From: Acidobacteriota bacterium
GTDB taxonomy: Bacteria; Acidobacteriota; Vicinamibacteria; Vicinamibacterales; JAENWD01
DNA length: 64,000 nucleotides
Direction of reading: 5' to 3'
Assembly: GCA_046735235.1 (NCBI GenBank)
Contig: JBKPSY010000027.1
Coordinates: 2,389-66,388 of the forward strand
The notes under the pieces are model-generated. The model was not told where the DNA came from and did no database searches. It worked only from the letters and a program-made list of their open reading frames with translations. How positions within the stretch are numbered: position 1 is the first letter of the stretch; each line of letters starts with the position of its first letter. Below, in pieces: positions 1 through 64,000 of this stretch. Made by a program: the position numbers and the translations under genes.

Positions 1-14
1 TGTACGGACCGGGG

Positions 15-584
15 ATGCTGTTCGCGGCGCAGATGTTCGGCATCTTCGGCGTGCCGATCCCTGATGAGCTGCTGCTGACGATCGCCGGCGCGCTGGTGCG
101 CGAAGGCAAGCTGAATGCCTTCTGGACGGCCGTGGCCGCGGTCTCGGGGTGCCTGTGCGGCGTGACGCTCAGCTACACGCTCGGTCGCACCGTCGGCATC
201 ACCGCGCTGCGGCGAATCGTCCGCGTGCCTGACGCGGCTTTCGATCGCGCGCAGCGATGGTTCCATCGCATCGGGCGCTGGCTGCTCACGTTTGGATATT
301 TCATCCCCGGCGTGCGGCACTGCACCGCGATTGCCGCCGGCTCAGCGCCGCTGTCGTATCGCGAGTTCGCGCTCTTCTGCTACTCCGGCGGCGTGCTGTG
401 GTGCGCGGTGTTCCTGTCGCTCGGGTACATCACCGGACCGCACTGGCGACGCACCTGGAACACCCTTCACGACATGGGGCCGTACGTGTTCGTGCCGCTC
501 TTCGTCGTGCTTGCGCTGGTGCTGTATTTCAGCTGGCGGCGGACCCGCCAGGACACCACGTCGGCGCCGCCGGCGCAGGGCTGA
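15..584 (+). CDS. DedA / VTT-domain family inner-membrane protein
   Basis: 189-aa ORF with an N-terminal FGVPIPDELLL motif and several hydrophobic helices, a typical DedA layout. The true start could lie upstream of the window edge. Confidence 0.7.
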   Translation: MLFAAQMFGIFGVPIPDELLLTIAGALVREGKLNAFWTAVAAVSGCLCGVTLSYTLGRTVGITALRRIVRVPDAAFDRAQRWFHRIGRWLLTFGYFIPGVRHCTAIAAGSAPLSYREFALFCYSGGVLWCAVFLSLGYITGPHWRRTWNTLHDMGPYVFVPLFVVLALVLYFSWRRTRQDTTSAPPAQG

Positions 585-604
585 AGCCGCAGGGACCGCA
601 GCGT

Positions 605-1888
605 TCAGGATCGCGCGATCCGATCGGCGCCGAAGTACGGACGAAGCGCCTCGGGAATCTCGATGCTGCCGTCCTTCTGCTGGTAGTTCTCGAGCACCGC
701 TATCAGCGTGCGGCCCACGGCGAGCCCCGACCCGTTCAACGTGTGCGCGAGCTCGGCCTTTCCGCTGCCGCCCGCGCGGAACTTGATGTTCGCGCGGCGC
801 GCCTGGAACGCCTCGGTGTTGGTGCAGGATGAAATCTCGCGATACACCTTCTGGCTCGGCAGCCAGACCTCGATGTCGTACGTCTTCGCGGACGCGAACC
901 CCATGTCGCCCGTGCAGAGAAGCACCGTGCGATAGGGCAGTCCCAGCAGCTGCAGCACTCGCTCCGCATTGCCGGTCAGGCGCTCGAGCTCGGCGTAGCT
1001 CTCGTCCGGCGTCGTGAACGACATCAGCTCGACCTTGTCGAACTGGTGCTGCCGGATCAGACCGCGGACGTCGGCGCCGTACGATCCCGCTTCACTGCGG
1101 AAGCATGGCGTGTACGCGCAGTAGCGCAGCGGCAAGGTGCGGCCGTCGAGGATCTCTCCGCGATACAAGTTCGTCAGCGGAACTTCGGCCGTCGGCACGA
1201 GGAACAGATCCCAATCGCCGCTGATCTTGAAGAGGTCCTGCTCGAACTTCGGCAGGTTGCCCGTGCCGGTGAGCGATGCGGTGTTCACGAGGAACGGCGG
1301 CTCCACTTCGGTGTAGCCGTGCTCCTTCGTGTGGAGGTCGAGCATGAAGTTGATGAGCGCACGGGCCAGGCGCGCGCCTTCCTTCATGAGCACGGTAAAC
1401 CGCGCGCGAGCGATCTTGGTGCCCCGTTCGAAGTCGAGGATCCCCAGCTCCGGTCCGAGGTCCCAATGCGCCTTTGGCTCGAAGTCGAAGGCGCGCGGCG
1501 TGCCCACGCGACGCACCTCGCGGTTGTCGTCGGCGCTTCTGCCCACCGGCACGTCGGCGTGCGGCACGTTGGGGAGGTGGAGCAGCAGGCCACGCCGCTC
1601 CTCTTCGAGCGCCTGGAGCGCCGCGTCGCGCTCCTTCACCTGATGACCCCGCGCGCGATTGGCCTCGACCAGCGCCGACACGTCCCCGCCGGCTTTCTTG
1701 TGCTTCGCCACCTCTTCGGCTGCAGCGTTCTGCTCGCGCTTCAGGCCTTCGACTTCGACGATCAGCGCGCGGCGGCGCTCGTCGAGCGGCACCAGCGGGG
1801 CCAGGATCGCGTCGGCGTCGGAACCGCGATTGTTCAGAGCAGCACGGACGAGGTCAGGGTGATCGCGCAGGACGGCCGGGTCGATCAT
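605..1888 (-). CDS. serS: seryl-tRNA synthetase
   Basis: 427 aa with an N-terminal coiled-coil arm and class II aaRS core motifs ([16 protein letters not shown]). The full-length architecture is unmistakable. Confidence 0.96.
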
Positions 1889-1906
1889 GCGTGAAAATCC
1901 TATACT

Positions 1907-1964
1907 AACCGGGTCGGTCGGGTCGGGCGGGTCGGTCCGGTCACTCGGGTCGGGCGGGTCGGTC
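1907..1964. repeat. phased 9-bp GGTC iteron array (about 6 units)
   Basis: AACCGGGTC GGTCGGGTC GGGCGGGTC GGTCCGGTC ACTCGGGTC GGGCGGGTC GGTC, in the serS-galU divergent spacer. Confidence 0.8.
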
Positions 1965-1972
1965 TTGGAGGC

Positions 1973-2875
1973 GTGAGCGTGGCCGGAATCATTCGAAAAG
2001 CGGTATTTCCTGCGGCGGGACTCGGAACCCGGTTCCTGCCGGCGACGAAAGCGCAGCCGAAGGAGATGCTGCCGCTGGTCGACAAGCCGATCATCCAGTA
2101 CGGCGTCGAGGAAGCGCTCGCGTCAGGCATCGACAACATCCTGCTCGTCACGGGACGCGGCAAGAACGCCATCGAGGATCACTTCGACGTGTCGGTCGAG
2201 CTGGAGACGTTCCTCGAGGCGCGCGGAAAGCACGAGATGCTCGCCGAGGTCCGGAAGATCTCAAACCTCATCAACTTCTCGTATGTGCGGCAGGGCGAGC
2301 CGCTTGGACTCGGCCACGCCGTCCTCGTCACGCGCCATCTCGTCGGCGAGGAGCCGTTCGCGGTGATCCTCAGCGACGACGTGATCGACGCCGAGCCGCC
2401 TGCACTGAAGCAGATGATCGACGTGTTCTCTCGCGTCGACGGGCCGGTGCTGTGCGTGGAACGCGTGCCGCGCGAGCAGATCTCGAGCTACGGCGTCATC
2501 GCCTACGACGCGAACGCCTCCATGCCGAAAGGCACGTACCGTGTGACGGATCTCGTGGAGAAGCCGCCACGTGACGAAGCGCCGTCCGACCTCGCGATCA
2601 TCGGCCGCTACATCCTGACGCCCGACATCTTCCCGGCGCTGGAAGAGACCGCGCGCGACCGAAGCGGCGAGATTCAGCTCACGAACGGCCTGAAACGCCT
2701 GCTCGCCAAGCGGCCCATCTACGCGTGCGAGGTCACCGGGGTGCGACACGACACCGGCAACAAGCTCGGCTTCCTGAAAGCAGTCACGTACTTCGCGCTG
2801 CGGCGGCCGGACCTGGCGGGACCGTTCACCGACTACCTGACGGCGGTGCTGAAAGAGTCGAAAGTTCGTACGTAG
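1973..2875 (+). CDS. galU: UTP--glucose-1-phosphate uridylyltransferase
   Basis: 300 aa with N-terminal [26 protein letters not shown] and the VEKP motif. A GTG at 1979 has better spacing to the GGAGG at 1966-1970 and is an alternative start. Confidence 0.93.
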
Positions 2876-2937
2876 TAGCCCGGGCCTTCCGGCCCGGCGC
2901 CGAGCGGGACGTTGCCGGGGCTGAAGCCCCGGCCTAC
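2875..2937. repeat. REPIN-like doublet (GTAG-headed inverted REP pair)
   Basis: GTAGCCCGGGCCTTCCGGCCCGG - spacer - GCCGGGGCTGAAGCCCCGGCCTAC. It exactly fills the gap between convergent galU and the fmdB-like gene. Confidence 0.8.
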
Positions 2938-3272
2938 GTACCCGACTTGGTGTCCGTCTTCGCGGGCGTGGCGGGCGTGGCGCTCGTCGAGGTCGCGTCG
3001 CTCGTACCGGAACTGGTGCTCTTGCTGGTGTCGCTGGAGGCCGCGCTCGACCCGGACGACTTGCCCGAGTCCTTGTCCTTCCCTGAGTCCTTCCGCGCGT
3101 AGTCGGTGATGTACCAGCCCGACCCCTTGAACTGGATCGCCGGCGAGGACAGCAGCTTCACGACGGGACCCTTCCCGCAATTCGGACACACGCTGACCAG
3201 ATCGTCGGAGAACTTCTGGATCACCTCGAAGCGGTGTCCGCACGACTCGCACTGATATTCGTACAGAGGCAT
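2934..3272 (-). CDS. FmdB-family zinc-ribbon regulatory protein with Ser/Thr-rich tail
   Basis: 112 aa starting MPLYEYQCESCGHRFE...CPNCG (CxxC...CxxC ribbon). It is only the 3' part of track ORF 2934..4109. Its ATG overlaps the stop of the upstream gene (TGATG). Confidence 0.88.
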   Translation of the reverse strand: MPLYEYQCESCGHRFEVIQKFSDDLVSVCPNCGKGPVVKLLSSPAIQFKGSGWYITDYARKDSGKDKDSGKSSGSSAASSDTSKSTSSGTSDATSTSATPATPAKTDTKSGT

Positions 3273-4936
3273 CAGTCGAGCACGGTTCCGGTGTCGCCGA
3301 GCATCAGGCGCCGGTGCAGCGTGAACGGCGCCGCGCCCTGTTTCAGCAACGAGTCGTGGAAGTTGCGCAGCGAAAAGGCGTCGCCTTCCTTCGCTTCGAC
3401 GTCGTGCCGCAGCTTCTGCAGCATCAGCTTTCCGACCGAGTACACGAGGTACGTCGGATCGAACGCGCCGCGCTCGGCTTCGCGCCGCGCGCTGGCTTCC
3501 TCGAGGAACGCCATCTCCCGGAACATCCGCACGCCCTGCTCGACGGAGAGATCTTCGGCGTGCAGCCGGATCGAGACGACGAACCGCACGAGACGAACAA
3601 GGGCCTCCTGCAGCTGACCGAGGCGCACGAGCGGATCCTTCCGGCCGAAACCGGCGTCGATCATCATCTGCTCGCAGTAGTGCGCCCAGCCTTCGATGTA
3701 GCTGGCCGGCGCGAAGAAGATCGACTTGCGCGCCTTCGATTCCACCTGGCGCAGGTGCTGATACTGCACGAAGTGTCCCGGGTACACCTCGTGGATCGAG
3801 ATGCACCACAGCGTGCCGAAATTGAAGTCTCGCAGGTGTTCCGCCTGCCGCTCGGGGCTCCATCCGCGCTCGACGTCGGTGAGGTAGTAGTAGGCGCGAG
3901 TTGGCTTGGTCTCGAACGGGCCCGGCGTCCACATGCTGGCGCTCGACCACCGGAAGAAATCGGGCGTCGGCGCCACGACGACCGGCTCGCTGGCCGGAAG
4001 GGTGAGCAGCTTCTGCTTCTCGACAAAGGCCTGGAGCTCGGCGAGCTGCTCCTGCGCCGCGCGAATCAGATTTCCGGGCTCGGGATGCTTCGCCTTCGCC
4101 TTCGCCCACGCCTCCGCCGGATCGCCGCCGTTCAGTTTCGAGGCCGCCACCCGGAACGCCTCGGCGGTCGAGGCGAGCTCGCGCTCGCCGATCGCGAGGA
4201 GACGATCGACCCCGAGGCCGAGGCCTTCCTCGAGGCGGAGCTTCTGCTCGAAGCGCTCGCGCCCGAGTCGGAACGACGCGCGCGCTTTCGGTCCCAAGTC
4301 GGTCTCGAGGACGTCCACATAGCTGCGAATCGCAGTCGCCGCCTCGGTCGAGGCGTCGGCGAGATCGCCCAGCAAGTGAAGATCGTCCACCTCGCGAAAG
4401 GCGCGAGGCATGTCATGCTCGATGAAGCGCAGCGCGCCGTTGAACGTCTCGATGCCGACCTTGATGAAGATGCCGGGCGGGTCCTTGATGTTGTCGCGGG
4501 CCGCCTGGATGAGACGCGGCACCTGGCGCAGCTTCGACAGCACCCGCCTGGCGCGCTCCGTCGCCGGCGCGAAGGAGAAGAGCGCCTGGGTCGCCAGGCT
4601 CGAGGCGATGGTGTCGGCGTAGATGTGGGGGTTGCGTTCCCAGCCCCGCACCTCCTCGAGCTCGAACATCCGCGCCCGGATATGGTCCTTGAGCACCGGA
4701 TGCTCGGCGCGCTCGATCTCGGTCAGGCCCGACGGGTCGATGTCCGCGAGGCGGCGTCCAAAGCCGGAGAGCGCCCGGAGATCAGCGTCAATCGCCTGAC
4801 GGCTGAGGTCCTCGAGCAGATCGTCGTGGGAGTGAACCCCGTCGAGCGCCGCGCAGGTCGGACGCGTCTCCTGCAGGTACTGCAGGTAGTCATCCACGAA
4901 GTGTGGCAACGGTTCGGACGAGTACATGGTCGGCAA
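3272..4936 (-). CDS. DUF885-family protein (metallopeptidase-like HEVYPGH motif)
   Basis: 554 aa with an HEVYPGH...EGWAHY signature and length typical of the DUF885 family. Confidence 0.8.
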   Translation of the reverse strand: MPTMYSSEPLPHFVDDYLQYLQETRPTCAALDGVHSHDDLLEDLSRQAIDADLRALSGFGRRLADIDPSGLTEIERAEHPVLKDHIRARMFELEEVRGWERNPHIYADTIASSLATQALFSFAPATERARRVLSKLRQVPRLIQAARDNIKDPPGIFIKVGIETFNGALRFIEHDMPRAFREVDDLHLLGDLADASTEAATAIRSYVDVLETDLGPKARASFRLGRERFEQKLRLEEGLGLGVDRLLAIGERELASTAEAFRVAASKLNGGDPAEAWAKAKAKHPEPGNLIRAAQEQLAELQAFVEKQKLLTLPASEPVVVAPTPDFFRWSSASMWTPGPFETKPTRAYYYLTDVERGWSPERQAEHLRDFNFGTLWCISIHEVYPGHFVQYQHLRQVESKARKSIFFAPASYIEGWAHYCEQMMIDAGFGRKDPLVRLGQLQEALVRLVRFVVSIRLHAEDLSVEQGVRMFREMAFLEEASARREAERGAFDPTYLVYSVGKLMLQKLRHDVEAKEGDAFSLRNFHDSLLKQGAAPFTLHRRLMLGDTGTVLD

Positions 4937-4971
4937 AACCGCAATGGTACAATACCTCGCAGCCTCCCACC

Positions 4972-5820
4972 ATGGCCGGCGCGCTTCTGCTGGTTGCTAC
5001 GCCAATCGGAAATCTGGAAGACATCACGCTCAGGGCGCTGCGAGTCCTGCGTGAAGCCGATCTGATTGCCGCGGAGGACACGCGGCGCACAGGCAAGCTA
5101 CTTGCGCACTTCGGCATCACGACGAAGACCGTGAGCCTGCACGAGCACAACGAGCGACGGAAAATGTCGGCGCTGCTCGACCGCGTCCGCGCCGGCGCGA
5201 CGGTCGCCGTCGTCTCCGATGCCGGCATGCCGGTCATCTCGGATCCGGGCCGCGAGCTGATCCGGGAAGCGGTCTCCAGTGGCATCAAAGTAGAGATTGT
5301 TCCTGGGGCGTCTGCCCTAACAATGGCGATTACGGGGGCCTCCCTGGATGGCGACCTGACGACCTTCGCGGGCTTTCCACCGTCGAGAAGCGGCGAGCGG
5401 CGCCGATGGCTGGGTGATTTGAGTCGCCTGCCGGGGGCTCTCGTGCTGTTCGAGGCGCCTCATCGCCTGCGTCAGACCCTCGAGGACGTCCAAGCCGTGC
5501 TGGGAGACCGGCCGGTCGTTGTCGCCCACGAGCTGACAAAGCTTCATGAATCGTGGCACCGAGGTTTCGCGAGAGAGCTCCTGGCGAACCCGATGCTGCC
5601 GGAAAAAGGGGAGTTCACTCTGGTGATAGGACCGGGTTCCGGCGAGACGGAAGTACCGGCACTTCCCGACGCAGAGACGGTCTGGTATGAATTTGGTCGA
5701 TTAACCAAATTCGGCGGACGTACCCGAAAAGAGGCAATTGCAGAGCTGGCCCAAAGGTACCGCCTTCCCAGGCGCCAGATCTACGCGCTGGTCGAGGCGG
5801 CCAAGGAATCTGGTGAATGA
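4972..5820 (+). CDS. rsmI: 16S rRNA (cytidine1402-2'-O)-methyltransferase
   Basis: Carries LLLVATPIGNLEDITLRALRVLREADLIAAEDTR (tetrapyrrole-methylase fold of RsmI). ATG at 4972 was chosen because the track start at 4903 would overlap the divergent DUF885 gene. Confidence 0.9.
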   Translation: MAGALLLVATPIGNLEDITLRALRVLREADLIAAEDTRRTGKLLAHFGITTKTVSLHEHNERRKMSALLDRVRAGATVAVVSDAGMPVISDPGRELIREAVSSGIKVEIVPGASALTMAITGASLDGDLTTFAGFPPSRSGERRRWLGDLSRLPGALVLFEAPHRLRQTLEDVQAVLGDRPVVVAHELTKLHESWHRGFARELLANPMLPEKGEFTLVIGPGSGETEVPALPDAETVWYEFGRLTKFGGRTRKEAIAELAQRYRLPRRQIYALVEAAKESGE

Positions 5821-7193
5821 CCAAAATTGACATCCATGTGGTCGTCCTTGCCGCGGGCAAGGGCACCCGGATGAAGTCGGCGATCCCGAAAGTCCTGCAC
5901 AGGATTGCCGGCAAGCCGCTGCTCGACCACGTCCTGGCTGCCGCCGCGCCGCTTGGTCCGGCCTCCACGACCGTGGTGATAGGGCACCAGGCGGACATGA
6001 TTCGGGAGGCCTATGCCAACCGGCCGGATATGGGCTTCGTTGTCCAGGAGCCACAGCTGGGCACGGGACACGCCCTGCTCATGGCCGAACCCCGGCTCGA
6101 GGGCGCGGCCGGAACCGTCCTGCTGCTGTACGGCGATGTGCCGCTCCTGAGCACTGCCACGCTCCAGGCCCTTGTCGGCACCCACCGTGCTGAACACGCG
6201 AGCGCGACCGTCCTCACGGCGACCCTCGACCACCCCTTCGGCTACGGCCGCATCGTCCGCGCGGACGGTGCCATCGCGCGCATCGTCGAGGAACGAGATG
6301 CCTCGCTGGCGGAACGTGAGATTCGAGAGATCAACGCAGGCATCTACGCGTTCGAGCTCGGCCCGCTGTTCGACGCGATTCGCGGCATTGCGTCGGCCAA
6401 TGCGCAGGGCGAGTACTACCTGCCGGACCTGGTGAGCATCTACCGCGCGCGCGGTCTCGGCGTGACCACCGTGCCCGTCAAGAACGCCGACGAAATCCGC
6501 GGCATCAACAGCCGCGCGGAACTGGCTGAAGTGGAGCGCATCGTGCGACAGACCAAGAACGAAGCGTTGATGGCGGCCGGCGTGACGATCATCGATCCGG
6601 CGACGACCTACGTGCACCCGGACGTCACCATCGGCGCGGACACGGTGCTGCATCCGAATGTCTACCTCGAGGGCCACACGGCCATTGGCGCGGCCTGCGA
6701 GATCCACAGCGGCACGCGCATCGTCGACTCGACGCTCGGCGATCGAGTCACGGTGCGCAACTACTGCATCATCACCGAGTCATCCGTCGCCGCCGAAGCC
6801 GTGCTCGGACCGTTCGCCCACCTGCGTCCCTCGAGCGACGTGAAGGAAGGCGCCCACGTCGGCAACTTCGTCGAGCTGAAGAAGACGACGCTCGGCGCCG
6901 GGTCGAAGGCGAACCACCTGGCATACCTCGGCGACGCGACTATCGGCAACGGCGTCAACGTCGGAGCCGGAGTGATCACCTGTAACTACGACGGGACGAA
7001 GAAGCATCCCACCGTCGTCAAGGACGGCGCGTTCATCGGAAGCGACTCCGCGCTCGTCGCCCCCGTGACGGTCGGCGAGGGCGCCTACGTCGCCGCAGGA
7101 TCGACGATCACCGAGGATGTTCCGGCCGGCGCTCTCGGCATCGCGCGGGGCCGCCAGGTCAATAAAGAGGGATGGGCCAGGAAGAAACGGTAA
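5817..7193 (+). CDS. glmU: bifunctional UDP-N-acetylglucosamine pyrophosphorylase / glucosamine-1-phosphate N-acetyltransferase
   Basis: 458 aa with N-terminal LAAGKGTRMKS and a C-terminal left-handed beta-helix of hexapeptide repeats. ATGA overlap with the rsmI stop. Confidence 0.96.
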   Translation: MTKIDIHVVVLAAGKGTRMKSAIPKVLHRIAGKPLLDHVLAAAAPLGPASTTVVIGHQADMIREAYANRPDMGFVVQEPQLGTGHALLMAEPRLEGAAGTVLLLYGDVPLLSTATLQALVGTHRAEHASATVLTATLDHPFGYGRIVRADGAIARIVEERDASLAEREIREINAGIYAFELGPLFDAIRGIASANAQGEYYLPDLVSIYRARGLGVTTVPVKNADEIRGINSRAELAEVERIVRQTKNEALMAAGVTIIDPATTYVHPDVTIGADTVLHPNVYLEGHTAIGAACEIHSGTRIVDSTLGDRVTVRNYCIITESSVAAEAVLGPFAHLRPSSDVKEGAHVGNFVELKKTTLGAGSKANHLAYLGDATIGNGVNVGAGVITCNYDGTKKHPTVVKDGAFIGSDSALVAPVTVGEGAYVAAGSTITEDVPAGALGIARGRQVNKEGWARKKR

Positions 7194-7309
7194 AGTGCGA
7201 AATGCGAAGTGCGAAGTGCAAAGTAGCTGGCGGGTGGCTCGTTGCCCAGTTCACTGTTCACTTCGTATTCCGCACTTCACTTTGCAGTTCGCAGTTGGCA
7301 TTTAGCACT
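7194..7309. repeat. 31-bp-arm inverted repeat built from GCGAAGT-type heptamers (glmU-glmS spacer)
   Basis: The arms 7194-7224 and 7279-7309 are complementary at 27 of 31 positions. The left arm is itself a tandem GTGCGAA/GCGAAGT repeat. Confidence 0.8.
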
Positions 7310-7323
7310 CCGTAAAGGTCACC

Positions 7324-9168
7324 ATGTGCGGAATCATCGGATACATCGGGCCCAAACCCCCGGTCCCCATCATCGTCGAAGGGCTTCGCCGGCTCGAGTA
7401 TCGCGGCTATGACTCCGCGGGCATCGCGGTCGTCCACGACGGGCAGGTCGACGTCCGCCGCAGCGCGGGGAAGCTCGCCCGGCTCGAGGACGTCCTGGCC
7501 AGGGATCCGGTCGACGGCAAGTACGGCCTCGGCCACACGCGATGGGCGACGCACGGACGGCCGACCGAAGAGAACGCACATCCGCATCGCGACTGCACAG
7601 GCCGCATCGTCGTCGTGCACAACGGCATCATCGAGAACTACCTGCCGCTGAAACGCGAGCTCGAGCAGCAGGGCCACACGTTCGTCACCGAAACGGACAC
7701 CGAGATCGTCGCGCACCTCGTCGAGCGCGAGATGAAAGAGGACGGCCTGGCGGCAGCCGTGCGCCGGGCGCTCTCACAGCTGCGCGGCCTGTTCGCGTTG
7801 GTGCTGCTCTCGGCCGACGATCCTGAAACGCTCGTGGCCGCGCGGAACGGGCCGCCGATCGTCGTCGGCCTCGGCGACGGCGAGTATTTCGTGGCCTCCG
7901 ACATCCCGGCGATCCTCAGCCACACCCGCAACGTCGTGTTTCTCGACGACGGGGAGATGGCGGTGGTGACGCCGAACGGCGTGACGTTCACGGACGTCCA
8001 GGGCCGCGTGCGCGAGCACCCACCGACGCGAGTCCAGTGGGACCCGGTGATGGCCGAGCGCGCCGGCTACAAGCACTTCATGCTCAAGGAGATCTTCGAG
8101 CAGCCGCGAGCCGTCAGCGAGACGCTCGTCGGGCGGCTCTCTCCAGACCGCGGCGTGGTCACGCTCGACGAGCTCGGGCTCGATACGGCCGCCCTGAAGA
8201 ACGTCGACCGGCTCCTGATCCTTGCCTGCGGCACCAGCTGGCACGCGGGGCTCGTCGGCAAGTTCATGGTCGAGCAGCTCGCGCGGCTGCCCGTTGAAGT
8301 CGACTACGGCTCGGAGTATCGCTACCGCGACCCGATTGTCGGCGACCGCACGCTCGCCGTGGTGATTACTCAGTCCGGCGAGACGGCCGACACGCTGGCC
8401 GCCATGCGCGAGGCGAGACGCAAGGGCGCCCGCAGCGTCGCCATCTGCAACGTCGTGGGCAGCATGGCGACGCGCGAGGCCGACGGCACGATCTACACGC
8501 ACGCCGGTCCCGAAATTGGCGTCGCGTCGACGAAGGCGTTTACCTGCCAGCTCGTGGCCCTCTATCTGCTGGCGCTGCACCTGGGCCAGCAGCGAGGCGT
8601 CCTGGCGCCGGCCGAGGCCGCCGCCCATTTCGAGGCGCTGGCACATGTGCCGCTGCTGGTCGAGCAGGTGCTCAAGACCGCCGGCCAGATCGAGGAGATC
8701 GCGAGTCGCTTCTACACACGTCGCGACTTCCTGTATCTCGGTCGCGGAATTCACTACCCCATCGCGCTCGAAGGCGCGCTGAAGTTGAAAGAAATTTCGT
8801 ACATCCACGCCGAAGGCTACCCCGCGGGCGAGATGAAGCACGGTCCAATCGCGCTCATCGACGAGCAGATGCCGGTTGTCGCGCTGGCGCCGCACGACGA
8901 CGTGTTCGAGAAAATGCTCGGCAACGTGCAGGAAGTGAAGGCTCGCGGCGGATCCGTCATTGCGCTCACGACCGAAGGAGCGGATGATCTGGATCGAATG
9001 CTCGATCCGGCGCGCGACGCGGTGTTGCGTCTGCCGGCGGCGCCGGCGTTCGCGATGCCGATCGTCGCGGTCGTGCCGCTGCAGCTGCTCGCGTATCACA
9101 TCGCGGTGCGCCGCGGATGCGACGTGGACCAGCCGCGGAATCTCGCGAAGAGCGTCACGGTTGAGTAG
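7324..9168 (+). CDS. glmS: glutamine--fructose-6-phosphate aminotransferase (isomerizing)
   Basis: 614 aa with an N-terminal MCGI nucleophile, two SIS domains and a C-terminal KSVTVE. Confidence 0.97.
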
Positions 9169-9231
9169 CGCAGGCCTTCAGGCCTGCCTCCGACGTTGCG
9201 TCCGACGGGCAGGGCTGAAGCCCAGCGCTAC
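9165..9231. repeat. REPIN-like doublet
   Basis: GTAGCGCAGGCCTTCAGGCCTGC - 21 nt - GCAGGGCTGAAGCCCAGCGCTAC. The glmS TAG stop is inside the left GTAG head. Confidence 0.85.
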
Positions 9232-9254
9232 ACACGAAGCAATCGACCGCATAA

Positions 9255-11531
9255 ATGGACTTCACTTCCGGACTGAATCCCGAACAACGCGACGCGGTCT
9301 TGCAGAGCGACGGGGCCGTGCTGATCCTCGCCGGCGCCGGCTCGGGGAAGACACGCGTGATCGCGCACCGCATCGCACACATCGTCTCGACTGGGCTCGC
9401 TTCCGCGGACGGCGTCCTCGCGGTGACGTTCACGAACAAGGCCGCCGAGGAGATGCGCTCGCGCGTCGCGGCGCTGCTGCAGGCCGACTGCTCGCGGATG
9501 TGGATCTCGACGTTCCACTCCTTGTGCGCGCGGCTGCTGCGCCGCGAAGCCCCGGCGATCGGCCTGTCACGCGACTTCGTGATCTACGACTCGTCGGATC
9601 AGCTGTCGGTGGTCAAGCAGGCGCTGAAGGCGCTGAACATCGACGACTCGCTGGTGCAGCCGCGGGCGGCCCTCTCGCGAATCAGCCACGCGAAGAACAC
9701 GATGCAGGGGCCCGAGACGTTCGCCTCGGGATGGAATCCGCGGGACAAGCAGATCGGGCAGATCTACGAGTTCTACCGGAATGCGCTGACCGAGAGCCAC
9801 GCGCTCGACTTCGACGACCTCCTGCTCAAGACGCTGGAGCTGGTGGAAAAGTCGGAGTCGGTCCGGACGCGCTACGCCCGACAGTTCCGGTATGTCATGG
9901 TGGACGAATACCAGGACACGAACCGGCCGCAGTACCTGCTCGTCAAGCGGCTCGCCGAGCATCATCGGAACATCTGCGTCGTCGGCGACCCGGACCAGTC
10001 GATCTACAAGTGGCGCGGCGCGGATCTCCGGAACATCCTCGACTTCGAGACGGACTTCCCGAACCCGGCGATTGTCCGCCTGGAGCGCAATTACCGGTCG
10101 ACGCAGGTCATCCTGGACGCCGCGTCGGCGGTGATCAGCCAGAACCGCAACCGCAAGGAAAAGCGTCTCTGGACCGACAAGGAGGGCGGCGCCAGGGTGC
10201 TGTATTTCCGCGGCAGCGACGAGCTCGAGGAAGCCGACTTCATCACCAGGACGACACGGCGCGCTCTCCAGGAGGACTCGAACGGCCTGGCCGCCGTGCT
10301 CTACCGGACGAACTCCCAGTCGCGCGCCATCGAAGACGCGCTCATGCGTGAAGGCATCGCCTACAAGATCGTCGGCGGTGTCCGGTTCTACGAGCGCAAG
10401 GAAATCAAGGACGCCATCGCGTACCTGAAGCTCATCGTCAATCCGTACGACGACGTGAGCGTCAGACGCGTGATCAACGTGCCGGCGCGCGGCATCGGGA
10501 AGGGCGTGATGGACGGGCTCGACTCACTCGGTCCGCCGGCGGATCTGCCGCCGCTGCTCGCCGCCGGGCTCGATCCGGTGGCGTCGTCGAATTCGCTGTG
10601 GGTGAAGATCGAGCGAGCGATCAACGAGCGCGCGCTGACGCCGCGCGCGACCGCGTCGCTGACCGTGTTCCGCGATCTGATTGTCGCGCTGACGGAGATG
10701 GCCCGCGTCGATTCGGTGTCGATCGCCGTCGGGAAGGCGCTCGATCAGTCCGGATACCTGCGCGACCTGCGCGAGGACCGCAGCGAGGAGGCGGAGGCGC
10801 GGATCGAGAACTTGGCGGAGCTCGTGTCGGCCGCGCGTGAATACGAAGCGCGTGATCCGGAGCCGTCGCTCGGCGGGTTCGTCGATCAGTTGTCGCTGCT
10901 GTCGGAAGCCGACGAGGTGGACGGAACGCGCGATGCGCGTGTCTGGCTGATGACGCTCCATTCCGCGAAGGGGCTGGAGTTCCCGATCGTGTTCATGGCA
11001 GGCCTCGAGGACGGCCTGTTCCCGCACTCACGCGCGCGAGACGACGAAGCGGAGCTCGAGGAGGAGCGGCGCCTCTGTTATGTGGGGATGACGAGAGCGC
11101 GCGAGCGGCTCGTGCTCACGAGCGCGGCGCGCAGGCGAGTCTTCGGCGACTATCAGCAGACGGCCCCCTCACGATTCCTCGACGAGGTGCCGGCGGAGCT
11201 GATCGAGCTGGCCACGGGATTCCAGAGCTCGTACCAGCGCAACTTCCCGAGCCACGAGTTCCGGCCGAATCCGTACGGCCGCGGCGGGCGCAGCGGCGGC
11301 GGCCGGGTCCGAGAGACCCCGGAGACCGCGTTTGCCGCATACGAGAACGAGGATCAGTCCGCGTCAGGCGGCGGCAACCCCAGGCCCGGCGCACGCGTCA
11401 GGCACGCCCAGTTCGGCGTCGGCACCGTCATCAGCGTCGAGCCGCTCGAGGACGACGCGAAGATCGTGGTCCGGTTCCCGATCGGACAGAAGACGCTCCG
11501 GGCGAAGTACGCGCGGCTGCAACCGGCATAA
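9255..11531 (+). CDS. pcrA: ATP-dependent DNA helicase PcrA/UvrD (SF1)
   Basis: 758 aa with AGAGSGKT Walker A, the DEYQDTN motif and a C-terminal VRHAQFGVGTV domain. Confidence 0.93.
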   Translation: MDFTSGLNPEQRDAVLQSDGAVLILAGAGSGKTRVIAHRIAHIVSTGLASADGVLAVTFTNKAAEEMRSRVAALLQADCSRMWISTFHSLCARLLRREAPAIGLSRDFVIYDSSDQLSVVKQALKALNIDDSLVQPRAALSRISHAKNTMQGPETFASGWNPRDKQIGQIYEFYRNALTESHALDFDDLLLKTLELVEKSESVRTRYARQFRYVMVDEYQDTNRPQYLLVKRLAEHHRNICVVGDPDQSIYKWRGADLRNILDFETDFPNPAIVRLERNYRSTQVILDAASAVISQNRNRKEKRLWTDKEGGARVLYFRGSDELEEADFITRTTRRALQEDSNGLAAVLYRTNSQSRAIEDALMREGIAYKIVGGVRFYERKEIKDAIAYLKLIVNPYDDVSVRRVINVPARGIGKGVMDGLDSLGPPADLPPLLAAGLDPVASSNSLWVKIERAINERALTPRATASLTVFRDLIVALTEMARVDSVSIAVGKALDQSGYLRDLREDRSEEAEARIENLAELVSAAREYEARDPEPSLGGFVDQLSLLSEADEVDGTRDARVWLMTLHSAKGLEFPIVFMAGLEDGLFPHSRARDDEAELEEERRLCYVGMTRARERLVLTSAARRRVFGDYQQTAPSRFLDEVPAELIELATGFQSSYQRNFPSHEFRPNPYGRGGRSGGGRVRETPETAFAAYENEDQSASGGGNPRPGARVRHAQFGVGTVISVEPLEDDAKIVVRFPIGQKTLRAKYARLQPA

Positions 11532-11564
11532 CCCCCGCCTTCGCGCTCCGGCGCTTCGGCGAGG

Positions 11565-11596
11565 CAAGCCCGATGGAACTTCGCTATGCGGGCTTG
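11565..11596. terminator. stem-loop between convergent pcrA and the lipoprotein gene (possible bidirectional terminator)
   Basis: CAAGCCCG ... CGGGCTTG, an 8-bp stem with a 16-nt loop. It includes the lipoprotein TAG stop. There is no clear U-tract. Confidence 0.3.
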
Positions 11597-12297
11597 ACCG
11601 ACGCGACGATCCAGCGCCCGGTGACTGCCTTGCCGCTCTGGTCCTTCGCCTTCGCACGCATCAGGACGGCCTTGAGGTTCTTCGTGGTCGGCGGGCCGTT
11701 CGGCGGGCGGACGCTGGCCGCCACCAACACTTCCTTCGTCGCCATCTCGACGTCGAGCGTGGTCGCATCCACGGTTGCGCCGTTCGGTCGCGACAGGCTC
11801 AGCTCGGCCATGCCGCGCGCGTCGCTCAGCTTGCGCTGCGCGTCTGACACGGCCTTGCGCTTGTCGTTGCCTTCCTGGACCCATTTGTCCCAGGACGACT
11901 TCAACGCCTGGTCCTTCGGCGGAATCGGCTTGTTCTCGGCCTCGAGCTTTGCGAACCGCGCGATGGCCGCGGAGTTGGCGTTGTAGAACTCGCGACGCTT
12001 GGTGGTGGCCTCGGTGTCGGCAGCCTTCGCGTCTTCGATGTCCTTGACGTACTGCTTCAGAGGAACGGGCGCCACCTTCTCATCGGTCACGCTGGTGACG
12101 TCGAAGCTCTCGACGACTCCTTCGGTGCGCGGGTCGAAGGTGGCGGTCGCGAAGTTGCCCAGCGTGAGGTCGTCCCTCAGCCGCGAGGCGCGGAAGAAAT
12201 CACCGAGCAGTTTCTTTTCCGAGGAACCCGAGCACCCGGCTGCAAACGCAAGGACTGCGGCAACGAGCACGAGTCCCGTCCTCCAGCGCCGTGGCAT
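11584..12297 (-). CDS. hypothetical lipoprotein
   Basis: 237 aa with a signal peptide ending in the lipobox LAFAAGC. I recognise no family. Confidence 0.6.
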   Translation of the reverse strand: MPRRWRTGLVLVAAVLAFAAGCSGSSEKKLLGDFFRASRLRDDLTLGNFATATFDPRTEGVVESFDVTSVTDEKVAPVPLKQYVKDIEDAKAADTEATTKRREFYNANSAAIARFAKLEAENKPIPPKDQALKSSWDKWVQEGNDKRKAVSDAQRKLSDARGMAELSLSRPNGATVDATTLDVEMATKEVLVAASVRPPNGPPTTKNLKAVLMRAKAKDQSGKAVTGRWIVASVKPA

Positions 12298-12310
12298 GAC
12301 TGCCTCCTTG

Positions 12311-12329
12311 GCAGGCCTGAAGGCCTGCG

Positions 12330-12333
<4 letters not shown>
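12311..12333. repeat. single REP unit
   Basis: GCAGGCCTGAAGGCCTGCGCTAC. The gyrA stop (CTA on the plus strand, 12330-12332) is inside the CTAC head. Confidence 0.8.
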
Positions 12334-14891
<2,558 letters not shown>

Positions 14892-14910
14892 GGTTTCTTG
14901 GGCCGTGTAG

Positions 14911-14983
14911 GGGTCGGCGGCCAGGGCCAGGGGCCAGCGTGACTCGTGTGACGCGCTGAATCCTGATCCCTGCTCCCTGGACC
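14911..14983. repeat. imperfect hairpin with CCAGGG / GATCAGG tandem-unit arms (gyrB-gyrA spacer)
   Basis: GGGTCGGCGGCCAGGGCCAGGGGCCAG ... CCTGATCCCTGCTCCCTGGACCC. Confidence 0.65.
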
Positions 14984-18756
<3,773 letters not shown>

Positions 18757-19039
18757 GTGGCGATGACCTCGAGTGGTGTGGGTGCCGCCCGGAACCGGTG
18801 TTTCCTTCTTAGTTCCAGGAGTTTTAGAGGATCAAGAAATTATACTGAAAATAGGTGCTGTCGAAAAGCACAATCTGAAAGTTTTAGTCCTTACGGGACA
18901 ATAACTTAGGCTGTGCAAGTTTCTGTGGATGAGGGGCCGTGCGTCCTGGCGCTGCAGACTGTGGAAAACCCGCCGTCTCAGCCGGTCCACAGCCGGGCTT
19001 ACCCGGGGACCGGTGGAAGCCTGTGGAAAGCGCGAAATC
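18757..19039. other. candidate oriC segment (AT-rich unwinding region plus DnaA boxes) in the dnaA-dnaN spacer
   Basis: About 18801-18925 is conspicuously AT-rich in a GC-rich genome. It is followed by same-orientation boxes TGTGGATGA (18924-18932), TGTGGAAAA (18960-18968) and TGTGGAAAG (19022-19030). Confidence 0.6.
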
Positions 19040-20401
19040 CTACCGGAAAGACTCGAGGAGGTTGTGGATGAGGGTGTTGAAATCTCCGTCCCGCTTTCGC
19101 ATGTCCTCGATCTTGCGGATGGAGTGAATCACCGTCGAGTGGTGCTTGCCGCCGTAGCTGCGGCCAATCTCCGGCAGCGACGCGTGCGTGAGTTGCTTGC
19201 ACAAGTACATCGCAACCTGGCGGGGGATGGCGACCGACTTCGAATTGTTGCGCGACTTCAGGTCCGCGACCTTCAACTGATAGTAGTCGGCGACGAACTT
19301 CTGGATGATCTCGATCGTGACGGCCTTCTCGTCGTGATCCAGGATGTTCTTCAGCACGTCCTGCGCGAGCGTGAGCGAGATCGCCGAGTTCGTGAGCGAC
19401 GCATACGCAACCAGGCGCGTGAGCGATCCTTCGAGCTCGCGGATGTTCGACTTGATCTTCCCGGCGATGTAGATCGCGACGTTGTCGGGCAGCGGCACCG
19501 CGTCGGCTTCCGCTTTTTTCTTCAAAATCGCGACTTTTGTCTCGAGATCGGGCGGTTGGATGTCCGCAATCAAGCCCCACTCGAACCGCGATCGCAAGCG
19601 CTCTTCGAGCTGCGGAATTTCGTGCGGCGGACAGTCGCTGCTGATGACGATCTGCTTCTGCGAGTCGTAGAGCGCGTTGAACGTGTGGAAGAACTCGGTC
19701 TGCGTGCCTTCCTTGCCCGCCAGAAACTGCACGTCGTCGACCAGCAGCACGTCGACCGACCGATAGCGTTCACGGAAGTCGAGGATCCGGTCGTACCTGA
19801 CCGCGTTGATCATCTCGTTCATGAACCGCTCGGACGAGATGTAGGTGAGTTTGAAGGACGGGTTGTGCTGCAGGACATAGCGTCCGACGGCGTGCATCAG
19901 GTGCGTCTTGCCAAGACCCACGCCGCCGTACACGAAGAGGGGGTTATAAGAGCGTGACGGTGCTTCGGCGACCGCGCGCGACGCCGCGTGCGCGAACTGG
20001 TTCGACGACCCGACGATGAAGGTCTCGAAGGTGTAGCGGGGGTTGAGACCCGCCGGCGCCGTGACCGGGTCCGGGGCTGCCGCTCCGATGTCCTCGCTCA
20101 GCCCGTCGAGAGCCGGCACAACCGCCGGGTCTGGAACCGGGGTGCGCTCGGGCGGCGGCGCCTGGCCCTCCGCCACGAACGAAATACCGGTTCCCGCGCG
20201 TCCCAGGTCGCTCAGGGCCTCGTTCAGCACCGCCGAGTAGTGTTTGTTCAGCCAGTCGCTGAAGAGGGCATTCGGAACCCGCACGACGATTGTCGTGCCC
20301 TGGTCCTCGACGTAAGCCGTGGGCTTGAACCAGGTGTTGTAGCTGTGCCGGTTGATTTTGACGTCGATCCGGGCCAGGACCTCGTCCCAGATATTGCTCA
20401 T
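19040..20401 (-). CDS. dnaA: chromosomal replication initiator protein DnaA
   Basis: 453 aa with an AAA+ core (GGVGLGKTHLMHA) and a C-terminal DnaA-box binding domain (GGKHHSTVIHS). Confidence 0.98.
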   Translation of the reverse strand: MSNIWDEVLARIDVKINRHSYNTWFKPTAYVEDQGTTIVVRVPNALFSDWLNKHYSAVLNEALSDLGRAGTGISFVAEGQAPPPERTPVPDPAVVPALDGLSEDIGAAAPDPVTAPAGLNPRYTFETFIVGSSNQFAHAASRAVAEAPSRSYNPLFVYGGVGLGKTHLMHAVGRYVLQHNPSFKLTYISSERFMNEMINAVRYDRILDFRERYRSVDVLLVDDVQFLAGKEGTQTEFFHTFNALYDSQKQIVISSDCPPHEIPQLEERLRSRFEWGLIADIQPPDLETKVAILKKKAEADAVPLPDNVAIYIAGKIKSNIRELEGSLTRLVAYASLTNSAISLTLAQDVLKNILDHDEKAVTIEIIQKFVADYYQLKVADLKSRNNSKSVAIPRQVAMYLCKQLTHASLPEIGRSYGGKHHSTVIHSIRKIEDMRKRDGDFNTLIHNLLESFR

Positions 20402-20580
20402 CTGCGGGACCGGTGCAAAGGCTGAGCTGGACTTTCGCCCAAAACTTGGCCTGAATTTACATACCGCTTACGCAAACGTCACCGCCGCCCAGAGGAAAAT
20501 CGGCCCGTAAGGCCTTTCGCCGTCGCTAAATACCAGAGATGCGGCCGATCCCCGGGCGGAACGTCCTTGTAAACCCCTGG

Positions 20581-20612
20581 TTTTCCACAATTTTTTCCAC
20601 AGGTGTGGAAAA
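20581..20612. promoter_or_regulatory. cluster of three DnaA boxes upstream of dnaA
   Basis: TTTTCCACA (20581-20589), TTTTCCACA (20593-20601) and inverted TGTGGAAAA (20604-20612). All match the relaxed consensus TTWTNCACA. Confidence 0.7.
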
Positions 20613-20692
20613 CTTTGGGAGGAACCCCCAACCGCGGGTCCTTCCGCGCACCCGGATCGCGGAGCGTAGCACACCGGGAACCCGCGCTGGAA

Positions 20693-20722
20693 TTGACAGT
20701 GCCAGCGTGGCTTGGCTACCAT
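20693..20722 (+). promoter_or_regulatory. candidate sigma70-type promoter for rpmH-rnpA-yidD-yidC
   Basis: TTGACA (20693-20698), an 18-bp spacer, then TACCAT (20717-20722), about 65 nt upstream of the rpmH ATG. Confidence 0.35.
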
Positions 20723-20786
20723 TTGAGGTTCGCCTGCACGGCCGGACGTCGGCGTCGGCGTGAGCCTGTGGGCCAAGGATTCTCCG

Positions 20787-20942
20787 ATGAGTAAGGGAAA
20801 GCGCACGTTTCAGCCGAACAACCGCCGGCGCCGCCGGACGCACGGATTCCTCGTCCGGATGCGGACGAAGAACGGCCAGACCGTCCTGAAGCGCCGTCGC
20901 GCCAAGGGCCGCAAGCGCCTGTCGGTTTCGTCCGAGCGGTAA
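20787..20942 (+). CDS. rpmH: 50S ribosomal protein L34
   Basis: 51 aa, [21 protein letters not shown].... The track ORF starts 9 codons upstream at a non-ATG codon. Confidence 0.95.
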
Positions 20943-20943
20943 G

Positions 20944-20988
20944 ACCCGGGTCTCGCAGGTCCGGCGGGTCAGCCGGGTCGGTCAGGTC
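20944..20988. repeat. phased 9-bp GGTC iteron array (5 units)
   Basis: ACCCGGGTC TCGCAGGTC CGGCGGGTC AGCCGGGTC GGTCAGGTC, between rpmH and rnpA. Confidence 0.8.
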
Positions 20989-20993
20989 GTGAC

Positions 20994-21344
20994 ATGGACC
21001 AGCGATTCCGGGCCGTCGCCCATATCCGGCAACGCCGGGACTTCCAGACCGTCTACGACACCGGCCGCAAACTCCACGGCCGGACGATGACCATCTTCGC
21101 GCTCTCGAGGCCGGGCACCGGCTCGCGGCTCGGCATCGCGGCCACCAGAAAGCTCGGATCCGCCGTCGAGCGGAACCGGGCCAAGCGGCTCGTCCGGGAA
21201 CTCTTTCGACTGAACCCAGCCCCACCCGGCCTCGACATCGTGGTGGTGCCGCGGCGGGCGCTGTTCGATGCCACCTTCAGCAGTCTCCAAGCCGAGTATG
21301 TCGCCACTTTGGGGCGTCTCCGTCCGTCCGGACTCCGCGGCTAA
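20994..21344 (+). CDS. rnpA: ribonuclease P protein component
   Basis: 116 aa with a KLGSAVERNRAKRLVRE (RNR-box) motif. It follows rpmH as in most bacteria. Confidence 0.92.
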   Translation: MDQRFRAVAHIRQRRDFQTVYDTGRKLHGRTMTIFALSRPGTGSRLGIAATRKLGSAVERNRAKRLVRELFRLNPAPPGLDIVVVPRRALFDATFSSLQAEYVATLGRLRPSGLRG

Positions 21345-21576
21345 GCCGAGGCTCGCGGTCCGCGTGGCTCTGGGCGTGCTGCGCGGCTACAAGCTTCTAC
21401 TATCGCCGCTCTTCACCGGCGCCTGCCGGTTTCATCCGTCCTGTTCGAACTACATGGCCGAAGCCATCCGTGTGCACGGCGTCGTGCGCGGCGGCTGGCT
21501 GGGCCTCGTCCGGCTGAGCCGGTGCCACCCGTGGGGGTCCTCTGGCCACGACCCCGTCCCTGCCCGCCGGAACTGA
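21268..21576 (+). CDS. yidD: membrane protein insertion efficiency factor YidD
   Basis: Carries the CRFHPSCSNYMAEAIRVHG motif. The start is uncertain: the track ORF overlaps rnpA, and a GTG at 21364, just after the rnpA stop, would give a typical 70-aa product. Confidence 0.85.
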   Translation: MPPSAVSKPSMSPLWGVSVRPDSAAKPRLAVRVALGVLRGYKLLLSPLFTGACRFHPSCSNYMAEAIRVHGVVRGGWLGLVRLSRCHPWGSSGHDPVPARRN

Positions 21577-21585
21577 TCCGTTTTC

Positions 21586-23370
21586 ATGCAGAGCAATCAG
21601 CGCGTCCTTCTTGCCGTCCTTCTGTCGTTCCTCGTCCTCTGGGGTTACACGCTCCTCGTGCCGCCGCCCAAGAAACCGGCGGTTGCCCCCAGCGCTGCTG
21701 TGGCGGGCGGGACGGGTGCGACCGACGCGCATGCGGCCGGGACGTCTGCCGGCGGCCAGAGCGCGTCGGCCGGTGCGACCACGCCGCCTGCGGCCGCAAC
21801 GACGCCCGCCACGCCGGCGGCTGCAGCCACCGTCGCCGACACCGCCGAACACGACGTCGTCGTCGAGACGAAGCTGGTACACGCCGTGTTCAGCAACCGC
21901 GGGGGCGTCCTCACGAATTGGACGCTGAAGAAGTACACCGACCAGACGGGCCACTCCGTCGATCTCGTTCCGGCATCGCTGCCGCCTGGCGAGTCTCGTC
22001 CGTTCTCGGTGCGCCTGACGGATCCCGGGCGCACGGCTCTCGTGAACACGGCGCTCTTCCAGGCGAACACGCGCGGACCCGTGGACGCGACAGGCGCTCA
22101 GGTGACGCTCACGTTCAGCTACGAAGACGAGTCCGGCTTCCGCGCCAAGAAGACGTTCACGATTGCGCCCGAGTCGTACGTCATAACGTTCTCGATGGAT
22201 GTCGTCGACGGCAAGAACGCGCTCAACCCTGTCGTCGAATGGGGGCCCGGCCTGGGCGACAGCACGTTCCTGACGAACCAGAACTCGCGTTTCGCGACGT
22301 ACAACCAGCACTCACAGGCGATCGTCTACGCCGAGGGTTCGGTGAAACGGCTGCCATCGCCCAAGGTGCAGCAGCAGCCGACCTGGCAGGGCGACTACCC
22401 GTTTGCGGGAATCGACGATCACTATTTCATCGCGAGCCTCGTGCGGCCGGGTGTCGCGCGGCTCACGTATCGGCCGACGCTCGTGCCCGTGCCGGCGATC
22501 GCCGGCCAGCCCGCGGGCGAACGCGAGCTGATCTCGTTCGACGTCCTGTTCGCGACGCCACCTGCCAACGTGCGTGTGTTCCTGGGCCCGAAGGACTTCG
22601 ACATCCTGAAGTCGGTGGACGGGGATCTCGTCCGGTCGATCTACTACGGGATCTTCTCGCCGATTGCCGTGCCGCTGCTGCACGCGCTGAAGTGGATCGA
22701 CGGGTTCGTCGGCAACTTCGGGTGGTCGATCATCCTTCTCACCATCTTCATCAACATCGCAATCTTCCCGCTGCGCCACAAGAGCGTCGTGTCGATGCGG
22801 AAGATGCAGCAGCTGCAGCCGCAGGTGAAGGCGATCCAGGATCGCTACGCCGGGCTCGCGATGACGGATCCGAAGCGTCAGAAGCTGAACGAAGAGCTGA
22901 TGGCGCTGTACAAGGAGAAGGGCGTCAACCCGGCGAGCGGCTGCGTGCCGATGCTGCTCACGATGCCGATTCTCTTCGCGTTCTACTCGATGCTGTCGGT
23001 GTCGATCGAGCTGCGCGGCCAGCCGTTCGCGCTCTGGATCCACGACCTCTCACAGCACGACCCGTACTACATCACGCCGGTGCTGATGGGCCTCTCGATG
23101 CTCTGGCAGCAACGGATGACGCCGGTGGCCGATCCGCAGCAGGCGAAGATCATGATGATTACGCCCATCATGTTTCTGTTCTTCTTCCTGTGGGCACCCA
23201 GCGGCCTCGTGCTCTACTGGCTCGTGAGCAACCTGCTCGGCATCGGCCAGCAGCTGCTCACCAACCGAATGATCGGAGGCGCGCCGGCCGCGGCGCCGCG
23301 GCCTCCGGCAGAGCGGCGACTCAAGCAGGCCGGCGCCGGTCAGACCGACAGCGCGCGCGGCACACGGTGA
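21586..23370 (+). CDS. yidC: membrane protein insertase YidC
   Basis: 594 aa with an N-terminal TM helix, a large periplasmic domain and the C-terminal 5-TM 60-kDa IMP core (QPQVKAIQDRY..., GLVLYW). Confidence 0.96.
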   Translation: MQSNQRVLLAVLLSFLVLWGYTLLVPPPKKPAVAPSAAVAGGTGATDAHAAGTSAGGQSASAGATTPPAAATTPATPAAAATVADTAEHDVVVETKLVHAVFSNRGGVLTNWTLKKYTDQTGHSVDLVPASLPPGESRPFSVRLTDPGRTALVNTALFQANTRGPVDATGAQVTLTFSYEDESGFRAKKTFTIAPESYVITFSMDVVDGKNALNPVVEWGPGLGDSTFLTNQNSRFATYNQHSQAIVYAEGSVKRLPSPKVQQQPTWQGDYPFAGIDDHYFIASLVRPGVARLTYRPTLVPVPAIAGQPAGERELISFDVLFATPPANVRVFLGPKDFDILKSVDGDLVRSIYYGIFSPIAVPLLHALKWIDGFVGNFGWSIILLTIFINIAIFPLRHKSVVSMRKMQQLQPQVKAIQDRYAGLAMTDPKRQKLNEELMALYKEKGVNPASGCVPMLLTMPILFAFYSMLSVSIELRGQPFALWIHDLSQHDPYYITPVLMGLSMLWQQRMTPVADPQQAKIMMITPIMFLFFFLWAPSGLVLYWLVSNLLGIGQQLLTNRMIGGAPAAAPRPPAERRLKQAGAGQTDSARGTR

Positions 23371-23378
23371 TCCCGACC

Positions 23379-23840
23379 ATGACGACGACGAGCGAGCTGT
23401 CGCAGAAGCTGCACGACTTCGTGAGCGCGGTGCTGACCGCGATGGGTGCCGAGCCGAGCGTGGCGATCACCGAGTCGCCCGATGGCTTCCGGATCGACGT
23501 GGACGGCGACGGCGCGGAGACGCTGCTCTTCCATCGCGGCGATGCCCTGCGCGCCTTTCAGACGATCGTGAACACCACGTTCCGGCGCGAGCTGGGCGAC
23601 ACGCGCAAGGTGCTCGTCGACTGCCAGGGATTCCGGCGCGACAAGGACGCCGAGCTGAAGCAGATGGCGAAGTTCCTTGCCGAGAAGGTGCTGGCATCGG
23701 GGACGTCTCAGGAGATTGGCCCGCTCAATTCCTACGAGCGGCGGATCGTCCACATGGCGGTGTCGGAGATTGAGGGGCTGAGCTCCGAGAGCATCGGCGA
23801 CGCGGCGGTGAAGACCGTCATCATCAGCCCTCGCCGATAA
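23379..23840 (+). CDS. jag: Jag/KhpB-type RNA-binding protein (KH + R3H)
   Basis: 153 aa. It is the 3' part of track ORF 21522..23840. R3H signature YERRIVHMAV. The position after yidC is canonical. Confidence 0.85.
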   Translation: MTTTSELSQKLHDFVSAVLTAMGAEPSVAITESPDGFRIDVDGDGAETLLFHRGDALRAFQTIVNTTFRRELGDTRKVLVDCQGFRRDKDAELKQMAKFLAEKVLASGTSQEIGPLNSYERRIVHMAVSEIEGLSSESIGDAAVKTVIISPRR

Positions 23841-23849
23841 CGCGCTCCC

Positions 23850-23925
23850 CGCCGCAGCAGGCCGGGCCTCGGGCCGCACCGACAGCTATCGGACCGCCGC
23901 AGTAGGCCGGGCCTTCAGGCCCGGC
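23850..23925. repeat. two tandem, degenerate REP units after jag
   Basis: CGCCGCAGCAGGCCGGGCCTCGGGCC ... CGCCGCAGTAGGCCGGGCCTTCAGGCCCGGC. Confidence 0.65.
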
Positions 23926-24039
23926 GCCGACGACAGAATAGCAGCAATAACTTCTTTAGAATCAATAACTTACGCTGATTGTTGACGGACGGCACGCGAG
24001 GGCTTCCCCCAAAGCCGCCGTCTCGACTACTCTCACGTC

Positions 24040-24711
24040 GTGGCCGGGAAGAACCTTCACGATCGCCTGACCAGGCGCCTGCGCAAGGCCGGCCTCTCTC
24101 CCGACCGCGCGCTGCTCAACGGCCTCGAGCAGTATTTCCAGCTATTGGCGCGCTGGAACGCCAAAATCAACCTCACCGCCTTTTCTCTGGCGGATCCTAA
24201 CGACGAGGCGATCGACCGGTTGCTCGTCGAGCCCGTGGTCGCTGCGCGCCATCTGACCTCTGCGACCGCGATCATCGACATCGGGTCTGGCAGTGGCTCG
24301 CCAGCAATTCCGCTCCGGTTGGCGCTCGGACCCGCACGACTCACGCTCGTCGAAGCGAAGACGCGCAAAGCAGTGTTCCTTGTCGAGGCGCTGAGGCACC
24401 TCGAGATTGGCGATGGCTCGGTTGAGACCGCGCGCTTCGAGCAACTCCTGACTCGTCCAGAGCTTCATGAGGCGTTCGATGTGTTGACGATCCGGGCTGT
24501 CCGGGTCGAGGCACGAACGCTTCTGACGCTTCAAGCGTTCTTGCGCCCGGGCGGGCGGCTACTGTGGTTCCGCGGCCCAGGAGGACCCGATATCCCATCA
24601 GAAACCATCGTCCCCCTTTCTTGGGCCGCGACATATCCGCTTGTCGAAAGTCTCCGAAGCCGGCTGGTTGTTCTGACGAAGCAGAGCCATCACAGTCGGA
24701 CCAAGGCGTGA
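24040..24711 (+). CDS. rsmG: 16S rRNA (guanine527-N7)-methyltransferase
   Basis: 223 aa with LLARWNAKINLT and the SAM motif IDIGSGSGSPAIPL. Its GidB position before parAB is canonical. Confidence 0.9.
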   Translation: MAGKNLHDRLTRRLRKAGLSPDRALLNGLEQYFQLLARWNAKINLTAFSLADPNDEAIDRLLVEPVVAARHLTSATAIIDIGSGSGSPAIPLRLALGPARLTLVEAKTRKAVFLVEALRHLEIGDGSVETARFEQLLTRPELHEAFDVLTIRAVRVEARTLLTLQAFLRPGGRLLWFRGPGGPDIPSETIVPLSWAATYPLVESLRSRLVVLTKQSHHSRTKA

Positions 24712-24727
24712 CGTTCCACGTGGAACG
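24712..24727. promoter_or_regulatory. parS: parS centromere site 1
   Basis: CGTTCCACGTGGAACG, a perfect 16-bp palindrome matching the parS core GTTNCACGTGNAAC. It abuts the rsmG stop codon. Confidence 0.85.
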
Positions 24728-24729
24728 GG

Positions 24730-24836
24730 TGCTCAGGTCTCCTCAGGTCTAGCAGGTCCAGCAGGTCTAACCGGTCGGTCAGGTCTAACCGGTCGGTCGA
24801 ATGCGCGTTCCGGTCGAGCGGTTGGTCCCGGTCGGA
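24730..24836. repeat. 9-bp GGTC iteron array, left arm of the rsmG-parA spacer
   Basis: ..CTCAGGTC TAGCAGGTC CAGCAGGTC TAACCGGTC GGTCAGGTC TAACCGGTC GGTC.., becoming degenerate toward 24836. Confidence 0.75.
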
Positions 24837-24865
24837 TGGGTGGGATTCGCCGTCTTACGACCTTG

Positions 24866-24881
24866 TGTTCCACGTGGAACG
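24866..24881. promoter_or_regulatory. parS: parS centromere site 2
   Basis: TGTTCCACGTGGAACG, with the same 14-bp core as site 1. It is centred between two inverted 9-bp repeat arrays. Confidence 0.85.
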
Positions 24882-24930
24882 TTTCATCGCGTGGTGAGAG
24901 TTCATTCGATGCGCGCCGACGACGACCTTT

Positions 24931-25015
24931 AGACCGATTCGGCCCGATGACCAGCTAATCCGACCCGTACGACCGGTTCGACCCGTTCGACCTGCTCGAC
25001 CTGTTTGACCTGGCT
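24931..25015. repeat. 9-bp GGTC iteron array in inverted orientation, right arm of the rsmG-parA spacer
   Basis: The reverse complement reads GAGCCAGGTC AAACAGGTC GAGCAGGTC GAACGGGTC GAACCGGTC GTACGGGTC... Confidence 0.75.
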
Positions 25016-25081
25016 CTCCCGCCGCTCTATGCTTTCGAAGCAAAAGGTGTGAAGAACCGCAAATAGGTCGTGTGACCTAAT

Positions 25082-25879
25082 ATGGCCAGAATCGTCGCGG
25101 TTACCAATCAAAAGGGCGGCGTGGGAAAGACGACGACCGCCATCAATCTCGCAGCCTCACTCGCACTTGCGGACCAGAGAGTGTTGCTCGTCGACCTCGA
25201 CCCGCAGGGCAACATGACCAGCGGCGTGGGGTTGCGCGGGCAGCAGGCGCCTGGCGGCACGGTCTACAGCGCGCTCGAGAGCGACGCGGGCGTCGACCCA
25301 GCCAGCTTCGTTATCCCAAGCGCCGTCGACAACCTGAAGGTCGTGCCCGCCGACGGGAGCCTCACCGGGGCCGAGATCGAGCTCGTCGGGCTCACCGACC
25401 GCGAGCGCCGGCTGCGGCGTCTGCTCGAGCCCCTGCGCGCGGACTTCGACTGGATCTTCATCGACTGTCCGCCCTCGCTCGGCCTGCTCACGCTCAACGC
25501 GCTCGTCGCCGCCGACGCGGTGTTGATTCCCCTCCACTGCGAGTACTTCGCGCTCGAGGGCCTCGCGGCGCTCGTGTCGACGATGAGGCGCGTGCGCGTG
25601 TCGCTGAATCCGTCGCTCGACATCGAAGGCGTGCTGCTGACGATGTACGACGAGCGCACCAACCTCGGCCAGCAGGTCGCGCGCGACGTGCGCGAGTTCT
25701 TCAAGGAGAAGGTCTACACCACGGTGATCCCGCGCAACGTGCGGCTCGGCGAGGCGCCCAGCCACGGCACGCCGGTCGTGTTGTACGACGCGAAGTCGCG
25801 CGGCGCGGAGGCCTATCTCGCGCTGGCACGCGAGGTGCTCGAACGCAGCGCGAAGCCGGAACTGCAGAGCGCGCAGTGA
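25082..25879 (+). CDS. parA: chromosome partitioning ATPase ParA/Soj
   Basis: 265 aa with the deviant Walker A NQKGGVGKTTT. Confidence 0.96.
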   Translation: MARIVAVTNQKGGVGKTTTAINLAASLALADQRVLLVDLDPQGNMTSGVGLRGQQAPGGTVYSALESDAGVDPASFVIPSAVDNLKVVPADGSLTGAEIELVGLTDRERRLRRLLEPLRADFDWIFIDCPPSLGLLTLNALVAADAVLIPLHCEYFALEGLAALVSTMRRVRVSLNPSLDIEGVLLTMYDERTNLGQQVARDVREFFKEKVYTTVIPRNVRLGEAPSHGTPVVLYDAKSRGAEAYLALAREVLERSAKPELQSAQ

Positions 25880-25914
25880 CTGGCAATTGACGAAGCTGGA
25901 GTGAGGACCAGACG

Positions 25915-26796
25915 ATGGAGAAGCGACCGGCGCTCGGCAAAGGCCTGAGCGCGCTGATTCCTGACGAGCCACCGGCGGCCGATCGCACTGGCCTGATCGA
26001 GATCGACGTCGATCGCCTCGCGCCGAGCGACTACCAGCCGCGCACGATGATGGACACGGCGCGACTCGACGACCTGGCCGCGTCGATCCGGGCCAACGGC
26101 GTGATTCAGCCGATCGTCGTTCGTAAGACCGCTGACGGGTATCGGATCATCGCAGGCGAGCGCCGCTGGCGCGCGGCACAGAAGGCCGGTCTCACGCGCG
26201 TGCCCGTCGTCGTGAAGGAGGTGACCGGCCCCGACGCGCCGGGCCGGCTGCTGCAGATGGCTCTCATCGAGAACATCCAGCGCGAAGACCTGAACGCGAT
26301 CGAGGAGGCGAAGGCCTATCGCCGCCTCGCGGACGAGTTCTCGCTGACGCAGGACGCGATCGCCGCGGCCGTGGGCAAGGATCGCGCGACGATTGCCAAC
26401 ACGCTGCGCCTGCTGAAGCTGCCCGACGAGTTGCAGAACGATCTGTCCGCCGGCGCCCTGACGATGGGACACGCGCGCGCGATCCTGGCCCTCGCGTCCG
26501 AGGCGCAGCAGGTGCGCGTCGCTCGCGAAGTGAAGACTCGTGGCCTCAGCGTCCGCGAGACCGAGGCGCTCGTGAAGGCGGCGCTCGAAGGCCGGGAGAT
26601 CGACGGCCCGACGCCGCGCGCGGCGCGTCCCGTCACGCCGCCAGACGTCCACACGCGCGCCGCGGAAGAGCGCCTGAAGATCCACCTCGGCACGCGCGTG
26701 CGCATCGTCCGCAAGGAGAAGGGTGGGCGCATCGAGATCGATTTCACGAGCGAAGACGAGTTGATCCGGATCTTCGAGAGCCTCACCGAGCGATAG
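25915..26796 (+). CDS. parB: chromosome partitioning protein ParB/Spo0J
   Basis: 293 aa with the ParB box GERRWRAA and an HTH region. Confidence 0.96.
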   Translation: MEKRPALGKGLSALIPDEPPAADRTGLIEIDVDRLAPSDYQPRTMMDTARLDDLAASIRANGVIQPIVVRKTADGYRIIAGERRWRAAQKAGLTRVPVVVKEVTGPDAPGRLLQMALIENIQREDLNAIEEAKAYRRLADEFSLTQDAIAAAVGKDRATIANTLRLLKLPDELQNDLSAGALTMGHARAILALASEAQQVRVAREVKTRGLSVRETEALVKAALEGREIDGPTPRAARPVTPPDVHTRAAEERLKIHLGTRVRIVRKEKGGRIEIDFTSEDELIRIFESLTER

Positions 26797-26804
26797 CGTC
26801 ACCT

Positions 26805-26878
26805 GTAGCGCAGGCCTTCAGGCCTGCCAATTTCCGCAGACGGTTGACGGCCGAGGCAGACCTGAAGGTGTGCGCTAC
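26805..26878. repeat. REPIN-like doublet
   Basis: GTAGCGCAGGCCTTCAGGCCTGC - 28 nt - GCAGACCTGAAGGTGTGCGCTAC, between parB and selD. Confidence 0.85.
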
Positions 26879-26889
26879 AGTTGAGAACG

Positions 26890-27924
26890 ATGGCAAATCT
26901 CACCGAACTGGTCGCCTGTGCCGGCTGCGCGAGCAAGCTTGCCGCCGGCGAACTGGCGCGCGTGCTGCACGACCTGCCGCCGCAGACCGATCCGAACGTG
27001 CTCGTCGACTTCCGCGGATCCGACGACGCGGGAATCTACCGCTGGCCAGGCGGGCCGGCGCTGGTGCAGACGGTGGATTTCTTCACGCCAATCGTGGACG
27101 ACCCGTTCACGTATGGGCAGATCGCCGCCGCCAACGCGCTGAGTGACGTGTACGCGATGGGCGGCGTGCCGGTCACGGCGCTCGCGATCGCCGCGATGCC
27201 AGAGACGGGCATCGACGGCGACACGATCCGGCAGATCTTCCTCGGGGGCTTCGACAAGCTGCAAGAGGCGGGTGTGGCACTGCTCGGCGGCCACACGGTG
27301 CGCGATCCGGAAGTGAAATTCGGCTACGCGATCACCGGACGCGTCGACGCCGATCGCGTCTGGACCAACGCCGGCGCGCGCGTCGGCGATCGGTTGATCC
27401 TGACGAAACTGCTCGGCACCGGCATCTGCGGCACCGCGATCAAAAACAAGCGCGCGCCCGAGGCGCTCGTCGCGGCGGCCGTGCGATCGATGACCACGCT
27501 GAACAAGCGAGGCGCCGAAGCGCTGACGACGTTCGGCGACGCCGTGCACGCCTGCACGGACGTCACCGGCTTCGGGCTCGTCGGCCACTCGACAGAAATG
27601 GCGGTCGGGAGCCATACGTCACTCGCGATCGAGTTCTCGCGGTTGCAAATCCTTCCCGGGGCGCTGCCAATCGCGTCGGCGAACCGGTCCGGCGGGATGG
27701 GCACGAACAAGCAGCAGTTCGCGCCGACGGCCGATACCTCCGCGCTCGGCGAAGCCGAGGTCGACCTGTGCTTCGATCCGCAGACGTCGGGCGGACTGCT
27801 CGCATCCGTAGACGCGGCCAGGGCCGACGAGATCGTGGCGGCGCTGCAGGGCGCGGGACTTCCGGCGGCAGTCATCGGCGTTGTCACGTCACGCGCGGGA
27901 TCGTTCGTGACTGTGCGGCGCTGA
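26890..27924 (+). CDS. selD: selenide, water dikinase (Cys-type)
   Basis: N-terminal glycine-rich CAGCASK loop (Cys and Lys present, no in-frame TGA) and an AIR-synthase-like fold. ATG at 26890; the track starts at a TTG at 26881. Confidence 0.9.
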   Translation: MANLTELVACAGCASKLAAGELARVLHDLPPQTDPNVLVDFRGSDDAGIYRWPGGPALVQTVDFFTPIVDDPFTYGQIAAANALSDVYAMGGVPVTALAIAAMPETGIDGDTIRQIFLGGFDKLQEAGVALLGGHTVRDPEVKFGYAITGRVDADRVWTNAGARVGDRLILTKLLGTGICGTAIKNKRAPEALVAAAVRSMTTLNKRGAEALTTFGDAVHACTDVTGFGLVGHSTEMAVGSHTSLAIEFSRLQILPGALPIASANRSGGMGTNKQQFAPTADTSALGEAEVDLCFDPQTSGGLLASVDAARADEIVAALQGAGLPAAVIGVVTSRAGSFVTVRR

Positions 27925-27953
27925 TCGTCCAGAACACGTTTCTCAGAGACTCC

Positions 27954-29321
27954 ATGCCACCGTCGCTCAAACGCGAGCTCGGGCTCCGCGACCTCACGCT
28001 GTTCGCGTTGACGTGTGTCGTTTCGACGCGCTGGATCCCGCTGGCCGCCCACGCGGGACCGGTGTCGGTGACGCTGTGGCTGCTGGCGGCGGTGTTCTTC
28101 GTGGTGCCCTTGACCATCTCCGTGGCTGCGCTGGTCGTGAAGCACCCCGGAGCGGGCGGGTTGTACATCTGGGCGCGGCAGGACTTCGGACCGTGGCACG
28201 GGTTCTTCTGCGCCTGGGTCTACTGGATGGGGATAGCCTTCCTGTTCCCCACCGCCGCGATGCTGTACGCGCGCGTCGGTTTCTCGCTGCTCGATCCCGC
28301 GCTCGCCCACCTCGGCGACAACCGCCTCTTCTTGCTTGCCGCCACGCTGGGGCTGGTCTGGGTCGCGCTCGGATCGAACCTGATTGGACTCCAGATCGGC
28401 AAGTGGGCCGAGAACGTCGGTGCGCTCGCGACCGTGGCGACTGTGCTGGTGCTTGTTGCCATCGCCTGCCTCGTGGGGACGAGACGAGGCATCGCGACGC
28501 CATTGGACATCACGCCGGCCTGGAGCTGGGGAACCGTCAGCTTCTGGGCCGCGATTGCGTACGCGACCTCCGGCATGGAGGCGGCCGCGATGATGACCGG
28601 CGAGGTGAAGAACCCCGAACGCACCATGCTGCGGGCAGGCTGGATGGCATCTGCGCTGGCGGCAGCGCTGTACATCAGCGCCACCATCGCTTTCCTCGTG
28701 GTGCTTCGCCCCGAACACATCAGCGAACTGAACGGGTATGCGGACGTCGCAAATTCGGCCGGGGTGCTTCTTGGCGCCGGATGGCTCTCGCCGTTGATTG
28801 CCCTGCTTGTGCTCGCGAGCGGTGTCGGATTCATCGGCGGCATCGGCACCGCCACGGCGCGACTGTCTTTTGCCGCCGCGACCGATGGCCTGCTGCCCGA
28901 CGCGTTCGCGCGAGTACACTCCAGGTGGAAGACGCCCCATGTCTCGATCCTGGCCCTCGGCGTGGTGTCGACAGCGCTTCTGGTGGTCTATCAGCTGGGG
29001 GACAGCCTTCGCGCGGCATACGACGAGCTCGTGTCCCTGATGGTCATCACGGGATTCGTGCCGTACCTCTACATCTTTGGCAGCGGCTGGAAGGCGGGCA
29101 AGCGCCTGAGCGCGATGTCGGGAGTCGCGGTCACCCTGCTCGCGCTGTTCTGCGCGGCAGTACCGCCCGACAGCGCCACCAACGTGTGGCTGTTCGAGAG
29201 CAAGCTCGCAGGAGGGACGCTGGTGGTTGCGGCCTCCGCGTGGCTCGTCTATCGCGGAAGACGCCGAACGCCCGCGCGCATCGGCATCCCGGCCGTTCTC
29301 GCTGGCACGACCGAGCCGTAA
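27954..29321 (+). CDS. APC-superfamily amino acid permease
   Basis: 455 aa from the ATG at 27954, with about 12 TM helices and an N-terminal LKRELGLRDLTLFALTCVVSTRW pattern typical of APC transporters. Confidence 0.85.
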   Translation: MPPSLKRELGLRDLTLFALTCVVSTRWIPLAAHAGPVSVTLWLLAAVFFVVPLTISVAALVVKHPGAGGLYIWARQDFGPWHGFFCAWVYWMGIAFLFPTAAMLYARVGFSLLDPALAHLGDNRLFLLAATLGLVWVALGSNLIGLQIGKWAENVGALATVATVLVLVAIACLVGTRRGIATPLDITPAWSWGTVSFWAAIAYATSGMEAAAMMTGEVKNPERTMLRAGWMASALAAALYISATIAFLVVLRPEHISELNGYADVANSAGVLLGAGWLSPLIALLVLASGVGFIGGIGTATARLSFAAATDGLLPDAFARVHSRWKTPHVSILALGVVSTALLVVYQLGDSLRAAYDELVSLMVITGFVPYLYIFGSGWKAGKRLSAMSGVAVTLLALFCAAVPPDSATNVWLFESKLAGGTLVVAASAWLVYRGRRRTPARIGIPAVLAGTTEP

Positions 29322-29324
29322 TCC

Positions 29325-29711
29325 TCAGCGTGGCGTTCGCAGGCGCTGGCGAAACCACACCGTCAGCGCTTCCACCGACACCTCCGCCGAGGCCACGCTC
29401 GCCGCGACGACGTCGAGATCCTTGTCGGTGGCGACGAGGCTCGCGCCGTTGGCGATCAGGAAGCACTCACCCGCGACGATCGCCGTCTCGCGATTGCGCT
29501 CCAGGAATGGGGCGCCGAGGATGAGGCCGCTGACGAGCGCCGCGGCCTTCGCGTCGAGCGACGCGTAGAGATCCGCGCCGTCGAAGGTCGCCGTCGGCCG
29601 CGACACGGCGGACTCGAGTGCGCGGACGTCGCGTACGCCGGCCTCGCTCAGATGCCCGACCAGGCTCTGGTGCAGGCTCAACACCTGCTCGACGGAAAGG
29701 TGGGCGGTCAC
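29325..29711 (-). CDS. doc: Doc (death-on-curing)/Fic-family toxin homolog with degenerate Fic motif
   Basis: 128 aa from the GTG at 29711 (GTGA overlap with the antitoxin stop). It aligns along its length with Doc toxins, but the Fic motif reads APFLERNRETA instead of HPFxDGNKRTA. Confidence 0.8.
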   Translation of the reverse strand: MTAHLSVEQVLSLHQSLVGHLSEAGVRDVRALESAVSRPTATFDGADLYASLDAKAAALVSGLILGAPFLERNRETAIVAGECFLIANGASLVATDKDLDVVAASVASAEVSVEALTVWFRQRLRTPR

Positions 29712-29953
29712 CGGGTCCGCTTCCTCAGGAACGCGGCGCGGCGCTCGAGCACCTCGTCGGCCAGGGCACGAAAACGCGCCGAGACCTCGCCGCCGTCGAG
29801 CCACGCGACGCCTGGTCGGATTGTCACGGCGCCGGTCATCGGGTCGACGGTCACGTCTACTTCTTGCCCCTTCCGGAGGCGGAACGCCTGCACCACTTCC
29901 ATGGGCAGGGTGACCGCCAGAGAACTCCCTGTCTGCACGACCGACCGCCTCAT
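29708..29953 (-). CDS. AbrB/MazE/SpoVT-family antitoxin (Phd-like role)
   Basis: 81 aa with an N-terminal swapped-hairpin motif (VVQTGSSLAVTLPMEVVQAFRLRKGQEV). It sits immediately upstream of, and translationally coupled to, the Doc homolog. Confidence 0.85.
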   Translation of the reverse strand: MRRSVVQTGSSLAVTLPMEVVQAFRLRKGQEVDVTVDPMTGAVTIRPGVAWLDGGEVSARFRALADEVLERRAAFLRKRTR

Positions 29954-29955
29954 AT

Positions 29956-29998
29956 ACGTATTAGGTCAATAGGGTATTGATTAAGTCAATATTTATTC
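29956..29998. promoter_or_regulatory. candidate promoter/operator of the antitoxin-doc operon
   Basis: An AT-rich patch directly upstream of the antitoxin ATG. It has the direct repeats ATTAGGTCAAT (29960-29970) and ATTAAGTCAAT (29980-29990) 20 bp apart, and an internal TCAATA-GGG-TATTGA palindrome. The minus strand reads TTGACT...CCTAAT. Confidence 0.45.
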
Positions 29999-30087
29999 GG
30001 CCAAGTTCAGCGACGTCAGCTGCTCACATGGTATAAACGGGCGTTTGCCCGGCGGCCGTTTGAGCCGACGGTTGGAGTTGCCGCACT

Positions 30088-30516
30088 GTGGGAATCCCCG
30101 ATCTCTCCGTCATCTGGGTCATCTTCTTCGTCCTGCTGCTGACGTTCCTGATGAACCAGCTCCTGTTCAAGCCGCTCGTCCGCGTCATGACCGCGCGGCA
30201 GTCGGCCGTGAAGTCGGCGCGCAACCTCGCCGACAAGGCCGCGGCGGATGCCACGAAGGCGACCGACGCCTTCGACGAGAAGACCCGCGCCGCACGCCAG
30301 GAGATTGCACGCCGGATGGAAGAGGCGCGTCGCGCCGCGGAAGTCGAGCGCTCGCGGCTGCTCGAGGAGGCGCACGCCCAGGCTCACGGCACGATTGCCG
30401 ACGCCACCAGGCAGCTGACGGCCGACGCCGCCGACGCCAGGCAGCGCATCGATCGCGAGTCGACCGAGCTGGCCCACACCCTCGCGGACCGCGTGCTCGG
30501 CCGCCAGACCACCTAG
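30088..30516 (+). CDS. atpF: F0F1 ATP synthase subunit b' (second b-type stalk subunit)
   Basis: 142 aa with a single N-terminal TM helix and a long Ala/Arg/Glu-rich helix. GTG start. Confidence 0.8.
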   Translation: MGIPDLSVIWVIFFVLLLTFLMNQLLFKPLVRVMTARQSAVKSARNLADKAAADATKATDAFDEKTRAARQEIARRMEEARRAAEVERSRLLEEAHAQAHGTIADATRQLTADAADARQRIDRESTELAHTLADRVLGRQTT

Positions 30517-30531
30517 GCCCCAGAGGTTCTC

Positions 30532-31188
30532 GTGCTCATCCACAGGATTTCGTCGGGACTTCGTGACTCTCGCGCGCGCCGGCTGGTGCTGGCCGCGGCG
30601 GTTCTCGCACTGATCTCGCTGGCGGGCCGTCCCGCCCGCGCCCAGGAGCCCGCGCACGAGCAGGCCTCGGCAGCGGCGCACGAAGGCGCCGAGAGCCAGG
30701 CTCACGAAGAGAGCATCTGGCCGTTCGTCGGCAAGATCTTCAACTTCGTCGTTCTCGTCGGCGGCCTGGTGTACCTCGCGCGCAAGCCATTTGCCGAGTA
30801 CCTGAGCCGCCGCGGCGGCGAGCTTCGCGCCGAGCTCTCGGCCGCGGAAGCGCTCAAGGCCGAGGCCGCCGCGAAGATCGCGGAGATCGACGCGCGGATG
30901 AAGACCCTGCCCGCCGAGCTCGAGGCGCTCGGGGCCCGGGGCCGCGCGGACATCGCGGCCGAGGAGCAGCGCATCCGGGAACTGGCCGCGAGCGAGAAGC
31001 AGCGACTCCTCGATCAGGCTGCGCGCGAAATCGACCAGCGCGTACGCATCGCGAAGCGCGAGCTCGTGGAGCACGCCGCCGACCTGACGATCGACGTCGC
31101 GCGCACGAAGATCCAGAGCGAGATCACCGACGCGGACCGCTCGCGGCTGGTCGATCGGTACCTCTCACAGGTGACGTCACATGAGTGA
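30532..31188 (+). CDS. atpF: F0F1 ATP synthase subunit b
   Basis: 218 aa with a TM helix (FNFVVLVGGLVYLA) followed by a long coiled helix. It has an extended N-terminus. Confidence 0.8.
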   Translation: MLIHRISSGLRDSRARRLVLAAAVLALISLAGRPARAQEPAHEQASAAAHEGAESQAHEESIWPFVGKIFNFVVLVGGLVYLARKPFAEYLSRRGGELRAELSAAEALKAEAAAKIAEIDARMKTLPAELEALGARGRADIAAEEQRIRELAASEKQRLLDQAAREIDQRVRIAKRELVEHAADLTIDVARTKIQSEITDADRSRLVDRYLSQVTSHE

Positions 31189-31726
31189 TCGCTCCGACGC
31201 CGTCCGCTTCGCGAAGGAGCTGTTCGACGTGACGTGGCGGCACAACCAGGCCGACCAGGTCGCCGACGAGCTCGACGCCTTCGCGCAGGCGATGCGTCAG
31301 AACAAGGGCATCGCCAAGCCCCTGTATCACCCGCTCGTCCCGCAGTTGAAGAAGCTCGAGACGATGCGTCGTGCGATCGCCGACCTGGGCCTCAGCAAGC
31401 CGACGGCCGTGATCCTCGAAGCGCTCGTCAACGCGTATCGCGTCAAGCTCCTGCCCGCGGTCGCCGACAGCTTCCGCGCGCGGCTGAGCACCAGGCGTGG
31501 CGTCATCCGCGCCCGCGTGACGACGGCCGCCGCGCTGGCTCCCGACAAGGCCTCGGCGCTGGAGGCCACGCTCAAGCAGATCTCGGGGCGTGACGTCGTG
31601 CTCGAAACGAAGATTGACCCGTCGATCATCGGCGGCGTCGTGGCTCAGCTCGACAGCACCGTGTACGACGGCAGCGTCACGCGGCAGCTCGCCCGCATGC
31701 GACAGAAGCTCGTGGAGAACGTGTAG
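31181..31726 (+). CDS. atpH: F0F1 ATP synthase subunit delta (OSCP)
   Basis: 181 aa with an OSCP-like C-terminal [22 protein letters not shown]. Confidence 0.9.
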
Positions 31727-31728
31727 CG

Positions 31729-33249
<1,521 letters not shown>

Positions 33250-33255
33250 GGAGCA

Positions 33256-33323
33256 GTCCATGGGGTTATGAGTCCATGGGTCCATGGGCAAGAACCCCCC
33301 ATGCACCCATGCACCCATGCACC
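33256..33323. repeat. hairpin whose arms are tandem 9-mers (GTCCATGGG x3 versus CCCATGCAC x3), atpA-atpG spacer
   Basis: The left units GTCCATGGG pair 8 of 9 with the right units CCCATGCAC. A T5 run follows at 33331-33335. Confidence 0.75.
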
Positions 33324-33340
33324 TGACAGGTTTTTAGCAG

Positions 33341-34213
33341 ATGCCTTCACTGATTGACATCCGCCGACGGATCCGCGCGGTCAAATCGACGCAGCAGATC
33401 ACCAAGGCGATGAAGATGGTCGCGGCCTCGCGCATGCGCCGTGCGCACGAGCGCGTCGTGAACGCGCGCCCGTACTCGACAGGCATGCTCCGTGTGCTGA
33501 CGAGTCTCGCGAGTCGCGTCGATCCGAACATGAACCCGCTGTTGGCCGAGCGCGACACGGCGAAGGCCGGCGCGCGGATTGTCGCCGTCGTCATCACCGG
33601 CGACAAGGGCCTTGCCGGCAGCTTCAACTCGAACATTCTGAAGGCCGCGGGCCAGTTCCTCGCCGCACGGAAGCATCAGCAGGTCGAGTTCGTGTTCGTC
33701 GGCCGGAAGGGGCGCGACTACTTCAAGCGCCGGCCGGTGACGACGCGCGGCGAGCTGGTGGGGCTTTTCACGCGGCTGACGTCACAGCACGCCGCCGAGG
33801 TCGCAGGTCCGGTCATCGAGGCGTTCGCGAACGGACAGGTCGACGGCGTGTTCGTCATCTACAACGAGTTCAAGTCGATCATGTCGCAGAAGACGTTGGT
33901 CGAGCAGCTGCTGCCGATCCCGCGTCTCGAGCCGGCCGCCGCTGAGAGCGGCCCGGCGCTCGACTACCTGTACGAGCCGGACGCCGCGACGATCTTCGGA
34001 AAGCTGCTGCCGCGATACGTCGAGAGCCGCATCTTCGCGGCGCTGCTCGAATCGAACGCGGCGTTCTACGCGGCACAGATGACCGCGATGGACTCGGCGA
34101 CGAAGAACTCTGCCGAGATGCTCGAGTCGCTCACGCTCTACATGAACAAGGTCCGCCAGGCGGCGATTACCAGGGAAATCATCGAGGTCGTGTCTGGCGC
34201 ACAGGCGCTCTAG
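33341..34213 (+). CDS. atpG: F0F1 ATP synthase subunit gamma
   Basis: 290 aa with N-terminal IRRRIRAVKSTQQITKAMKMVAASR and C-terminal ITREIIEVVSGA. Confidence 0.97.
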   Translation: MPSLIDIRRRIRAVKSTQQITKAMKMVAASRMRRAHERVVNARPYSTGMLRVLTSLASRVDPNMNPLLAERDTAKAGARIVAVVITGDKGLAGSFNSNILKAAGQFLAARKHQQVEFVFVGRKGRDYFKRRPVTTRGELVGLFTRLTSQHAAEVAGPVIEAFANGQVDGVFVIYNEFKSIMSQKTLVEQLLPIPRLEPAAAESGPALDYLYEPDAATIFGKLLPRYVESRIFAALLESNAAFYAAQMTAMDSATKNSAEMLESLTLYMNKVRQAAITREIIEVVSGAQAL

Positions 34214-34218
34214 AGAGC

Positions 34219-36157
<1,939 letters not shown>

Positions 36158-36158
<1 letters not shown>

Positions 36159-36234
36159 GGACCAGGGATCAGGATCCAGGGTCGCCGTGACACGAGCGTG
36201 CTGGCCCTGGCCCTGAGCCCTGATCCTGCGATCC
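36158..36234. repeat. imperfect hairpin with CCAGGG / GATCAGG tandem-unit arms (atpC-wzm spacer)
   Basis: GGGACCAGGGATCAGGATCCAGGGTC ... GGCCCTGGCCCTGAGCCCTGATCCTG. It uses the same unit vocabulary as 14911-14983. Confidence 0.65.
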
Positions 36235-37029
36235 ATGTTTGCTCACCTGCGAGCTCTCCCCAAGTACCGCGGCCTGATCCAGAGCCTCGTGGTGCGCGAT
36301 CTGAAGGCGCGTTACCGCGGATCGGTCCTGGGGTTCTTCTGGTCGTTCGTCAACCCGCTTCTGCTCCTGCTGATTTACTCGTTCGTCTTCACGGTCGTCC
36401 TGCCAGGCACACACCCGAAGGAAATCGAGCCTTACGCGCTTTTCATGTTCTGCGGCATCCTGCCGTGGACGTGGTTCTCCTCGTCGCTGCTCGAATCGTC
36501 GAACGTCCTCATCGCCGGCGGCAACCTGATCAAGAAAGTGCTCTTCCCGGCGGAAGTGCTGCCCATCGTCACCGTGCTGGCGAACATGGTGCACTTCCTG
36601 CTCGGGTTGCCGATTCTGGCCATCTTTCTCCTGTATTACCGCGCGCCGTTGAACGCGACGGATCTGATCTGGTTCCCGCTGGTGCTGCTGACGCAGTTGA
36701 TCCTGACGATCGCGCTCGCGTTGATCGTGTCGGCGCTGACGGTGCACTTCCGCGACCTGAAGGATCTGCTCGCGAACCTGCTGACGTTCTGGTTCTTCGC
36801 GACGCCCATCATCTACCCGATGACGATGGCGCCGGGGATCGGCCGGACGCTGCTGAACATCAACCCGTTCACGCACCTGGCGATTTCGTATCAGGAGATC
36901 CTGTTCTACGACGGCCCATACGGGCACTGGCGCTGGCTGATCGCGCTGATGTTTGGATCGGTGGCCCTGTTCCTTGTCGGGTACTTCCTGTTCGATCGGC
37001 TGCGGGACTCCTTCGCGGAGGAGGTCTGA
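36235..37029 (+). CDS. wzm: ABC-2 type polysaccharide/O-antigen export permease (Wzm/TagG-like)
   Basis: 264 aa with an N-terminal VVRDLKARYRGSVLGFFWSFVNPLL signature and 6 TM helices. Confidence 0.9.
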   Translation: MFAHLRALPKYRGLIQSLVVRDLKARYRGSVLGFFWSFVNPLLLLLIYSFVFTVVLPGTHPKEIEPYALFMFCGILPWTWFSSSLLESSNVLIAGGNLIKKVLFPAEVLPIVTVLANMVHFLLGLPILAIFLLYYRAPLNATDLIWFPLVLLTQLILTIALALIVSALTVHFRDLKDLLANLLTFWFFATPIIYPMTMAPGIGRTLLNINPFTHLAISYQEILFYDGPYGHWRWLIALMFGSVALFLVGYFLFDRLRDSFAEEV

Positions 37030-38366
37030 TGAGCGCCCCTGCGATTGACGCCCGCGACGTCACCAAGGTCTACCGCCGGTACGCGCACAAGAAACAGTTC
37101 GCGACGCTGAAGAGCGCGCTGATGTCGCGGAGCCTCATCCGCGACCTGAAGCCGGATGAGACGTTCGCAGCCCTGCGCGGCGTGTCGTTCACCGTCCCGT
37201 CGGGCTGTACGTACGGGATCGTCGGCCGCAACGGATCCGGCAAGAGCACGATGCTGAAGTGCGTCGCCGGCATCACGCGCCCGACGAGCGGCACCGTGAC
37301 GGTGAACGGTCGTGTTTCGGCGCTGATCGAGCTCGGCGCGGGGTTTCACCCCGAGATTTCCGGCCGAGAGAACGTCTTCATCAACGGCATCATGCTTGGC
37401 CTCTCGAAGAAGGAGATCACGAGACGCTTCGACGAGATCGTCGAGTTCGCCGAACTCGAGGACTTCATCGACGCGCCGGTGAAGACGTACTCCTCCGGCA
37501 TGTACATGCGCCTCGGGTTCGCCGTGGCGATCCACGTGGACCCGGACGTGTTGCTCGTGGACGAGGTGCTCGCGGTCGGCGACGAGGGCTTCACGCACAA
37601 GTGCCTCGACAAGTTCGGCGAGTTTCGACGCCGTGGGAAGACGATTCTGCTCGTCACGCATTCCCTCGGCCTGGTCGAACGGTTCTGCGACGAGGCGCTC
37701 TGGATCGATGGCGGGGTCGGCCGGGCACACGGCGATCCGCGACGCGTGGTCGGCGCCTACGTCACCGATGTCGAGAAGACCGAGGAAGACGCGTTGGCCA
37801 GCGGAGACCAGCGTGCGATGGAACAGGCCGGCACCGCGCCGGCGCCGGATCTCACCGTGGCGGACCCTGTCGCGGCCAGCGAGACGCCGGACGACATGTT
37901 CCGCGCGACCGAAGGCCGATGGGGATCGCGCGAGATCGAGATCGCCGGCGTGACCCTGTTCGGAACCGACGGCGAGCCGTCTCACGTTTTCCACACCGGC
38001 GACGCGATGACGATCCAGCTGGCCGTGTCGGCCGCCAAGCCGATGACCGACTTCGCATTCGGCGTGGCAATCTTCAACGCGGATGGCGTCTGCTGCTACG
38101 GCACCAACACCTCGGTCGAGGAGCTGGCCGCGCGCAGCTTCGAGGGCCAGGGCGACGTGCGGTTCGTCATCGAAAACCTGGACCTCATCGAAGGCACCTA
38201 CAAGATAGACGTCGCGGCGCACTCGCGTGACGGCTATCCGTACGATTACCACCGCCTGCTCTATACCTTCCGCGTGAAGTCGCGGACGAAGGACGTGGGC
38301 GTCTTCCGGCCGCGCCACCGCTGGGAATTCTCGCCGTCGGTGCAGTTCGGGCCGGCGCTGAAGTGA
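37029..38366 (+). CDS. wzt: polysaccharide export ABC ATPase with C-terminal Wzt_C-like glycan-binding domain
   Basis: 445 aa. It is the 3' part of track ORF 36198..38366. Walker A GRNGSGKST, signature YSSGMYMRLGFA, and a C-terminal beta-sandwich-like extension of about 180 aa. TGATG coupling to wzm. Confidence 0.9.
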   Translation: MSAPAIDARDVTKVYRRYAHKKQFATLKSALMSRSLIRDLKPDETFAALRGVSFTVPSGCTYGIVGRNGSGKSTMLKCVAGITRPTSGTVTVNGRVSALIELGAGFHPEISGRENVFINGIMLGLSKKEITRRFDEIVEFAELEDFIDAPVKTYSSGMYMRLGFAVAIHVDPDVLLVDEVLAVGDEGFTHKCLDKFGEFRRRGKTILLVTHSLGLVERFCDEALWIDGGVGRAHGDPRRVVGAYVTDVEKTEEDALASGDQRAMEQAGTAPAPDLTVADPVAASETPDDMFRATEGRWGSREIEIAGVTLFGTDGEPSHVFHTGDAMTIQLAVSAAKPMTDFAFGVAIFNADGVCCYGTNTSVEELAARSFEGQGDVRFVIENLDLIEGTYKIDVAAHSRDGYPYDYHRLLYTFRVKSRTKDVGVFRPRHRWEFSPSVQFGPALK

Positions 38367-38842
38367 TGCGCTCGCGGGTGCTCTCGCTCGCCGATGCCGT
38401 CGCGCTCGTCGCACGATTGCGCGCCGAGGGCAGGTCGATCGTCTTCACCAATGGCGTCTATGACCTGCTGCACCCGGGCCACGTTCGGTACCTACAGGCT
38501 GCCCGCGCCGAAGGCGACGCCCTCATCGTCGGCGTGAACTCGGATCGATCGGTACGGGCGAACAAGGGGCCGGGACGCCCGATCAATACGGAAGAGGAGC
38601 GCGCCGAGCTGATTGCGGCTCTGGCTGCGGTCGATGCGGCCGTGATCTTCGATGAGGACACCCCGCACGCGATCATCAGCGCATTGCAGCCGGATGTGCT
38701 CGTCAAGGGCGCCGACTGGGCCGCGGATCAGATAGTCGGACGCGACGTCGTCGAAGCGCGCGGCGGCCGTGTCGTCCGCGCCACCGTCGAGCCGGGTCAT
38801 TCGACGACAGCAATCCTCGCAAGGATCCGCCAGCATCTGTAG
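38363..38842 (+). CDS. rfaE2: D-glycero-beta-D-manno-heptose 1-phosphate adenylyltransferase (RfaE domain II-like cytidylyltransferase)
   Basis: 159 aa with FTNGVYDLLHPGHVRYL (the HxGH nucleotidyltransferase motif). ATGA overlap with wzt. Confidence 0.85.
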   Translation: MMRSRVLSLADAVALVARLRAEGRSIVFTNGVYDLLHPGHVRYLQAARAEGDALIVGVNSDRSVRANKGPGRPINTEEERAELIAALAAVDAAVIFDEDTPHAIISALQPDVLVKGADWAADQIVGRDVVEARGGRVVRATVEPGHSTTAILARIRQHL

Positions 38843-38899
38843 CGCAGGCCTTCAGGGCTGCAACCGCGCGACAACAGCAGACCTGAAGGTCTGCGCTAC
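38839..38899. repeat. REPIN-like doublet
   Basis: GTAGCGCAGGCCTTCAGGGCTGC - 15 nt - GCAGACCTGAAGGTCTGCGCTAC. The rfaE2 TAG stop is inside the left head. Confidence 0.85.
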
Positions 38900-38919
38900 A
38901 CTCATTCGATCCGCACGAG

Positions 38920-41900
38920 ATGCCTTCCTCGACGTCCCTCTCTCTTCAGGCCCTGCTCCGATCGGCGGCCGGCCGCGCCGGATTCGCCCAGGATCGCGGC
39001 ACGATTTCCGGGCTGACGCCGGCAGGCCGCGCGCTGTACGCGGCGCTTCGCGCGCATCAGGCGGGGGACCGATTAATCGTGCTGGTCGTCCCCACCGACG
39101 CGGACGCAGACGAGACCGCGGCCGACACGCGATTCTTCCTGGCGGCGCTCGAGGGGCTCGACGACCGCGCGGCCGCAGCCGCGGTGCTGCCGTTGCCCTC
39201 GCACGAGGTGGACCCGTATCGCGGGCTGTCGCCACACTTGCACGTGGCGTCCGCACGTGCGCGGGTGCTTGCGTCGATCGCATCCGGCGACGTGCGTGTC
39301 GTCGTCGCGTCGGCGCCGGCGCTGCTGCCTCGCCTGGTCCCGCCGCGTCGGCTGGCGTCGGCCGTGCTCGCGCTGAGACTCGGGGCCGAAGTCGATCCGC
39401 AGCTGCTCGGCGAGCATCTCGTCGAGTCTGGATTCAGCCGCGAAGATCCCGCCGACGAGCACGGAGAGTTCGCCGTGCGCGGCGGTATCGTCGACGTTTT
39501 CCCGCCCGGCGACGATCAGCCCGTCCGCATCGAGTTCGCCGGAGATTCGATCGAATCGATCCGCCGGTACGACCCGTCGACCCAGCGATCGACGGCCGCC
39601 ATCGACCAGGTCACGATCCTTCCGATCCGCGAACGCCTCGGGCAATCAGGCGCGCCGGCCGACCCGACGCTGACGCTCGAAGCCTCGGTCATCGACTACT
39701 TCACGACACGCCGCACGCCGGTGTATCTCGTCGGTGAGCTCGAGCAGGCACGCGCGGCCGCGGAGAAGTTCCTCGAGCAGATCGCGGCAAGCTTCGAAAC
39801 CGTGGCGGCGACAGCGAACAAGGGCGCCGGTCCCGTCGCGCCCCCGGAGCGGCTCTTCGTGTCGGCCGAAGACATTTTCGGGCGGCTGTCGAATGCCGTG
39901 CGCCTCGAGGCGTTGTCGGTCGAAGGCGGTCCGGAGACGGCCACCGTGCATCACGTCCGCTGTCAGGTGGTGCCCGAGTTCAAGGGGCGCATCCAGGACT
40001 TCATCGACGCGCTGCGCAAGAGTCGCAGCGACGGCGAGCAGGCGATCTTCGTGGCGTCCACCACCGGACGCGCCGAGCGGATGATCGAACTCGCACGCGA
40101 CTACCAGGTCGTCGCCACGCCGGCCGACCGCACCGAGGACGCGCACTTCGCGGCGCTGCTCGTCACCGTCGGGCACCTGGCCCGCGGGTTCCGCCTGCCT
40201 GACGGCCAGCTGACGATATACGCCGAAGCCGACGTCTTCGAAGAGGAGCGTCGCGGGCCGGAGCAGCGACGCAGGGCCGCCACGCGTGCGTTTCTCTCCG
40301 ATCTGCGCGATCTCAAAGTCGGCGACTTCGTGGTGCACGTCGATCACGGCATCGGCGTCTTCGTCGGGTTGAAGCAGCTGTCGGTCGCGCCCGGCGAGCC
40401 GCCGCAGGAGTTCATGGAGCTCCGCTACTCGGGCGAGGACAAGTTGTTCGTGCCGGTCGAGCGGCTCGACCTCGTCCAGAAGTACACCGGCGCCGCCCGT
40501 CCGCCCGTCGACCGGCTTGGCGGCCAGACGTGGGAGAAGGCCAAGACGCGCGTCAAGAAGGCGATGCGCGACATGGCCGAAGAGCTGCTCAAGCTCTACG
40601 CCGCGCGGAAAGCCGTTCCCGGCCACGCGTTCGCCGCAGACTCGCACTGGCAGCAGGAATTCGAAGGCGGCTTTCCGTACGATCTGACGCCGGACCAGTC
40701 GACGGCGATTGCCGACATCAAGACCGACATGGAAACCGCCTCGCCGATGGATCGGCTGCTCTGCGGCGACGTCGGCTACGGCAAGACGGAAGTCTCGATG
40801 CGCGCCGCGTTCAAGGCCGTCATGGACGGCAAACAGGTCGCCTTTCTCGCGCCGACGACGATCCTCGCGTTCCAGCACCTGCGGACGCTGACCGAGCGGT
40901 TTGCGGGCTTCCCGGTGCGGATCGACATGATCAGCCGGTTTCGCACGAAGGCGGAACAGAAAGTCGTGCTCGAGGATCTCGCCGCCGGCAAGATCGAGGT
41001 CATCGTCGGCACCCATCGGCTGCTCTCGAAGGACGTCCAGTTCCGCGATCTCGGCCTGCTCGTGGTGGACGAAGAGCAGCGATTCGGTGTCGCCCACAAG
41101 GAGCGGATCAAGCAGCTCCGGAAACGCGTGGACGTCCTGACGATGACGGCCACCCCCATCCCGCGGACGCTCAACATGTCGCTCGTCGGCATTCGCGACA
41201 TGTCGGTGATCGAGACGCCGCCGAAGGACCGCCTGTCGATCCAGACGCACGTGGTGAAGTTCGACGCGGAAGTCATTCGCCGCGCGATTCGCCACGAGCT
41301 GGAACGCGGCGGGCAGGTCTACGTCGTGCACAACCGCGTCGAGTCGATCTTCTCGATCGCGAACCTGATCACGCGGCTCGTGCCCGAAGCGAAGATCGCC
41401 ATCGGCCACGGTCAGATGGGAGAGGAGCAGCTCGAGAAGACGATGCTGGACTTCATGGCGCACAAGTACGACGTGCTCCTCGCCACGACGATCGTCGAGA
41501 ACGGCCTCGACATCCCCAACGCGAACACGATGATCATCAATCGCGCCGACCGGTACGGCCTGTCGCAGCTCTACCAGCTGCGCGGCCGCGTCGGGCGATC
41601 CGATCGTCCGGCGTACGCCTACCTGCTGATCCCGCCGGAAGAATCGCTGTCGCCGGTCGCGAAGAAGCGGCTGGCGGCCATCAAGGAATTCAGCGATCTG
41701 GGCAGCGGCTTCCGTGTCGCCGCGCTCGACCTCGAGATCCGCGGCGCCGGCAACCTGCTCGGCGGCGAGCAGAGCGGCCATATGGAGACGGTGGGCTTCG
41801 AGACGTACACGAAGCTGCTCGAGGAAACCGTCCGCGAGCTCAAGGGCGAAGAAATCGAAGACGACATCCGGGCGACGGTGAACCTCCGGGTGGACCTGAA

Positions 41901-42522
41901 GATCGACGACGCCTACATCCCCGACATGAACCAGCGGCTGATGGTCTACCGCCGCATCGCGTCCGCCCGCAGCGAGGACGAGCTCGAGCGGGCCGTCGCC
42001 GAGGTGCGCGACCGCTACGGCCCGCCGCCGGAGTCAATTCTCAACCTCGCCGATTACGGGCGCATCCGCGTCATGGCGGACCAGCTGGGGCTCGAAACCA
42101 TCGATCGCGAAGGCGACCGCGTCGTGTTCCGCTTCGGCCCGAAAACCCCGCTCGACCCGGCGCGCCTGGTGACGTTCCTGGAGCGCCGCAAGGACGTGAC
42201 GCTGGTGCCGCCGGCGGGGATGCGGTTGGATTTGAAGGCTGGGCAGCCGGGTCTGACAGGTCAAACAGGTCACACGGGTCAAACGGGTCAGACAGGTCGG
42301 GCGGGTCAGCCGGGCCGCGGCGGGCCTGGCTCGTCGCGGCGAGGGCGTGGGCCGGCCGAGGCCGTGGCCCCAGCCTCGTGGTGGACAGCCCGGGCCACGG
42401 CGGGGGAAGTGACCGCCGGCTTCACGAAGGCGGAGATCCTGAAGCCCAAGGCGGAAGACCCTCGCGGCCCCAGCGGCGTCTTTACTCGAGTGGGGGGCCT
42501 GTTGAGCGAGCTCCTCCCGTGA
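38920..42522 (+). CDS. mfd: transcription-repair coupling factor Mfd
   Basis: 1200 aa with a UvrB-homology N-terminus, an RNAP-interaction domain, an SF2 translocase (GDVGYGKTEV, DEEQRFG) and a TRCF C-terminal domain. It carries an in-frame Gly-X-Y repeat insertion at about 42245-42316. Confidence 0.96.
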   Translation: MPSSTSLSLQALLRSAAGRAGFAQDRGTISGLTPAGRALYAALRAHQAGDRLIVLVVPTDADADETAADTRFFLAALEGLDDRAAAAAVLPLPSHEVDPYRGLSPHLHVASARARVLASIASGDVRVVVASAPALLPRLVPPRRLASAVLALRLGAEVDPQLLGEHLVESGFSREDPADEHGEFAVRGGIVDVFPPGDDQPVRIEFAGDSIESIRRYDPSTQRSTAAIDQVTILPIRERLGQSGAPADPTLTLEASVIDYFTTRRTPVYLVGELEQARAAAEKFLEQIAASFETVAATANKGAGPVAPPERLFVSAEDIFGRLSNAVRLEALSVEGGPETATVHHVRCQVVPEFKGRIQDFIDALRKSRSDGEQAIFVASTTGRAERMIELARDYQVVATPADRTEDAHFAALLVTVGHLARGFRLPDGQLTIYAEADVFEEERRGPEQRRRAATRAFLSDLRDLKVGDFVVHVDHGIGVFVGLKQLSVAPGEPPQEFMELRYSGEDKLFVPVERLDLVQKYTGAARPPVDRLGGQTWEKAKTRVKKAMRDMAEELLKLYAARKAVPGHAFAADSHWQQEFEGGFPYDLTPDQSTAIADIKTDMETASPMDRLLCGDVGYGKTEVSMRAAFKAVMDGKQVAFLAPTTILAFQHLRTLTERFAGFPVRIDMISRFRTKAEQKVVLEDLAAGKIEVIVGTHRLLSKDVQFRDLGLLVVDEEQRFGVAHKERIKQLRKRVDVLTMTATPIPRTLNMSLVGIRDMSVIETPPKDRLSIQTHVVKFDAEVIRRAIRHELERGGQVYVVHNRVESIFSIANLITRLVPEAKIAIGHGQMGEEQLEKTMLDFMAHKYDVLLATTIVENGLDIPNANTMIINRADRYGLSQLYQLRGRVGRSDRPAYAYLLIPPEESLSPVAKKRLAAIKEFSDLGSGFRVAALDLEIRGAGNLLGGEQSGHMETVGFETYTKLLEETVRELKGEEIEDDIRATVNLRVDLKIDDAYIPDMNQRLMVYRRIASARSEDELERAVAEVRDRYGPPPESILNLADYGRIRVMADQLGLETIDREGDRVVFRFGPKTPLDPARLVTFLERRKDVTLVPPAGMRLDLKAGQPGLTGQTGHTGQTGQTGRAGQPGRGGPGSSRRGRGPAEAVAPASWWTARATAGEVTAGFTKAEILKPKAEDPRGPSGVFTRVGGLLSELLP
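42245..42316 (+). repeat. 9-bp GGTC iteron array (8 units) in frame inside mfd
   Basis: AGCCGGGTC TGACAGGTC AAACAGGTC ACACGGGTC AAACGGGTC AGACAGGTC GGGCGGGTC AGCCGGGCC. It translates to GQPGLTGQTGHTGQTGQTGRAGQPG. Confidence 0.85.
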
Positions 42523-42561
42523 GTGTAAAATATTGATTCGCAAAGGATTGAAGGTCTGATC

Positions 42562-43716
42562 ATGCAGTTCCGCCCGCGTCGGCTCTGGCCTGCGCTCTCC
42601 GTGGCGATTCTGGTGGCCGTCACGGCCCGCCCGTCCGCCGAAACCATCGAAGCCATCCTGGTGAAGGTCAACGGCGACATCCTCACCAAGACCGACCTCG
42701 AACAGCGGCAGGTGCAGTACATGCGGGCGAAGAACCTGCAGCCCGCCGACGACGCGGCGTTGAAGAAGACGATTGAGGCGATCACGCCCGAAGTGGTGTC
42801 CGAGGCGATTGACGAGATCCTGCTGGTCCAGCGCGGCAAGGCGCTGAACTACAAGATGACCGACGAGGATTTCGATAAGGTCGTCCAGAACATCCGCAAG
42901 GAAAACAAGCTCGACACCGAAGAGGCCTTCCAGGCGGCGCTGAAGCAGGAAGGGATGTCGCTCCCCGAACTGCACAAGACGCTCGAGCGGCAGATGCTCA
43001 TCGCGCGCGTGACCCAGAACGAAGTGATGACCAAGGTCGGCATCACCGAAGAGGAGGCGCGCAAGTACCATTCGGAGCACCTGAAGGACTTCACGAAGGC
43101 GGGCACGGTCACCATCCGCGAGATTCTCGTCAAGGTGCCGCTCGAGAACGGCTCGATAAACGTCGCCGCGGATCAGGCCGCCAAGCAAAAGGCCGACGAC
43201 ATCCGCAAGCGGGCGCTCGCGGGCGAGTCGTTCGATCAGCTCGCGTCGGAGTTCTCCGACTCGCCGTCGAAGGCCAACGGCGGCCTCATCGGCCCGCTGA
43301 ACATGAACGAGCTGACGCCAGCCTTCAAGAAGCTCGTCGATCCGATGAAAGTGGGCGACGTCAGTGAAGTGCTCCCCGGCCAGGGCGGCTACCAGATCAT
43401 CAAGATCGAGGGCCGCACGGCCGACGAGGTGCTGACCCCCGAAGCCGCGCACGACAGGATTTCCGACGCGCTCTACGAAGAGAAGCGGCAGGTCTACATC
43501 CGCCGTTACCTGAACAAGCTGCGCTCGCAGGCGACGATCGAGTGGAAGAACGACGAAATCCGCAAAGCGTTCGAGACCTGGGCCGCTGCGCAGCCAGCGC
43601 TGCCGCCCGATCCCAATGCCGCGCCCGACCTGCCGACGACCAACAAGCCTGGGTCGTCGAAGCCGATCCCGAAGGGCTCCCCGACTCCCGAGAAAGAGAA
43701 GCCGCAGAACAACTGA
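42562..43716 (+). CDS. SurA-like periplasmic chaperone / PpiC-type peptidyl-prolyl isomerase
   Basis: 384 aa with a signal peptide, a SurA_N-like helical region and a parvulin domain (SDSPSKANGGLIGP...). Confidence 0.85.
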   Translation: MQFRPRRLWPALSVAILVAVTARPSAETIEAILVKVNGDILTKTDLEQRQVQYMRAKNLQPADDAALKKTIEAITPEVVSEAIDEILLVQRGKALNYKMTDEDFDKVVQNIRKENKLDTEEAFQAALKQEGMSLPELHKTLERQMLIARVTQNEVMTKVGITEEEARKYHSEHLKDFTKAGTVTIREILVKVPLENGSINVAADQAAKQKADDIRKRALAGESFDQLASEFSDSPSKANGGLIGPLNMNELTPAFKKLVDPMKVGDVSEVLPGQGGYQIIKIEGRTADEVLTPEAAHDRISDALYEEKRQVYIRRYLNKLRSQATIEWKNDEIRKAFETWAAAQPALPPDPNAAPDLPTTNKPGSSKPIPKGSPTPEKEKPQNN

Positions 43717-43718
43717 GC

Positions 43719-44264
43719 ATGCCGGTGCCCGAGGCGCACGAAGCAGAGCCACGCGGTTCGCGTCCGGCCGACGGACCGGACCGGTGGTACGCCGTTTGGA
43801 CCCGCAGCCGGCACGAGCAGGCTGTCCGCGCGCAGCTCGACGAAAAGGTGATCCCGGCGTTCCTGCCGACCGTGTCGCGGTGGAGCCGGTGGAAAGATCG
43901 AAAGAAGCGCATCGAGGTGCCGCTCTTTCCCGGCTACGTCTTCGCGCGCTTCGATCCGGCGACGCGCCTGGCGGTGCTCAAGTGCAGCGGCGTCGTCTCG
44001 ATCGTGTCGTTCAACGGCGAGCCCGCTCCGGTTCCGGATCACGAGATCGAAGGCATCCGGACGCTGGTCGAGAGCACGTTGCCATTCGACCCGTGCCCGA
44101 CGATCAAGACAGGCACGCTCGTCGAGGTCTCTCACGGGCCGCTCAAGGGTGTCATCGGCCGCCTGACGCGGAAGGGGTCGCAGTCGCGCCTCGTGCTGTC
44201 GGTGGATCTGATCGGGCAGGGCGTCAGCGTCGAGGTGGATGCGGCGGACGTGAAGGCCAGGTAG
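43719..44264 (+). CDS. specialised NusG paralog (UpxY/RfaH-like transcription antiterminator)
   Basis: 181 aa. It is the 3' part of track ORF 43542..44264. NGN domain (WYAVWTRSRHEQ...LFPGYVFARF) plus KOW (GTLVEVSHGPLKGVIGRL). It lies outside the secE-nusG-rplK context of housekeeping nusG. Confidence 0.8.
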   Translation: MPVPEAHEAEPRGSRPADGPDRWYAVWTRSRHEQAVRAQLDEKVIPAFLPTVSRWSRWKDRKKRIEVPLFPGYVFARFDPATRLAVLKCSGVVSIVSFNGEPAPVPDHEIEGIRTLVESTLPFDPCPTIKTGTLVEVSHGPLKGVIGRLTRKGSQSRLVLSVDLIGQGVSVEVDAADVKAR

Positions 44265-44300
44265 CAGCTGCCAGCTGTCAGCCGCCAGCGACAAGATCAC

Positions 44301-45431
44301 ATGAAGATTCGCAACATCGAGCTCTCGTCGCCGTTTGCCGTCGCCCCCATGGCTGGCATGACGGACACGGCGTTCCGCCGCCTCGTGAAGCGTCACGGGG
44401 GGTGTGGACTCGTCGTCACGGAGATGGTGAGCTCGGAGGGTCTGGTGCGCGGGATCGATCGGACGCTCGAATACGCCGAGTACACGGAAGAGGAGCGGCC
44501 GATCTCGGTCCAGATCTTCGGCGGCGATCCCGAGAAGATGGCCGCCGCGGCGCGCGTCGTGGAGCAGCTCGGCGCCGACATCGTCGACGTCAATATGGGC
44601 TGTCCCGTGCCGAAGATCGCGAAGCACAACGCCGGCTGCAGCCTGATGCGCGAGCCCTCGCATGCGGCGGAGGTGATCGCCGCGATGGCCAAGGCCGTGT
44701 CCATTCCGGTGACCGTGAAGATGCGGGCCGGGTGGAACGACAACGAGAAAAACGCGCCGGTGCTGGCGCGAATGGTCCAGGACGCCGGGGCCGCGGCCAT
44801 CGCGGTGCACGGCCGGACCGCGGCGCAGTCCTACTCCGGATCGTCGGATTGGGACTTCATCTCCGGCGTTGCGGCGTCGGTGGATATCCCGGTGTTCGGC
44901 AGCGGCGACGTCGTCGAGCCCGAGCAGGCCATCGAGCGACTGCGGGGCACTGACGTCAGCGGCGTGCTCGTCGGACGCGGCGTGCTGCGCAACCCCTGGA
45001 TTCTCGCGCAGGCGTCCGACATCGCCGCCGGACGTCCGCCGCGTGTCATCACGCTGCGCGAGCGCGGGCAGTTCTTGCTCGACTACATCGACCTGCTGCT
45101 GCACGAGGGCGAGGGGGAAGCGGAAGGATTCCGGCACGTCGTGGCGACCAGCGCCGAGAGCAACCCGTCGCGTCACGCTTCAATCGCGCGCGGGCGCGAT
45201 CGCTGGGTGGTCAACAAGGTGCGCGCGCTCGGCACCTGGTACACCAAGGGGTTCGAGAACGGGTCGCATCTCAGGACCGCGATCAACCAGTGCGATTCGA
45301 TCGGGCGCCTGCGCGATATCGTCGACGCGTTCTTTTTCGAGAGGGCCGCGTCCTTCGACGGGCTCAGGGCAAGCGCGCGGTCAGCAGACGCGGGGGAGCG
45401 GCCCGCCGGCGCCCTGGCGTCTGAAGGCTAG
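44301..45431 (+). CDS. dusB: tRNA-dihydrouridine synthase (DusB-like) with C-terminal extension
   Basis: 376 aa with APMAGMTDTAFRRL and the NMGCP active-site Cys. Confidence 0.93.
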   Translation: MKIRNIELSSPFAVAPMAGMTDTAFRRLVKRHGGCGLVVTEMVSSEGLVRGIDRTLEYAEYTEEERPISVQIFGGDPEKMAAAARVVEQLGADIVDVNMGCPVPKIAKHNAGCSLMREPSHAAEVIAAMAKAVSIPVTVKMRAGWNDNEKNAPVLARMVQDAGAAAIAVHGRTAAQSYSGSSDWDFISGVAASVDIPVFGSGDVVEPEQAIERLRGTDVSGVLVGRGVLRNPWILAQASDIAAGRPPRVITLRERGQFLLDYIDLLLHEGEGEAEGFRHVVATSAESNPSRHASIARGRDRWVVNKVRALGTWYTKGFENGSHLRTAINQCDSIGRLRDIVDAFFFERAASFDGLRASARSADAGERPAGALASEG

Positions 45432-45647
45432 ATCGGCCGTGCGGGGCTCGAGCGGACCCCAGCCTTCGCGATTGAGGCGACTCTGCAGATCGAGGAACCG
45501 CTCCGCGAGCGCGTCTTCGGTCTCGAACTGCTCGGTCAGCACGGGGCCTTCCGGGTACCAAATCCCGAGCTCGTACCCCGGACCGTCCTGACGAAGCCGC
45601 ACTTCGTAGTAGAGGTGCTGGCCGCCGCGCTGATAGAACCAGATCAT
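45381..45647 (-). CDS. hypothetical small protein
   Basis: 88-aa ORF with good GC3-type codon usage. It is convergent with dusB and overlaps its 3' end by 51 nt. I recognise no family. Confidence 0.45.
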   Translation of the reverse strand: MIWFYQRGGQHLYYEVRLRQDGPGYELGIWYPEGPVLTEQFETEDALAERFLDLQSRLNREGWGPLEPRTADLAFRRQGAGGPLPRVC

Positions 45648-45784
45648 GGGTTCTGTTTCCCCGAGTCGGCGCGGAGCGCGCCGGACATGTCTAGCCCGGA
45701 CCAGACTGTCCGGGATATCGGAGAACCCCCAGCCGAGCTTTAGTGTCGGCCGGGCTCAGCGCGGCGGTTGCACACGACTGCGTG

Positions 45785-46072
45785 CTATTTCTTCTTCGGG
45801 GCGGCGGCCGCGGGCTTGGCCTCGATTTCAGTCGCGACCATCTTGTAGTAGACCGTGACCTTGTCGCCGGCTTTGGCGGTGCCCTTGGTGCTGGCGTCGG
45901 TCGAGAACGTCCAGGTTTCGGTGGCGCTCTTCTTGACGGTCAGGATGCCCCCGTCGTTCGACTCGACCGTGCCGGTGAACTGATACGACTTCGCCGCCGC
46001 CTTTACGCCCACCCCAAACCCGACCGCCAGAGTCACGAGCACGAGCGCAACGAGCCACAAGATTCGCTTCAT
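45785..46072 (-). CDS. hypothetical small secreted protein
   Basis: 95 aa with an N-terminal signal/TM helix (ILWLVALVLVTLAV), a beta-rich body and a Lys/Ala/Pro tail. Confidence 0.55.
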   Translation of the reverse strand: MKRILWLVALVLVTLAVGFGVGVKAAAKSYQFTGTVESNDGGILTVKKSATETWTFSTDASTKGTAKAGDKVTVYYKMVATEIEAKPAAAAPKKK

Positions 46073-46130
46073 TTTGACGCCTCCTTCAGGGCCCGGCCGT
46101 AACCGGGCCTTATCACTGGGGGCAGTGTAG

Positions 46131-46258
46131 GGGGAAATGGGAAAGCGGAAAATAGCGAATAGGGAATACCGAATAGGGAATACCGAATAGGAATAGGGAA
46201 AGCCGCACCGAGTGGCGGCTCCGTGCCTTGTCTCCCTATTCGCTATTCCCTATTTCCC
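46131..46258. repeat. AT-richer hairpin with tandem GAATAGGGAATACC units
   Basis: The left arm is GGGAAATGGGAAAGCGGAAAATAGCGAATAGGGAATACCGAATAGGGAATACCGAATAGGAATAGGGA. The right arm TCTCCCTATTCGCTATTCCCTATTTCCC contains the GT2 stop codon. There is a central AGCCGC...GCGGCT mini-hairpin. Confidence 0.7.
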
Positions 46259-47571
46259 AACCGGCTCCAGAGGAGCGCGGGTCGAGTGAGGAAGTACTCG
46301 ACCGGGCCGACCACGATCAGGTTGAAGAGCGCCGTGGGGCGCGCGTCGCGGCCGGGATCCGCAGACAGCAGCAGCGCGCTCGTCGCAATCGTTCCGCTGC
46401 CGAGCGCGACGATGAAGATGACGAGCAAGAGCTGGCCGCCGGTAATCACCCCGAGCGGCACGGCTGCTGCTACCAGCACGAGCGAAGCGAGCTCGATCCA
46501 GGGAGCAACAACGCGGTTGAAGGCGTACCGCGGGAAGTCCAGCAGGCCGAGCCGACCCAGCCGCGGATTGAAGGCCAGGCCGCGGTGCCGCCACAACACC
46601 CCGAACGGCACATGCCCGGCGGTCACCATGCGCGCCCGCGCGTCGAGAGGCTCGACGGTTCCTACCGGTTCGGTGACGTGAATGATCCGATAGCGCTGGC
46701 GGTCGCCGCCGTAATGCCGATGCAGACGAAACGTCATGTCTGCGTGCACGTTGGCTGTGTCTGATGCGAAGCCGCCGGCCTCGATGATCGAATCGCGCCG
46801 CCAGATCGTGAAGCCGGGGCACCCGCCCGGGGGCAGGTCCAGCCGTCGCCGGCCGACCGTCAGCAACCGCGTGCGCGCGGCTGCGAGGTACCGCGCCGCG
46901 GCCATCAGGCCTGTCGGCGCCTGGCCGTCGAGCGTCGCGGCCACGGTCTCGATCGGCGTCACCGTCATGTTCGTCGTCACGCCAACGACGAGCGAGGGGT
47001 CCTCGAGGGCGGCCTGCATCGTCTCGACGAGCGCGTCCGGGTCGTAGGCCGACCCTGCATCGACAATACACGCGTAGCGATAGCGCGCGAGGTTGATGCC
47101 GCAATTGAGGCTGTCGCCTTCGGTCGTGGCCGGCTGCTCCACGACGATCAGGTGGGGCGCCGACTGGCTGCGATAGATCGTGCCCACCGGACCCGTCGGC
47201 AGCGATCGCCGGTAGAACAGCTCACCCGGGCGCAAGTCGAGATCCGACCTGAGCGTTGCCAGCGTGGCCGACGCGCCGCTCACCACGACGATCAGCTCCA
47301 ACTCCGGATACCGGAAGGCCATGAGCCGACGGACGACGGCAGCGGGATTGGAGATCTCGCCATGAATCGGCAGCACGAGGCTCACGGGGATCGTGAATCG
47401 CGAGGTCGCCAGCACCTCGTCGTCCACCGGGCGATACCGAAGCCGCCGCCGGCGCGCGATGCTGAGTGCGGTGCGCAACAGCAGGAACGGCGCGCCGATG
47501 CCGTACGCGCAGATGAGCACGAGCACGGCGAGCGACGTCATCCAGGCCAGGGGAGACGTCGTCGGGCTCAT
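46243..47571 (-). CDS. membrane-embedded family 2 glycosyltransferase (processive synthase-like)
   Basis: 442 aa from the ATG at 47571 (ATGA overlap with the upstream HEAT gene). An N-terminal TM helix, a GT-A domain (IPVSLVLPIHGE...CIVDAGS) and C-terminal TM helices. Confidence 0.75.
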   Translation of the reverse strand: MSPTTSPLAWMTSLAVLVLICAYGIGAPFLLLRTALSIARRRRLRYRPVDDEVLATSRFTIPVSLVLPIHGEISNPAAVVRRLMAFRYPELELIVVVSGASATLATLRSDLDLRPGELFYRRSLPTGPVGTIYRSQSAPHLIVVEQPATTEGDSLNCGINLARYRYACIVDAGSAYDPDALVETMQAALEDPSLVVGVTTNMTVTPIETVAATLDGQAPTGLMAAARYLAAARTRLLTVGRRRLDLPPGGCPGFTIWRRDSIIEAGGFASDTANVHADMTFRLHRHYGGDRQRYRIIHVTEPVGTVEPLDARARMVTAGHVPFGVLWRHRGLAFNPRLGRLGLLDFPRYAFNRVVAPWIELASLVLVAAAVPLGVITGGQLLLVIFIVALGSGTIATSALLLSADPGRDARPTALFNLIVVGPVEYFLTRPALLWSRLGNRE

Positions 47572-48974
47572 GATCGCACCTTGGTCGGCTCGAGGCCGAG
47601 GCTGGAGAGCAGCGTCCGCACCCGAGGCCGCACGCTCTCGTCCACGCGCTCGAGGAGCGCCTCGGTCATGCGCGTGCCGCCGGCCGCCGCGATTTTCCGC
47701 AGCATCTCCACCTTGCTCGCGCTCGGACGGGACGTGGCGGCCTCCAGCACGATCAGGCTGTCGAGGACGCCGATGTTCTGGAGCACCTCCGCGGCGCCAT
47801 TTCGCGCGAACGCATCCGCATGATCGAGATATGGCACGAGCACCGACCACACCTCTTCGCCCATCTGCTGGAGCGACTCTCGTGCCGCGAGACGGACCCA
47901 CCACTCCCGGTCGGCCAGCAGCGGTGCGATCTGATCCGCGGTGTCCGTGGCATTGGCCGCGGCGAGCGCGCGGGCCGCGTGCGCCCGGACGTACCAGATC
48001 GGGTCGGCGAGCAGGGGCTGCACGGCGGGTACGGCGCCCGCGCCATCGAGCTCCGCGAGCGTGGCGACAGCCGCCTTGCGGACCAGCGGCGACGGATCCT
48101 TCGTGAGCAGCGCGACGTCGCGCTCGCCGCCCGGCATACGATGACGCGACACGAGCGTCGCGCCCCAGTAGCGCACCTGGGCGTCAGGGTGATGCAGCAG
48201 CGGGACGATCGCGTCAGCGATCGACGCGGGCGACTGATCGATGTACGTGGCGATACGAGAGGGCGAGTACTTGCGGTCCTTGAGGGCGCCGATGAGAGCG
48301 AGGCCCGCGGCGCGATCGTCGAGGCGCCCGAGAACGGCCAGGCTGGCGCCGACGATCTCGGGGTCGTCGTCCAGCGCACGCGCGAGGATTGGCACGAGCG
48401 GCGCGGCTGCGGAGCCCGCGGCCAGCACGCGCATCGCGGCGATTCGTCGCCAGTTGTCCTTCGGGGGCCGGCGTTCGCCCGCCAGCGACTCGAGCGCCGG
48501 ACGGCCGATGCGCGCCACGGCAGCCTCGGCGACGATGCGATCCAGCGAGGCGCGGTGCGTGGTCCCGGACGCGAGCGGCAGCACGACGTCGTCGGCCAGC
48601 GTCGCCATCAGCGAGACGACGGCGGTGCGCAATTCTTCGTCCTGCCGATCCGCGACGGTGATGGCCGCAAAAGCGCGGCGGGCCCGGCCGATGGCGAGGG
48701 CCCGCTGGCCGTTTCTGACGCCTGTGATGAGCAGGTACACGCTGGCCGCTGCCCACGTGACGAACACGAGGACGAACGCAGGCACCAGCAGCACGCCGAC
48801 CAGCTGTGAGGGAGTCAACACCGCTTGTCCGGGTTTTCGGCCGCGCGCGTCAGCGGCAATAGGGACGCCGGCCGGAAAACGGGAGCGGTCGATTCGGCTG
48901 GGCGGGGCCCGTTCCCTCCGGTCAAGGCAACGGAGGCCATACCGAATCGACCGCGCCACCGCAGGGAGGGCCAT
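47568..48974 (-). CDS. HEAT-repeat protein with N-terminal TM helix
   Basis: 468 aa with repeated LLxDPxxxVRxxAAxAL units (at least 6). The TM segment is LVGVLLVPAFVLVFVTWAAASVYLLI. The start is uncertain. Confidence 0.7.
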   Translation of the reverse strand: MALPAVARSIRYGLRCLDRRERAPPSRIDRSRFPAGVPIAADARGRKPGQAVLTPSQLVGVLLVPAFVLVFVTWAAASVYLLITGVRNGQRALAIGRARRAFAAITVADRQDEELRTAVVSLMATLADDVVLPLASGTTHRASLDRIVAEAAVARIGRPALESLAGERRPPKDNWRRIAAMRVLAAGSAAAPLVPILARALDDDPEIVGASLAVLGRLDDRAAGLALIGALKDRKYSPSRIATYIDQSPASIADAIVPLLHHPDAQVRYWGATLVSRHRMPGGERDVALLTKDPSPLVRKAAVATLAELDGAGAVPAVQPLLADPIWYVRAHAARALAAANATDTADQIAPLLADREWWVRLAARESLQQMGEEVWSVLVPYLDHADAFARNGAAEVLQNIGVLDSLIVLEAATSRPSASKVEMLRKIAAAGGTRMTEALLERVDESVRPRVRTLLSSLGLEPTKVRS

Positions 48975-48996
48975 CCCTGCAACGCGCGAGCTCCGA

Positions 48997-49572
48997 CTAG
49001 CGTCCCTGGAGCTGGTTGACGACTCGGTAGTTGTGCGCGACGACCATCGCGGTCACGGCGTTGGCCGCGACCATCGAGACGATGGCGCCCATCTTGTTTC
49101 CGCCGCGCCACATCTTCTCCGACATCAGGATCGTGGTGGCCGCGATGCCTGCCTTCACCGCCATCATCGTCGCCTGGTTCTTGGCCAGCGGCTTCATGAT
49201 CGGGTTGGCTTCATGCGCGCCGAGCGAGATCGCCGTGAAGGTGGACCGCACGTCCATGGCCTGCAGACCGGCCTGCATCGCGTAAAGCGCGGGAAGCGCG
49301 ATCGGACGCGACGGCGCTTCCTTGGGCGTCACGAACGCGTGAAAGAACTTCGGCCCCGTCGACTCGGCGGGCGAGGCGCTTTCCGCCTTCGTCGCGACGG
49401 CGGCGGCCGAGAGCGTCACGGAGGCGGGCACGGGAGCGAGCGGCACGGCGCTGTAGAGCACCGCGCTCGAGGCGGTGTTGGCGGCAAGGAGGTCCTGCGC
49501 CGCTGCGGGCGACTGCGAAAATCCGATGCCAACAAGAACTGCTGCGGCAACGCTGGGGAGCGAGCGAACCAT
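48997..49572 (-). CDS. secreted/membrane protein with C-terminal DUF5658-like domain
   Basis: 191 aa with a signal peptide (..SPAAAQD) and a C-terminal hydrophobic domain with an HEANP motif reminiscent of DUF5658. Confidence 0.5.
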   Translation of the reverse strand: MVRSLPSVAAAVLVGIGFSQSPAAAQDLLAANTASSAVLYSAVPLAPVPASVTLSAAAVATKAESASPAESTGPKFFHAFVTPKEAPSRPIALPALYAMQAGLQAMDVRSTFTAISLGAHEANPIMKPLAKNQATMMAVKAGIAATTILMSEKMWRGGNKMGAIVSMVAANAVTAMVVAHNYRVVNQLQGR

Positions 49573-49838
49573 GACGACACCTCTTCCGGGCTGGGCGGCC
49601 CTCGTGTGGTCGCGTCGCCTCCGGACTCATCGTGCGAGTCCGGCCGGGAGGCCACGCGAACGTTGCCGGAAGACAGGGCAAGCGAAGTGCCCATGGCGGC
49701 GGATCGCTTAAGGCGTTGTGTAGCAGCCGGTTCCTGCATCGTGTGCGGTACCGCACATCGCGCGGAGATCACAGATCTCGCACTCGCGATCTCAGTTGTG
49801 TCGTGGAGTGGAATGACGGCCGCGCGGTCGCGCGATGG

Positions 49839-50588
49839 TCAGGCGCGTGCGCGCTGTGGCTCGCCGGGCTTGAGACCGAGCAGGCGCTTGAGGCGATCGA
49901 CGAGAGAAGTCTGCCCGGCCCCGGGATTTCCGGCTTCCACCAGAAGATCGAGACACGCGGCCACCGAGGGCACACCGCCAATGCCGAGACGCCGCGCGCT
50001 GGCGGGGACGGCGTTCTGATCGCCGCGCCAGATCAGGATCGCACGCGCCTTCGAATCGATCGCGATGTCGAGGCAGTTTTCAGGGCGATCGTCGACGACG
50101 ACGTCGAGCTCGAGCGACGCGGCGATCTTGCCGCGTGACGTCGCCACGACGAACACCGAAGGCATCTCGAAGCCCTTCGCGCGCAGCCAGCGCTGACTCT
50201 GGATCTGGACGATGTCGCCGTCGCTCTTCGGACGGCTGGTGAGGAAAATGACTTCCCAACGCTCGGCGCGCGCCGTGTCCGCGAGCCGCTTCACGATGCC
50301 GGGCTCGGTCTCGTCGAGCGATTCCCAGAAGTTCGGCGTGCGCTTGACCTCCGCCCAGAGCTGACGTTCCTGGCGCGACGTCAGCGAGAGCGACGACGGA
50401 GACACCTCGCCCGGTTCGCGATCGGCGTCCGCTGCGTCGGATGGGGGCGACGCATCAACCACCTGCGGCGTGGCCTCGAGATCCGCGTCGGGGAAACTCA
50501 CGCGGGCCTGACGGACCAGCGCGCCGTTCAGGTCGGCGAGGACTCCATCGAGATCGAAGCCGACGCGGAGGGGCATGGGGTGGCGCAA
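49839..50588 (-). CDS. HAD-superfamily hydrolase (5'-nucleotidase-like)
   Basis: 249 aa with HAD motif I, FDLDGVLADL, and a later TSRP motif. Confidence 0.65.
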   Translation of the reverse strand: MRHPMPLRVGFDLDGVLADLNGALVRQARVSFPDADLEATPQVVDASPPSDAADADREPGEVSPSSLSLTSRQERQLWAEVKRTPNFWESLDETEPGIVKRLADTARAERWEVIFLTSRPKSDGDIVQIQSQRWLRAKGFEMPSVFVVATSRGKIAASLELDVVVDDRPENCLDIAIDSKARAILIWRGDQNAVPASARRLGIGGVPSVAACLDLLVEAGNPGAGQTSLVDRLKRLLGLKPGEPQRARA

Positions 50589-50663
50589 GGATCTTAACTC
50601 GAAGCCGGGCGAACGGGCCTCCGGCCTCGTCGAGGAGCGGCAGGGAAACTGGCGGGGACGGCC

Positions 50664-52517
50664 TCAGCGGGCCGACGAGCGGCGGGGCGTGAGATCGCTT
50701 GCGACCGCGTCGAGATCGACGCCCTGGGCCGCACAGAGGGCCCGGAACCGCCCGTCGGGCGACGCAAGGAGCGAGTTCCAGGTCCCGGATTCGACGATGC
50801 GGCCGTGGTCGAGAACGTGAATTCGATCGGCGTTCCGGATGGTCGAGAGCCGATGGGTGATCACGACGATCGTGATCTGCTCGTGAAGGCGGTCGATGGC
50901 GTCCTGGATCCGGCGCTCGTTCTCCGAGTCGAGCGAGCTGGTTGCCTCATCCAGGATCAAGATCCGGGGGCGCCGGAGAAGAGCGCGCGCCAGCGAGAGC
51001 CGCTGCCGCTCTCCGCCCGAGACGAGCACGCCGCGATCGCCGAGCACGGTCTCGAGGCCATTCGGCAACGCTTGCACGAACTCGTCGGCGGCCGCCGACC
51101 CGAGGGCGCGCCAGATGTCCTCCTCGCTAGCCCCGGGGTTCGCCCACAGGAGGTTCGCGCGCACGCTGTCGTGGAAGAGCAGCGTCTCTTGTGGCACGTA
51201 GCCGATCTGCCGACGCCACGACCGCAGCGCATCGGCGGTCAGGGGCGCACCGTCGATGGTGACCGCGCCGCCGGTGGGCGTCACCAGACCCATCAGCAGG
51301 TCGGCCATCGTGCTCTTCCCCGCGCCCGAGGGCCCGACGATGGCGATGGTCTCGCGCGCTGGCAGCGACAGGCGGACGTGGTCGAGCACGACAGGAGTGC
51401 CAGACGCGTCGTAGCTGAAGCTCAGATCGACCAGATCGATGCTGCCGACGAGAGAGATCTCACGGTGCTGATCCACCCGGGGCTCTGCCGCGGCCAGCGC
51501 TCTGGCCTCGGCCGCCGCAACGGCCTCGAAGCCCGGCAGCTCGACCACGCACGACTGCAACTTGTCGTAGAGACTCGTGACCCGCGGCACCAGGCGTGCG
51601 AAGAGAAACATCAGCAGGAAGAGCGAGGCCGCCGGCATGCCCATGACGGCGTGCGCCACGTAGACAATGACGGCGAGCAGCGCCGCCGAACCGATGTTGA
51701 GCCAGAGACGCGTATCCGCGGCCGCCGCAGCGGCCACACGTCCGACCTCGCCAACCGTGTGCGACAGGCGGCTGAACTCTTCGGCGTGACGGTCCTCGGC
51801 CCCGTACGCCTTGGCGATCTTCATGCTCTCGAGGAAGTCGCTCGTGGCGGCGTGGAGATCGTTCGAGGCCGTGAAGGATTCGTAGCCGGCCGCGCGCGCC
51901 CGAGTGAGACGGCCGCGCACCGCCAGGGCCACCAGGGCGCCGCAGCCCATTACGAGCCGGGTCATCGAGGCCGATACCCGCAGCGCCATCACGACGTAGG
52001 CCAGCGAGATGGCGATCGTCACGAGGAGATCGATCAGGTAGTACGCCGCCGAAGCAACGCCGTCGACCTTGGCCGTCAGCACCTGCAGGAACGACGAGGC
52101 GCGGTTCCTCGAGAAGTAGACCCAGGTACTTCCGGCGACGGCTCGATAGACGCGAGTCCGGAGCGCCTGGACGATGTCCTCGCGCATCCCCGTGTTCACG
52201 ACGGCCAGCCGCCGCTGCAGGAGGCCCTGCAGCGTGATGATCCCGACGTAAAGCGTGAGGACGACAGGCAGCGTCGGTTCGAGCCCCACCGCGGCGAAGC
52301 CACGGCGCAGCGTCGCCAGCAGGCTGCCGAGGGATCCCTGCTGCGCGTCGAGACCCACGAGCTGCAGGAGGGGCACGAGCAGCAACAGGCCGGCGCCTTC
52401 GAACACGCTGACGCCGACTGTCAGCACGGCACTCTCGACCGCGCGACGCGGCGAGGCAGTCAGCAGCGCGACCGCGAAGCGGCGAAGAAGCCGGAGATTC
52501 GAGGGGGACTCGCTCAC
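50664..52517 (-). CDS. ABC exporter, fused permease-ATPase (McjD-like lasso peptide export/immunity candidate)
   Basis: 617 aa with a 6-TM domain and an NBD (GPSGAGKST, VSGGERQRLSLARAL, ILILDEATS). GTGA overlap with the B2 gene stop. Confidence 0.88.
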   Translation of the reverse strand: MSESPSNLRLLRRFAVALLTASPRRAVESAVLTVGVSVFEGAGLLLLVPLLQLVGLDAQQGSLGSLLATLRRGFAAVGLEPTLPVVLTLYVGIITLQGLLQRRLAVVNTGMREDIVQALRTRVYRAVAGSTWVYFSRNRASSFLQVLTAKVDGVASAAYYLIDLLVTIAISLAYVVMALRVSASMTRLVMGCGALVALAVRGRLTRARAAGYESFTASNDLHAATSDFLESMKIAKAYGAEDRHAEEFSRLSHTVGEVGRVAAAAAADTRLWLNIGSAALLAVIVYVAHAVMGMPAASLFLLMFLFARLVPRVTSLYDKLQSCVVELPGFEAVAAAEARALAAAEPRVDQHREISLVGSIDLVDLSFSYDASGTPVVLDHVRLSLPARETIAIVGPSGAGKSTMADLLMGLVTPTGGAVTIDGAPLTADALRSWRRQIGYVPQETLLFHDSVRANLLWANPGASEEDIWRALGSAAADEFVQALPNGLETVLGDRGVLVSGGERQRLSLARALLRRPRILILDEATSSLDSENERRIQDAIDRLHEQITIVVITHRLSTIRNADRIHVLDHGRIVESGTWNSLLASPDGRFRALCAAQGVDLDAVASDLTPRRSSAR

Positions 52518-52984
52518 GATCGAATGAGAGACCCGTCAGGCGCGAAGGCGAACACCGGCACGTACTGGGAGACGGAGGTCACGGATTCTCCGGCAGGCCT
52601 GCCGTTCAACAGGACCCACGCATGGCCGATCACGTTTGCCGCGTCGTTGCGTCCCATGCCAATCACCAGTGTCGGCTCGGCGTGCCCCTCGAGGAGAAAG
52701 CGGTAGGCGATCAGCCCCCGCTCGAGGCAGTTGCCGCCGTCGCGCCACCGCACGAGACGGCAGGCCCACCTCGCGAAGACGACGACGCGCTCGTCACGAT
52801 CGGCGTCGGGCGCGAGGCGCGCGTCGCGCCAGACGAGCCGCACGAGCGATCGAATCGGCATCACACGCTTCAGCACCGGCAGAACGCACGCCCACGTCAT
52901 GATGCGGATCGCCAGCGCCACGTCGGCCAATGACGTGAACCTGGCAGCGACACGCGACACACGGGAAGGAGCGCTCGTCATCAT
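52514..52984 (-). CDS. lasso peptide biosynthesis B2 protein (transglutaminase-like Cys protease)
   Basis: 156 aa with GNCLERGLIAYRFL (catalytic Cys) and VIGHAWVLLNG (His), matching the McjB C-terminal/B2 pattern. Confidence 0.85.
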   Translation of the reverse strand: MMTSAPSRVSRVAARFTSLADVALAIRIMTWACVLPVLKRVMPIRSLVRLVWRDARLAPDADRDERVVVFARWACRLVRWRDGGNCLERGLIAYRFLLEGHAEPTLVIGMGRNDAANVIGHAWVLLNGRPAGESVTSVSQYVPVFAFAPDGSLIRS

Positions 52985-53011
52985 CGACCCGTCTCGAGGG
53001 TCCTCGATCGG

Positions 53012-53926
53012 CTACGCCGACGTGGGACGAGTCACGCGAGCCGATGTCCGGAGGTTCAGCTCCGCGCCTGCGTGATCTTCGATGGCGTCGAACAGCGTGC
53101 CCGCGACCGCAAAGGACCGCTGGAAGCGCAGGCGATACGCGGGCACCGAGGCCGCCAAGTGGGCGTACGCGGTCATCAACTCCTGGTTGTAGCTCGGGAT
53201 CTTGAACGAGAGCGCGTACGCCTGCTGCAGGAGCAGCGGCAGCCGCTCAGCCACGCCGAGCTTCTCGAAGTGCGGGAGCCCTGGGCGATCGTCGTCGCCG
53301 TCGAGGACATAGACGGCACGCAGCGACAGGGGACCCGACGGCCACTCGACCGGCTCGAACGCGTGGCCGGTCTTGCCGAAGTAGTCGGCACTCGCGGGCC
53401 TGAGCCTTGCGTCGTTTCGGAGGGGGTGGAGTCGAACGCCAGCCTCTGACGACGTCGTGAACGCCAGCGTGTCGTCGCTGATCAGCCGCCAGCCTGGGCG
53501 GCGGCCCATCGCGAACGCGGTCGTCGACTTGCCGGCCAGCGTCGGCCCGGTGAAGGCGATGACGTCGCTCGTGTCGGCCGGACCAGCCGCGCTGGCGTGG
53601 ATGACCTGCCGACCCCAGAACGGGTAGATCGCAGGCAGCCAGGCGCGCTGCACGACCTCCCGAAACCAGGAGGTGTCGCTGTCCGGAAATGGAAACGCGG
53701 AAAGTTGGGGATCGAGCGCGGTGAACTGCACCGCCCCGACACTTCGCTGCGAGATCCAGTACTGCTCGCCGAGGCGGTAGCAGTGCGTCGGGAAGGTCTC
53801 AGACGGAGCTGCCGGCCAGGTGGTCAGCAGCTCCGCATCCCGTTGCAATCGATCTTGGAGCCCGGCGTACTCGATGGGCGCGTGCCATTCCATCGAAGGC
53901 TCGGCCCACGGCTCAGTGCCGAGCAT
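53012..53926 (-). CDS. HPr kinase-like P-loop protein (RiPP tailoring kinase candidate)
   Basis: About 304 aa from the ATG at 53926 (AGGGGA SD). Walker A FTGPTLAGKSTTA followed by LISDD, as in HprK C-terminal domain relatives found in lasso clusters. The track start at 54010 would overlap the peptide gene. Confidence 0.7.
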   Translation of the reverse strand: MLGTEPWAEPSMEWHAPIEYAGLQDRLQRDAELLTTWPAAPSETFPTHCYRLGEQYWISQRSVGAVQFTALDPQLSAFPFPDSDTSWFREVVQRAWLPAIYPFWGRQVIHASAAGPADTSDVIAFTGPTLAGKSTTAFAMGRRPGWRLISDDTLAFTTSSEAGVRLHPLRNDARLRPASADYFGKTGHAFEPVEWPSGPLSLRAVYVLDGDDDRPGLPHFEKLGVAERLPLLLQQAYALSFKIPSYNQELMTAYAHLAASVPAYRLRFQRSFAVAGTLFDAIEDHAGAELNLRTSARVTRPTSA

Positions 53927-53952
53927 GACGGTCCCCTGCTCGGGGCAGTTCC

Positions 53953-54147
53953 CTACCGCGGAGTCGCCGGGCACGTGCCGGCGTCGATTTGCATCGCCTC
54001 GCCGCCGCACATCGACTGGCCGTCACCAAAAGTGCCGGACTTGCCGTTGGCGTTTCCCGTCCGCACGAAATCCCGCAGGTTGCCGAGCTCCTGCAACTTC
54101 GGCGAGAGCCAAAGCCGCCGCCCGTTCCCCGAAAGTGATTGCGTCAT
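53953..54147 (-). CDS. candidate lasso-type RiPP precursor peptide (64 aa)
   Basis: MTQSLSGNGRRLWLSPKLQELGNLRDFVRTGNANGKSGTFGDGQSMCGGEAMQIDAGTCPATPR. GGAGAG SD 8 nt upstream of the ATG, and high GC3 in this frame. The leader-like PxLxxxG...T motif, a Gly-rich C-terminal half with Asp/Glu and 2 Cys, and the position between the cyclase and tailoring/B2 genes all fit. Confidence 0.6.
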   Translation of the reverse strand: MTQSLSGNGRRLWLSPKLQELGNLRDFVRTGNANGKSGTFGDGQSMCGGEAMQIDAGTCPATPR

Positions 54148-54199
54148 CGTCACAGCTCTCCGTGTGCGCCCTTTGAGCGAAGGGCACCATGTCCAGCAC

Positions 54200-54266
54200 A
54201 TTCTACCGAATCTCAACCGGAACGCGGCCGTGAAACGCCGGAAACTGGCCTGAATTCTGTATTATA
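54200..54266 (-). promoter_or_regulatory. candidate dedicated promoter(s) for the precursor gene
   Basis: The minus strand reads GGTATAATAC (perfect TATAAT, plus coordinates 54261-54266). A second TAGAAT is at 54200-54205. Both lie in the 148-bp gap between the cyclase stop and the peptide ATG. Confidence 0.45.
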
Positions 54267-54295
54267 CCGGACACAGACTGTTCCCGGAGCGTCTC

Positions 54296-56188
54296 TCAGG
54301 CTCCGGCGTGGTGGGCTATCCAGCGGTCCGCGCTCATCAGGGCGTACATTTCGACCAGTCCGGTCGACAGCATCTCCCCGGTCAAGTCGAAGCGACTCGA
54401 GGCCATTTTCGGGTCGACGACACCAAGGGCCGCCAGCCGGGGGAATTCCCTGAGTTTCGGCCAGGCGGCTGCAACCCCCTTCCACAGGTTCCGCCGGTGG
54501 GTGTCAATCACGCCAGGCCCGTACACCTTTCGCTGGGAGCCAAGTTGGAGCCCGGGGAGCCGCCGATCGGCCACCGGCCGCAGCAGCCCCTTGTAGCGGG
54601 CCCCGTCGAGGAGGACCTGCGCCGGCACGGCGTTGAGAAACCGCACCAGCCGGCGGTCGTGATAGGGGCTGAGCAGCCGAAGGCCGCAGGCCGACTCGAT
54701 GTGGAAGCCCAGCTCGAACTCGTACACGAAATACGGGTTCACGACCGAGCGCTGCTCGTGGCGGTAGAAGTTCGCCGGCACCTGTCCCTTGTCTGTGAGC
54801 GACGCAGGGCGCTGGGAGAGCAGCGTGTCGCGGACGGCTTCCCGAAGCTCGAGGTCGGGGCACAGCCAATCCGGCAGCGCCGCAACGGCACGCCGACGAT
54901 GGTATTGGCTCTTCACGCCGGGCATGAGCTTCGCCGCCCATGCGTCGAGCAGCACACGAGCCCCGCCAGACCACAGGAGCGTCTCGGCAGCGGCACGCAT
55001 CGACAGGCCCCCCGTGTCGGTGTAGGAACGGACGAACCGCGTGAGTTGCCCGAGTCGCAGACGTCGCATGCTCTCAGCGGCGTACGCGTTTCCGACCGAC
55101 ACCCAGTTGTCGCCGCCCGACCCGGTCAGCAGCACCCGCACCTGCTGCGCCGCCGTGCGGCGGTAGAAAGCCATGTAGCTGCCGACCCAGTAGATCCGCG
55201 ACGGCGCCGGCAGCTCCGGCACGATGTCGAGCGACATCTCGACGTCGTTTTGCCCGCCGGTCCACTCGGCCTCCGTCATGAGGATGTGGCGCATGCCGAG
55301 GGCCGACGTGGTCGCCGTCTGCATCGGCTCCTCGCCGCCTTCGAGTGAAGCGCCGCCGCTGCGGCCCGACACCGCCGTGATGAGCGGAGTGCCGTGCGCG
55401 GTCGAATACTCGGCCGCCAGGGCCGCAATCGTCACCGAGTCGAGGCCGCCGCTGAGCATGATCCCCTGGGGATCGAGCTCCATGCATCGCGAGACCGCGT
55501 CGATGAGCGCGGGCTCGAACTGCTCGCGTACCTCCGCGGGCGTCATGTCAGGCTCGCCGTCTTCGAGCCACGGGCTGAAGTATGCGTGCTCGTGGATCGA
55601 CAGATCAGGCGCGATGCGCAGGAATCGGCCCGGAGTGAGCCGGCGGATATCCTCGAAGAATGTCTGCCCTTCCGCGGGCCACTTCGTGAGCGCTGACAGG
55701 ACGAGGGAGACGCGATTGATGCGCCTCGACACGGAACCGCTGTGGGCGATCGCCAACACGTTCGGCCCGAACAGCAACGTGCCCGACGCCGTCGCGTAGT
55801 ACGCCGGGTGATGGCCCAGCGCGTCATGGCCAAGCAGTAGTCGCGACGTTCCAGGATCCCAGATGGCGAGAAAATACGACCCGTCGAGCCGATCGAAGAC
55901 GGCCTCGCCCCACTGCGCGTACGCGGCCGCCGCAATCTGCGCGTCAGTCGCGCCGCCGTCGAGCTGGAGCGAAACCCGAAGCTCCCGCCGCTCGAACAGG
56001 TACCCGTCGAACAGCACGACGCCCGGATCGTCGGCGCGACCGAACGTCGCGATGTCTACGTCCTCCGCGGGACGGACAATCGCCAGCGGGCCGACGCGAC
56101 GCGTCCCGACTGGAAGCGTCTCAGCACTCGTGGCGGGAAAGCACGCGTACCACGTCGGGAGGGCAATCCGACCGGCGCTACTGCTCAC
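54296..56188 (-). CDS. asparagine synthetase B-like lasso peptide cyclase (C protein)
   Basis: 630 aa with the PP-loop motif LSGGLDSVTIAALAAE. The N-terminus is MSSSAGR, with no Cys2 glutaminase nucleophile, as in McjC-type cyclases. Confidence 0.85.
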   Translation of the reverse strand: MSSSAGRIALPTWYACFPATSAETLPVGTRRVGPLAIVRPAEDVDIATFGRADDPGVVLFDGYLFERRELRVSLQLDGGATDAQIAAAAYAQWGEAVFDRLDGSYFLAIWDPGTSRLLLGHDALGHHPAYYATASGTLLFGPNVLAIAHSGSVSRRINRVSLVLSALTKWPAEGQTFFEDIRRLTPGRFLRIAPDLSIHEHAYFSPWLEDGEPDMTPAEVREQFEPALIDAVSRCMELDPQGIMLSGGLDSVTIAALAAEYSTAHGTPLITAVSGRSGGASLEGGEEPMQTATTSALGMRHILMTEAEWTGGQNDVEMSLDIVPELPAPSRIYWVGSYMAFYRRTAAQQVRVLLTGSGGDNWVSVGNAYAAESMRRLRLGQLTRFVRSYTDTGGLSMRAAAETLLWSGGARVLLDAWAAKLMPGVKSQYHRRRAVAALPDWLCPDLELREAVRDTLLSQRPASLTDKGQVPANFYRHEQRSVVNPYFVYEFELGFHIESACGLRLLSPYHDRRLVRFLNAVPAQVLLDGARYKGLLRPVADRRLPGLQLGSQRKVYGPGVIDTHRRNLWKGVAAAWPKLREFPRLAALGVVDPKMASSRFDLTGEMLSTGLVEMYALMSADRWIAHHAGA

Positions 56189-56495
56189 GCGTGACCTTGT
56201 CCGCTACCGGCAGCAGCAGGCCGCCCGCCACCAGCTCGTCCAGCAGCTCGCCGACCGCGCGCGCGATCTCCTCGCCGCTCGAGTGGTACTCCTCGGCCAG
56301 GATTCGCACGATGGCGCCGCGTTCCTCGCCCTCGACTGCCAGCCCGACGATGCGAGCTCCGGTCGCGTTCAGGGCGAACATGGTCTCATCACGGAGATTC
56401 AGAATGAGCGCTTCGTCGCCGCTCGGCTTGAATACCGCGACCGGCGCGAGCAGGTATCGCGTGTGATCGGTCATTGCCGTGGACTCGTCGCTCAC
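56178..56495 (-). CDS. PqqD-family RiPP recognition element protein (B1 candidate, copy 2)
   Basis: 105 aa with ...MFALNATGARIVGLAVEGEERGAIVRILAEEY...LLDELVAGGLL, the PqqD/RRE pattern. GTGA overlap with the methyltransferase stop. Confidence 0.8.
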   Translation of the reverse strand: MSDESTAMTDHTRYLLAPVAVFKPSGDEALILNLRDETMFALNATGARIVGLAVEGEERGAIVRILAEEYHSSGEEIARAVGELLDELVAGGLLLPVADKVTREQ

Positions 56496-57613
56496 ACGTG
56501 CTGCTTGGCGACAGTCTGCACGAACCTGAGCGCCTCGGCCGGCGTGCGGTAGCGATCGGGCTGGAACGCCCGCAGCGACTGCGCGATCTCCGTCATCGTG
56601 CGTCCGCCGTCGCAGAGCGCCAGTACGTGGGCGACGGCGCGCCCCTCGTCCGACAGTTCCGGCCGGTAGTCGAGCGCCGCCTTGCGCAGCGTCGAGGCCT
56701 TCATTGGCGCTGACGCCAGGGTCGAATGCCGCTGGGCTCCAGCCTTAGCCCTCGTCGTCCACAGCCAATCCCCGTACGGCGCGCGCGTGAGCTGAAAGGC
56801 GACGCACTCGCCCTGCTCCAGGGGCATCGGCGGATCCAGGGGCAGGAACGCCAGCGACCAGTGCGACCGCGGTGCGCGCGGCGACGTTGAGAACCAGGTG
56901 TCGCCGAGCTTCGCCGAGAACCACCCGAGCCAGCCGTGACAGATCCCCGAACGCGTGACGATGCTTTCTACGGTGCTGTTGAGCGGCTCGTATTGGCTCT
57001 TATGGAAATCGATCGAGTTGATCAGGACGGGATCGGCCAGCTCGGTGAGCGCCTCGAACCCTTCGGTCCGAAAGAAGAGCGTGTTCGCGGCATACGACCG
57101 CGCGGCCCCGAGATCGACGCCGTGTTGCGGCCGCGACCACGACGCGATTTCACGCTCGTGCAACGCCTCCGCCGTGACCGGCACCACTTCCATGGCCGCG
57201 GCATCAGGAATCAGGTGGCCGCCAGGGCGGAGGAACCGGTCGCGCGCATGGAACAGCACCGGCAGCAGATCCTCGGTGAGCAGGAAGTTGCCGGTGAGGA
57301 CCGAGACGATGACGTCCACCGGCTCGGGCAACGTGACGTCCTCGATGCGGCCCTGGATGCACCGGACGACATCCTGCAGGCCGTTGGCGCGGACGTTCTC
57401 TTCGGCCAGCGCGATGATGTCCTCGGGCTCGACCAGATACACGCGCCGCGCGCCGAGACGCGCGGCCATGAGCCCGTGGACGCCGGTGCCGGCTCCGAGA
57501 TCCAGCACGACGCTGTCCGGAGTGATGGCAGCGGCGAGCGCCCGCGCATAGGCGTCGTTTCGCCACGCATCGAGCGCCATCCCGCGATGGCCTGACACGA
57601 CAACGTAGCTCAT
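56492..57613 (-). CDS. PRMT-like class I SAM methyltransferase with C-terminal RRE-like winged-helix tail
   Basis: 373 aa from the ATG at 57613. SAM motif I VLDLGAGTGVHG, an acidic VEPED, and SVLTGNFLLTEDLL, which resembles the PRMT double-E loop. The C-terminal LALCDGGRTMTEIAQSL...ALRFVQ resembles PqqD. Confidence 0.75.
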   Translation of the reverse strand: MSYVVVSGHRGMALDAWRNDAYARALAAAITPDSVVLDLGAGTGVHGLMAARLGARRVYLVEPEDIIALAEENVRANGLQDVVRCIQGRIEDVTLPEPVDVIVSVLTGNFLLTEDLLPVLFHARDRFLRPGGHLIPDAAAMEVVPVTAEALHEREIASWSRPQHGVDLGAARSYAANTLFFRTEGFEALTELADPVLINSIDFHKSQYEPLNSTVESIVTRSGICHGWLGWFSAKLGDTWFSTSPRAPRSHWSLAFLPLDPPMPLEQGECVAFQLTRAPYGDWLWTTRAKAGAQRHSTLASAPMKASTLRKAALDYRPELSDEGRAVAHVLALCDGGRTMTEIAQSLRAFQPDRYRTPAEALRFVQTVAKQHV

Positions 57614-57627
57614 GAGGCTGGCACCAT

Positions 57628-57915
57628 TCAGACCGCCAGAAACCTGAGCAGCCCGTTGCTCGTGAGCGCGTCGATCAGCCGCTCCACGTCGTCCCGCATC
57701 TGCGACGGGTCGGCGTCGAACTCCTGCAGCAGGGTCTCGTACGCCGCCTGCACCGACGGCATCGTCGTCAAAAGCTCCCACACGCGAGTTCCCACCTCGT
57801 CGAGCGTGAACGACCGCCCCGTGGCGACGTCGACCACCACGGTGATGCCGTCGACAGGACGGCTGATCACGCTGTCAGGCACGAGGAAGCGAATCCGATC
57901 AAACTCGAGCGGCAT
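57628..57915 (-). CDS. PqqD-family RiPP recognition element protein (B1 candidate, copy 1)
   Basis: 95 aa with ..FTLDEVGTRVWELLTTMPSVQAAYETLLQEFDADP...LIDALTSNGLL. Confidence 0.8.
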   Translation of the reverse strand: MPLEFDRIRFLVPDSVISRPVDGITVVVDVATGRSFTLDEVGTRVWELLTTMPSVQAAYETLLQEFDADPSQMRDDVERLIDALTSNGLLRFLAV

Positions 57916-57928
57916 GCGTCGGTGTCAC

Positions 57929-59518
57929 CTAGGGTCCGGCCTCGACGCTGACCACCGGCCAGCTCGCAGCGCGAGCGACTTCCGGCGAATCGTCGCGCAC
58001 GAACACGGAGTTGTGCTCCATCAGGTACGGCTGGGTCACGGGATGCGGCAGATAGCGATCGACGAACGTCTGGTTGGTGATGAGCATGACGTCCCAATAG
58101 CCGGCCTCGACCTGCGCGGCCTCGAACAGCTCGCGGGCGTGCCTGGCAAGGGCGGCCGACACAACCCCGATGACGAAGTCGGGCTTGTGCGCCAGCGATC
58201 GATCGACGTCGTAATGGTTGTGCCCCGTGAACGGGTTCTTCGGGTCTGGTTGCAGGTGTCCGATTTCGCGATCCACCTTCCCGAGCATGTCGAACGCCGT
58301 GCGGTGACTGAAGTACCCCATCGCGCCGGCCGCGGCCACGAGGATTGTCGCTTCCGGGCGGCTGTTACGATTGATCAGCCACGCCGCGACGACCTGGCCC
58401 TGCACGAGGCCGTTGTTGACCGCCCATCCCAGCGACTGGCGGCCGGTGATGCCCGACACCATCACCGTGGACACGAACAGCACCGTCGCCAGAACCATCG
58501 CCACGCGGCGCTCGCTTACGACCGCGATGCCGGCGGCCGCGAACACGATCAGCAGCGGCACGATCGGCGCGATGAAGCGGAAGTGAAAGAACATGTCCGC
58601 CCCGACGAGCACGATCCGCAGCGCGATGAACACGCATGTCATCAACAGGATTCGAATCCGGCGATCGCCCGACGTGACGGCGGCGGCCAGGGCGAGCACG
58701 ACGAGCGTCGGGTACGCCTGGAGGAAGCCCTTCATGTATCCAAGGCCGCTCCAGAAGAGCCCCGATCGGCCGGCGACCTTCAGGTAGTACGTGTTCGGCA
58801 GCCAGTCGCCGTAGTAGTTGATCCGGAACGTCAGGTGCACGGCGAGCGGCAGCGCTGCGAAGACGACGGCCCAGAGCCTGCGGCGGCTTCCCAGCAGGAA
58901 GCCGGCGGCGACGACGATCGCCGTCAGGTCAGCAGCGTCGCTGCGGATGATCGGCAGCAGCCCGGCGAGCAGGCACGTGACGATCGAGCATTCGCCGCGG
59001 TCCGCATCGTCGAGCGCGCGTGTGAGCGCCCACAGAAACACCACGGTGAGCAACGTCGTCTCGAAGCCGTTGACGGCCCAGTAGATCAAATCTATCGAGA
59101 GGGCCAGCGTGCCGAGCGCGGCGAGTCGCAGCCAGCCTGGCGGGCTAGCAAGCCGTCGCAACAGGCGATCCGTGAAGATGAGGATGACCACGGCGAGGCC
59201 GATGTTGATGAGCTCGACCGCCAGGGAAGTCAGACGTTCTGGCACCCCTGCAGCGTGCACCGCGGCCATCACGAACACCCATCCGAGGTTCGTGTAGCCC
59301 TCCACTCGATCTCCGGCGTTCCAGACGAGCCCCAGGCCATCGGCCAGGTTTCTCGCGTACCGCATCGAGATCATCTGGTCGTCGTCCAGGTAGTAGTAGC
59401 GCTGGTGGTCGATGACAACGGTCGCCTGCCGGATCGCCGCGAACGACACCAGCACCATGACCGCCGCCGCAACGACGAGCGGGAGCCTCGACGCGCGCGC
59501 GGGCGACGTGGACGTCAT
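57929..59518 (-). CDS. polytopic membrane protein, GT-C-like putative glycosyltransferase
   Basis: 529 aa from the ATG at 59518 (ATGA overlap with the upstream gene). About 11 or more TM helices, a first-loop acidic motif YYYLDDDQ, and a C-terminal soluble domain. Family assignment is tentative. Confidence 0.45.
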   Translation of the reverse strand: MTSTSPARASRLPLVVAAAVMVLVSFAAIRQATVVIDHQRYYYLDDDQMISMRYARNLADGLGLVWNAGDRVEGYTNLGWVFVMAAVHAAGVPERLTSLAVELINIGLAVVILIFTDRLLRRLASPPGWLRLAALGTLALSIDLIYWAVNGFETTLLTVVFLWALTRALDDADRGECSIVTCLLAGLLPIIRSDAADLTAIVVAAGFLLGSRRRLWAVVFAALPLAVHLTFRINYYGDWLPNTYYLKVAGRSGLFWSGLGYMKGFLQAYPTLVVLALAAAVTSGDRRIRILLMTCVFIALRIVLVGADMFFHFRFIAPIVPLLIVFAAAGIAVVSERRVAMVLATVLFVSTVMVSGITGRQSLGWAVNNGLVQGQVVAAWLINRNSRPEATILVAAAGAMGYFSHRTAFDMLGKVDREIGHLQPDPKNPFTGHNHYDVDRSLAHKPDFVIGVVSAALARHARELFEAAQVEAGYWDVMLITNQTFVDRYLPHPVTQPYLMEHNSVFVRDDSPEVARAASWPVVSVEAGP

Positions 59519-60627
59519 GGCTTGACCCACTTGTGCGCTCCCGTCAGGAGCCGGTGCACGTAGAGCGCCGGGAGCAGCAGCGAACCCTTCACGCCGTACC
59601 GCTCGCGGATAAAGGCCGGCGGCGGAAATGCGTGCTCGCGGATCAGGCGAAGCCGGGCACGCCACGAGCCGAGCGCCGCGAGGTCGCTGGCCAGCACCTG
59701 GCGACGCGTGAGCTGCCCCTCCAGATACCGGTGCGACGGTTCCGACGGCGCAGCCTCGGTGAGCGCTCGCTCGACGGACGCGGGTAGTGTGGCCCTCAGT
59801 TGATTGCGGGCCTGCTGAAGGCCGTCGAGGCACAGCCCGGCGACGCGTCGCTCGCACGCCAGCCGCGCGACGGCAGCCCAGCCGGCGTCGTCCAGTTGCG
59901 CGCCGAGCAGCCTGATGTCCTCCAGCCAAATCAACCGGTCGTGCCCCTGGTGATGCGCCAGCCGATGAATGCAGGCAAGGACGAGCGATGCGGGATGCGA
60001 GGGCATCCGCGCCGACGCGTCGAGTGCCGCGATCGGCAACGCGTCGAGCCAGAGCTCGTCGAAGGGCAATGAATCGGCCAGCATCTGCGGGTTCACGATC
60101 TTCCAGTGCAAGTCGATGACGTGCGAGACGCCAGTCGGATCGACGCGCTCGAAGCTCGCCTGGTGGCTCACGAACTCGCCCGACGTCATGGCATTGCTGC
60201 GCTGATATCCGGCCTCGCTCAGCGCGTGTTCGGCCGCGGCCACCTGCTCGGATGACACCAGGACGTCAGTGTCCATTCGCGGGCGGTGCCATGGGGCGCC
60301 GTACACCGAATATGCGAGCGCCGCGCCTTTCATCAACAGCGCGCGGACGCCGGCCACCGACAGCGACCGCAGCATCGACGAGAGCTCGCGCTGCTCCAGA
60401 AGGTCCCAGGCCATGGCCATCCGCGCACGGGACGCGAGCGCGGCGACGAGCGATTCCGGCGCGCCTGGCATCGTTGAGATCGCCTGCCACACAAGTCGAT
60501 CGACGCCGTGCTCGTCAGCCTCGGCGGCGAGATCGTCGACGGGGTGCTCGGCAAGCTCCCGCGCCGACACGTCGCCGCGGAGAATGCGTGCGAGCAGCCA
60601 CTCCGCGGCCAAAGGTTCAGCAGTCAC
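59515..60627 (-). CDS. uncharacterised nucleotidyltransferase family protein (NTP_transf_5 / PF14907-like)
   Basis: 370 aa with ...LLMKGAALAYSVYGAPWHRPRMDTDVLV...IDLHWKI.... This pattern is typical of the PF14907 family, which often neighbours PqqD/HprK-like genes. Confidence 0.65.
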   Translation of the reverse strand: MTAEPLAAEWLLARILRGDVSARELAEHPVDDLAAEADEHGVDRLVWQAISTMPGAPESLVAALASRARMAMAWDLLEQRELSSMLRSLSVAGVRALLMKGAALAYSVYGAPWHRPRMDTDVLVSSEQVAAAEHALSEAGYQRSNAMTSGEFVSHQASFERVDPTGVSHVIDLHWKIVNPQMLADSLPFDELWLDALPIAALDASARMPSHPASLVLACIHRLAHHQGHDRLIWLEDIRLLGAQLDDAGWAAVARLACERRVAGLCLDGLQQARNQLRATLPASVERALTEAAPSEPSHRYLEGQLTRRQVLASDLAALGSWRARLRLIREHAFPPPAFIRERYGVKGSLLLPALYVHRLLTGAHKWVKP

Positions 60628-60647
60628 CAGATTGCGAAATCAGTGGG

Positions 60648-62162
60648 TCAGTCGAGCGGGGCCGGGGCGACCGGCCTGACGGCAGTCGCCGAGTCCCGGC
60701 CGCTCGACGGACGATGGAGCGCGATTGCTGCGACGACGACGAAGGCGACCGCATTCCCCGGCATCTGAAGGCTGAACTCGACGACCGATTGCAGCGCGAT
60801 CGCCGCCACGGCCGTCGCAGCGCCGAACCGGATCCATGACGTTGCGGGATCGTCTTGACCCGACGAGAAACGCCGCCGGATTCCATCCGCGAAGAGGACC
60901 AGCGTCAATACGATCGGCACGCCCACGAGCAGCCCGCCCTCGGCAGCGAGTTGCAGGTAGTCGTTGTGGGCTTCCAACACCATCAGCTCGTCCGAGGCCG
61001 TCTGGTAGACGCGCATCGCGGCCGCGAACGTGTTGTATCCGGTTCCCACGACGGGGAAGTCTTCCACCACGCGAACGGCGTCGGACCAGATCACTTTCCG
61101 CAGTTGAAACGACGTGTTGCGGGTCGCGAGACGCTCTCCGACGTTGGCGTTGGCCCACAGCACCGGCGCAGCCACGAGGACGCCGATCGCCAGAACGACG
61201 GCAGCCCGCGCGCGGATCGAGCGCTGCCGCCGGACCACGGCCAGCGCGGCGACGGCCATGGCCATGCCGAAGCAGGCGATGCCCGACCGCGAGAGCGTCA
61301 TCATCAGCGAGACGGCCATCACCACGACGGCGAACGCCGCAATCTGGAGGCGTCCACCCTCGGGCGACGACAGCCAGAGGAAACGATGGCGCCAGCCTGG
61401 CCGGACGTTGCGCATGCCGATCTCGGCCTGCGCCAACAAGTAGCCGAGCGCCGTCGGCAGCGCCATCAGCATCCAGCCCGCGAAATGGTTCTTGTTCACG
61501 AACGGGCCGAACGGCGTCGTCAGCTTGAACCGCGGCTCCCAGAAGCCGTAGATCTTCATGCCGTCCCACGCCTGATCTCCGAGGACCGCCTTCTGGATGA
61601 TTCCGATCAGCGCGACCACCACGCCGAAGACCATGAACCAGCCCGCAAAGCGCCGCGCGCCGAAGCGGTTGCAGTGCCGGATGAGCCCGGCGAGCAGCAG
61701 CGAGAACGAGGCCAGGAGCAGCAGCCCTCGCGCGGTCGCGGCGGGGTCAATCGACAGCGGCCGGCTCGGCATCGACGATTGCGCGCCGGCGTCCACTGCC
61801 GCGCTCATGCTTGCGAACACGAGGTCGATCTGCCGGAGGATGATCCCGTTGGCGGGGCTGACCGCATCCACCACGCGCGCGGGCCACGAGATCAGCTGCA
61901 GCGCCGCGGCAAGGATCACGAGCGCAAGCGCCAGCAGCAGCCTCCGTTGATCCTTCAGCAGGCCCGTCGGACGTGTGCCGAACCACCCGGCGATGCCGAC
62001 GACAGCTGCGCCGAGCGCGAGCGGGATGTACGCCCACGGGTAAGGGGAGCCGAACGCCAGGACACCCCAGGCCACGACCAGAACCGCGCCGGCGAACACG
62101 GCCCATCCGATCGCGTCGAGGGCCGGGCGGTGGCGTCCGCTGCTATCCGAGTTGTGGGACAT
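60648..62162 (-). CDS. O-antigen ligase / Wzy_C-domain membrane protein
   Basis: About 504 aa with 10 or more TM helices, TLSRSGI and the EAHNDYLQLAAEGGLL motif of Wzy_C (shared by WaaL, Wzy-like proteins and PglL-type O-oligosaccharyltransferases). ATG at 62162; the track starts at a TTG at 62165. Confidence 0.8.
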   Translation of the reverse strand: MSHNSDSSGRHRPALDAIGWAVFAGAVLVVAWGVLAFGSPYPWAYIPLALGAAVVGIAGWFGTRPTGLLKDQRRLLLALALVILAAALQLISWPARVVDAVSPANGIILRQIDLVFASMSAAVDAGAQSSMPSRPLSIDPAATARGLLLLASFSLLLAGLIRHCNRFGARRFAGWFMVFGVVVALIGIIQKAVLGDQAWDGMKIYGFWEPRFKLTTPFGPFVNKNHFAGWMLMALPTALGYLLAQAEIGMRNVRPGWRHRFLWLSSPEGGRLQIAAFAVVVMAVSLMMTLSRSGIACFGMAMAVAALAVVRRQRSIRARAAVVLAIGVLVAAPVLWANANVGERLATRNTSFQLRKVIWSDAVRVVEDFPVVGTGYNTFAAAMRVYQTASDELMVLEAHNDYLQLAAEGGLLVGVPIVLTLVLFADGIRRRFSSGQDDPATSWIRFGAATAVAAIALQSVVEFSLQMPGNAVAFVVVAAIALHRPSSGRDSATAVRPVAPAPLD

Positions 62163-63354
62163 CAACAGGGCTGGGCGCCCGACCCCGCAGCCGGCCGAAG
62201 AGAATCTTCCGCGCGGGCGGATGCTTGAACAGGGCGAGAATCAACCCGCGATGCTGGTTGAACCGCGCCGTCTCACGGACGATCGGCATCACGCCGTCGG
62301 TGCGCGCGAGCTCGAAGAACGCCTCGATGTCGACGTCGGTCATCTGGTGCGCCAGCTCTCGCAACCGCTGCTGCGCGCGAATCTCGCCGCCAAGCCTCCG
62401 ACGCCACGTTCGTTCGTAGCGTCCGAGCGTCGCCGCATCGAACCGCCCGCGCTGAAACGCGTGCTCGAGGGCCGCCACGCCGAGCGACGCGCTCAGCAGG
62501 CTGTAGTAGATGCCGCCGCCGGTCGTCGCCTTCACGATGCCGCCGGCGTCGCCCACGGCCAGGAGGCGGTCGCCGTACGTCCGGGGAAGCGGCGACAGCG
62601 GCAGCAGTTTCTGACGGGGCGTGACGTCTCGATCCGCGTGGATGCCCCAGCTGGCAGCGATGCGACCAAGGAAGCGCCGGAAGTGAGAACCGGAATCCTC
62701 CTCACACATCAGGCCGACGCGCACGTACTCGCCATCCGGCCGTTGCACGGGCACGACCCAGGCGAAGCCGTTTGGCGCGACGTCGCGCCCGAAGTACATC
62801 TCCACGTCGCCGCTGCGCCCCGCTGGCACTTCGAGCTGGGCCGACTGCTGGTAGATCGATGGCAGCCCCAATCCGAGGCGTCGTTGAATCGCGTAGTTGG
62901 CGCCGCACGCCAGCACGCAGGTGCGCGCCCGAATCCGTTCGCCATCCTTCAGCCGGATCGAGACGGCGTCCGGCTCAACGTCGACATCCTCGACGCGCCG
63001 GCTGTGGACCAGCGTTGCGCCGGCAGTCCGTGCGCGCTCGTGAAGGCGCTGATCCAGCTGCAGCCGATCGATCGCCACGGCTTCAATCCGATCCGTGGTG
63101 TAGCTGATCGACACGCCAGACGGCGCGTGGAAGCGCGCAGTCCGGAGCGAATTGAGGATGACCGTGCGGGGAAGATCGAACTCTTCGAAAGCGTCGGCCG
63201 CGAGAACGCCCGTGCAGTGCACCGGGTTGCCGCTCGACGCGTGCTCCTCGAACACCGCGACGTCGAATCCGCGGCGCGCCAGGAGGGTCGCTGCGTGCAG
63301 ACCTCCCGGTCCGCCGCCGACGATGGCTACATCTCTCATCCGTGCTGCTGACAC
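62143..63354 (-). CDS. FAD-dependent oxidoreductase, geranylgeranyl reductase family
   Basis: 403 aa with a Rossmann fold, DVAIVGGGPGG. An alternative ATG start at 63339 gives MRDVAIVGGG. Its 3' end overlaps the next gene by about 20 nt. Confidence 0.8.
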   Translation of the reverse strand: MSAARMRDVAIVGGGPGGLHAATLLARRGFDVAVFEEHASSGNPVHCTGVLAADAFEEFDLPRTVILNSLRTARFHAPSGVSISYTTDRIEAVAIDRLQLDQRLHERARTAGATLVHSRRVEDVDVEPDAVSIRLKDGERIRARTCVLACGANYAIQRRLGLGLPSIYQQSAQLEVPAGRSGDVEMYFGRDVAPNGFAWVVPVQRPDGEYVRVGLMCEEDSGSHFRRFLGRIAASWGIHADRDVTPRQKLLPLSPLPRTYGDRLLAVGDAGGIVKATTGGGIYYSLLSASLGVAALEHAFQRGRFDAATLGRYERTWRRRLGGEIRAQQRLRELAHQMTDVDIEAFFELARTDGVMPIVRETARFNQHRGLILALFKHPPARKILFGRLRGRAPSPVDVPQLG

Positions 63355-63526
63355 ACACCGCCGGGATGGCGGTGCTCAGAGCCTAACCCAACCTCGCCGG
63401 TCCGACAAAGCTCGCCGTATCGATCTCGAATCGCCCGCTCCGCTTCGGCCGTCAGTCGCGATACAGGTGGCCGCCGTGACCGGGCCAGCCGCGCCGCCAC
63501 CCTTCACTCGCCTCGCTGATCCGCAC

Positions 63527-64000
63527 TCAGATCTTGCTGGTGCGGACCTCCCACTTCCCCCGGAACGTGATCCAGAACGACAGCGCGACCAGCCGCACAT
63601 CGAGCCAGAAGCTCTGACGGCCGATGTACACCCGGTCGTACCGGAACTTGTTGCGACGGGTGATGTCGCGCGGTGCGTAGATCTGCGCGACGCCGGTGAG
63701 CCCCGGTCGTACGCGGCTCCGCTCGGCGTAGCCAGGCACCTGTTCGAGCGCCTCCAGACGGCCGTCGCCGAGCGCTTCGATCTCGCCGGGTCGCAGCGCG
63801 CGCGGTCCGACGAAGCTCATGTCGCCGACGAAGATGTTCCAGAGTTGCGGCAGTTCGTCCATCGCCGTGGCGCGCATCACTCGCCCGATCCGGGTGACCC
63901 GCGGGTCGTGCTCCGTGGCCTGGATCGCGCCGACGTGCTTCTCGGCGTCCGGCACCATCGAACGGAACTTCCACGCACGAAAGACCTCCCCGTCCTTGCC
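63527..64000 (-). CDS. polyprenyl-phosphate sugar transferase (bacterial sugar transferase, WbaP/EpsB-like), 5'-truncated by the window edge
   Basis: C-terminal catalytic domain KFRSMVPDAE...DPRVTRIGRVMRATAMDELPQLWNIFVGDMSFVGPRA. The reading frame is open to position 64000. Confidence 0.88.
   Translation of the reverse strand, partial: GKDGEVFRAWKFRSMVPDAEKHVGAIQATEHDPRVTRIGRVMRATAMDELPQLWNIFVGDMSFVGPRALRPGEIEALGDGRLEALEQVPGYAERSRVRPGLTGVAQIYAPRDITRRNKFRYDRVYIGRQSFWLDVRLVALSFWITFRGKWEVRTSKI

Follow-up and report, generated by a model that had tools for sequence, protein, structure and literature searches.

GGTC arrays around dnaA and parAB of a Vicinamibacterales chromosome as probable members of a dispersed family of intergenic tandem repeats

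Five arrays of short, phased repeats in the DNA around dnaA and parAB of an Acidobacteriota bacterium raise the question whether such repeats are part of the origin of replication and its partition system or belong to a family that occurs throughout the chromosome. The stretch of DNA considered here, called the window in the following, comprises 64,000 nucleotides with a GC content of 66.5% and represents the origin region of the chromosome. An initial annotation had interpreted the repeats, head-to-tail GGTC units, as iterons recognised by a protein and had associated them with the origin. The arrays are lineage-restricted, mainly intergenic short tandem repeats, which are mostly located after stop codons, occur in either orientation and are unrelated to the DnaA-box origin. 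With a probability of roughly 60%, the five arrays represent a dispersed family of extragenic repeats of the REP and STRR type, which occurs in several Vicinamibacterales lineages and does not constitute origin iterons, and the core of which would serve as a docking site.

Phased arrays in the origin region

All five phased 9-bp arrays of the initial annotation were confirmed at coordinates that match those assigned to them or deviate by a few bases, with 5-7 exact units each (Table 1). A copy of the GGTC family consists of 5-14 units of the pattern NNN-C-(A/G/C)-GGTC with a length of 9 bp, sometimes 10 bp. With exact GGTC cores in the window, 30 units occur in runs of at least three at period 9 and none at every other period from 4 to 15, and first-order Markov simulations (n=100) produced no such run; equally, 30 pairs of GGTC are found at an offset of 9 versus 4-6 pairs at offsets of 7, 8, 10, 11 and 12. 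A core-blind search, in which any four or more invariant columns over at least five units at a lag of 9 were accepted, led to the same arrays, the columns found invariant being C.GGT(C), and in addition to one conserved coding repeat. Position 4 is a C in 30 of 30 units although the search did not demand it, position 5 is occupied by A, G or C and positions 1-3 are near random, in agreement with the previous proposal that only the C-N-GGTC core and the phase are kept. The short core of the arrays is clearly under constraint. The dismissal of a CRISPR identity also stands, as the units are 9 bp long and placed head to tail, with CRISPR arrays consisting of repeats of 23-50 bp with unique spacers of similar length between them.

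Table 1. Genes, arrays and further sequence elements of the origin region, and units of other repeats in the window and its relatives
Feature	Position	Strand	Description
serS	605-1888	-	
GGTC array 1	1907-1964	+	exact cores 1912-1960, 6 units of 9 bp; divergent serS-galU spacer, filled by the array
galU	1973-2875	+	
dnaN, dnaA	dnaA 19040-20401	-	
Three TTTTCCACA DnaA boxes	20581-20612		between dnaA and rpmH; likely oriC/dnaA promoter
rpmH, rnpA, yidC	rnpA 20994-21344		
GGTC array 2	20944-20988	+	exact cores 20949-20988, 5 units; fills the spacer from the rpmH stop to the rnpA ATG (20994)
rsmG	24040-24711		
parS-like site GTTCCACGTGGAAC	24713-24726		context only, outside the repeat family
GGTC array 3	24730-24836	+	exact cores 24746-24794, 6 units; left arm of the inverted pair
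Second parS-like site GTTCCACGTGGAAC	24869-24882		between both arms of the inverted pair
GGTC array 4	24923-25015	- (GACC on +)	exact cores 24962-25010, 6 units; right arm of the inverted pair
Predicted sigma-70-type parA promoter TTGACC-N17-TATGCT	25005-25033	+	conserved in L120 and L246
Palindrome AGGTC-N4-GACCT	25065-25078		immediately before the parA start codon; the GGTC tetramer in inverted-pair arrangement
parA, parB	parA 25082-25879		
mfd	38920-42522		
GGTC array 5	42241-42325	+	7 exact units 42250-42307; 10 units with one mismatch per core; in frame in mfd
Other repeat unit AATAGGG	at 46.1 kb		conserved in L244
Other repeat unit AAGTGCG	glmU-glmS		
Other repeat unit GGCCAGG	gyrA-gyrB		
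Other repeat unit GTCCATGG	atpA-atpG		
Other repeat unit CCAGGG	after atpC		

Array 1 is followed by a GGAGG ribosome-binding site and subsequently by the galU start, and a scan of this array for promoters and terminators found nothing. The rnpA ATG follows 5 nt past the end of array 2. Arrays 3 and 4 are placed as an inverted pair between rsmG and parA, where array 3, located past rsmG and the first parS-like site, possesses one or two further units at a 10-bp offset on its left and irregular decayed units to approximately position 24836, and array 4 possesses irregular distal units back to approximately position 24923. The last unit of array 4 supplies the -35 hexamer TTGACC of the predicted parA promoter. 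The palindrome in front of the parA start codon is unique within the window and kept in the related contigs L120, L246 and L123.

Conservation and change of the arrays in relatives

Contigs with close YidC or Mfd homologs are syntenic with the window, and those YidC and Mfd homologs that carry source names are from Vicinamibacterales MAGs. In relatives at 76-90% protein identity, arrays are found at the same three sites, namely between rpmH and rnpA (window, L218, L120 and L246), upstream of parA (window, L120 and L246) and in the mfd linker (window and L244). At the rpmH-rnpA site, 9 units precede rnpA in L218 (approximately 90% identity) versus 5 in the window, L120 shows 5 units and 2 off-phase ones, and L246, which represents the lineage at 76% identity, carries a sense-oriented array of approximately 5 units of the GATCGGGTC type. 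Upstream of parA, L120 and L246 share the orientation of array 4; the array is situated immediately upstream of the parA promoter in L120, and L246 displays a +/- inverted pair between parS and a parA promoter that is separate from the array. Many units of L246 read GATC[AG]GGTC, and their spacing is often 10 bp. GGTC arrays are absent in relatives at 64-67% YidC identity (L122, L123), and the L248 lineage is equally free of them.

The lineage of L120 and L244, with 83% YidC and 90% Mfd identity, differs from the window in the variable bases: when the five units next to rnpA were compared by hand between the window and L120, differences were counted at 16 of 20 variable positions but at none of the 25 core positions, so that the comparison with related genomes proposed in the initial annotation found the core retained at orthologous sites. 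Even after long divergence, arrays are still found at the same intergenic sites. Site, orientation and core are conserved across relatives; the number of units, in contrast, varies from 5 to 9, the spacing is either 9 or 10 bp and the other bases randomise around the intact core.

Units of an array are not independent of each other. Within one array of the window, two units differ on average at 2.46 of the 4 variable positions (62%), a distance that compares with 2.83 between arrays and was as low in 3 of 2000 permutations only; in the metagenome set described below, the respective distances are 1.61 and 2.41. Furthermore, 18-bp periods are also reported by TRF. Array-specific flavours of the unit, duplications of 18 bp and differences in copy number together indicate that arrays gain units by duplicating them locally and also lose units. 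The proposal that the arrays do not reflect recent duplication of one unit is consequently upheld in so far as the units are 62% divergent at the variable positions, but has to be qualified since local duplication does contribute. Variable positions near saturation next to an untouched core are not compatible with neutral decay, and selection or a templated process must keep C-N-GGTC.

The copy in mfd requires separate consideration. Array 5 is located in the C-terminal part of the gene, in a hypervariable linker, and is translated as Gly-X-Thr/Ala repeats. Throughout the order this linker is hypervariable between the motif VTLVPP.G.RLDL and the conserved C-terminal block SWWTARATAGEV...GVFTRVGGLLSELL; it consists of Gly-X-X runs of differing length and sequence in relatives with at least 76% identity and of a stretch rich in Pro, Ala, Ser and Arg in more distant relatives. 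The DNA of the Mfd ortholog with 90% identity (L244) contains a GGTC array at the same place, and that of the ortholog with 77% identity (L245) contains a 9-bp AGGTGCG array instead. Lineage-specific cores, considered on the basis of the latter array, were dropped as an idea, since L246 at similar distance keeps GGTC at intergenic sites; the AGGTGCG array of L245 is an isolated coding repeat. Array 5 is tolerated in frame in a disordered segment and is no signal inside mfd. In Borg elements, tandem repeats reportedly create disordered protein segments, and the mfd copy is similar in that a tandem repeat with a multiple-of-three unit adds a variable Gly-X-X stretch to a low-complexity linker. 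In contrast to the Borg repeats, only one of the five arrays of the window is coding and the GGTC family is mainly intergenic.

Spread beyond the origin and composite forms

Metagenome contigs were scanned with a pattern that required adjacent units to differ, so that plain minisatellites were excluded, and at least 120 loci were recovered. Contigs with a GC content below 0.62 were set aside, as these mostly represent long collagen-like Gly-X-Y genes. At least 79 contigs with a GC content of 0.62-0.74 (387 kb), nearly all from soil or rhizosphere, carry 5-14 variable units like those of the window. Among the matches listed, only L218 is orthologous to the window, with 78 being non-orthologous; comparison of contigs and window by tblastx is noisy at high GC content, L218 alone being truly orthologous. 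Three array-bearing contigs could be placed by homology or by the names of homologs, all in or near the Vicinamibacterales. A second common flavour of the unit is [AG]GGC[AG]GGTC, and the closest named homologs of the aspartokinase adjoining it are from Vicinamibacterales. The annotated flanking genes encode MacB/FtsX permeases, a nuclease, an amidohydrolase, a PLP enzyme, an ATP-dependent DNA ligase, MurD, ABC transporters, a sulfatase, a peptidase M19, an outer-membrane protein, aspartokinase, alpha-amylase, NAD synthase, a response regulator and DHDPS.

With a gene caller based on GC3, the placement of arrays was assessed where both flanking genes had been called. Among the matches listed, 26 spacers are tandem, 7 convergent and 6 divergent, and in the tandem spacers GGTC is on the sense strand in 13 cases and on the antisense strand in 13. 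Arrays lie at a median of 13.5 nt from the stop upstream of them and of 74.5 nt from the next start downstream. Gene calling being crude, 34 arrays fell inside ORFs, many of which are probably over-extended. Among the 83 arrays of the matches listed, 12 are situated within 60 bp of the end of the locus, most of these ends being contig ends, as fits assembly breaks at a dispersed repeat. A spread of arrays through the genome, which the initial annotation had named as an argument against its own reading, is thus seen in kind on the metagenome contigs. Array density, on the other hand, is 0.078 per kb in the window versus 0.021 per kb for extra arrays on metagenome contigs, an approximately 3-4-fold difference, and there may be a modest local enrichment of arrays near the origin. 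A generic 9-bp scan of the genome collection returned, among the matches listed, mostly near-identical 9-bp minisatellites of Actinomycetes and others, and searching the literature for the motif and for the taxon turned up no account of GGTC arrays.

Besides single arrays, composite forms have been identified. A module of approximately 75 bp, bordered by a GGTC array on one side and by an inverted GACC array on the other, is found at asd-lysC in L238, upstream of dapA in L247 as well as L126, and in L146 and L213; it aligns over the five loci with 70% column identity and contains boxes such as GGGTT[CG]ACCC and GTGGCCGT[CT]C. With homologous copies and terminal inverted repeats at five unrelated loci, this composite subfamily resembles MITEs, and the conserved module at unrelated loci indicates that the composite form spread by some transposition or recombination. 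In agreement, the asd-lysC spacer measures 31 bp without the element in L247 versus approximately 220 bp with the element in L238, which suggests that the composite form has spread or been lost as a unit in a MITE-like fashion. A target-site duplication is not evident upon comparison of the filled L238 with the empty L247 site. Among approximately 30 annotated flanking genes, no transposase or RAYT gene was found beside arrays or paired arrays, and conserved flanks around single arrays were not found beyond the composite subfamily.

The GGTC family is not alone in these intergenic regions. TRF and inspection revealed that the window and its relatives contain several other elements of the form 'array - centre - inverted array', which differ from each other in their unit (Table 1), and the same spacers possess unrelated units in other lineages. 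So many unrelated intergenic tandem and inverted repeats imply that a general, sequence-independent repeat-forming process exists. The GGTC family is the most widespread member of this general repeat habit and might be only the most successful product of the underlying process.

Related repeat families, alternative explanations and significance

The kind of repeat is known. Cyanobacterial STRR heptamers are lineage-specific intergenic short tandem repeats. Equally, the TAACTGA heptamers of Beggiatoaceae, cyanobacteria and Bacteroidetes form hundreds of short intergenic arrays, and in the BOGUAY genome the majority of TAACTGA sets are directed toward a start codon, which they adjoin (MacGregor, 2015, PMC4679880). 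The GGTC family resembles the TAACTGA and STRR repeats in its many intergenic arrays of one 7-9 bp unit beside unrelated, often essential genes, in the insertion and deletion of whole units between close relatives (5, 9 and 5+2 units at rpmH-rnpA), in occasional copies in variable regions of ORFs and in the suspicion of a binding protein. It differs in phylum and GC content, in a unit in which only 5 of 9 positions are fixed as opposed to near-identical heptamer units, in the lack of the orientation bias toward start codons seen in BOGUAY and in the existence of copies that are inverted pairs around a conserved module. REP sequences are single imperfect palindromes of 20-40 bp that are linked to RAYT (IS200/IS605-like) transposase genes. 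With REP and BIME sequences of Enterobacteria and Pseudomonas, the GGTC family shares a dispersed, extragenic location mostly at the 3' ends of genes or within operons, inverted composites, differences in presence and absence and a lineage-specific sequence; unlike REP, it is made of tandem 9-bp direct repeats, and its single arrays do not possess a special fold, with only inverted pairs folding. The GGTC family departs in defining features from replication iterons (position within, and restriction to, the origin), CRISPR (long repeats with unique spacers), REP (a palindromic unit) and collagen-like genes, a Gly-X-Y reading being found for the mfd copy only. Among known kinds such as TAACTGA, STRR and REP/BIME, new aspects are the partly specified unit, the 9-10 bp period, the missing orientation bias and the composite inverted forms.

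How the core might be read can be considered in the light of plasmid partition systems. Independence of orientation, the missing fold, the missing Rfam match and a spacing of approximately one turn point to readout on double-stranded DNA. With its C-N-GGTC core kept, each unit would dock one subunit of a double-strand DNA-binding protein, which might coat the array cooperatively with the units being roughly one helical turn apart, following the model of ribbon-helix-helix proteins that coat tetramer-box arrays. A candidate reader would be a nucleoid or regulatory protein, or an enzyme that mobilises the elements; among the flanking genes examined, no array-linked candidate gene for a binding protein was found. 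The heptad arrays of the omega protein of pSM19035 represent comparable box arrays. ParG dimers bind ACTC tetramer boxes, direct or inverted, upstream of parFG in the parH/OF region of plasmid TP228 (PMC3130281). As in these systems a 4-bp core is read directly in 8-20 boxes with short regular variable spacers upstream of a parA-type operon, ParG-parH and omega provide, by analogy, the best model for protein readout of GGTC arrays. An operator architecture of the ParG type is seen for arrays 3 and 4, at the parA locus only. The arrays of ParG and omega, however, are restricted to a plasmid partition or operator locus and have 8- or 7-bp periods, whereas GGTC arrays are chromosomal and GC-rich with a 9-10 bp period at many unrelated loci; also, the ParA partner in the window is a canonical 293-aa HTH ParB and not a small ribbon-helix-helix protein, a small gene of the latter type was not noted among the annotated neighbours of parAB, and the arrays are dispersed. 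The coexistence of 9- and 10-bp spacing is unusual for rigid cooperative filaments, which counts against docking of this type.

Since an array provides or abuts the -35 hexamer and a palindrome of the same tetramer is located at the parA start, the same factor may modulate parAB expression, although such a role of an array-binding factor at parA is speculative. In a more far-reaching and rather doubtful version, the GGTC arrays could be genome-wide landing pads of an abundant, undescribed and sequence-specific DNA-binding protein of the Vicinamibacterales, which would polymerise on phased units and in this way give structure to intergenic DNA or insulate it, the control region of parAB included. 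If true, such a protein would be a chromosome-wide analogue of the ribbon-helix-helix or centromere-binding proteins of plasmids, and the other tandem and inverted repeats would be signs of a mechanism, specific to the lineage, by which intergenic DNA is assembled from short tandem units.

The main rival to the reading as a family with a docking core, possible but by far not the favoured explanation, holds that the arrays are selfish or neutral MITE-like elements consisting of array ends and solo remnants, which are kept alive by slippage and have no host function, the core being preserved only as the recognition site of a mobilising enzyme or by conversion between copies. The homologous central module at unrelated loci, the presence or absence of elements in related genomes, the variable copy number, the equal frequency of both orientations and the location of arrays where insertion is least harmful, just past stop codons and in a disordered linker, are all in line with such elements. 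However, no transposase is found among the flanking genes examined, the filled and empty pair lacks an evident target-site duplication and four lineages, down to 76% protein identity, share the positions of solitary arrays, the core of which is intact and the variable positions of which are saturated. Unless constraint continues to act on each locus, such persistence is difficult to account for.

Considerably less probable is the view from which the analysis departed, that the arrays are iterons or centromere-like sites tied to the origin and parABS and bound by a replication or partition protein. The distances to dnaA and parAB in the initial annotation are right, given the gene map, and three of the five arrays indeed lie within 5 kb; in addition, the parA-side pair surrounds a parS site, adjoins the parA promoter and has been retained in relatives, in a layout like the ParG tetramer-box operator and centromere upstream of parFG (PMC3130281), and array density is higher in the window than on other contigs. 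The link to the origin is nevertheless not sustained. The cluster of DnaA boxes is devoid of arrays, the nearest array starting approximately 330 bp away beyond rpmH and the others being located at a distance of 4-22 kb, with one array inside mfd and another, in the serS-galU spacer, 17 kb from dnaA, and the same arrays flank unrelated genes on dozens of contigs in all types of spacers including convergent ones. Furthermore, canonical parS sites and an HTH ParB are present, so that no extra centromere is needed. Replication iterons typically measure 17-22 bp, are situated inside the origin beside an AT-rich unwinding element and serve as binding sites of a Rep initiator. The GGTC units, on the other hand, measure 9 bp, are dispersed and lie outside the DnaA-box cluster.

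Function at the RNA level, with the arrays as leader, inter-cistronic or 3'-end signals such as terminators, stabilising hairpins or modulators of ribosome binding, has a still slightly smaller chance. Inverted pairs do fold very strongly (L238 composite, -100 kcal/mol, z = -9.0; window pair folded as DNA, z = -3.65), arrays abut stop codons and the last CAGGTC unit precedes the rnpA ATG by 6-7 nt, where a Shine-Dalgarno-like AGGT could act. Single arrays, however, fold no better than shuffles (z = 0.0, -0.1 and -0.8; -2.3 for the mfd array), which together with the missing Rfam match argues against an RNA element, sense and antisense orientation are equally frequent (13 each) although GGUC-rich and GACC-rich RNAs are very different, and no T-tract terminator was found in the array regions scanned. 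Collagen-like Gly-X-Y peptides encoded by unannotated genes are the least credible explanation and very improbable: GGT-CNN-NCN reads Gly-X-Y, as in the Gly-X-Thr translation of the mfd array, and many lower-GC matches of the collection are true collagen-like genes, but arrays 1-4 are placed after a stop codon and ahead of the first possible start, or separate two divergent starts, the 10-bp spacing in L246 would break any frame and both orientations occur. G-quadruplexes, Dam/GATC sites, DnaA-trios, Rho rut sites and anti-Shine-Dalgarno sequences were rejected as features that are not common to all arrays or depend on orientation.

To our knowledge, the Vicinamibacterales are among the most abundant soil bacteria with a genome biology that is almost unstudied. 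That phased repeats near dnaA and parAB in one window are not enough to call origin elements is a caution of wider relevance. On the applied side, the GGTC family explains assembly breaks in soil metagenomes, and its arrays can be used as variable-number markers for strain typing. Repeats can also give rise to variable Gly-X-X linkers of essential proteins, Mfd being an example. The constrained five-base core provides a handle for a new DNA-binding protein or a mobilising enzyme, with a synthetic (NNNCNGGTC)6 array as bait. Ordinary as an 'origin iteron', the GGTC family is of use as a trait of a major lineage of soil bacteria, and one that has apparently not been described before.

Sites in the origin region and before parA

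The two parS-like sites of the rsmG-parA spacer (table) are identical and 156 bp apart, the second situated roughly midway between the inverted GGTC arrays of the window, and in L120 and L246, contigs of the 83% and 76% YidC identity lineages, the first site only is found and the second is missing. In the GGTC-array-free relative L122, the rsmG-parA spacer (13020-13930) is 900 bp long, with parS flanked by a G-rich low-complexity stretch and its C-rich complement opposite, an arrangement comparable to the window's inverted GGTC/GACC pair. The palindrome AGGTC-N4-GACCT occurs once within the window and is conserved in L120 (about 13315-13330) and L246 (about 4985-4998), while the version in L123, another array-free relative, is GGTC-ATTC-GACC. 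The palindrome shares its tetramer with the GGTC arrays and may serve as an operator or form a hairpin in the 5'-UTR. Both isolated DnaA boxes lie apart from the main DnaA-box cluster.

Coordinates of the sites, elements and modules
Feature	Source	Position	Sequence or unit	Location
DnaA box, isolated	window	18960	TTTTCCACA	dnaA-dnaN spacer
DnaA box, isolated	window	37987	TTTTCCACA	
parS-like site 1	window	24713-24726	ACGTTCCACGTGGAAC/GT	rsmG-parA spacer
parS-like site 2	window	24869-24882	ACGTTCCACGTGGAAC/GT	rsmG-parA spacer
Palindrome	window	25065-25078	AGGTC-N4-GACCT	3-4 nt 5' of parA start codon
Inverted-array element	window	7193-7290	AAGTGCG	glmU-glmS spacer
Inverted-array element	window	14905-14985	GGCCAGG	gyrA-gyrB spacer
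Inverted-array element	window	33256-33323	GTCCATGG	atpA-atpG spacer
Inverted-array element	window	36158-36228	CCAGGG	3' of atpC
Inverted-array element	window	46151-46254	AATAGGG	intergenic
Linker and C-terminal block	window	42196-42522		Mfd residues about 1093-1200
Central module	L238	349-422		alignment A1
Central module	L247	12079-12150		alignment A1
Central module	L126, L146, L213			alignment A1

Inverted arrays with other units

Five further intergenic elements of the window equally consist of a tandem array, a short centre and the array unit repeated inverted, with a different unit in each element. Folding was more stable than that of shuffles for four of these five (z -2.9 to -4.9). The AATAGGG inverted pair is also kept in L244 (17377-17509), of the same lineage as L120. 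In L120, L122 and L123, the spacer between gyrA and gyrB carries unrelated units. In L248, a relative free of GGTC arrays, inverted heptamer arrays (AGGGTTC x7, 1312-1362; GAACCTA x6, 1813-1855) bracket a small 23S_rRNA_IVP-family gene (PF05635).

Repeats within coding regions

In the order Vicinamibacterales, Mfd possesses a hypervariable linker followed by an additional conserved C-terminal block with the motif 'SWWTARATAGEV..GFTKAEIL..DPRGP.GVFTRVGGLLSELL', which falls outside the stretch covered by Mfd family models. The mfd linker of L245 (13333-13383; 77% Mfd identity) harbours a 9-bp array with the constant core AGGTGCG, not GGTC, translated into Gly-Ala-Ser/Ile repeats. A 284-kb metagenome contig with a GC content of about 0.5 (L167 and L243) contains a collagen-like coding region of great length, built of Gly-X-Y repeats and with dozens of GGTC-phased runs, which matches the search pattern used for the intergenic GGTC family, yet is unrelated to it.

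The central module of the composite elements

Between the inverted GGTC and GACC arrays of five composite loci, a central module of approximately 75 bp is conserved, with the sequence boxes GGGTT[CG]ACCC ... GTGGCCGT[CT]C. Three of its five copies are located 5' of lysine-pathway genes, namely lysC once and dapA twice, the two dapA-associated copies being orthologous to each other. This association could be a coincidence or could reflect a regulatory cassette.

Follow-up and report, generated by a model that had tools for sequence, protein, structure and literature searches.

Inverted CRGGTC tandem arrays around a chromosomal parS site: partition iterons or a lineage-specific variable-number repeat family?

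In the 64-kb stretch of DNA analysed in our study (hereafter the window), the spacer between an rsmG-like gene and parA was found to contain two parS sites together with two oppositely oriented arrays of a 9-bp unit. The locus raises the question of whether these arrays belong to the partition system, as the original prediction had proposed when it likened them to the iterons of plasmid centromeres, or whether a normal chromosomal centromere has been occupied by repeats of another kind. The answer depends on what lies in the spacer, where else the unit occurs, and what related genomes have kept of it.

The spacer is 370 bp long, from the end of the rsmG-like ORF at 24711 to the start of parA at 25082. 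The rsmG-like 16S rRNA methyltransferase gene (24040..24711, + strand; from the ORF list) matched TIGR00138 RsmG with E = 2e-26, slightly below the curated cut-off, and the Pfam GidB domain was present in the orthologues of relatives. Its stop codon abuts parS-1 (24712..24727), CGTTCCACGTGGAACG, which is a perfect 16-bp palindrome. The second site, parS-2 (24866..24881), TGTTCCACGTGGAACG, lies at the centre of the inverted arrays and is perfect over its 14-bp core only, because the outermost pair is T/G; of the two perfect 16-mers that had been predicted, parS-1 stands as described and parS-2 is reduced to its core. Both palindromes of the spacer match the parS consensus TGTTNCACGTGNAACA. The parS 14-mer GTTCCACGTGGAAC was found exactly twice in the 64-kb window, the exact core being present in both sites, and with at most two mismatches it gave 3 matches in the window against 0.28 expected, a number reached in 0/100 shuffles. 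The sites are followed by parA (25082-25879, + strand; NCBIfam ParA-type ATPase matches) and, after a gap of 35 bp, by parB (25915-26796, + strand; TIGR00180, E = 1.5e-55), in the operon order parA-parB-selD. No extra adaptor gene was found in the par operon, in which a canonical ParB, having parS sites of its own, is the sole DNA-binding partner. The dnaA gene is located at 19040-20401 and three DnaA boxes at 20581-20612; the parS sites lie about 4 kb from dnaA and this DnaA-box cluster, directly upstream of parA-parB. A parS just after rsmG, positioned as in the window, was also found in L081, L082-84 and L217. The expectation that chromosomal parS sites are normally isolated did not hold at related loci, as 2 to 6 sites upstream of parA are frequent in other lineages (three in L061, four each in L066 and L073, and six in L070). 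Judged by their sequence, the parS sites and the adjacent parA-parB genes are an ordinary chromosomal centromere near the origin.

The left array (24732..24836, + strand) is composed of NNNCRGGTC units and was recovered by TRF, repeat search, unit-chain detection and the unit logo. Strict 9-bp phasing is confined to 24743-24798, a segment that TRF reported as 3.1 x 18 bp with 84% matches; the units on both sides of it are irregular. The right array (24922..25012, - strand) contains the same units on the bottom strand, reading GACCYGNNN on the top strand, and was recovered by TRF, repeat search and unit-chain detection; its strict phasing is found at 24961-25012, where TRF reported 5.8 x 9 bp with 83% matches. 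The extents of the phased arrays around parS-2 were as predicted, whereas strict phasing covers only about half of each. The arms of the inverted repeat, at 24744-24796 and 24960-25012, each span 53 nt; they show 79% complementarity and are separated by 163 nt. Their midpoint at 24878 falls inside parS-2, within about 5 bp of its centre, which agrees with the predicted position of parS-2 near the centre of the inverted repeat. In the window, GGTC-N5-GGTC-N5-GGTC with at most one mismatch gave 23 matches against 0.98 expected, equalled in 0/100 shuffles, and the GGTC-to-GGTC distance has sharp peaks at 9, 18, 27 and 36. The unit logo is NNN-C-R-G-G-T-C, in which the core C-R-GGTC was invariant in 26/26 units and the three linker bases were nearly random; the C at unit position 4, present in all 26, was not a criterion by which units had been selected.

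The right array runs into a candidate parA promoter (25005..25033, + strand), in which TTGACC and TATGCT are separated by 17 nt and the -35 hexamer TTGACC is the last unit of the array. No other sigma-70-like site was found in 24500-25200, where 0.1 would be expected, and both TTGACC and the -10 hexamer were conserved in L081, L082, L083, L086 and L217; on this sequence evidence TTGACC-17 nt-TATGCT is likely to be the parA promoter. Further downstream, 3 nt before the parA ATG, a palindrome TAGGTC-N4-GACCTA was found at 25064..25079, the half-site of which equals the array core. The sequence AGGTC-N4-GACCT occurs nowhere else in the window, for which 0.04 matches would be expected. The arms of the palindrome were invariant and its N4 variable in L081, L082/83, L086 and L217, and it folded as a small hairpin in 3/3 RNA folds.

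The window was found to contain five NNNCRGGTC arrays at four loci, all with one common logo; in the unit-chain search they run over 1912-1960, 20949-20988, 24746-24794, 24962-25010 and 42250-42307. The serS/galU array (1910..1964, + strand) occupies most of the 84-bp divergent spacer between serS- and galU-like genes, which were assigned by Pfam. The rpmH-rnpA array (20944..20988, + strand) lies in the spacer between these two genes, at a distance of about 350 bp from the DnaA boxes, and its orthologue was found in L081 at 5761-5825. The Mfd array (42248..42314, + strand) lies within the reading frame of the C-terminal Mfd tail and encodes (Gly-X-X)n, the TRCF domain ending at residue 1082 and the array starting at residue 1108. 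The position of the Mfd array was conserved in L211-L216, with 5-10 units across five distinct related genomes. The glycine codons of the Mfd array were GGT in 38/41 cases, whereas GGT makes up 6.9% of the glycine codons in 12 genes; the CRGGTC motif in Mfd is held at the nucleotide level, because GGT is kept against the codon preference. The family can be called dispersed within the 64-kb window and the stretches of about 20 kb of relatives, all of which lie within about 25 kb of oriC. Since the family forms arrays at other loci, the arrays of the spacer are not a centromere-specific device, and these loci, together with the absence of an adaptor gene, contradict the proposed likeness to the iterons of plasmid centromeres.

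Isolated CRGGTC hexamers outside the arrays were not enriched in the window (127 observed, 118 +/- 10.5 expected), and a single-site CRGGTC regulon was dropped because the hexamers outside the arrays occur at the expected number. A strand rule relative to oriC or transcription was likewise abandoned, as no consistent pattern was seen. GGTC is on the top strand in four of the five arrays, one of those four being on the other side of oriC, and in L081 a GACC array lies in sense orientation between atpA and atpG. Other tandem-repeat families were found in intergenic spacers of the window, where inverted arrays form hairpins (7193-7300, 33250-33323 and 46130-46258), and similar inverted-array hairpins of other repeat families were present in L001 (4699-4782) and L102. 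GGTC/GACC would also fit the GRYC centre of the cleavage consensus of E. coli gyrase, a possible lead.

Most genomes found by the ParA search of genome contigs belonged to distant phyla, and only L001 was moderately close; an exact look-up of the ParA sequence of the window gave no record. Four related genomes with ParA identity of at least about 90% have kept both parS and arrays. In these four genomes the layout of parS, GGTC array, inverted GACC array and parA promoter persists despite changed period and linkers, the array period being 9 bp in the window and some relatives and 10 bp in others. The spacers of L082 and L083/L084, which have an identical ParA protein, differ by a few point changes and one 20-bp indel, which is the only length difference and corresponds to exactly two 10-bp units. 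Between the window and L081 (ParA 96%) the flanks are about 95% identical and the arrays are scrambled by unit-sized indels; the window has two parS, whereas L081, the closest relative, has four, interleaved with the arrays. A parS lies between the two arrays in L217, no parS was found at the symmetry centre of the arrays in L082, and L086 (ParA 90%) contains parS directly beside the promoter and is devoid of the right (promoter-side) array.

At lower identity, L001 (ParA 73%) has one parS, no array and a spacer of about 100 bp, L087 and L090 (ParA 83-84%) have parS and long spacers without arrays, and L085 (ParA 84%) contains a different repeat, with a GGAACC core, at the corresponding position. 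GGTC arrays were absent from the relatives with ParA at 73-84%, although parS and parAB were kept. The original prediction had counted parS sites without arrays in relatives as evidence against its own reading; such spacers were found at ParA 73-84% and not in the four genomes at about 90% or above. No GGTC array of at least four units was found at any of 80 more distant parA loci, and TRF applied to the 700 bp upstream of parA at 91 loci gave strong arrays only in the clade of the window. Several short-read contigs break off in the region of the arrays, within about 20-300 bp of parA on its upstream side. A metagenome scan with five GGTC-N5 units returned at least 120 stretches, of which 80 were examined, and was too unspecific to map the family: among these 80 most were collagen-like GGTCCN coding repeats and perfect 9-mers of unrelated organisms, and only L102, L105, L114, L127 and L146 looked related. 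Our search of the literature on GGTC tandem repeats, or on repeats in Vicinamibacteria/Acidobacteria, found nothing relevant.

In the predicted RNA folds the left and right arrays were paired with each other in the window (z = -5.0), L082 (z = -9.7) and L081 (z = -9.0), and these folds were matched by no shuffle. The strong RNA hairpin of the original prediction was recovered in this way, as a long-range pairing of the arrays in the predicted fold. Three of the five GGTC arrays of the window have no inverted partner and folded as shuffles or slightly better (z = -1.1 and -2.2). No terminator-like site or U-tract was found in 24500-25200, and the structure is not that of an intrinsic (Rho-independent) terminator, which is a short-loop GC-rich hairpin with a U-tract, the loop here being 163 nt. 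Rfam gave no match at the gathering score anywhere in the window. A cruciform was also considered and set aside, extrusion in DNA being unlikely given the 163-nt spacer and arms of 79% complementarity.

The explanation that we favour, and to which we give about an even chance, is that a lineage-specific family of variable-number repeats has colonised a normal centromere, the arrays being no partition iterons. The ordinary region would comprise two parS sites for ParB loading, a sigma-70-type parA promoter and a small palindrome at the ribosome-binding region, and an NNN-CRGGTC tandem-repeat family (9 bp here, 10 bp in a relative) would have expanded into this ordinary spacer. Whole units would be gained and lost, presumably by replication slippage, and the oppositely oriented arrays may have been kept alike by common origin, or by template switching or recombination between the arms. 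The unit was indeed found in tandem at several loci, with whole-unit copy changes between close strains. Since the arrays gain and lose whole units, they would be variable-number tandem repeats rather than partition iterons. The function of parS would be independent of the arrays. The last array unit, as read from the sequence, supplies the -35 hexamer of the likely parA promoter, parS copies have been duplicated with array segments (two here, four in the closest relative), and a read-through transcript from rsmG is predicted to form a long hairpin enclosing parS-2.

Simple slippage with neutral decay does not predict an invariant core with near-random linkers. So strict a conservation of the hexamer core suggests some agent by which CRGGTC is recognised or produced at the level of nucleotides. 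The invariance of the core, the GGT codons, the kept layout and the conserved palindrome would fit selection for a recognised motif, and a trans-acting factor that reads the CRGGTC core is possible. It is less probable that CRGGTC arrays at 9-10-bp spacing are recognition arrays for a sequence-specific factor, such as a nucleoid-associated protein, a cooperative direct-repeat regulator or a topoisomerase-like enzyme. The opposite arrays would then build a symmetric nucleoprotein structure around parS that touches the parA -35, with TAGGTC-N4-GACCTA as an operator, and parAB expression or ParB spreading would be coupled to the factor. Such recognition is suggested by the invariant hexamer core among random linkers in 26/26 units, by the persistence of the core while the period shifts from 9 to 10 bp and the linkers differ between genomes, by the Mfd core kept against codon preference, by the palindrome with a core half-site, which occurs once in the window and has been kept by relatives, and by the -35 hexamer formed by the last array unit; single arrays exist, and therefore a hairpin is not required. 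However, CRGGTC hexamers standing alone outside the arrays show no enrichment, one array (Mfd) is translated coding sequence, the unit number is polymorphic between near-identical strains, L086 lacks the right array, L085 has a different core at the corresponding position, and no candidate protein was found. We consider it unlikely that CRGGTC at intervals of 9-10 bp is a code read by an undescribed DNA-binding or DNA-processing factor of this acidobacterial lineage, which would coat the arrays in the origin-proximal domain, two mirror-image filaments bracketing parS and touching the parA promoter; if true, this filament-forming factor would set a boundary for ParB clamps and parAB expression or regulate them.

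Selection for the hairpin itself is likewise improbable. The arrays would pair in the rsmG read-through RNA, or be extruded from the DNA, and the resulting insulator, stabiliser or processing site would keep rsmG transcription apart from the parAB operon; the other intergenic inverted tandem-repeat hairpins of the genome would work in the same way. The array-pairing folds of the window, L081 and L082 beat all shuffles, the inverted arrangement was kept in four genomes despite different units, and the other repeat families (window, L001, L102) are all inverted pairs with short loops, whereas the loop of 163-295 nt at the parA locus is far larger than in those hairpins. No U-tract or terminator accompanies it in 24500-25200, three of the five GGTC arrays lack an inverted partner, and the 3' arm overlaps the parA -35, so that the parA mRNA itself would be without the hairpin; two arrays of one unit are automatically complementary, and their complementarity is therefore not covariation. 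Iterons of the plasmid-centromere type, forming a second platform for ParB or a dedicated partner and aiding loading or blocking sliding, are very unlikely. The four parS interleaved with arrays in L081, parS-2 at the symmetry centre in the window and the parS between the arrays in L217 would be consistent with them, and the iteron arrays upstream of parAB on secondary replicons of Deinococcus are a precedent (PMC7671480). Against this, NNNCRGGTC arrays also occur away from any parS, once inside a coding region, the operon has no adaptor gene, the symmetry centre in L082 has no parS, and relatives with ParA of 84% or less keep parS without arrays. The right-array units CGTTCGAC were considered as ParB half-sites for their likeness to the parS half-site CGTTCCAC, and this was rejected because the likeness is absent from the left array and from the arrays of L081, L082 and L217. 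The block from the left to the right array could finally be the remnant of a small mobile element with terminal inverted repeats made of subterminal repeats, as its interior is variable and bounded by inverted arrays; yet no defined ends or target-site duplication were seen, the interior or cargo is not conserved between genomes, single arrays exist and length changes in whole units, and we regard this origin as scarcely credible.

If the spacer has been colonised by a variable-number family, a tempting false lead is removed: the chromosomal parS would not be paired with plasmid-style iterons here, and therefore no new partition component would be needed for the region. The remaining puzzle is a six-base core that is fixed across loci, genomes and even coding sequence, while the rest of the arrays changes quickly. 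If a factor reads the core, this major and little-studied group of soil bacteria would contain a regulatory or chromosome-organising system of a new kind; if none does, the arrays would still matter in practice, as hypervariable markers and as a source of low-complexity protein linkers, and several short-read contigs end near them.

In the Bacillus Spo0J and Caulobacter type of ParABS, parS clusters are found near oriC, upstream of parA-parB. The window resembles this type in its consensus 16-bp palindromes upstream of parA-parB, near dnaA and the DnaA boxes, and parS in several copies at this position is common in related as well as unrelated lineages. Nothing essential is different here, except that the closest relative has its parS copies inside a tandem-repeat array, with which they were duplicated. 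Plasmid iteron centromeres contain a dedicated adaptor gene; in R1 parC/ParR, 11-bp iterons lie on either side of the promoter, and the iterons served by small adaptors include the tetramer boxes of TP228 ParG and the heptads of pSM19035 omega. The spacer arrays resemble these plasmid iterons (R1, TP228, pSM19035) in that their short units are regularly spaced, have a small conserved core, occur both as direct and as inverted repeats, and abut or overlap the promoter of the partition operon. In contrast, the units of the window are not confined to the par locus, the operon is without an adaptor gene, copy number and period vary between close relatives, and a normal ParB/parS is present; the locus specificity, cognate adaptor and retention with the partition system that characterise plasmid-type iterons (parC / parH / sopC) were not found. 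The REPs of enterobacteria are single imperfect palindromes of about 35 bp. Like REP/BIME elements, the CRGGTC arrays are dispersed, intergenic, hairpin-forming between co-directional genes and marked by a short invariant tetranucleotide, but they are arrays of 9-mers and not single palindromes. The cyanobacterial STRR heptamers are dispersed short tandem repeats. TAACTGA heptamer repeats were reported in Beggiatoaceae, cyanobacteria and Bacteroidetes (PMC4679880). As in these TAACTGA/STRR families, a single short unit recurs as tandem arrays at numerous loci, most of them intergenic, in a restricted lineage, with some arrays within ORFs, whereas the unit here has 9-10 bp with only six fixed positions instead of a fully fixed heptamer, the arrays are often inverted pairs, and the host is an acidobacterium-like bacterium of soil. 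The cisII/cisMP regions of Deinococcus radiodurans contain arrays of 18-bp iterons upstream of parAB on secondary replicons; these arrays are themselves ParB-binding parS-like sites and overlap DnaA boxes (PMC7671480). The locus in our study has in common with them the direct-repeat arrays immediately upstream of parAB, but it lies on the main chromosome, contains canonical parS sites and shares its repeats with other loci.

The rsmG-parA spacer, between the stop codon of the rsmG-like gene (24709-24711) and the parA ATG (25082), was found to be 370 bp long, as given in the original prediction, which had described it as a centromere with two perfect parS palindromes, one of them framed by iterons. 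parS-1 (CGTTCCACGTGGAACG, 24712-24727) was a perfect 16-bp palindrome, whereas parS-2 (TGTTCCACGTGGAACG, 24866-24881) was perfect over 14 bp only. The 14-bp parS core was present in exactly two copies in 64 kb, and three matches were found at up to two mismatches, against 0.28 expected. Tandem Repeats Finder (TRF) detected period-9/18 arrays at 24743-24798 and 24961-25012, and with looser units added, the array limits proposed before were roughly reached. The left array carried the units on the top strand and the right array on the bottom strand. The inverted arms (24744-24796 and 24960-25012) each spanned 53 nt, showed 79% complementarity and were separated by 163 nt; their midpoint, 24878, fell inside parS-2, which placed this site near the centre of the inverted repeat as predicted. 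A pattern of three GGTC cores spaced 9 bp apart, one mismatch being allowed, was matched 23 times in the window against 0.98 expected, and the GGTC-GGTC distances peaked at 9, 18, 27 and 36. The 9-bp phasing of the GGTC units is far beyond chance. The original observation was confirmed, and its interpretation was supported in part.

The arrays had been read as a feature of plasmid centromeres. This reading did not hold, as NNNCRGGTC arrays were also present at three loci outside the centromere, namely in the divergent spacer of serS and a galU-like gene (1910-1964), between rpmH and rnpA (20944-20988) and inside the Mfd ORF (42248-42314). The alignment of 26 units from all five arrays gave NNN-C-R-G-G-T-C; the unit proposed earlier (NNNCNGGTC) matched this consensus exactly, but as part of a dispersed family it was not a centromere feature. 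C was found at position 4 in 26/26 units, a position that was not part of the selection of the arrays, which were chosen on GGTC. A purine predominated at position 5, and the information content of the three linker positions was 0.2-0.35 bits. The serS/galU-like spacer (1889-1972) was only 84 bp long, and the array occupied 55 bp, or most, of it. Each of the two promoters must overlap either the array or the coding sequence, and a TATACT/TATAGG element (1898-1905) could act in either direction.

The Mfd ORF (38920-42522) encoded 1200 residues, with TRCF as the last conserved domain, ending at residue 1082, and the array starting from residue 1108. In six related loci (L211-L216; SurA 92-96% identical), which represented four distinct array versions, the Mfd array was found at the same place with 5-10 units, always in frame. 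The differences in the tail 3' of the array were mostly synonymous among these loci, which indicates that the array is translated, as a (Gly-X-X)n linker. The C-terminal extension of about 95 residues past the last conserved domain (window 42241-42522; L211-L216) contained the variable (Gly-X-X)5-10 linker from the GGTC repeat followed by a conserved tail (…EVTAGFTKAEILKPKAEDPRGPSGVFTRVGGLLSELL). The glycine codon of the arrays was GGT in 38 of 41 cases, against 6.9% of the glycine codons in 12 window genes; the variable positions were non-synonymous, and wobble positions were among the fixed ones. This codon bias and the fixed wobble positions indicate that the motif is maintained as a nucleotide sequence rather than through the protein.

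Comparison of the spacer across relatives (percentages are ParA identity) showed that the layout was kept in some loci and not in others. L081 (96%) contained four parS interleaved with top-strand GGTC arrays, followed by at least 12 units on the bottom strand that extend into the same promoter, and it also contained the rpmH-rnpA array. L217, the ParA of which was grouped with that of L081 in one 90%-identity cluster, contained a parS, four GAGCRGGTC units, a second parS, ten GACC units and then the promoter. In L082-L084 (90%), one parS was followed by a left array of 10-bp TGATCRGGTC units, a parS-free loop of about 240 nt, the right array GACCTGATCT and the promoter. In L086 (90%) the right array was absent and the parS directly adjoined the promoter. 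L085 (84%) contained one parS, and its array before parA had a GGAACC core instead of GACCYG. About 5.5 kb was inserted between rsmG and parA in L085 (4433-10000), with N6/N4 DNA methylase fragments, a DUF3800 gene and an IS1595-type transposase fragment. In L087 and L090 (83-84%), the spacers measured 620-690 bp and contained one or two parS and no arrays, and L001 (73%) had one parS within a spacer of about 100 bp and no GGTC array. GGTC arrays of at least four units were found in 0 of 80 more distant parA loci; 2-6 parS upstream of parA were common among them, contrary to the claim that chromosomal parS sites are normally isolated. When the 700 bp preceding parA were screened by unbiased TRF in 91 loci, strong arrays were found only in this clade. 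In most relatives (L081 14185-14814; L082 5217-5845; L085 12751-13388; L087 9626-10254; L217 3536-4113), parB-selD was closely followed by an AbrB/MazE-type antitoxin-like gene and a Fic gene; in L081, the MazE-type gene alone was annotated, beside a 118-residue ORF without a Pfam match.

The spacers of L082, L083 and L084, three samples with identical encoded ParA, differed in a few point changes plus a 20-bp indel of exactly two right-array units. L081 shared about 95% identity with the window in the flanks, and the promoter-proximal units were conserved, with the interior rearranged by unit-sized indels. The upstream ends of the short-read metagenome contigs L086, L088, L089 and L218 lay within about 20-300 bp of parA. 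Assembly may have broken off at the arrays or spacer repeats; if so, short-read MAGs may under-represent the region. The unit-sized indels, the rearranged interior and the contig ends are marks of variable-number tandem repeats.

The RNA hairpin considered in the original prediction was recovered in the predicted fold of the spacer, where the left array paired with the right (z, fold strength against shuffled sequences, -5.0, beating all shuffles). Whole-spacer folds with array pairing gave z = -9.7 in L082 and -9.0 in L081, with no shuffle as good, and the loops between the arrays ranged from 163 to 295 nt. Because such pairing is automatic for two arrays of one unit in opposite orientations, it gives no independent support for selection on the structure. 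No U-tract was found at the hairpin (24500-25200), and the parA mRNA would not contain the hairpin because its 3' arm overlaps the -35 element. The single arrays folded no or only slightly better than shuffles (1906-1972, z = -1.1; 20941-20996, z = -2.2). Three other pairs of inverted arrays with short loops were present in the window: intergenic AAGTGCG heptamers (7193-7300), TCCATGGG/CCCATGCA octamers between atpA and atpG (33250-33323) and intergenic GAATAGG heptamers (46130-46258). Two of these hairpins beat every shuffle (z = -3.5 and -4.2); for the octamer hairpin z was -1.3, and 23/200 shuffles folded equally well or better. Inverted GGGATTC heptamer arrays followed parB in L001 (4699-4782), AAGTGCG heptamers lay between parA and parB in L086 (932-963), a different locus from that in the window, and the atpA-atpG spacer of L081 contained a GACC array of period 8 in place of the octamers. 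The repeats of L001 and L086, like those of the window, were pairs of inverted arrays that would form a long hairpin closed by a short loop. The soil metagenome contig L102 contained a GGTCGAGTA/TACTCGACC hairpin between two genes (z = -4.7). Taken together, these repeats make intergenic tandem-repeat hairpins a recurrent trait of these genomes.

Only one sigma-70-like promoter was found within 24500-25200, namely TTGACC (25005-25010), 17 nt and TATGCT, and the -35 of this predicted parA promoter was the last unit of the right array. A palindrome, TAGGTC-N4-GACCTA (25064-25079), was found 3 nt before the parA ATG, in one copy only in the window. Both elements were conserved in five related loci and L217. 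No obvious Shine-Dalgarno sequence preceded parA, and the palindrome fills that position; it could be an operator or a hairpin controlling translation.

The window is the origin region of the main chromosome. The minus strand contained gyrB, dnaN and dnaA (19040-20401), and the plus strand contained rpmH, rnpA, yidC, an R3H/jag-like gene, rsmG, parA, parB, selD and the atp operon, in this order. DnaA-box clusters (TTTTCCACA / TCATCCACA) were found in the dnaA-rpmH spacer, with three TTTTCCACA boxes at 20581-20612, and around the dnaN-dnaA spacer (18924-19071); oriC is probably located at these clusters, about 4 kb from parS. The GGTC array at 20944-20988 was about 350 bp from the DnaA boxes. 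By its ParA relatives, the organism belongs to the Acidobacteriota. The nearest species-level genome by ParA was an uncultured Acidobacteriota MAG (73% identity), and a SurA homologue at 58% identity carried the name Vicinamibacterales.

The parS sites and the promoter are ordinary, and the centromere is a standard chromosomal ParABS site. The arrays are members of a multi-locus, copy-number-variable family and, as the compared loci show, are dispensable to parS-parAB in relatives that are a little more distant. They would grow and shrink by slippage, the arms may be kept similar through common origin or template switching, and read-through RNA would fold into the hairpin. Neutral turnover of this kind leaves unexplained why the CRGGTC core stays fixed between free linkers from locus to locus and from genome to genome, even against codon preference, why the mirror-image arrangement about parS persists in four genomes, and why a palindrome with the same half-site is conserved. 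These features keep alive the possibility that some factor reads the CRGGTC core; however, lone CRGGTC hexamers outside the arrays were not enriched in the window (127 against 118 ± 10.5 expected), one array is coding (Mfd), and L085 has a different core at the same position.

We found a dispersed tandem-repeat family on an ordinary centromere, of moderate-to-low significance for partition biology, with the nucleotide-level constraint on the core as a modest curiosity. No published description of the GGTC nonamer family was found in the literature. The geometry of the spacer arrays resembles the plasmid iteron centromeres, such as R1 parC/ParR, the TP228 ParG boxes and the omega heptads. A plasmid-type iteron centromere was rejected on the three features tested, which were locus specificity, a cognate adaptor gene (none was present at the par locus) and maintenance alongside the par system. 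In Deinococcus, the cisII/cisMP iterons that precede parAB are themselves ParB-binding sites on secondary replicons (PMC7671480), whereas the window belongs to a main chromosome with ordinary parS. The NNNCRGGTC arrays have their closest analogues in dispersed short tandem repeats, for example the TAACTGA heptamers, of no known function, in Beggiatoaceae and cyanobacteria (PMC4679880).

Follow-up and report, generated by a model that had tools for sequence, protein, structure and literature searches.

The eight co-directional minus-strand genes at 50664-57915 of the window (the whole 64,000-nucleotide stretch of DNA analysed) form a real, intact lasso-peptide gene set, known, like every other member of its family, from genes alone. 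We put at roughly 0.75 the probability that this set is, in its Vicinamibacteria host, a functional biosynthetic cluster whose product is a tailored lasso peptide of the kinase and nucleotidyltransferase subclass. This subclass is already known from paeninodin, pseudomycoidin and bsf, whereas three features are uncharacterised: a PRMT-like methyltransferase (MT), a second RRE, and an insertion of 5 residues between the canonical leader end and G1 of the core. The original prediction, that no characterised lasso peptide is made by such a combination, agrees with the searchable literature. Moreover, the gene set sits inside a conserved polyprenol-glycan/EPS-type locus.

Gene content and core lasso enzymes

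All eight predicted genes were found, and each identity proposed for them was reproduced. Together with an adjoining nucleotidyltransferase gene, they are as follows.

50664..52517, minus strand: fused ABC exporter D (617 aa; PF00005 113.7 bits, PF00664 31.4 bits), its start overlapping the B2 stop
52514..52984, minus strand: leader peptidase B2 (156 aa), a transglutaminase-core Cys protease (NF033537, PF13471)
53012..53926, minus strand: peptide kinase K (304 aa), an HPrK/PEPCK-fold P-loop protein (AF2 fold, BLASTP to BsfK)
53953..54147, minus strand: precursor peptide A (64 aa; 32 distinct homologues; GGAGAG 8 nt upstream of the ATG)
54296..56188, minus strand: lasso cyclase C (630 aa), an Asn-synthetase homologue (PF00733 76 bits, GATase_7 52 bits)
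56178..56495, minus strand: RRE2 (105 aa), second PqqD-type protein (PF05402 44.9 bits)
56492..57613, minus strand: PRMT-fold SAM methyltransferase (373 aa; PRMT_C and Methyltransf_25)
57628..57915, minus strand: RRE1 (95 aa), PqqD-type leader-binding protein (PF05402 62.6 bits)
59515..60627, minus strand: NTP_transf_5 protein N (370 aa), PsmN/BsfN-type companion of lasso kinases (PF14907 127 bits)

Of the gene overlaps that had been claimed, those of B2 with D (4 nt), MT with RRE2 (4 nt) and RRE2 with C (11 nt) are real. The MT start was corrected from 57781 to the ATG at 57613 (373 aa), so that the coding overlap it seemed to share with the PqqD gene upstream is an ORF-calling artefact; likewise, the kinase starts at the ATG at 53926 (304 aa) and thus does not overlap the peptide gene.

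The lasso reading is borne out by a B2 protein above its curated cutoff, discrete RREs, a cyclase without the Cys nucleophile, and a conserved precursor that combines a leader of lasso type with a Gly1...Asp8 core. B2 scored 46.7 bits against NF033537 lasso_biosyn_B2 (cutoff 33) and 49.9 bits against PF13471 (cutoff 26); Cys86 and His121-Ala-Trp are invariant among 17 homologues, with an acidic residue at His+12, and identity to BsfB2 is 27%. The cyclase matches Asn_synthase and GATase_7 and keeps a PP-loop (S246-G-G-L-D-S, 246-251) that is conserved among its homologues. As had been foreseen, the N-terminal Cys is missing (0/31 homologues), and distant homologues begin MSGIAG, with Ser in its place, indicating that this protein is not an EPS or AsnB amidotransferase. 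Counting against the main reading, it does not reach the curated cutoff of either NCBIfam model, lasso cyclase or AsnB (118.6 bits with the lasso-cyclase model NF033535).

Both PqqD-type proteins are discrete RREs, and both ABC_tran and ABC_membrane were matched in the fused exporter. RRE1 is the probable B1 partner of B2: its orthologue lies directly before B2 in three related loci, and it is 21% identical to BsfB1. RRE2, which shares 22% identity with RRE1, is translationally coupled to MT upstream and C downstream, and its orthologues were found only in the Vicinamibacteria lineage, which also carries the 5-aa leader insertion. The position whose Tyr makes contact with Thr(-2) in FusE/BsfB1 holds Ser in RRE1 and Met in RRE2, a second point against the main reading.

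Precursor peptide and proposed pathway

The small peptide gene picked out originally is conserved far beyond chance, with 13 invariant positions over leader and core in the 32 homologues (W-22, P-19, L-14, G-13, V-7, G-4, A-2, G1, S3, D8, G9, E16 and M18). They have in common a WxxPxL leader motif, to which W-22 and P-19 belong, and the core pattern G1-K2-S3-x4-D8-G9...E16-x-M18. The leader is predicted to span residues 1-34 (…W-22 L S P-19 K L-17 … V R T G N A-2 N-1) and to be followed by a 30-aa core (G1 K2 S3 GTFG D8 G9 QSM C13 GG E16 A M18 QIDAGT C25 PATPR). Two core cysteines occur in 26 sequences, none in 5 and one in 1. Between C and K, each complete locus that was examined encodes a conserved precursor carrying a lasso leader.

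Gene identities, folds, catalytic motifs, precursor conservation and synteny were established directly, and we propose the following pathway. A PqqD-type RRE would bind the 64-aa precursor via its W-x-x-P-x-L leader motif. With the leader still attached, the HPrK-fold kinase would phosphorylate Ser3 of the core, as BsfK does. The PRMT-fold MT would methylate the peptide, recruited by a free RRE and/or by its own C-terminal helical domain. The B2 Cys protease would remove the leader by a cut 5 residues beyond the canonical distance, after the invariant Ala(-2), making Gly1 of G-K-S the new N-terminus. The cyclase would then adenylate Asp8 and form a macrolactam of 8 residues, Gly1-Asp8, that encircles the tail. 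The phosphate may be decorated by the NTP_transf_5 protein, and the ABC transporter would export the peptide, with Cys13-Cys25 as a tail-internal disulfide.

These parts of the pathway differ in their support. In most of 25 other MT-linked precursor families the ring acceptor stands at position 8-9 and is followed by Gly, which supports the G1-D8 ring here; we hold this ring to be moderately probable. The peptide is probably phosphorylated, with Ser3 as the moderately probable site, and a Cys13-Cys25 disulfide is somewhat favoured.

Tailoring enzymes and their known relatives

The kinase gave no match to Pfam; despite this, the fold of the predicted HPr-kinase-like protein was confirmed. Its AF2 model (pLDDT 88) matches PEPCK and HPrK/P in Foldseek (3tqf, 1kkl, 2qmh), and BLASTP aligns it with BsfK (25% over 210 aa, E 6e-6) with H…G-x4-GKS…DD retained, while orthologues in related loci L016, L034 and L038 pass PF07475. 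The gene for N adjoins the set upstream and lies outside the original coordinates 50664-57915; like the 5-residue leader insertion, the extra C-terminal domain of MT and the glycan locus around the set, it is absent from the original description. An NTP_transf_5 gene adjoins the set in nearly all related loci.

The nearest studied system is the bsf cluster of Bradymonas sediminis FA350 (Duan et al. 2023, PMC10368454), which comprises A, B1, B2, C, D, a kinase and a nucleotidyltransferase. There, BsfK phosphorylates Ser3 of a G-T-S-x4-D-G core; experiments established this phosphorylation, the I(-2) leader and the need of the kinase for an RRE, and the mature product was never observed (PMC10368454). 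Both clusters encode A, a discrete B1, B2, C, an ABC exporter D, an HPrK-like K and a nucleotidyltransferase N. In both, the core begins G-x-S and would close to Asp8-Gly9 (the precursor pattern G-x-S-x4-D-G matches BsfA), and the penultimate leader residue is not Thr. However, bsf has one RRE and no methyltransferase, whereas the window has an MT and two RREs. In the bsf leader the Y-17 spacing is canonical and Ile(-2)Arg(-1) immediately precedes Gly1, whereas xGNAx is inserted at this junction in the window, and BsfA, unlike the window precursor, lacks the Cys pair and Met.

The Bacillota systems for paeninodin and pseudomycoidin (PadeK, PsmK, PsmN) likewise have split B1/B2, an ABC exporter and an HPrK-family kinase that acts on the leader-bearing precursor, as proposed here; in pseudomycoidin a PF14907-type protein, PsmN, adds a hexose to the phosphate. 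The Ser targeted by PadeK and PsmK is C-terminal; the window peptide, in contrast, has Arg as its last residue and its invariant Ser at position 3. These clusters have no methyltransferase, second RRE or glycan-locus context. NCBIfam also has an uncharacterised 'HPr-rel-A system' (TIGR04352 HprK-related kinase A, TIGR04353 PqqD_rel_X), in which an HPrK-related kinase is paired with a PqqD-family chaperone; the window proteins scored weakly, at 16.4 and 25.9 bits (cutoffs 200 and 35), and are thus relatives rather than members.

The predicted PRMT-like methyltransferase was confirmed by both sequence profile and fold. Its family profile hit PRMT6 in the PDB (E 1e-53), and the top 50 Foldseek matches of its AF2 model (pLDDT 86) were all PRMTs, with target-normalised TM-scores of 0.71-0.86. 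As in the eukaryotic type I enzymes (PRMT1/3/6, CARM1; 28-33% identity), a Rossmann domain is joined to a β-barrel, and the SAM-binding Arg/Glu/Gly motifs are intact, as are the second double-E Glu and the His-Trp of the THW loop (E114-D115 and H251-W252, both invariant). In contrast to those enzymes, Val/Ala stands in place of the first double-E Glu, the retained Glu is followed by an Asp, the Tyr after the loop Gly is an invariant Asn, and a three-helix domain of ~75 aa is appended at the C-terminus; moreover, this is a bacterial enzyme whose gene belongs to a RiPP operon, and arginine is not conserved in the cores. Lasso genes accompany the methyltransferase in 34/35 loci with this C-terminal domain and in 3/20 without it (Fisher p 3e-10, uncorrected for phylogeny). 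The domain gave weak PqqD Pfam matches in 12/17 members and no significant similarity to RREs by hhalign.

SAM-dependent tailoring within a lasso cluster is also seen with LasF/StspM (C-terminal O-MT of lassomycin type) and with TceM/LihM (aspartimide). The former are small-molecule O-MT-like and the latter PIMT homologues, whereas the window enzyme has a PRMT fold with β-barrel, THW-type loop and extra C-terminal domain. Reviews of 2022 and 2026 list only C-terminal ester and Asp/aspartimide methylations of lasso peptides, and we found no paper in the searchable literature linking PRMT-like enzymes to RiPPs. It is fairly likely that the MT acts on the peptide. Candidate sites in this precursor family are Lys2, the Ser3 phosphate, Glu16 or the C-terminal carboxylate, and Met18. 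Since no one side chain (Lys/Arg, Met, Cys) is common to all 26 MT-linked precursor families, the site is not deducible from the precursors.

Alternative readings, genomic setting and distribution

That the Asn-synthetase homologue is an exopolysaccharide amidotransferase, with unrelated PqqD and transglutaminase neighbours and no RiPP, is suggested by the EPS-type context and by a weak match to TIGR03108 (XrtA/PEP-CTERM amidotransferase; 80.8 bits). However, this match is limited to the N-terminal third of the protein against a cutoff of 816.9 bits, the glutaminase Cys is missing in 31/31 homologues, B2 exceeds its model cutoff and the lasso-leader precursor recurs between C and K, which makes this reading extremely improbable. 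A cut by B2 at the canonical position, after V-R (Arg29), within the same cluster is a more serious alternative, although still rather unlikely. The Y-17/P-14/L-12 spacing is canonical in the 25 other families, and by it the leader would end at V-R, 5 residues before G1 (calculated masses 3370.8 Da for 29 residues and 3828.0 Da for 34), which counts against the main reading. W, P, L, G, L, F and V align residue by residue with the canonical Y-17…T/V-2 leader of these families, V at canonical -2 is invariant (32/32), Val/Ile(-2) leaders have been reported from Acidobacteria and Bradymonadales, and cutting distance is normally set by RRE and B2 geometry. The product would then keep xGNAx, with an unprecedented 13-residue ring to Asp13', or a second step would trim it to Gly1. 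Yet the first residue would vary among T, V, S, M, H and E, too much for the N-terminal nucleophile of the cyclase, and positions 7-9 would be K, S, x, with no Asp/Glu acceptor; by contrast, G1, D8 and G9 of GKS…DG never vary and superimpose on BsfA and other families, and G(-4) and A(-2) within the insertion are invariant, as a recognition site would be. In a further reading the MT would leave the peptide unmodified and be a self-protection or housekeeping protein methyltransferase that travels along with the cluster, a reading helped by the elusive target and by bacterial PRMT-like enzymes that lack lasso neighbours (a clade with SEW…DE and THW). We find it improbable in view of the stop/start overlap with RRE2, the place of MT between two RRE genes, the lasso-specific C-terminal domain, active-site loops remodelled in lasso-co-occurring lineages relative to the free-standing clade, and MT genes immediately adjoining C and K in distant phyla.

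Beyond N, the same co-directional array contains possible accessory genes (the first two below), downstream neighbours of uncertain membership identified by Pfam matches (the next four) and a partial gene.

60648-62165, minus strand: Wzy_C-family membrane protein (PF04932 75 bits)
62143-63354, minus strand: geranylgeranyl-reductase-family (GGR) flavoprotein (TIGR02032 171 bits, cutoff 158.8)
49839-50588, minus strand: NT5C-like HAD protein
48997-49572, minus strand: DUF5658 protein
47568-48974, minus strand: HEAT-repeat protein
46243-47571, minus strand: GT2-like membrane protein
63527-64000, minus strand: Bac_transf (partial)

Orthologues of the downstream neighbours (46243..50588) flank the set in six related loci and partly in three more. 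Given this setting, the peptide could be a dedicated component of a polyprenol-linked glycan/EPS pathway and not a free antibiotic-type metabolite, its phosphorylated Ser being phospho-glycosylated (NTP_transf_5, Wzy_C-type ligase, GT2/GT-C) and the product acting at the cell surface or in the matrix. The array runs through Bac_transf, GG-reductase family, Wzy_C, NTP_transf_5, GT-C-like, the lasso genes, NT5C-like, DUF5658, HEAT and GT2-like; Wzy_C and GGR-like genes recur beside the set in other Vicinamibacteria despite rearrangements, with Bac_transf, GT4, BY-kinase/Wzz and BBP2_2 porin genes. Wzy_C and GGR genes are also found in Pseudomonadota L016 and Acidobacteria L034, and genes of this list flank the sets of these two and of Gammaproteobacteria L012; PsmN-dependent hexosylation of a lasso phosphoserine is a precedent. 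On the other hand, co-localisation by itself is no proof of a shared pathway, the GT-C-like gene is confined to the window and its closest relative, and a dedicated ABC exporter suits a secreted small peptide. Moreover, many distant MT-bearing lasso sets (Rokubacteria, Nitrospirae) have no Wzy-like ORF within 10 kb in a phmmer screen with the window proteins as queries, which matched only RRE, cyclase, MT and kinase. We regard this role as doubtful.

Independent Vicinamibacteria MAGs preserve the order RRE1-MT-RRE2-C-A-K-B2-D, with proteins 55-68% identical, and the same gene set is widespread among uncultured soil Acidobacteriota. Sets of the form RRE-(B2)-C-MT-(K)(N) are found in Rokubacteria, Terriglobia, Nitrospirae, Actinomycetota, Myxococcota, Planctomycetota and Proteobacteria. 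The location of the cluster within a glycan-assembly locus counts against the main reading, in that the role of its peptide may not be that of a free secondary metabolite. The size of the conserved family, with > 800 MT homologues in at least 8 phyla, points to an unstudied subfamily rather than an oddity.

Eight-gene lasso set and its core enzymes

Eight consecutive open reading frames were called on the minus strand between 50664 and 57915, and profile searches gave the same gene calls, in line with the original prediction of eight consecutive lasso genes. The gene overlaps that had been described stood only in part. B2/D, MT/RRE2 and RRE2/C are genuine start/stop overlaps, whereas the coding overlaps of RRE1/MT and K/A are artefacts of ORF calling, because the start of MT was corrected to the ATG at 57613, giving 373 aa, the length shared by almost all homologues, and that of K to the ATG at 53926. 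On the plus strand, many long ORFs run antisense to the real genes between 46000 and 62000, two of them being 50805-52706 (633 aa) and 57656-59563 (635 aa); they are typical high-GC shadow ORFs and not genes.

Genes of the lasso set
50664-52517, minus strand, ABC exporter D (ABC_tran and ABC_membrane domains)
52514-52984, minus strand, leader peptidase B2 (NF033537, 46.7 bits, cutoff 33; PF13471, 49.9 bits, cutoff 26)
start at 53926, minus strand, HPrK-fold kinase K
53953-54147, minus strand, precursor peptide A (64 aa)
54296-56188, minus strand, cyclase C (Asn_synthase, PF00733, 76 bits; GATase_7)
56178-56495, minus strand, PqqD-type protein RRE2 (PF05402, 44.9 bits)
56492-57613, minus strand, PRMT-fold methyltransferase MT (PRMT_C and class-I methyltransferase domains)
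57628-57915, minus strand, PqqD-type protein RRE1 (PF05402, 62.6 bits)

The predicted transglutaminase-like B2 protease is borne out by both profile scores and by an alignment of 17 homologues, in which neither Cys86 nor the triplet His121-Ala-Trp varies and position His+12 is acidic. The two PqqD/RRE proteins are likewise discrete and free, as had been proposed, and both score under the cutoffs of the lineage-specific NCBIfam lasso_PqqD models.

The cyclase had been described as an asparagine-synthetase-like enzyme with an intact PP-loop and without the Cys nucleophile, and both features hold among its homologues: the PP-loop S-G-G-x-D-S (SGGLDS in the window) is conserved among 31 of them, and the AsnB nucleophile is absent from all 31. 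Distant members start with M-S-G-I-A-G, and the N-terminus of the Vicinamibacteria clade is still more degenerate. The window protein passes neither the curated lasso-cyclase model NF033535 (118.6 bits, cutoff 525) nor the AsnB model (132.8 bits, cutoff 267), and its assignment as a cyclase follows from the gene context and the missing nucleophile, not from HMM scores. We also considered an exopolysaccharide amidotransferase of the XrtA/PEP-CTERM type (TIGR03108) and rejected it, the match reaching 80.8 bits against a cutoff of 816.9 over residues 53-276 only, in a protein that lacks the Cys nucleophile. Searches of PDB sequences matched the cyclase to hydroxyamidotransferase and AsnB only and gave no match for B2, with no solved lasso enzyme in either case.

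Precursor peptide and leader-core boundary

The precursor gene is preceded by a GGAGAG ribosome-binding site 8 nt 5' of its ATG, and in every related locus a homologue occupies the same place, between C and K. Adding 26 database clusters to these homologues gave an alignment of 32 distinct sequences (residues are numbered from the first core residue, G1, with negative numbers in the leader). Thirteen positions are invariant (W-22, P-19, L-14, G-13, V-7, G-4, A-2, G1, S3, D8, G9, E16 and M18) and K2 is found in 31 of the 32, while positions 4-7, 10-12 and the tail beyond M18 vary. Cysteines number two per core in 26 sequences, zero in five and one in a single sequence. Read from the alignment, this 0-or-2 pattern is the signature of a structural disulfide, predicted to be Cys13-Cys25 in the window peptide. 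Judged by this conservation, the small peptide gene that had been noticed in the set encodes a genuine peptide that is under selection and structured.

A simple promoter and terminator scan around the peptide gene returned no sites. The 148-nt spacer between the cyclase and peptide genes (54148-54295, minus strand), whose GC content is lower than that of its surroundings, holds a perfect TATAAT at ~54262-54267, which the scan did not flag because there is no good -35 element.

Methyltransferases related to MT are linked to 25 other precursor families, which have the canonical leader with Y-17, P-14, L-12 and usually T-2, followed by a small residue 1 and, in most families, by Asp/Glu at position 8-9. 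The window-type precursors have the expected core, with a small residue 1 and an acidic residue at 7-9 (G1 and D8, both invariant in 32/32), but depart from the canonical leader: instead of YxxPxL at -17 to -12 with Thr at -2, an invariant WxxPxL lies at -22 to -17, and position -2 is Ala counted from G1, the one Gly that could plausibly form the ring, or Val if the canonical spacing is applied. The Vicinamibacteria leader matches the canonical template residue by residue up to V-R, a pair that mirrors the Ile-Arg at the end of the BsfA leader (Ile at -2) in the bsf lasso cluster of Bradymonas sediminis (PMC10368454). Between V-R and the invariant G-K-S, these precursors carry a five-residue insertion, x-G-[NHQ]-A-[NYF].

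The position of the leader-core boundary depends on how this insertion is treated. We favour cleavage after Ala(-2)-Asn(-1), with a probability of about 0.6, because only a cut past the insertion gives the standard G1…D8 core. Cleavage at the canonical distance, followed by trimming or by closure of an oversized ring, seems doubtful to us, since such a cut would leave a variable residue 1 (T/V/S/M/H/E) and positions 7-9 without an acidic residue. The calculated leader mass is 3828.0 Da for a cut after Asn34 and 3370.8 Da for one after Arg29, and products of the canonical cut would be built on a linear core of 3386.44 Da. The lineage with the leader insertion is the only one in which we detected RRE2, whose gene lies between those of MT and C; this co-occurrence is a single evolutionary coincidence, but it is suggestive. 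The RRE tyrosine in contact with residue -2 showed no clean pattern of covariation with the Ala(-2) leader.

Probable tailoring enzymes

The original prediction of a PRMT-like methyltransferase agrees with the profile and fold comparisons. A profile of 18 family members matches PRMT6, PRMT2, CARM1, PRMT3 and PRMT1 over residues 2-281, with E values from 1e-53 (PRMT6) to 1e-42, and the best 50 solved structures found by Foldseek with the AF2 model (pLDDT 86) are all PRMTs. The catalytic core (Rossmann fold and β-barrel) and the SAM-binding motifs are intact. The double-E loop of type I PRMTs is altered: throughout the clade, Val/Ala stands in place of its first Glu (S-V-L-T-G-N), while the second is retained as the invariant E114, followed by an invariant Asp. 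In the THW loop, H251-W252 are invariant in the window clade, and a distant lasso-linked clade has I-[ND]-R instead. Three clades can be distinguished: free-standing PRMT-like proteins with canonical loops, the window clade (Vicinamibacteria and Gammaproteobacteria), and the distant lasso-linked clade, in which both loops are remodelled.

Residues ~300-373 of MT form a three-helix domain that is absent from PRMTs. Using a species-level collection of genomes, we surveyed this domain in 55 bacterial homologues. Of these, 35 carry it, and lasso genes lie at the same locus in 34 of the 35 (the exception lies on a 2-kb contig); it is absent or different in 20, of which three have lasso genes (Fisher p 3e-10, uncorrected for phylogeny). 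Sub-threshold Pfam PqqD matches occur in 12 of 17 copies, and hhalign comparisons with local RRE alignments were not significant (probability 0.2% in global mode; probability 6%, E 0.006, in local mode). The domain is probably a peptide- or RRE-docking module.

Across all 26 precursor families linked to these methyltransferases, Met is found in 18 and Lys/Arg in 19, so that neither is universal. A near-universal Met, seen in 10 of the first 11 families, had pointed to a methylation site, and this was dropped with the wider sample. The methylated atom cannot be named, because no candidate side chain is common to all 26 families. Precursors of the distant clade, encoded just upstream of MT (loci L023, L024, L026, L027, L028, L030, L031 and L032), very often end in Cys-Leu with Met-rich tails (…MPCL, …MACL, …SQCL, …WHCL, …GSCL, …MMCL), and this ending is conserved across phyla. 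It might be the target of the remodelled enzyme of that clade; this does not apply to the window peptide.

The kinase was identified only by fold comparison and by pairwise alignment to BsfK, the kinase of the bsf cluster, as Pfam and PDB sequence searches gave nothing useful. Its AF2 model (pLDDT 88) matches PEPCK and HPrK/P structures in Foldseek, and it aligns with BsfK at 25% over 210 aa (E 6e-6), with H…G-x4-G-K-S…D-D retained. Set against H…G-x2-G-x-G-K-S…D-D, the motif of lasso precursor kinases, the conserved residues read H110, G-P-T-L-A-G-K133-S134, D151-D152, with Leu in place of the middle Gly; at the equivalent site, BsfK G166A keeps activity (Duan et al. 2023, PMC10368454). The HPr-kinase-like P-loop protein foreseen for this gene is therefore well founded in fold and motif. 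PF07475, proposed as a check, does not match the window protein and does match its orthologues in three related loci (L016, L034, L038).

The bsf cluster comprises A, B1, B2, C, D, BsfK and the nucleotidyltransferase BsfN (PMC10368454). BsfK phosphorylates Ser3 of the core G1-T2-S3-G-N-E-V-D8-G9 while the leader is still attached, and BsfB1 is required by both BsfK and B2 (PMC10368454). The window peptide shares this architecture, its core beginning G-K-S-G-T-F-G-D-G; given this parallel and the invariant Ser3, K probably phosphorylates a Ser in the leader-bearing precursor. Just upstream of the set, at 59515-60627, lies an NTP_transf_5 protein, N (PF14907, 127 bits, cutoff 31.2), which recurs in related loci and has a relative, PsmN, that is required for the hexoses on the phosphoserine of pseudomycoidin. 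With the bsf precedent and this relative, the kinase/nucleotidyltransferase part belongs to a known subclass.

By homology of the gene products, RRE-guided phosphorylation of Ser3 and methylation would take place on the precursor with its leader attached. B2 would then remove the leader, C would adenylate Asp8 and close the Gly1-Asp8 lactam, N would possibly decorate the phosphate, and D would export the peptide, with formation of the disulfide. For the G1-D8 lasso with one disulfide, the predicted monoisotopic mass is 2909.22 Da when unmodified, 2989.19 Da with phosphate, 3003.20 Da with phosphate and methyl, and 3151.24 Da with phosphate and hexose.

Related loci, glycan context and meaning

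At E < 1e-5, homologues of MT number more than 800, most of them metagenomic and with 55-70% identity; those of K number 198. In independent Vicinamibacteria MAGs, the order RRE1-MT-RRE2-C-A-K-B2-D is kept or B2 follows RRE1. RRE-(B2)-C-MT-(K)(N) sets occur with canonical lasso precursors in Rokubacteria, Terriglobia, Binatia and Nitrospirae, and also in Actinomycetota, Planctomycetota, Myxococcota and Proteobacteria, including the cultured myxococcote Labilithrix luteola DSM 27648 (NZ_CP012333.1, at ~7.842-7.863 Mb). The closest genome, a Vicinamibacteria MAG (L007, CAWBBN010000027.1), has identical synteny with many frameshifts. Nearly every gene there is split into several ORFs, which indicates indel errors of long-read assembly and not pseudogenes; the GKS…D spacing of its peptide, three residues and not four, is probably also an assembly error.

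Two ORFs in other loci should be mentioned. A 139-aa precursor candidate in a Gammaproteobacteria MAG (L012, 13151-13570, plus strand) has a canonical lasso leader, YRSPALQRFGRLSRLTQ, and core, GSGGNGNDGGGVM…, fused to a C-terminal domain of ~100 aa with a weak match to Peptidase_S74, an intramolecular chaperone/autoprotease. In L022 (~7430-7590, plus strand), a second leader-bearing ORF follows MT, with leader …YVPPRLTTFGDVRVITQ and core QKGGGMMGGGGMGKKSFL; it cannot form a standard lasso ring because this core is without any Asp/Glu.

The eight lasso genes form the middle of a co-directional array of ~17.7 kb. Upstream are genes for Bac_transf, a geranylgeranyl-reductase-family flavoprotein, a Wzy_C protein, NTP_transf_5 and a GT-C-like membrane protein; downstream are those for an NT5C-like HAD protein, a DUF5658 protein, a HEAT-repeat protein and a GT2-like protein. 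Despite several Vicinamibacteria rearrangements, the set keeps NTP_transf_5, Wzy_C, the HAD protein, DUF5658 and the flavoprotein as neighbours. Moreover, in Pseudomonadota, Gammaproteobacteria and another acidobacterial lineage, orthologous sets are bordered by genes of the Wzy_C, GGR-like, Bac_transf, GT4, Wzz/BY-kinase and BBP2_2 porin types. This recurrent context suggests, without proving it, a functional tie of the lasso set to polyprenol-linked glycan assembly. Literature searches for Vicinamibacteria/lasso and EPS/HPrK/PqqD links returned nothing relevant.

The Bac_transf-type priming sugar transferase (63527-64000, minus strand; …KFRSM…DELPQLWN…MSFVGPR…) is cut by the window end; its gene runs in the same direction as the GG-reductase/Wzy_C/NTP_transf_5 genes and directly precedes them. 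The flavoprotein (62143-63354, minus strand; TIGR02032, 171 bits, cutoff 158.8) may act on polyprenol as a reductase or on a peptide as an oxidoreductase; counterparts stand beside lasso/MT sets of different phyla (L016, 15930-17024, where it abuts B2; L034, 2374-3534; L002, 1916-3091). Just outside the array, at 38920-45431 on the plus strand, are the housekeeping genes mfd (TRCF), a SurA-like PPIase and dus; TRCF and a rotamase occupy the corresponding place in the related locus L001, and the chromosomal position of the island is therefore also conserved.

Reviews of lasso tailoring (2022, June 2026) list methylation only as C-terminal ester formation and as Asp methylation leading to aspartimide, and literature searches for PRMT-type enzymes in RiPPs found none, in agreement with the original prediction that no characterised lasso peptide is made by this combination. 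The cluster is a known lasso/kinase/nucleotidyltransferase chassis joined to a PRMT-fold tailoring enzyme that is still unstudied, to an additional RRE, to a cleavage site that is probably displaced and to a recurrent glycan context. It is not a new category of system, and it is interesting to specialists and directly testable. A bolder joint reading, which we hold to be unlikely as a whole, is that MT, with its remodelled double-E loop and fused leader-binding-type domain, would install a methylation new to RiPPs, that the two RREs would read the extended leader, and that the phospho-/methyl-lasso would serve the surrounding polyprenol-linked (EPS-type) glycan machinery as its dedicated substrate or partner and would not be a free antibiotic. 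Within this joint reading, the methyl group could be placed on Lys2 (as Nε-methyl-Lys2), on the Ser3 phosphate (as a methyl ester) or on Met18 (as S-methyl-Met18). If the reading were true, soil Acidobacteriota and Proteobacteria would commonly carry a cell-surface "glyco-lasso" system.

Lasso peptides are prized as scaffolds, and the list of their known tailoring chemistry is still short. The subfamily that MT marks is large and unstudied, its lasso-linked members span at least eight phyla, and identifying the target of MT would add a tailoring reaction and give bacterial PRMT homologues a function. The probable five-residue shift of the cleavage site, together with the second RRE, is an experiment of nature that bears on how the boundary between leader and core is set by RRE/B2 geometry. 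Finally, the repeated embedding in polysaccharide-assembly loci raises the largely unanswered question of how lasso peptides serve the organisms that make them, and this can be tested because a homologous set is present in the cultured L. luteola.

Follow-up and report, generated by a model that had tools for sequence, protein, structure and literature searches.

A conserved short peptide with a fixed eight-residue module in a kinase-associated, lasso-type gene cluster of Acidobacteriota

The gene cluster and its precursor gene

The window, by which we mean the whole stretch of 64,000 nucleotides analysed here, comes from an Acidobacteriota genome of the Vicinamibacterales type. It carries the following genes and upstream elements:

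50664..52517, minus strand: MsbA-like ABC exporter (D), with ABC_tran and ABC_membrane domains
52514..52984, minus strand: transglutaminase-like leader peptidase B2, matching NF033537 lasso_biosyn_B2 and Pfam Transglut_core3
53012..53926, minus strand: HprK-like peptide kinase (K), with a weak TIGR04352 match
53953..54147, minus strand: precursor peptide gene (A), 64 aa plus stop, ATG at 54147-54145 and TAG stop at 53955-53953
54156..54161, minus strand: ribosome-binding site GGAGAG, read from the sequence, 8 nt 5' of the precursor ATG
54200..54205, minus strand: conserved -10-like hexamer TAGAAT, about 55 nt 5' of the precursor ATG
54257..54276, minus strand: conserved imperfect palindrome CTGTGTCC-N-ATACAG, 5' of the -10-like box
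54296..56188, minus strand: Asn-synthetase-like lasso cyclase (C), with Pfam Asn_synthase and GATase_7
56178..56495, minus strand: PqqD/RRE number 2, "mid" type (PF05402, E=1.4e-11), between methyltransferase and cyclase
56492..57613, minus strand: PRMT/PrmA-like SAM methyltransferase, 373 aa, with PRMT_C, Methyltransf_25 and PrmA
57628..57915, minus strand: PqqD/RRE number 1, "up" type (PF05402, E=4e-17, plus lasso PqqD models)
59515..60627, minus strand: NTP_transf_5 nucleotidyltransferase, BsfN/PsmN/LppN-like (PF14907, E=1e-36), which recurs in most related loci

The cyclase, B2 and the two PqqD genes are clustered with the precursor gene on the same strand. The cyclase matches the NCBIfam lasso isopeptide cyclase model at E=2.9e-34, under the curated cutoff, and its N-terminus (MSSSAG...) is missing the catalytic Cys2 of true AsnB. 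B2 scores 46.7 bits against NF033537 (cutoff 33) and retains the catalytic motifs NCLER...GHAWV. The kinase aligns with BsfK across 210 aa at 25% identity (E=7e-6 for the pair), and the catalytic motif H...G..x.GKS...DD falls within the alignment; we found no solved structures relevant to it. The first-pass annotation had invoked extra RREs, and the two stand-alone PqqD genes bear this out. PqqD/RRE number 1, whose orthologue in locus L020 adjoins B2, is likely the B1 partner of B2, and PqqD/RRE number 2 is the orthologue of the lone PqqD of the B2-less loci L015, L017 and L018. Both lack the Tyr by which FusE engages Thr(-2); the position is Ser in the first and Met in the second, and is Val in some mid-type orthologues of other loci. 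A third RRE was considered on the strength of a PqqD-like hint from Pfam/NCBIfam (E=0.011) in the methyltransferase C-terminal domain, but profile-profile comparison with the cluster PqqDs gave a probability of 0.4% and E=0.16, so we count two RREs in the cluster rather than three.

The precursor ORF translates as MTQSLSGNGRRLWLSPKLQELGNLRDFVRTGNANGKSGTFGDGQSMCGGEAMQIDAGTCPATPR, and the ATG of the kinase-like gene (53926) lies 26 nt beyond its stop. This ORF had been singled out for its coding signal and ribosome-binding site, and both hold up: GC at codon positions 1/2/3 is 0.58/0.55/0.83, gene-like beside the 0.80-0.87 GC3 of the flanking genes, and the rest of the gap (54148-54295) is without codon-position periodicity in the precursor frame. 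The -10-like box and the palindrome emerged solely from cross-locus alignment, in which TA(G/C/A)(A/G)AT is aligned in nine of 10 loci, seven of which have (T)TGC ahead of it, and TGT(A/G)TCC...(T)CATACA(C/G)A is kept in all 10 upstream regions. A scan of the gap for consensus promoters and terminators called nothing; the box goes uncalled there because a -35 match is absent. The palindrome is a candidate regulator site.

Homologues of the precursor are numerous. A search of 5.8 billion proteins returned 26 (E 5e-30 to 8e-10), a search among 1.84 billion proteins gave 67 representatives at 50% identity (E<=1e-3), and a family profile found 93 hits, further to or overlapping with the earlier sets. 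In all, the family comprises 149 distinct homologues, or about 150 peptides, none of them named; most per-position counts given below were taken over 146 of the 149. Every source annotates the family as "hypothetical protein", Pfam and NCBIfam models do not match the precursor, and no lasso-precursor model matches the family. In a conserved 40-codon block compared between nine loci, substitutions at codon positions 1/2/3 number 363/301/597 and 358 of the 803 differing codons are synonymous, a pattern that indicates purifying selection on the precursor frame.

The reading frame of the small ORF and its slot between cyclase and kinase are kept in every related locus, among them all 19 long enough to show the neighbours of the gene, which supports the proposal of this ORF as a precursor. 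It is present in a single copy per locus; neither a second copy or paralogue (in the window or the related loci) nor any other conserved small ORF (in any locus) was found. Homologues, synteny, codon-level selection and single copy together argue that the 64-aa ORF is a genuine gene and the precursor of a kinase-associated, lasso-type RiPP cluster.

The cyclase, the HprK-like kinase, the PRMT-like methyltransferase and a PqqD RRE occur in every related locus. B2 is found in the window and, among 15 related loci that are independent and informative, in 12. Three loci, L015, L016 and L018, have the order methyltransferase-PqqD-C-A-K, and neither B2 nor an ABC gene lies within 5-10 kb. The L018 cassette is flanked by ATP-synthase genes, and L015 has two HprK-like kinases, one matching TIGR04352 at 1.5e-15. 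An up-type RRE and B2 are found together in the window and in L002, L005, L007, L009-L013, L020 and L021. A rule that the up type always travels with B2 was rejected, since it fails in L022, which has B2 and a single mid-type RRE, and in L016, where B2 is absent yet the only RRE scores nearer the up type. In the literature searched we found no report of lasso machinery paired with a PRMT/PrmA-like methyltransferase.

The hosts are abundant soil Acidobacteriota, for the most part uncultured, and the clusters lie within their exopolysaccharide loci. This setting gives a hint that the physiological function is not antibiosis.

Layout and conservation of the peptide

The family alignment divides the window peptide into four parts:

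54061..54111, minus strand: leader recognition motif W13-x-x-P16-x-L18-x-x-L-G22-N-L-R-D-F-V28-R29, with V28 standing where the canonical YxxPxLxxxGxxxxxTx register has Thr
54046..54060, minus strand: spacer T30-G-N-A-N34, which separates the canonical cleavage slot from the conserved module
54022..54045, minus strand: eight-residue module G35-K36-S37-G38-T-F-G-D42, a putative macrolactam ring with S37 as putative phosphosite and D42 as putative acyl donor
53956..54021, minus strand: 22-residue tail G43...R64, with conserved G43, E50-x-M52 and the Cys pair C47/C59

The residue numbers given earlier for this peptide are correct except for the leader Pro, which is P16 and not P15. Family-wide, the leader motif reads WxxPxLxxxGxxxxxV[R/Q/K], with W in 144 of 146 members and both P and G22 invariant. 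The canonical Thr slot is filled by Val in 140, Ile in five and Thr in one, that is, by Val or Ile in 145 of 146. A family HMM aligns W13-R29 to leaders of known lasso precursors (SyanA, ThcoA, citrulassin, fusilassin, aborycin and others), with SyanA as the best match in a set of 32 sequences (E=2.7e-5), and WxxP is a hallmark of paeninodin-like, kinase-associated leaders (PMC13381572). Judged by this motif and its register, the N-terminal part from W13 to V28-R29 is a canonical lasso leader that carries Val in the Thr(-2) slot. T30, which the first-pass annotation had read as the leader Thr, loses that role, as the position is not conserved (T49/V31/A27/E15/S12, and others).

Between this leader and the module lies a spacer of 2-9 residues, five in 104 of 146 members and never zero, so that the distance from P16 to module position 1 runs from 16 to 23 residues across the family. 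In the register that starts at G35, position -2 is A104/N15/G14/S5, with Thr in one of 146, in keeping with the earlier remark that workable registers lack Thr(-2); position -1 is N47/F25/P17/G9, and the 17 members with Pro include one from the B2-positive locus L022. Two possible guides to the cleavage site were discarded. Pro(-1) as a sign of B2-less loci, which would have favoured a cut before G35 where B2 is present, is refuted by L022, where N-P directly precedes G-K-S in a locus with B2. Conservation of Ala33 and Val28 as evidence of B2 specificity was likewise rejected: both are conserved to an equal degree in loci without B2, so their conservation can neither place the cut nor show specificity for B2.

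The module takes the form X-K-S-x4-D followed by G (G35-K36-S37...D42-G43 in the window), and X-K-x5-[D/E] has a fixed length in 146 of 149 members. Position 1 is Gly in 129 of 146 (88%), Asn in seven, Ser in seven, and Thr, Ala and Ile once each; K36 is kept in every one of 148 intact members save P0006, which has Gln; position 3 is Ser or Thr in 128 of 146; position 8 is Asp in 142 and Glu in four; and Gly follows in 135 of 146. Residues 39-41, inside the module, are the most variable positions of the whole peptide.

In the tail, an E-x-M-type motif is found in 129 of 146 members, and the shortest members (e.g., P0057, P0059, P0060, P0064) have only eight residues past D42, which leaves a 16-aa core from the module start, a normal lasso size. 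Cys residues number zero in 85 members, two in 57, four in one and an odd count in three, with an even count reported for 142 of 146, and more than half of the members lack C47; where Cys falls at module positions 5-7, a tail Cys is available as partner in eight of nine such members. The disulfide suggested earlier for C47 and C59 is thus probable. C-termini are highly variable: the window peptide ends ...TPR and a final Ser occurs in just 11 of 146 members, which agrees with the earlier observation that this is not a paeninodin-type C-terminus.

Cleavage site and ring closure

The first-pass annotation had pointed out that no single register gives Thr at -2, Gly/Ala/Ser/Cys at position 1 and Asp/Glu at 7-9, and this arithmetic is correct. 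It left three ways out, namely a ring of non-canonical size, atypical leader recognition, or an ORF that is not the substrate. The family favours a version of the second, atypical leader processing. Among the cores that it listed, the eight-residue ring from G35 to D42, without Thr(-2), fares best, being the sole Gly-to-Asp unit of fixed length, with K36 invariant; the unit fits an eight-residue ring, and in the window the five-residue spacer parts it from the canonical leader end.

Our tentative preferred reading, to which we give a probability of roughly 45%, combines a cut before G35, phosphorylation of S37, an eight-residue G35-D42 ring and a C47-C59 disulfide. An RRE would bind the WxxPxL strand of the leader, and the kinase would phosphorylate S37 while the leader is still attached, S37 being core Ser3, the site used by BsfK (PMC10368454) and likewise by LppK (PMC13381572). 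B1/B2 would then cut between N34 and G35, with Ala33 at -2, much as BsfB1/B2 cut BsfA directly before GTSGNEVDG with Ile, not Thr, at -2 (PMC10368454). The cyclase would adenylate the D42 side chain and join it to the G35 alpha-amine, a role for which Asn1, as found in seven members, has a precedent in metanodin. The 22-residue tail G43-R64 would thread this ring, with the conserved E50-x-M52 near it and a tail-tail disulfide giving a class IV-like layout. The PRMT/PrmA-like methyltransferase and the second RRE would probably serve to modify the invariant Lys36, further decoration of the phosphate may be the task of the nucleotidyltransferase, and the product would leave through the ABC pump. 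The G35-R64 lasso with its disulfide has a predicted monoisotopic mass of 2909.220 Da, to which each phosphate would add 79.966 and each methyl 14.016.

Several features of the family weigh against this reading. The proposed site has neither a fixed distance from the RRE motif nor a family-wide sequence, and Val28-[R/Q/K], where every known lasso leader ends, is far better conserved; Pro stands at -1 in 17 members; three loci have no B2 nearby; and conservation is higher at Lys36 than at residue 35, an unusual pattern should the latter be the nucleophile. Mature BsfA lasso was never observed (PMC10368454), so ring closure is unproven even in the anchor system.

The same features speak for a side-chain lariat, which we regard as unlikely but as the rival to be taken most seriously. 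Here the cyclase would join the Lys36 epsilon-amine to Asp42 (i, i+6), B1/B2 where present would cut between Val28-Arg29 and Thr30, leaving the N-terminal extension TGNANG in place, and B2-less relatives would close the ring on the uncleaved peptide. By our own arithmetic the Lys36-Asp42 ring has 26 atoms, the same as a Gly1-Glu8 lasso ring. Such a lariat would account for a Lys that is near-invariant (P0006 excepted) next to a residue that varies (G/N/S/T/A/I), for a fixed Lys-to-Asp spacing behind a spacer that is never absent, for a V/I-[R/Q/K] slot in register with all known leaders, for Pro(-1) even in the B2-positive L022, and for the cassettes of L015, L016 and L018; the spacer-free BsfA, moreover, has Thr rather than Lys at position 2. 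Against it, Asn-synthetase-type lasso cyclases are not known to act on a Lys side chain, and the Lys2 cross-link of class V peptides comes instead from a clostripain-like transpeptidase. Residue 35 is Gly in most members and otherwise mostly small, the module matches that of BsfA, in which the cut maps immediately ahead of G1, the three B2-less loci could have a B2 gene at some other place in the genome, and Lys36 could be kept as a methyltransferase target or for the function of the peptide.

A broader form of this proposal, likewise unlikely in our view, takes the invariant five-gene cassette of PRMT-like methyltransferase, PqqD RRE, Asn-synthetase-like ligase, peptide and HprK-like kinase as a separate RiPP class. 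Its ligase would close an internal side-chain macrolactam between Lys(i) and Asp(i+6) while the peptide still bears its leader, and B1/B2, the ABC exporter and the nucleotidyltransferase would be add-ons acquired in the window's own Vicinamibacterales lineage. If true, a 26-atom, lasso-sized ring would form without need for leader removal, the window product would bear a TGNANG stub ahead of the ring, and, should the tail thread, the result would be a two-tailed lariat, a topology so far undescribed.

The first-pass annotation also listed a G43-E50 ring, which would follow a 42-residue leader and start the core GQSMCGGEAMQIDAGTC..., with a ring-tail disulfide between C47 and C59 in a class III-like arrangement. 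G43 and E50 are nearly invariant and lie at a spacing of eight in 113 of 146 members, and the 17-22 aa core with its Cys5...Cys17 layout resembles a class III lasso such as BI-32169. We nevertheless consider it improbable: the spacing is 2-10 or Glu is absent in the other 33 members, the eight residues past D42 in P0057, P0059, P0060 and P0064 are too few for ring plus tail, position -2 would be residue 41, among the most variable, C47 is missing in over half of the family, and the invariant K36/S37/D42 module with its fixed length would be left unexplained.

Over-sized rings are very improbable. A cut after R29 with the T30 alpha-amine joined to D42 (13 residues) follows the canonical leader register, and the arithmetic behind a T39-F40 cut with a ten-residue G41...E50 ring was sound; but with a spacer of 2-9 the former would range from 10 to 17 residues among close relatives, residues 30 and 39-41 (T39 included) are variable, and rings of more than nine residues cannot trap a tail. 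A change of ring size by one residue already cripples production in known systems (PMC13352647). That the ORF is not the substrate, being a chance frame or a small regulatory or immunity protein with the real precursor elsewhere, would fit its lack of model matches and its hypothetical annotation, but has next to no chance given 149 conserved sequences under purifying selection, an unchanging slot, an RRE-binding motif and no rival conserved small ORF in any locus.

Tools for finding lasso precursors look chiefly for Thr(-2), for a core at a fixed distance from the leader and for Gly1...Asp/Glu7-9. In this family nature has varied the distance between RRE motif and ring module from 16 to 23 residues, which makes the long-standing question of site choice by B1/B2 and cyclase directly testable, and some relatives have no leader peptidase nearby. 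If the invariant Lys is the nucleophile, Asn-synthetase-type cyclase chemistry would be extended and a new topology added.

Comparison with known systems

The HPr-rel-A system (TIGR04352/TIGR04353/TIGR04355), which is linked to polysaccharide and exosortase loci, likewise combines an HprK-related kinase with a PqqD-family chaperone in polysaccharide-type neighbourhoods, although all matches to its models are far below the curated cutoffs and too weak to assign the cluster to it.

Paeninodin, pseudomycoidin, ThcoA and SyanA resemble the window system in their WxxP leader, HprK-like kinase, NTP_transf_5 gene and MsbA-like exporter, and paeninodin-type clusters are also embedded in polysaccharide loci. 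Those systems differ in having Thr(-2), a leader motif 12 residues from the cut site, and phosphorylation of a C-terminal Ser, a residue that is rare at the end of the peptides described here (11 of 146).

Class V peptides provide a parallel for the module. Gelatinamin and lariocidin B (PMC13178200) have an eight-residue ring closed on Asp8 and followed by Gly, and ring Lys2 is a functional handle; related cores are matured by canonical and by B-less pathways (triculamin; bioRxiv 10.64898/2026.07.03.736388). Their tails have no sequence similarity to the family, a clostripain-like transpeptidase joins their Lys2 to the C-terminus, and no clostripain-like peptidase was found among the ORFs at 46.2-64 kb of the window or the called genes of related loci. 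In the B-less triculamin system the core is N-terminal and followed by a follower peptide, whereas the window family retains a leader and an RRE.

In LPP clusters (Popov et al. 2026, PMC13381572), too, an RRE-guided HprK-like kinase acts on core Ser3, two RREs occur in mixed clusters, and exopolysaccharide loci are the setting. These clusters have a SipW-like signal peptidase, a YxxP leader and no cyclase, whereas no SpI/signal-peptidase domain appears in any gene table of the loci examined here and every locus has a cyclase.

The bsf cluster of Bradymonas sediminis (Duan et al. 2023, PMC10368454) is without a PRMT-like methyltransferase or second RRE, and BsfA has Thr at position 2 in place of the invariant Lys; its Ile-Arg slot abuts Gly1, where the window has five intervening residues (2-9 in the family). 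Direct homology to BsfA was rejected, as BLAST gave no signal and the family HMM only a weak one (E=0.0085), and the resemblance is therefore one of motifs; the Ile/Val(-2) precursors of Acidobacteriaceae in the same study end ...YQADE and belong to a different family. What the two systems have in common is a kinase with the motif H..G..G.GKS..DD, split B1/B2, C, D and a nucleotidyltransferase; a leader slot with an Ile/Val-type residue and no Thr at -2; a core that starts G-x-S-G-x-x-x-D-G (GTSGNEVDG in BsfA, GKSGTFGDG in the window); and a Ser3 that in BsfA is phosphorylated on the leader-bearing precursor and that in the window corresponds to the putative phosphosite S37.

A conserved small gene between cyclase and kinase

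The candidate lasso-type precursor is encoded in a cluster whose genes all lie on the minus strand.

Cluster genes in the window
50664-52517, minus: MsbA-like ABC exporter
52514-52984, minus: transglutaminase-like leader peptidase B2, above the NCBIfam cutoff
53012-53926, minus: P-loop (kinase-like) protein
53953-54147, minus: small ORF of 64 residues (ATG at 54147, stop TAG at 53955-53953)
54296-56188, minus: Asn-synthetase-like cyclase
56178-56495, minus: PqqD/RRE no. 2 ("mid")
56492-57613, minus: PRMT/PrmA-like methyltransferase
57628-57915, minus: PqqD/RRE no. 1 ("up")
59515-60627, minus: NTP_transf_5 nucleotidyltransferase

The P-loop protein is 25% identical over 210 aa to the characterised peptide kinase BsfK and carries that enzyme's H...G..x.GKS...DD motif in register (PMC10368454). 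Consistent with the first-pass annotation, which had noted the GC3 and ribosome-binding site of the small ORF, its GC3 of 0.83 falls within the 0.80-0.87 range of the neighbouring genes, codon-position periodicity of this kind is lacking elsewhere between cyclase and kinase, and a GGAGAG box lies 8 nt 5' of the ATG; the kinase-like gene starts 26 nt past the stop. A search of 5.8 billion proteins returned 26 small homologues (E 5e-30 to 8e-10). Of two profile searches, the first, run exhaustively over 1.84 billion representatives, gave 67 matches (E<=1e-3) and the second gave 93. With redundancy removed, the family comprises 149 distinct sequences, all unnamed or annotated "hypothetical protein" and none matched by Pfam or NCBIfam models; the named genomes with the gene are MAGs of Acidobacteriota/Vicinamibacterales. 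The annotation had proposed aligning homologous small ORFs beside orthologous cyclases, and the order cyclase, small gene, kinase is kept in all 19 related loci of sufficient length, with the gene single-copy in each and the methyltransferase present in all 18 that reach far enough upstream. Between nine loci, substitutions at codon positions 1/2/3 number 363/301/597, and 45% of differing codons are synonymous. Judged from sequence, the small ORF is translated and under selection, and the cluster has no other candidate substrate.

Upstream of the precursor, alignment of the window with related loci L002, L005, L007 and L009-L014 reveals a conserved imperfect palindrome, TGT[A/G]TCC-N5-[T]CATACA (54257-54276, minus), followed about 50 nt downstream, and about 55 nt before the ATG, by a conserved (T)TGC-TAGAAT box (54200-54205, minus) that a consensus sigma-70 scan did not detect. 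Together these elements suggest a dedicated, regulated precursor promoter within the operon.

Wzy-like, geranylgeranyl-reductase-like, HEAT-repeat and DUF5658 genes surround the cluster. Neighbours recurring in the window (46243-50588 and 60648-63354) and in L002, L019, L020 and L021 include a Wzy_C O-antigen-ligase-like gene, a geranylgeranyl-reductase-like FAD oxidoreductase, DUF5658, HEAT-repeat and PilZ proteins, and sigma-54 activators, placing the cluster within an exopolysaccharide-type locus, a setting common to reported paeninodin-like and LPP clusters of Bacillota. A long ORF between PqqD no. 1 and the nucleotidyltransferase (57929-59929, minus) has a faint Alg9-like/GT-C match (E=0.008), overlaps the NTP_transf_5 gene at its start and failed the codon-position GC filter (GC3>0.76, GC2<0.58); it is a candidate gene only, with a putative start, and L005 has a sulfatase in its place. 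The cyclases of L015 (7533-8959) and L019 (8695-9876) were called short, at 429 and 393 aa. Each aligns to the window cyclase in two segments and probably reflects a frameshift or assembly error, not a truncated enzyme.

Family architecture and leader register

Leader, spacer, module and tail can be parsed in 146 of the 149 sequences. The leader reads W-x-x-P-x-[L/V]-x-x-L-G-N-L-x-x-[F/L]-V-[R/Q/K], the spacer spans 2-9 residues, is 5 residues long in 104 members and is absent from none, the module reads X1-K2-x3-x4-x-x-x-[D/E]8 followed by G9, and the tail consists of a variable stretch, E-x-M and an optional end.

Module residues (position counts for the 146 parsed members)
X1 (residue 35): G129, N7, S7, T1, A1, I1
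K2 (Lys36): among all 149 sequences, lost only in P0006 (Gln); a further two are truncated or frameshifted
Position 3 (S37): S124, T4, P8, Y7, A2, F1
Position 8 (D42): D142, E4
Position 9 (G43): G135

The 8-residue G35-D42 span, one of several registers listed in the first-pass annotation, is the only unit of constant length in the family. That annotation's residue numbers and register arithmetic were correct, save that its P15 should read P16, but its other registers do not survive comparison across the family: T30, proposed as the leader Thr of a T30-G31 cleavage, is not conserved (T49/V31/A27/E15/S12 and others); T39-F40 falls among residues 39-41, the most variable of the peptide; and the G43-E50 spacing is 8 in 113 members only, elsewhere being 2-10 or lacking the Glu, while members P0057, P0059, P0060 and P0064 end 8 residues past D8, leaving no room for a ring plus tail. 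Glu-x-Met itself is nearly invariant, about 8 residues past the ring Asp (E50, 53998-54000; M52, 53992-53994), and the conserved charged residues are three: K36 (invariant), D42 and E50. [quoted passage not shown]

The family HMM aligns W13-R29 with the leaders of SyanA, ThcoA, citrulassin, fusilassin, LP2006, aborycin and others, which end exactly at the R29 position. The Thr(-2) of those leaders, reported missing here, corresponds to V28; 140 of 146 members have V at this position and 5 have I. Experiment provides a precedent for Ile/Val at -2: in BsfA, from Bradymonas sediminis, the residue is Ile, and BsfB1/B2 cleavage leaves a core starting GTSGNEVDG... (PMC10368454). The BsfA core start, G-x-S-G-x-x-x-D-G, is also the pattern of G35-K-S-G-T-F-G-D-G, although the BsfA module abuts its slot whereas ours lies 5 residues downstream of the Val-Arg slot. 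BsfK phosphorylates core Ser3 of BsfA with the leader still attached (PMC10368454), a second HprK-like kinase, LppK, likewise targets core Ser3, and WxxP is a signature of kinase-associated (paeninodin-like) leaders (PMC13381572). A C-terminal Ser occurs in just 11 of 146 members, which rules out a phosphosite of the paeninodin type as the target and agrees with the earlier view of this C-terminus.

Candidate routes of maturation

In the best-supported mechanism, to which we assign a probability of roughly 0.45, an RRE would bind the WxxPxL strand, the kinase would phosphorylate S37, and B1/B2 (PqqD RRE partner and leader peptidase) would cleave between N34 and G35, where the -2 residue is small (A104/N15/G14/S5). 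The cyclase would then join the G35 alpha-N to D42, the tail would thread the ring with E50-x-M52 near it, and a C47-C59 disulfide would close. This disulfide, already raised in the first-pass annotation, is supported by Cys parity, which is even in nearly all members (0 in 85, 2 in 57, 4 in 1, odd in only 3); Cys at module positions 5-7 is accompanied by a tail Cys in 8 of 9 cases. Where X1 is not Gly, the residue is usually small, and metanodin offers a precedent for Asn1 (PMC12670498). Neither window RRE has the Tyr that reportedly contacts Thr(-2); Ser and Met stand in its place, and Val in some mid-type orthologues.

Against the G35 cut, its distance from the RRE motif is inconstant (16-23 residues from P16 to X1), the site has no family-wide sequence, Pro occupies -1 in 17 members, and Lys36 is better conserved than residue 35. 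All of these fit a rather unlikely alternative in which the amine joined by the cyclase is the epsilon-amine of Lys36 and B2, if present, cuts at the canonical slot; by our arithmetic, closure from K(i) to D(i+6) would give 26 ring atoms, as many as in a Gly1-Glu8 ring. Three distantly related loci without B2 fit it as well.

Cassettes without B2
L015 (18 kb), 6117-10091
L016 (9.7 kb), 2660-7159
L018 (20 kb), 6677-11109

Each consists of methyltransferase, PqqD, cyclase, peptide and kinase alone, and neither B2 peptidase nor ABC exporter lies within 5-10 kb; the B2 HMM finds no match in them, against 1e-15 to 1e-70 for 15 other loci. The L018 cassette is bordered by an ATP-synthase operon and housekeeping genes. 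However, B2 may be unlinked in these genomes, no Asn-synthetase-type lasso cyclase with such chemistry is known, the class V Lys2 cross-link is made by a separate transpeptidase (PMC13178200), and related cores are matured by canonical and B-less routes alike (triculamin). A more distinct system, with the five genes of this cassette producing a side-chain lariat, is rather unlikely. L015 additionally encodes (10158-11944) a 2OG-Fe(II) oxygenase, a second PqqD unrelated to both other types and a second HprK-like kinase (TIGR04352, 1.5e-15), followed by glycosyltransferases and NTP_transf_5, and may represent a two-kinase "HPr-rel-A"-like elaboration.

Where the first-pass annotation had spoken of extra RREs, two PqqD proteins are present, but no RRE is detectable in the methyltransferase C-terminal domain. 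The two fall into separate orthologous groups: the up type adjoins B2 in L020, and the mid type, between methyltransferase and cyclase, is kept in B2-less L015, L017 and L018. This distribution suggests one RRE for the peptidase and the other for the modification cassette, a rule blurred by L022 (B2 with one RRE) and L016. A conserved methyltransferase target cannot be Arg, as member P0091 lacks Arg altogether and P0158 lacks it downstream of the leader motif. Lys and alpha-amines are substrates of PrmA-type enzymes, and because Lys36 is the sole invariant basic residue, we infer that it is the target.

Relation to known lasso systems

A full-text literature search found no description of this peptide family, no PRMT-like enzyme in a lasso cluster and no lasso clusters of Vicinamibacterales. 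The system departs from each named family in a defining feature: the Thr(-2) of canonical precursors, the C-terminal Ser of the paeninodin type, the clostripain-like enzyme of class V and the SpI peptidase of LPP are absent, and the Ile/Val slot, adjacent to the core in the BsfA type, is not adjacent. Nevertheless, the system appears to work like the kinase-associated lasso clusters of the BsfA and paeninodin types.
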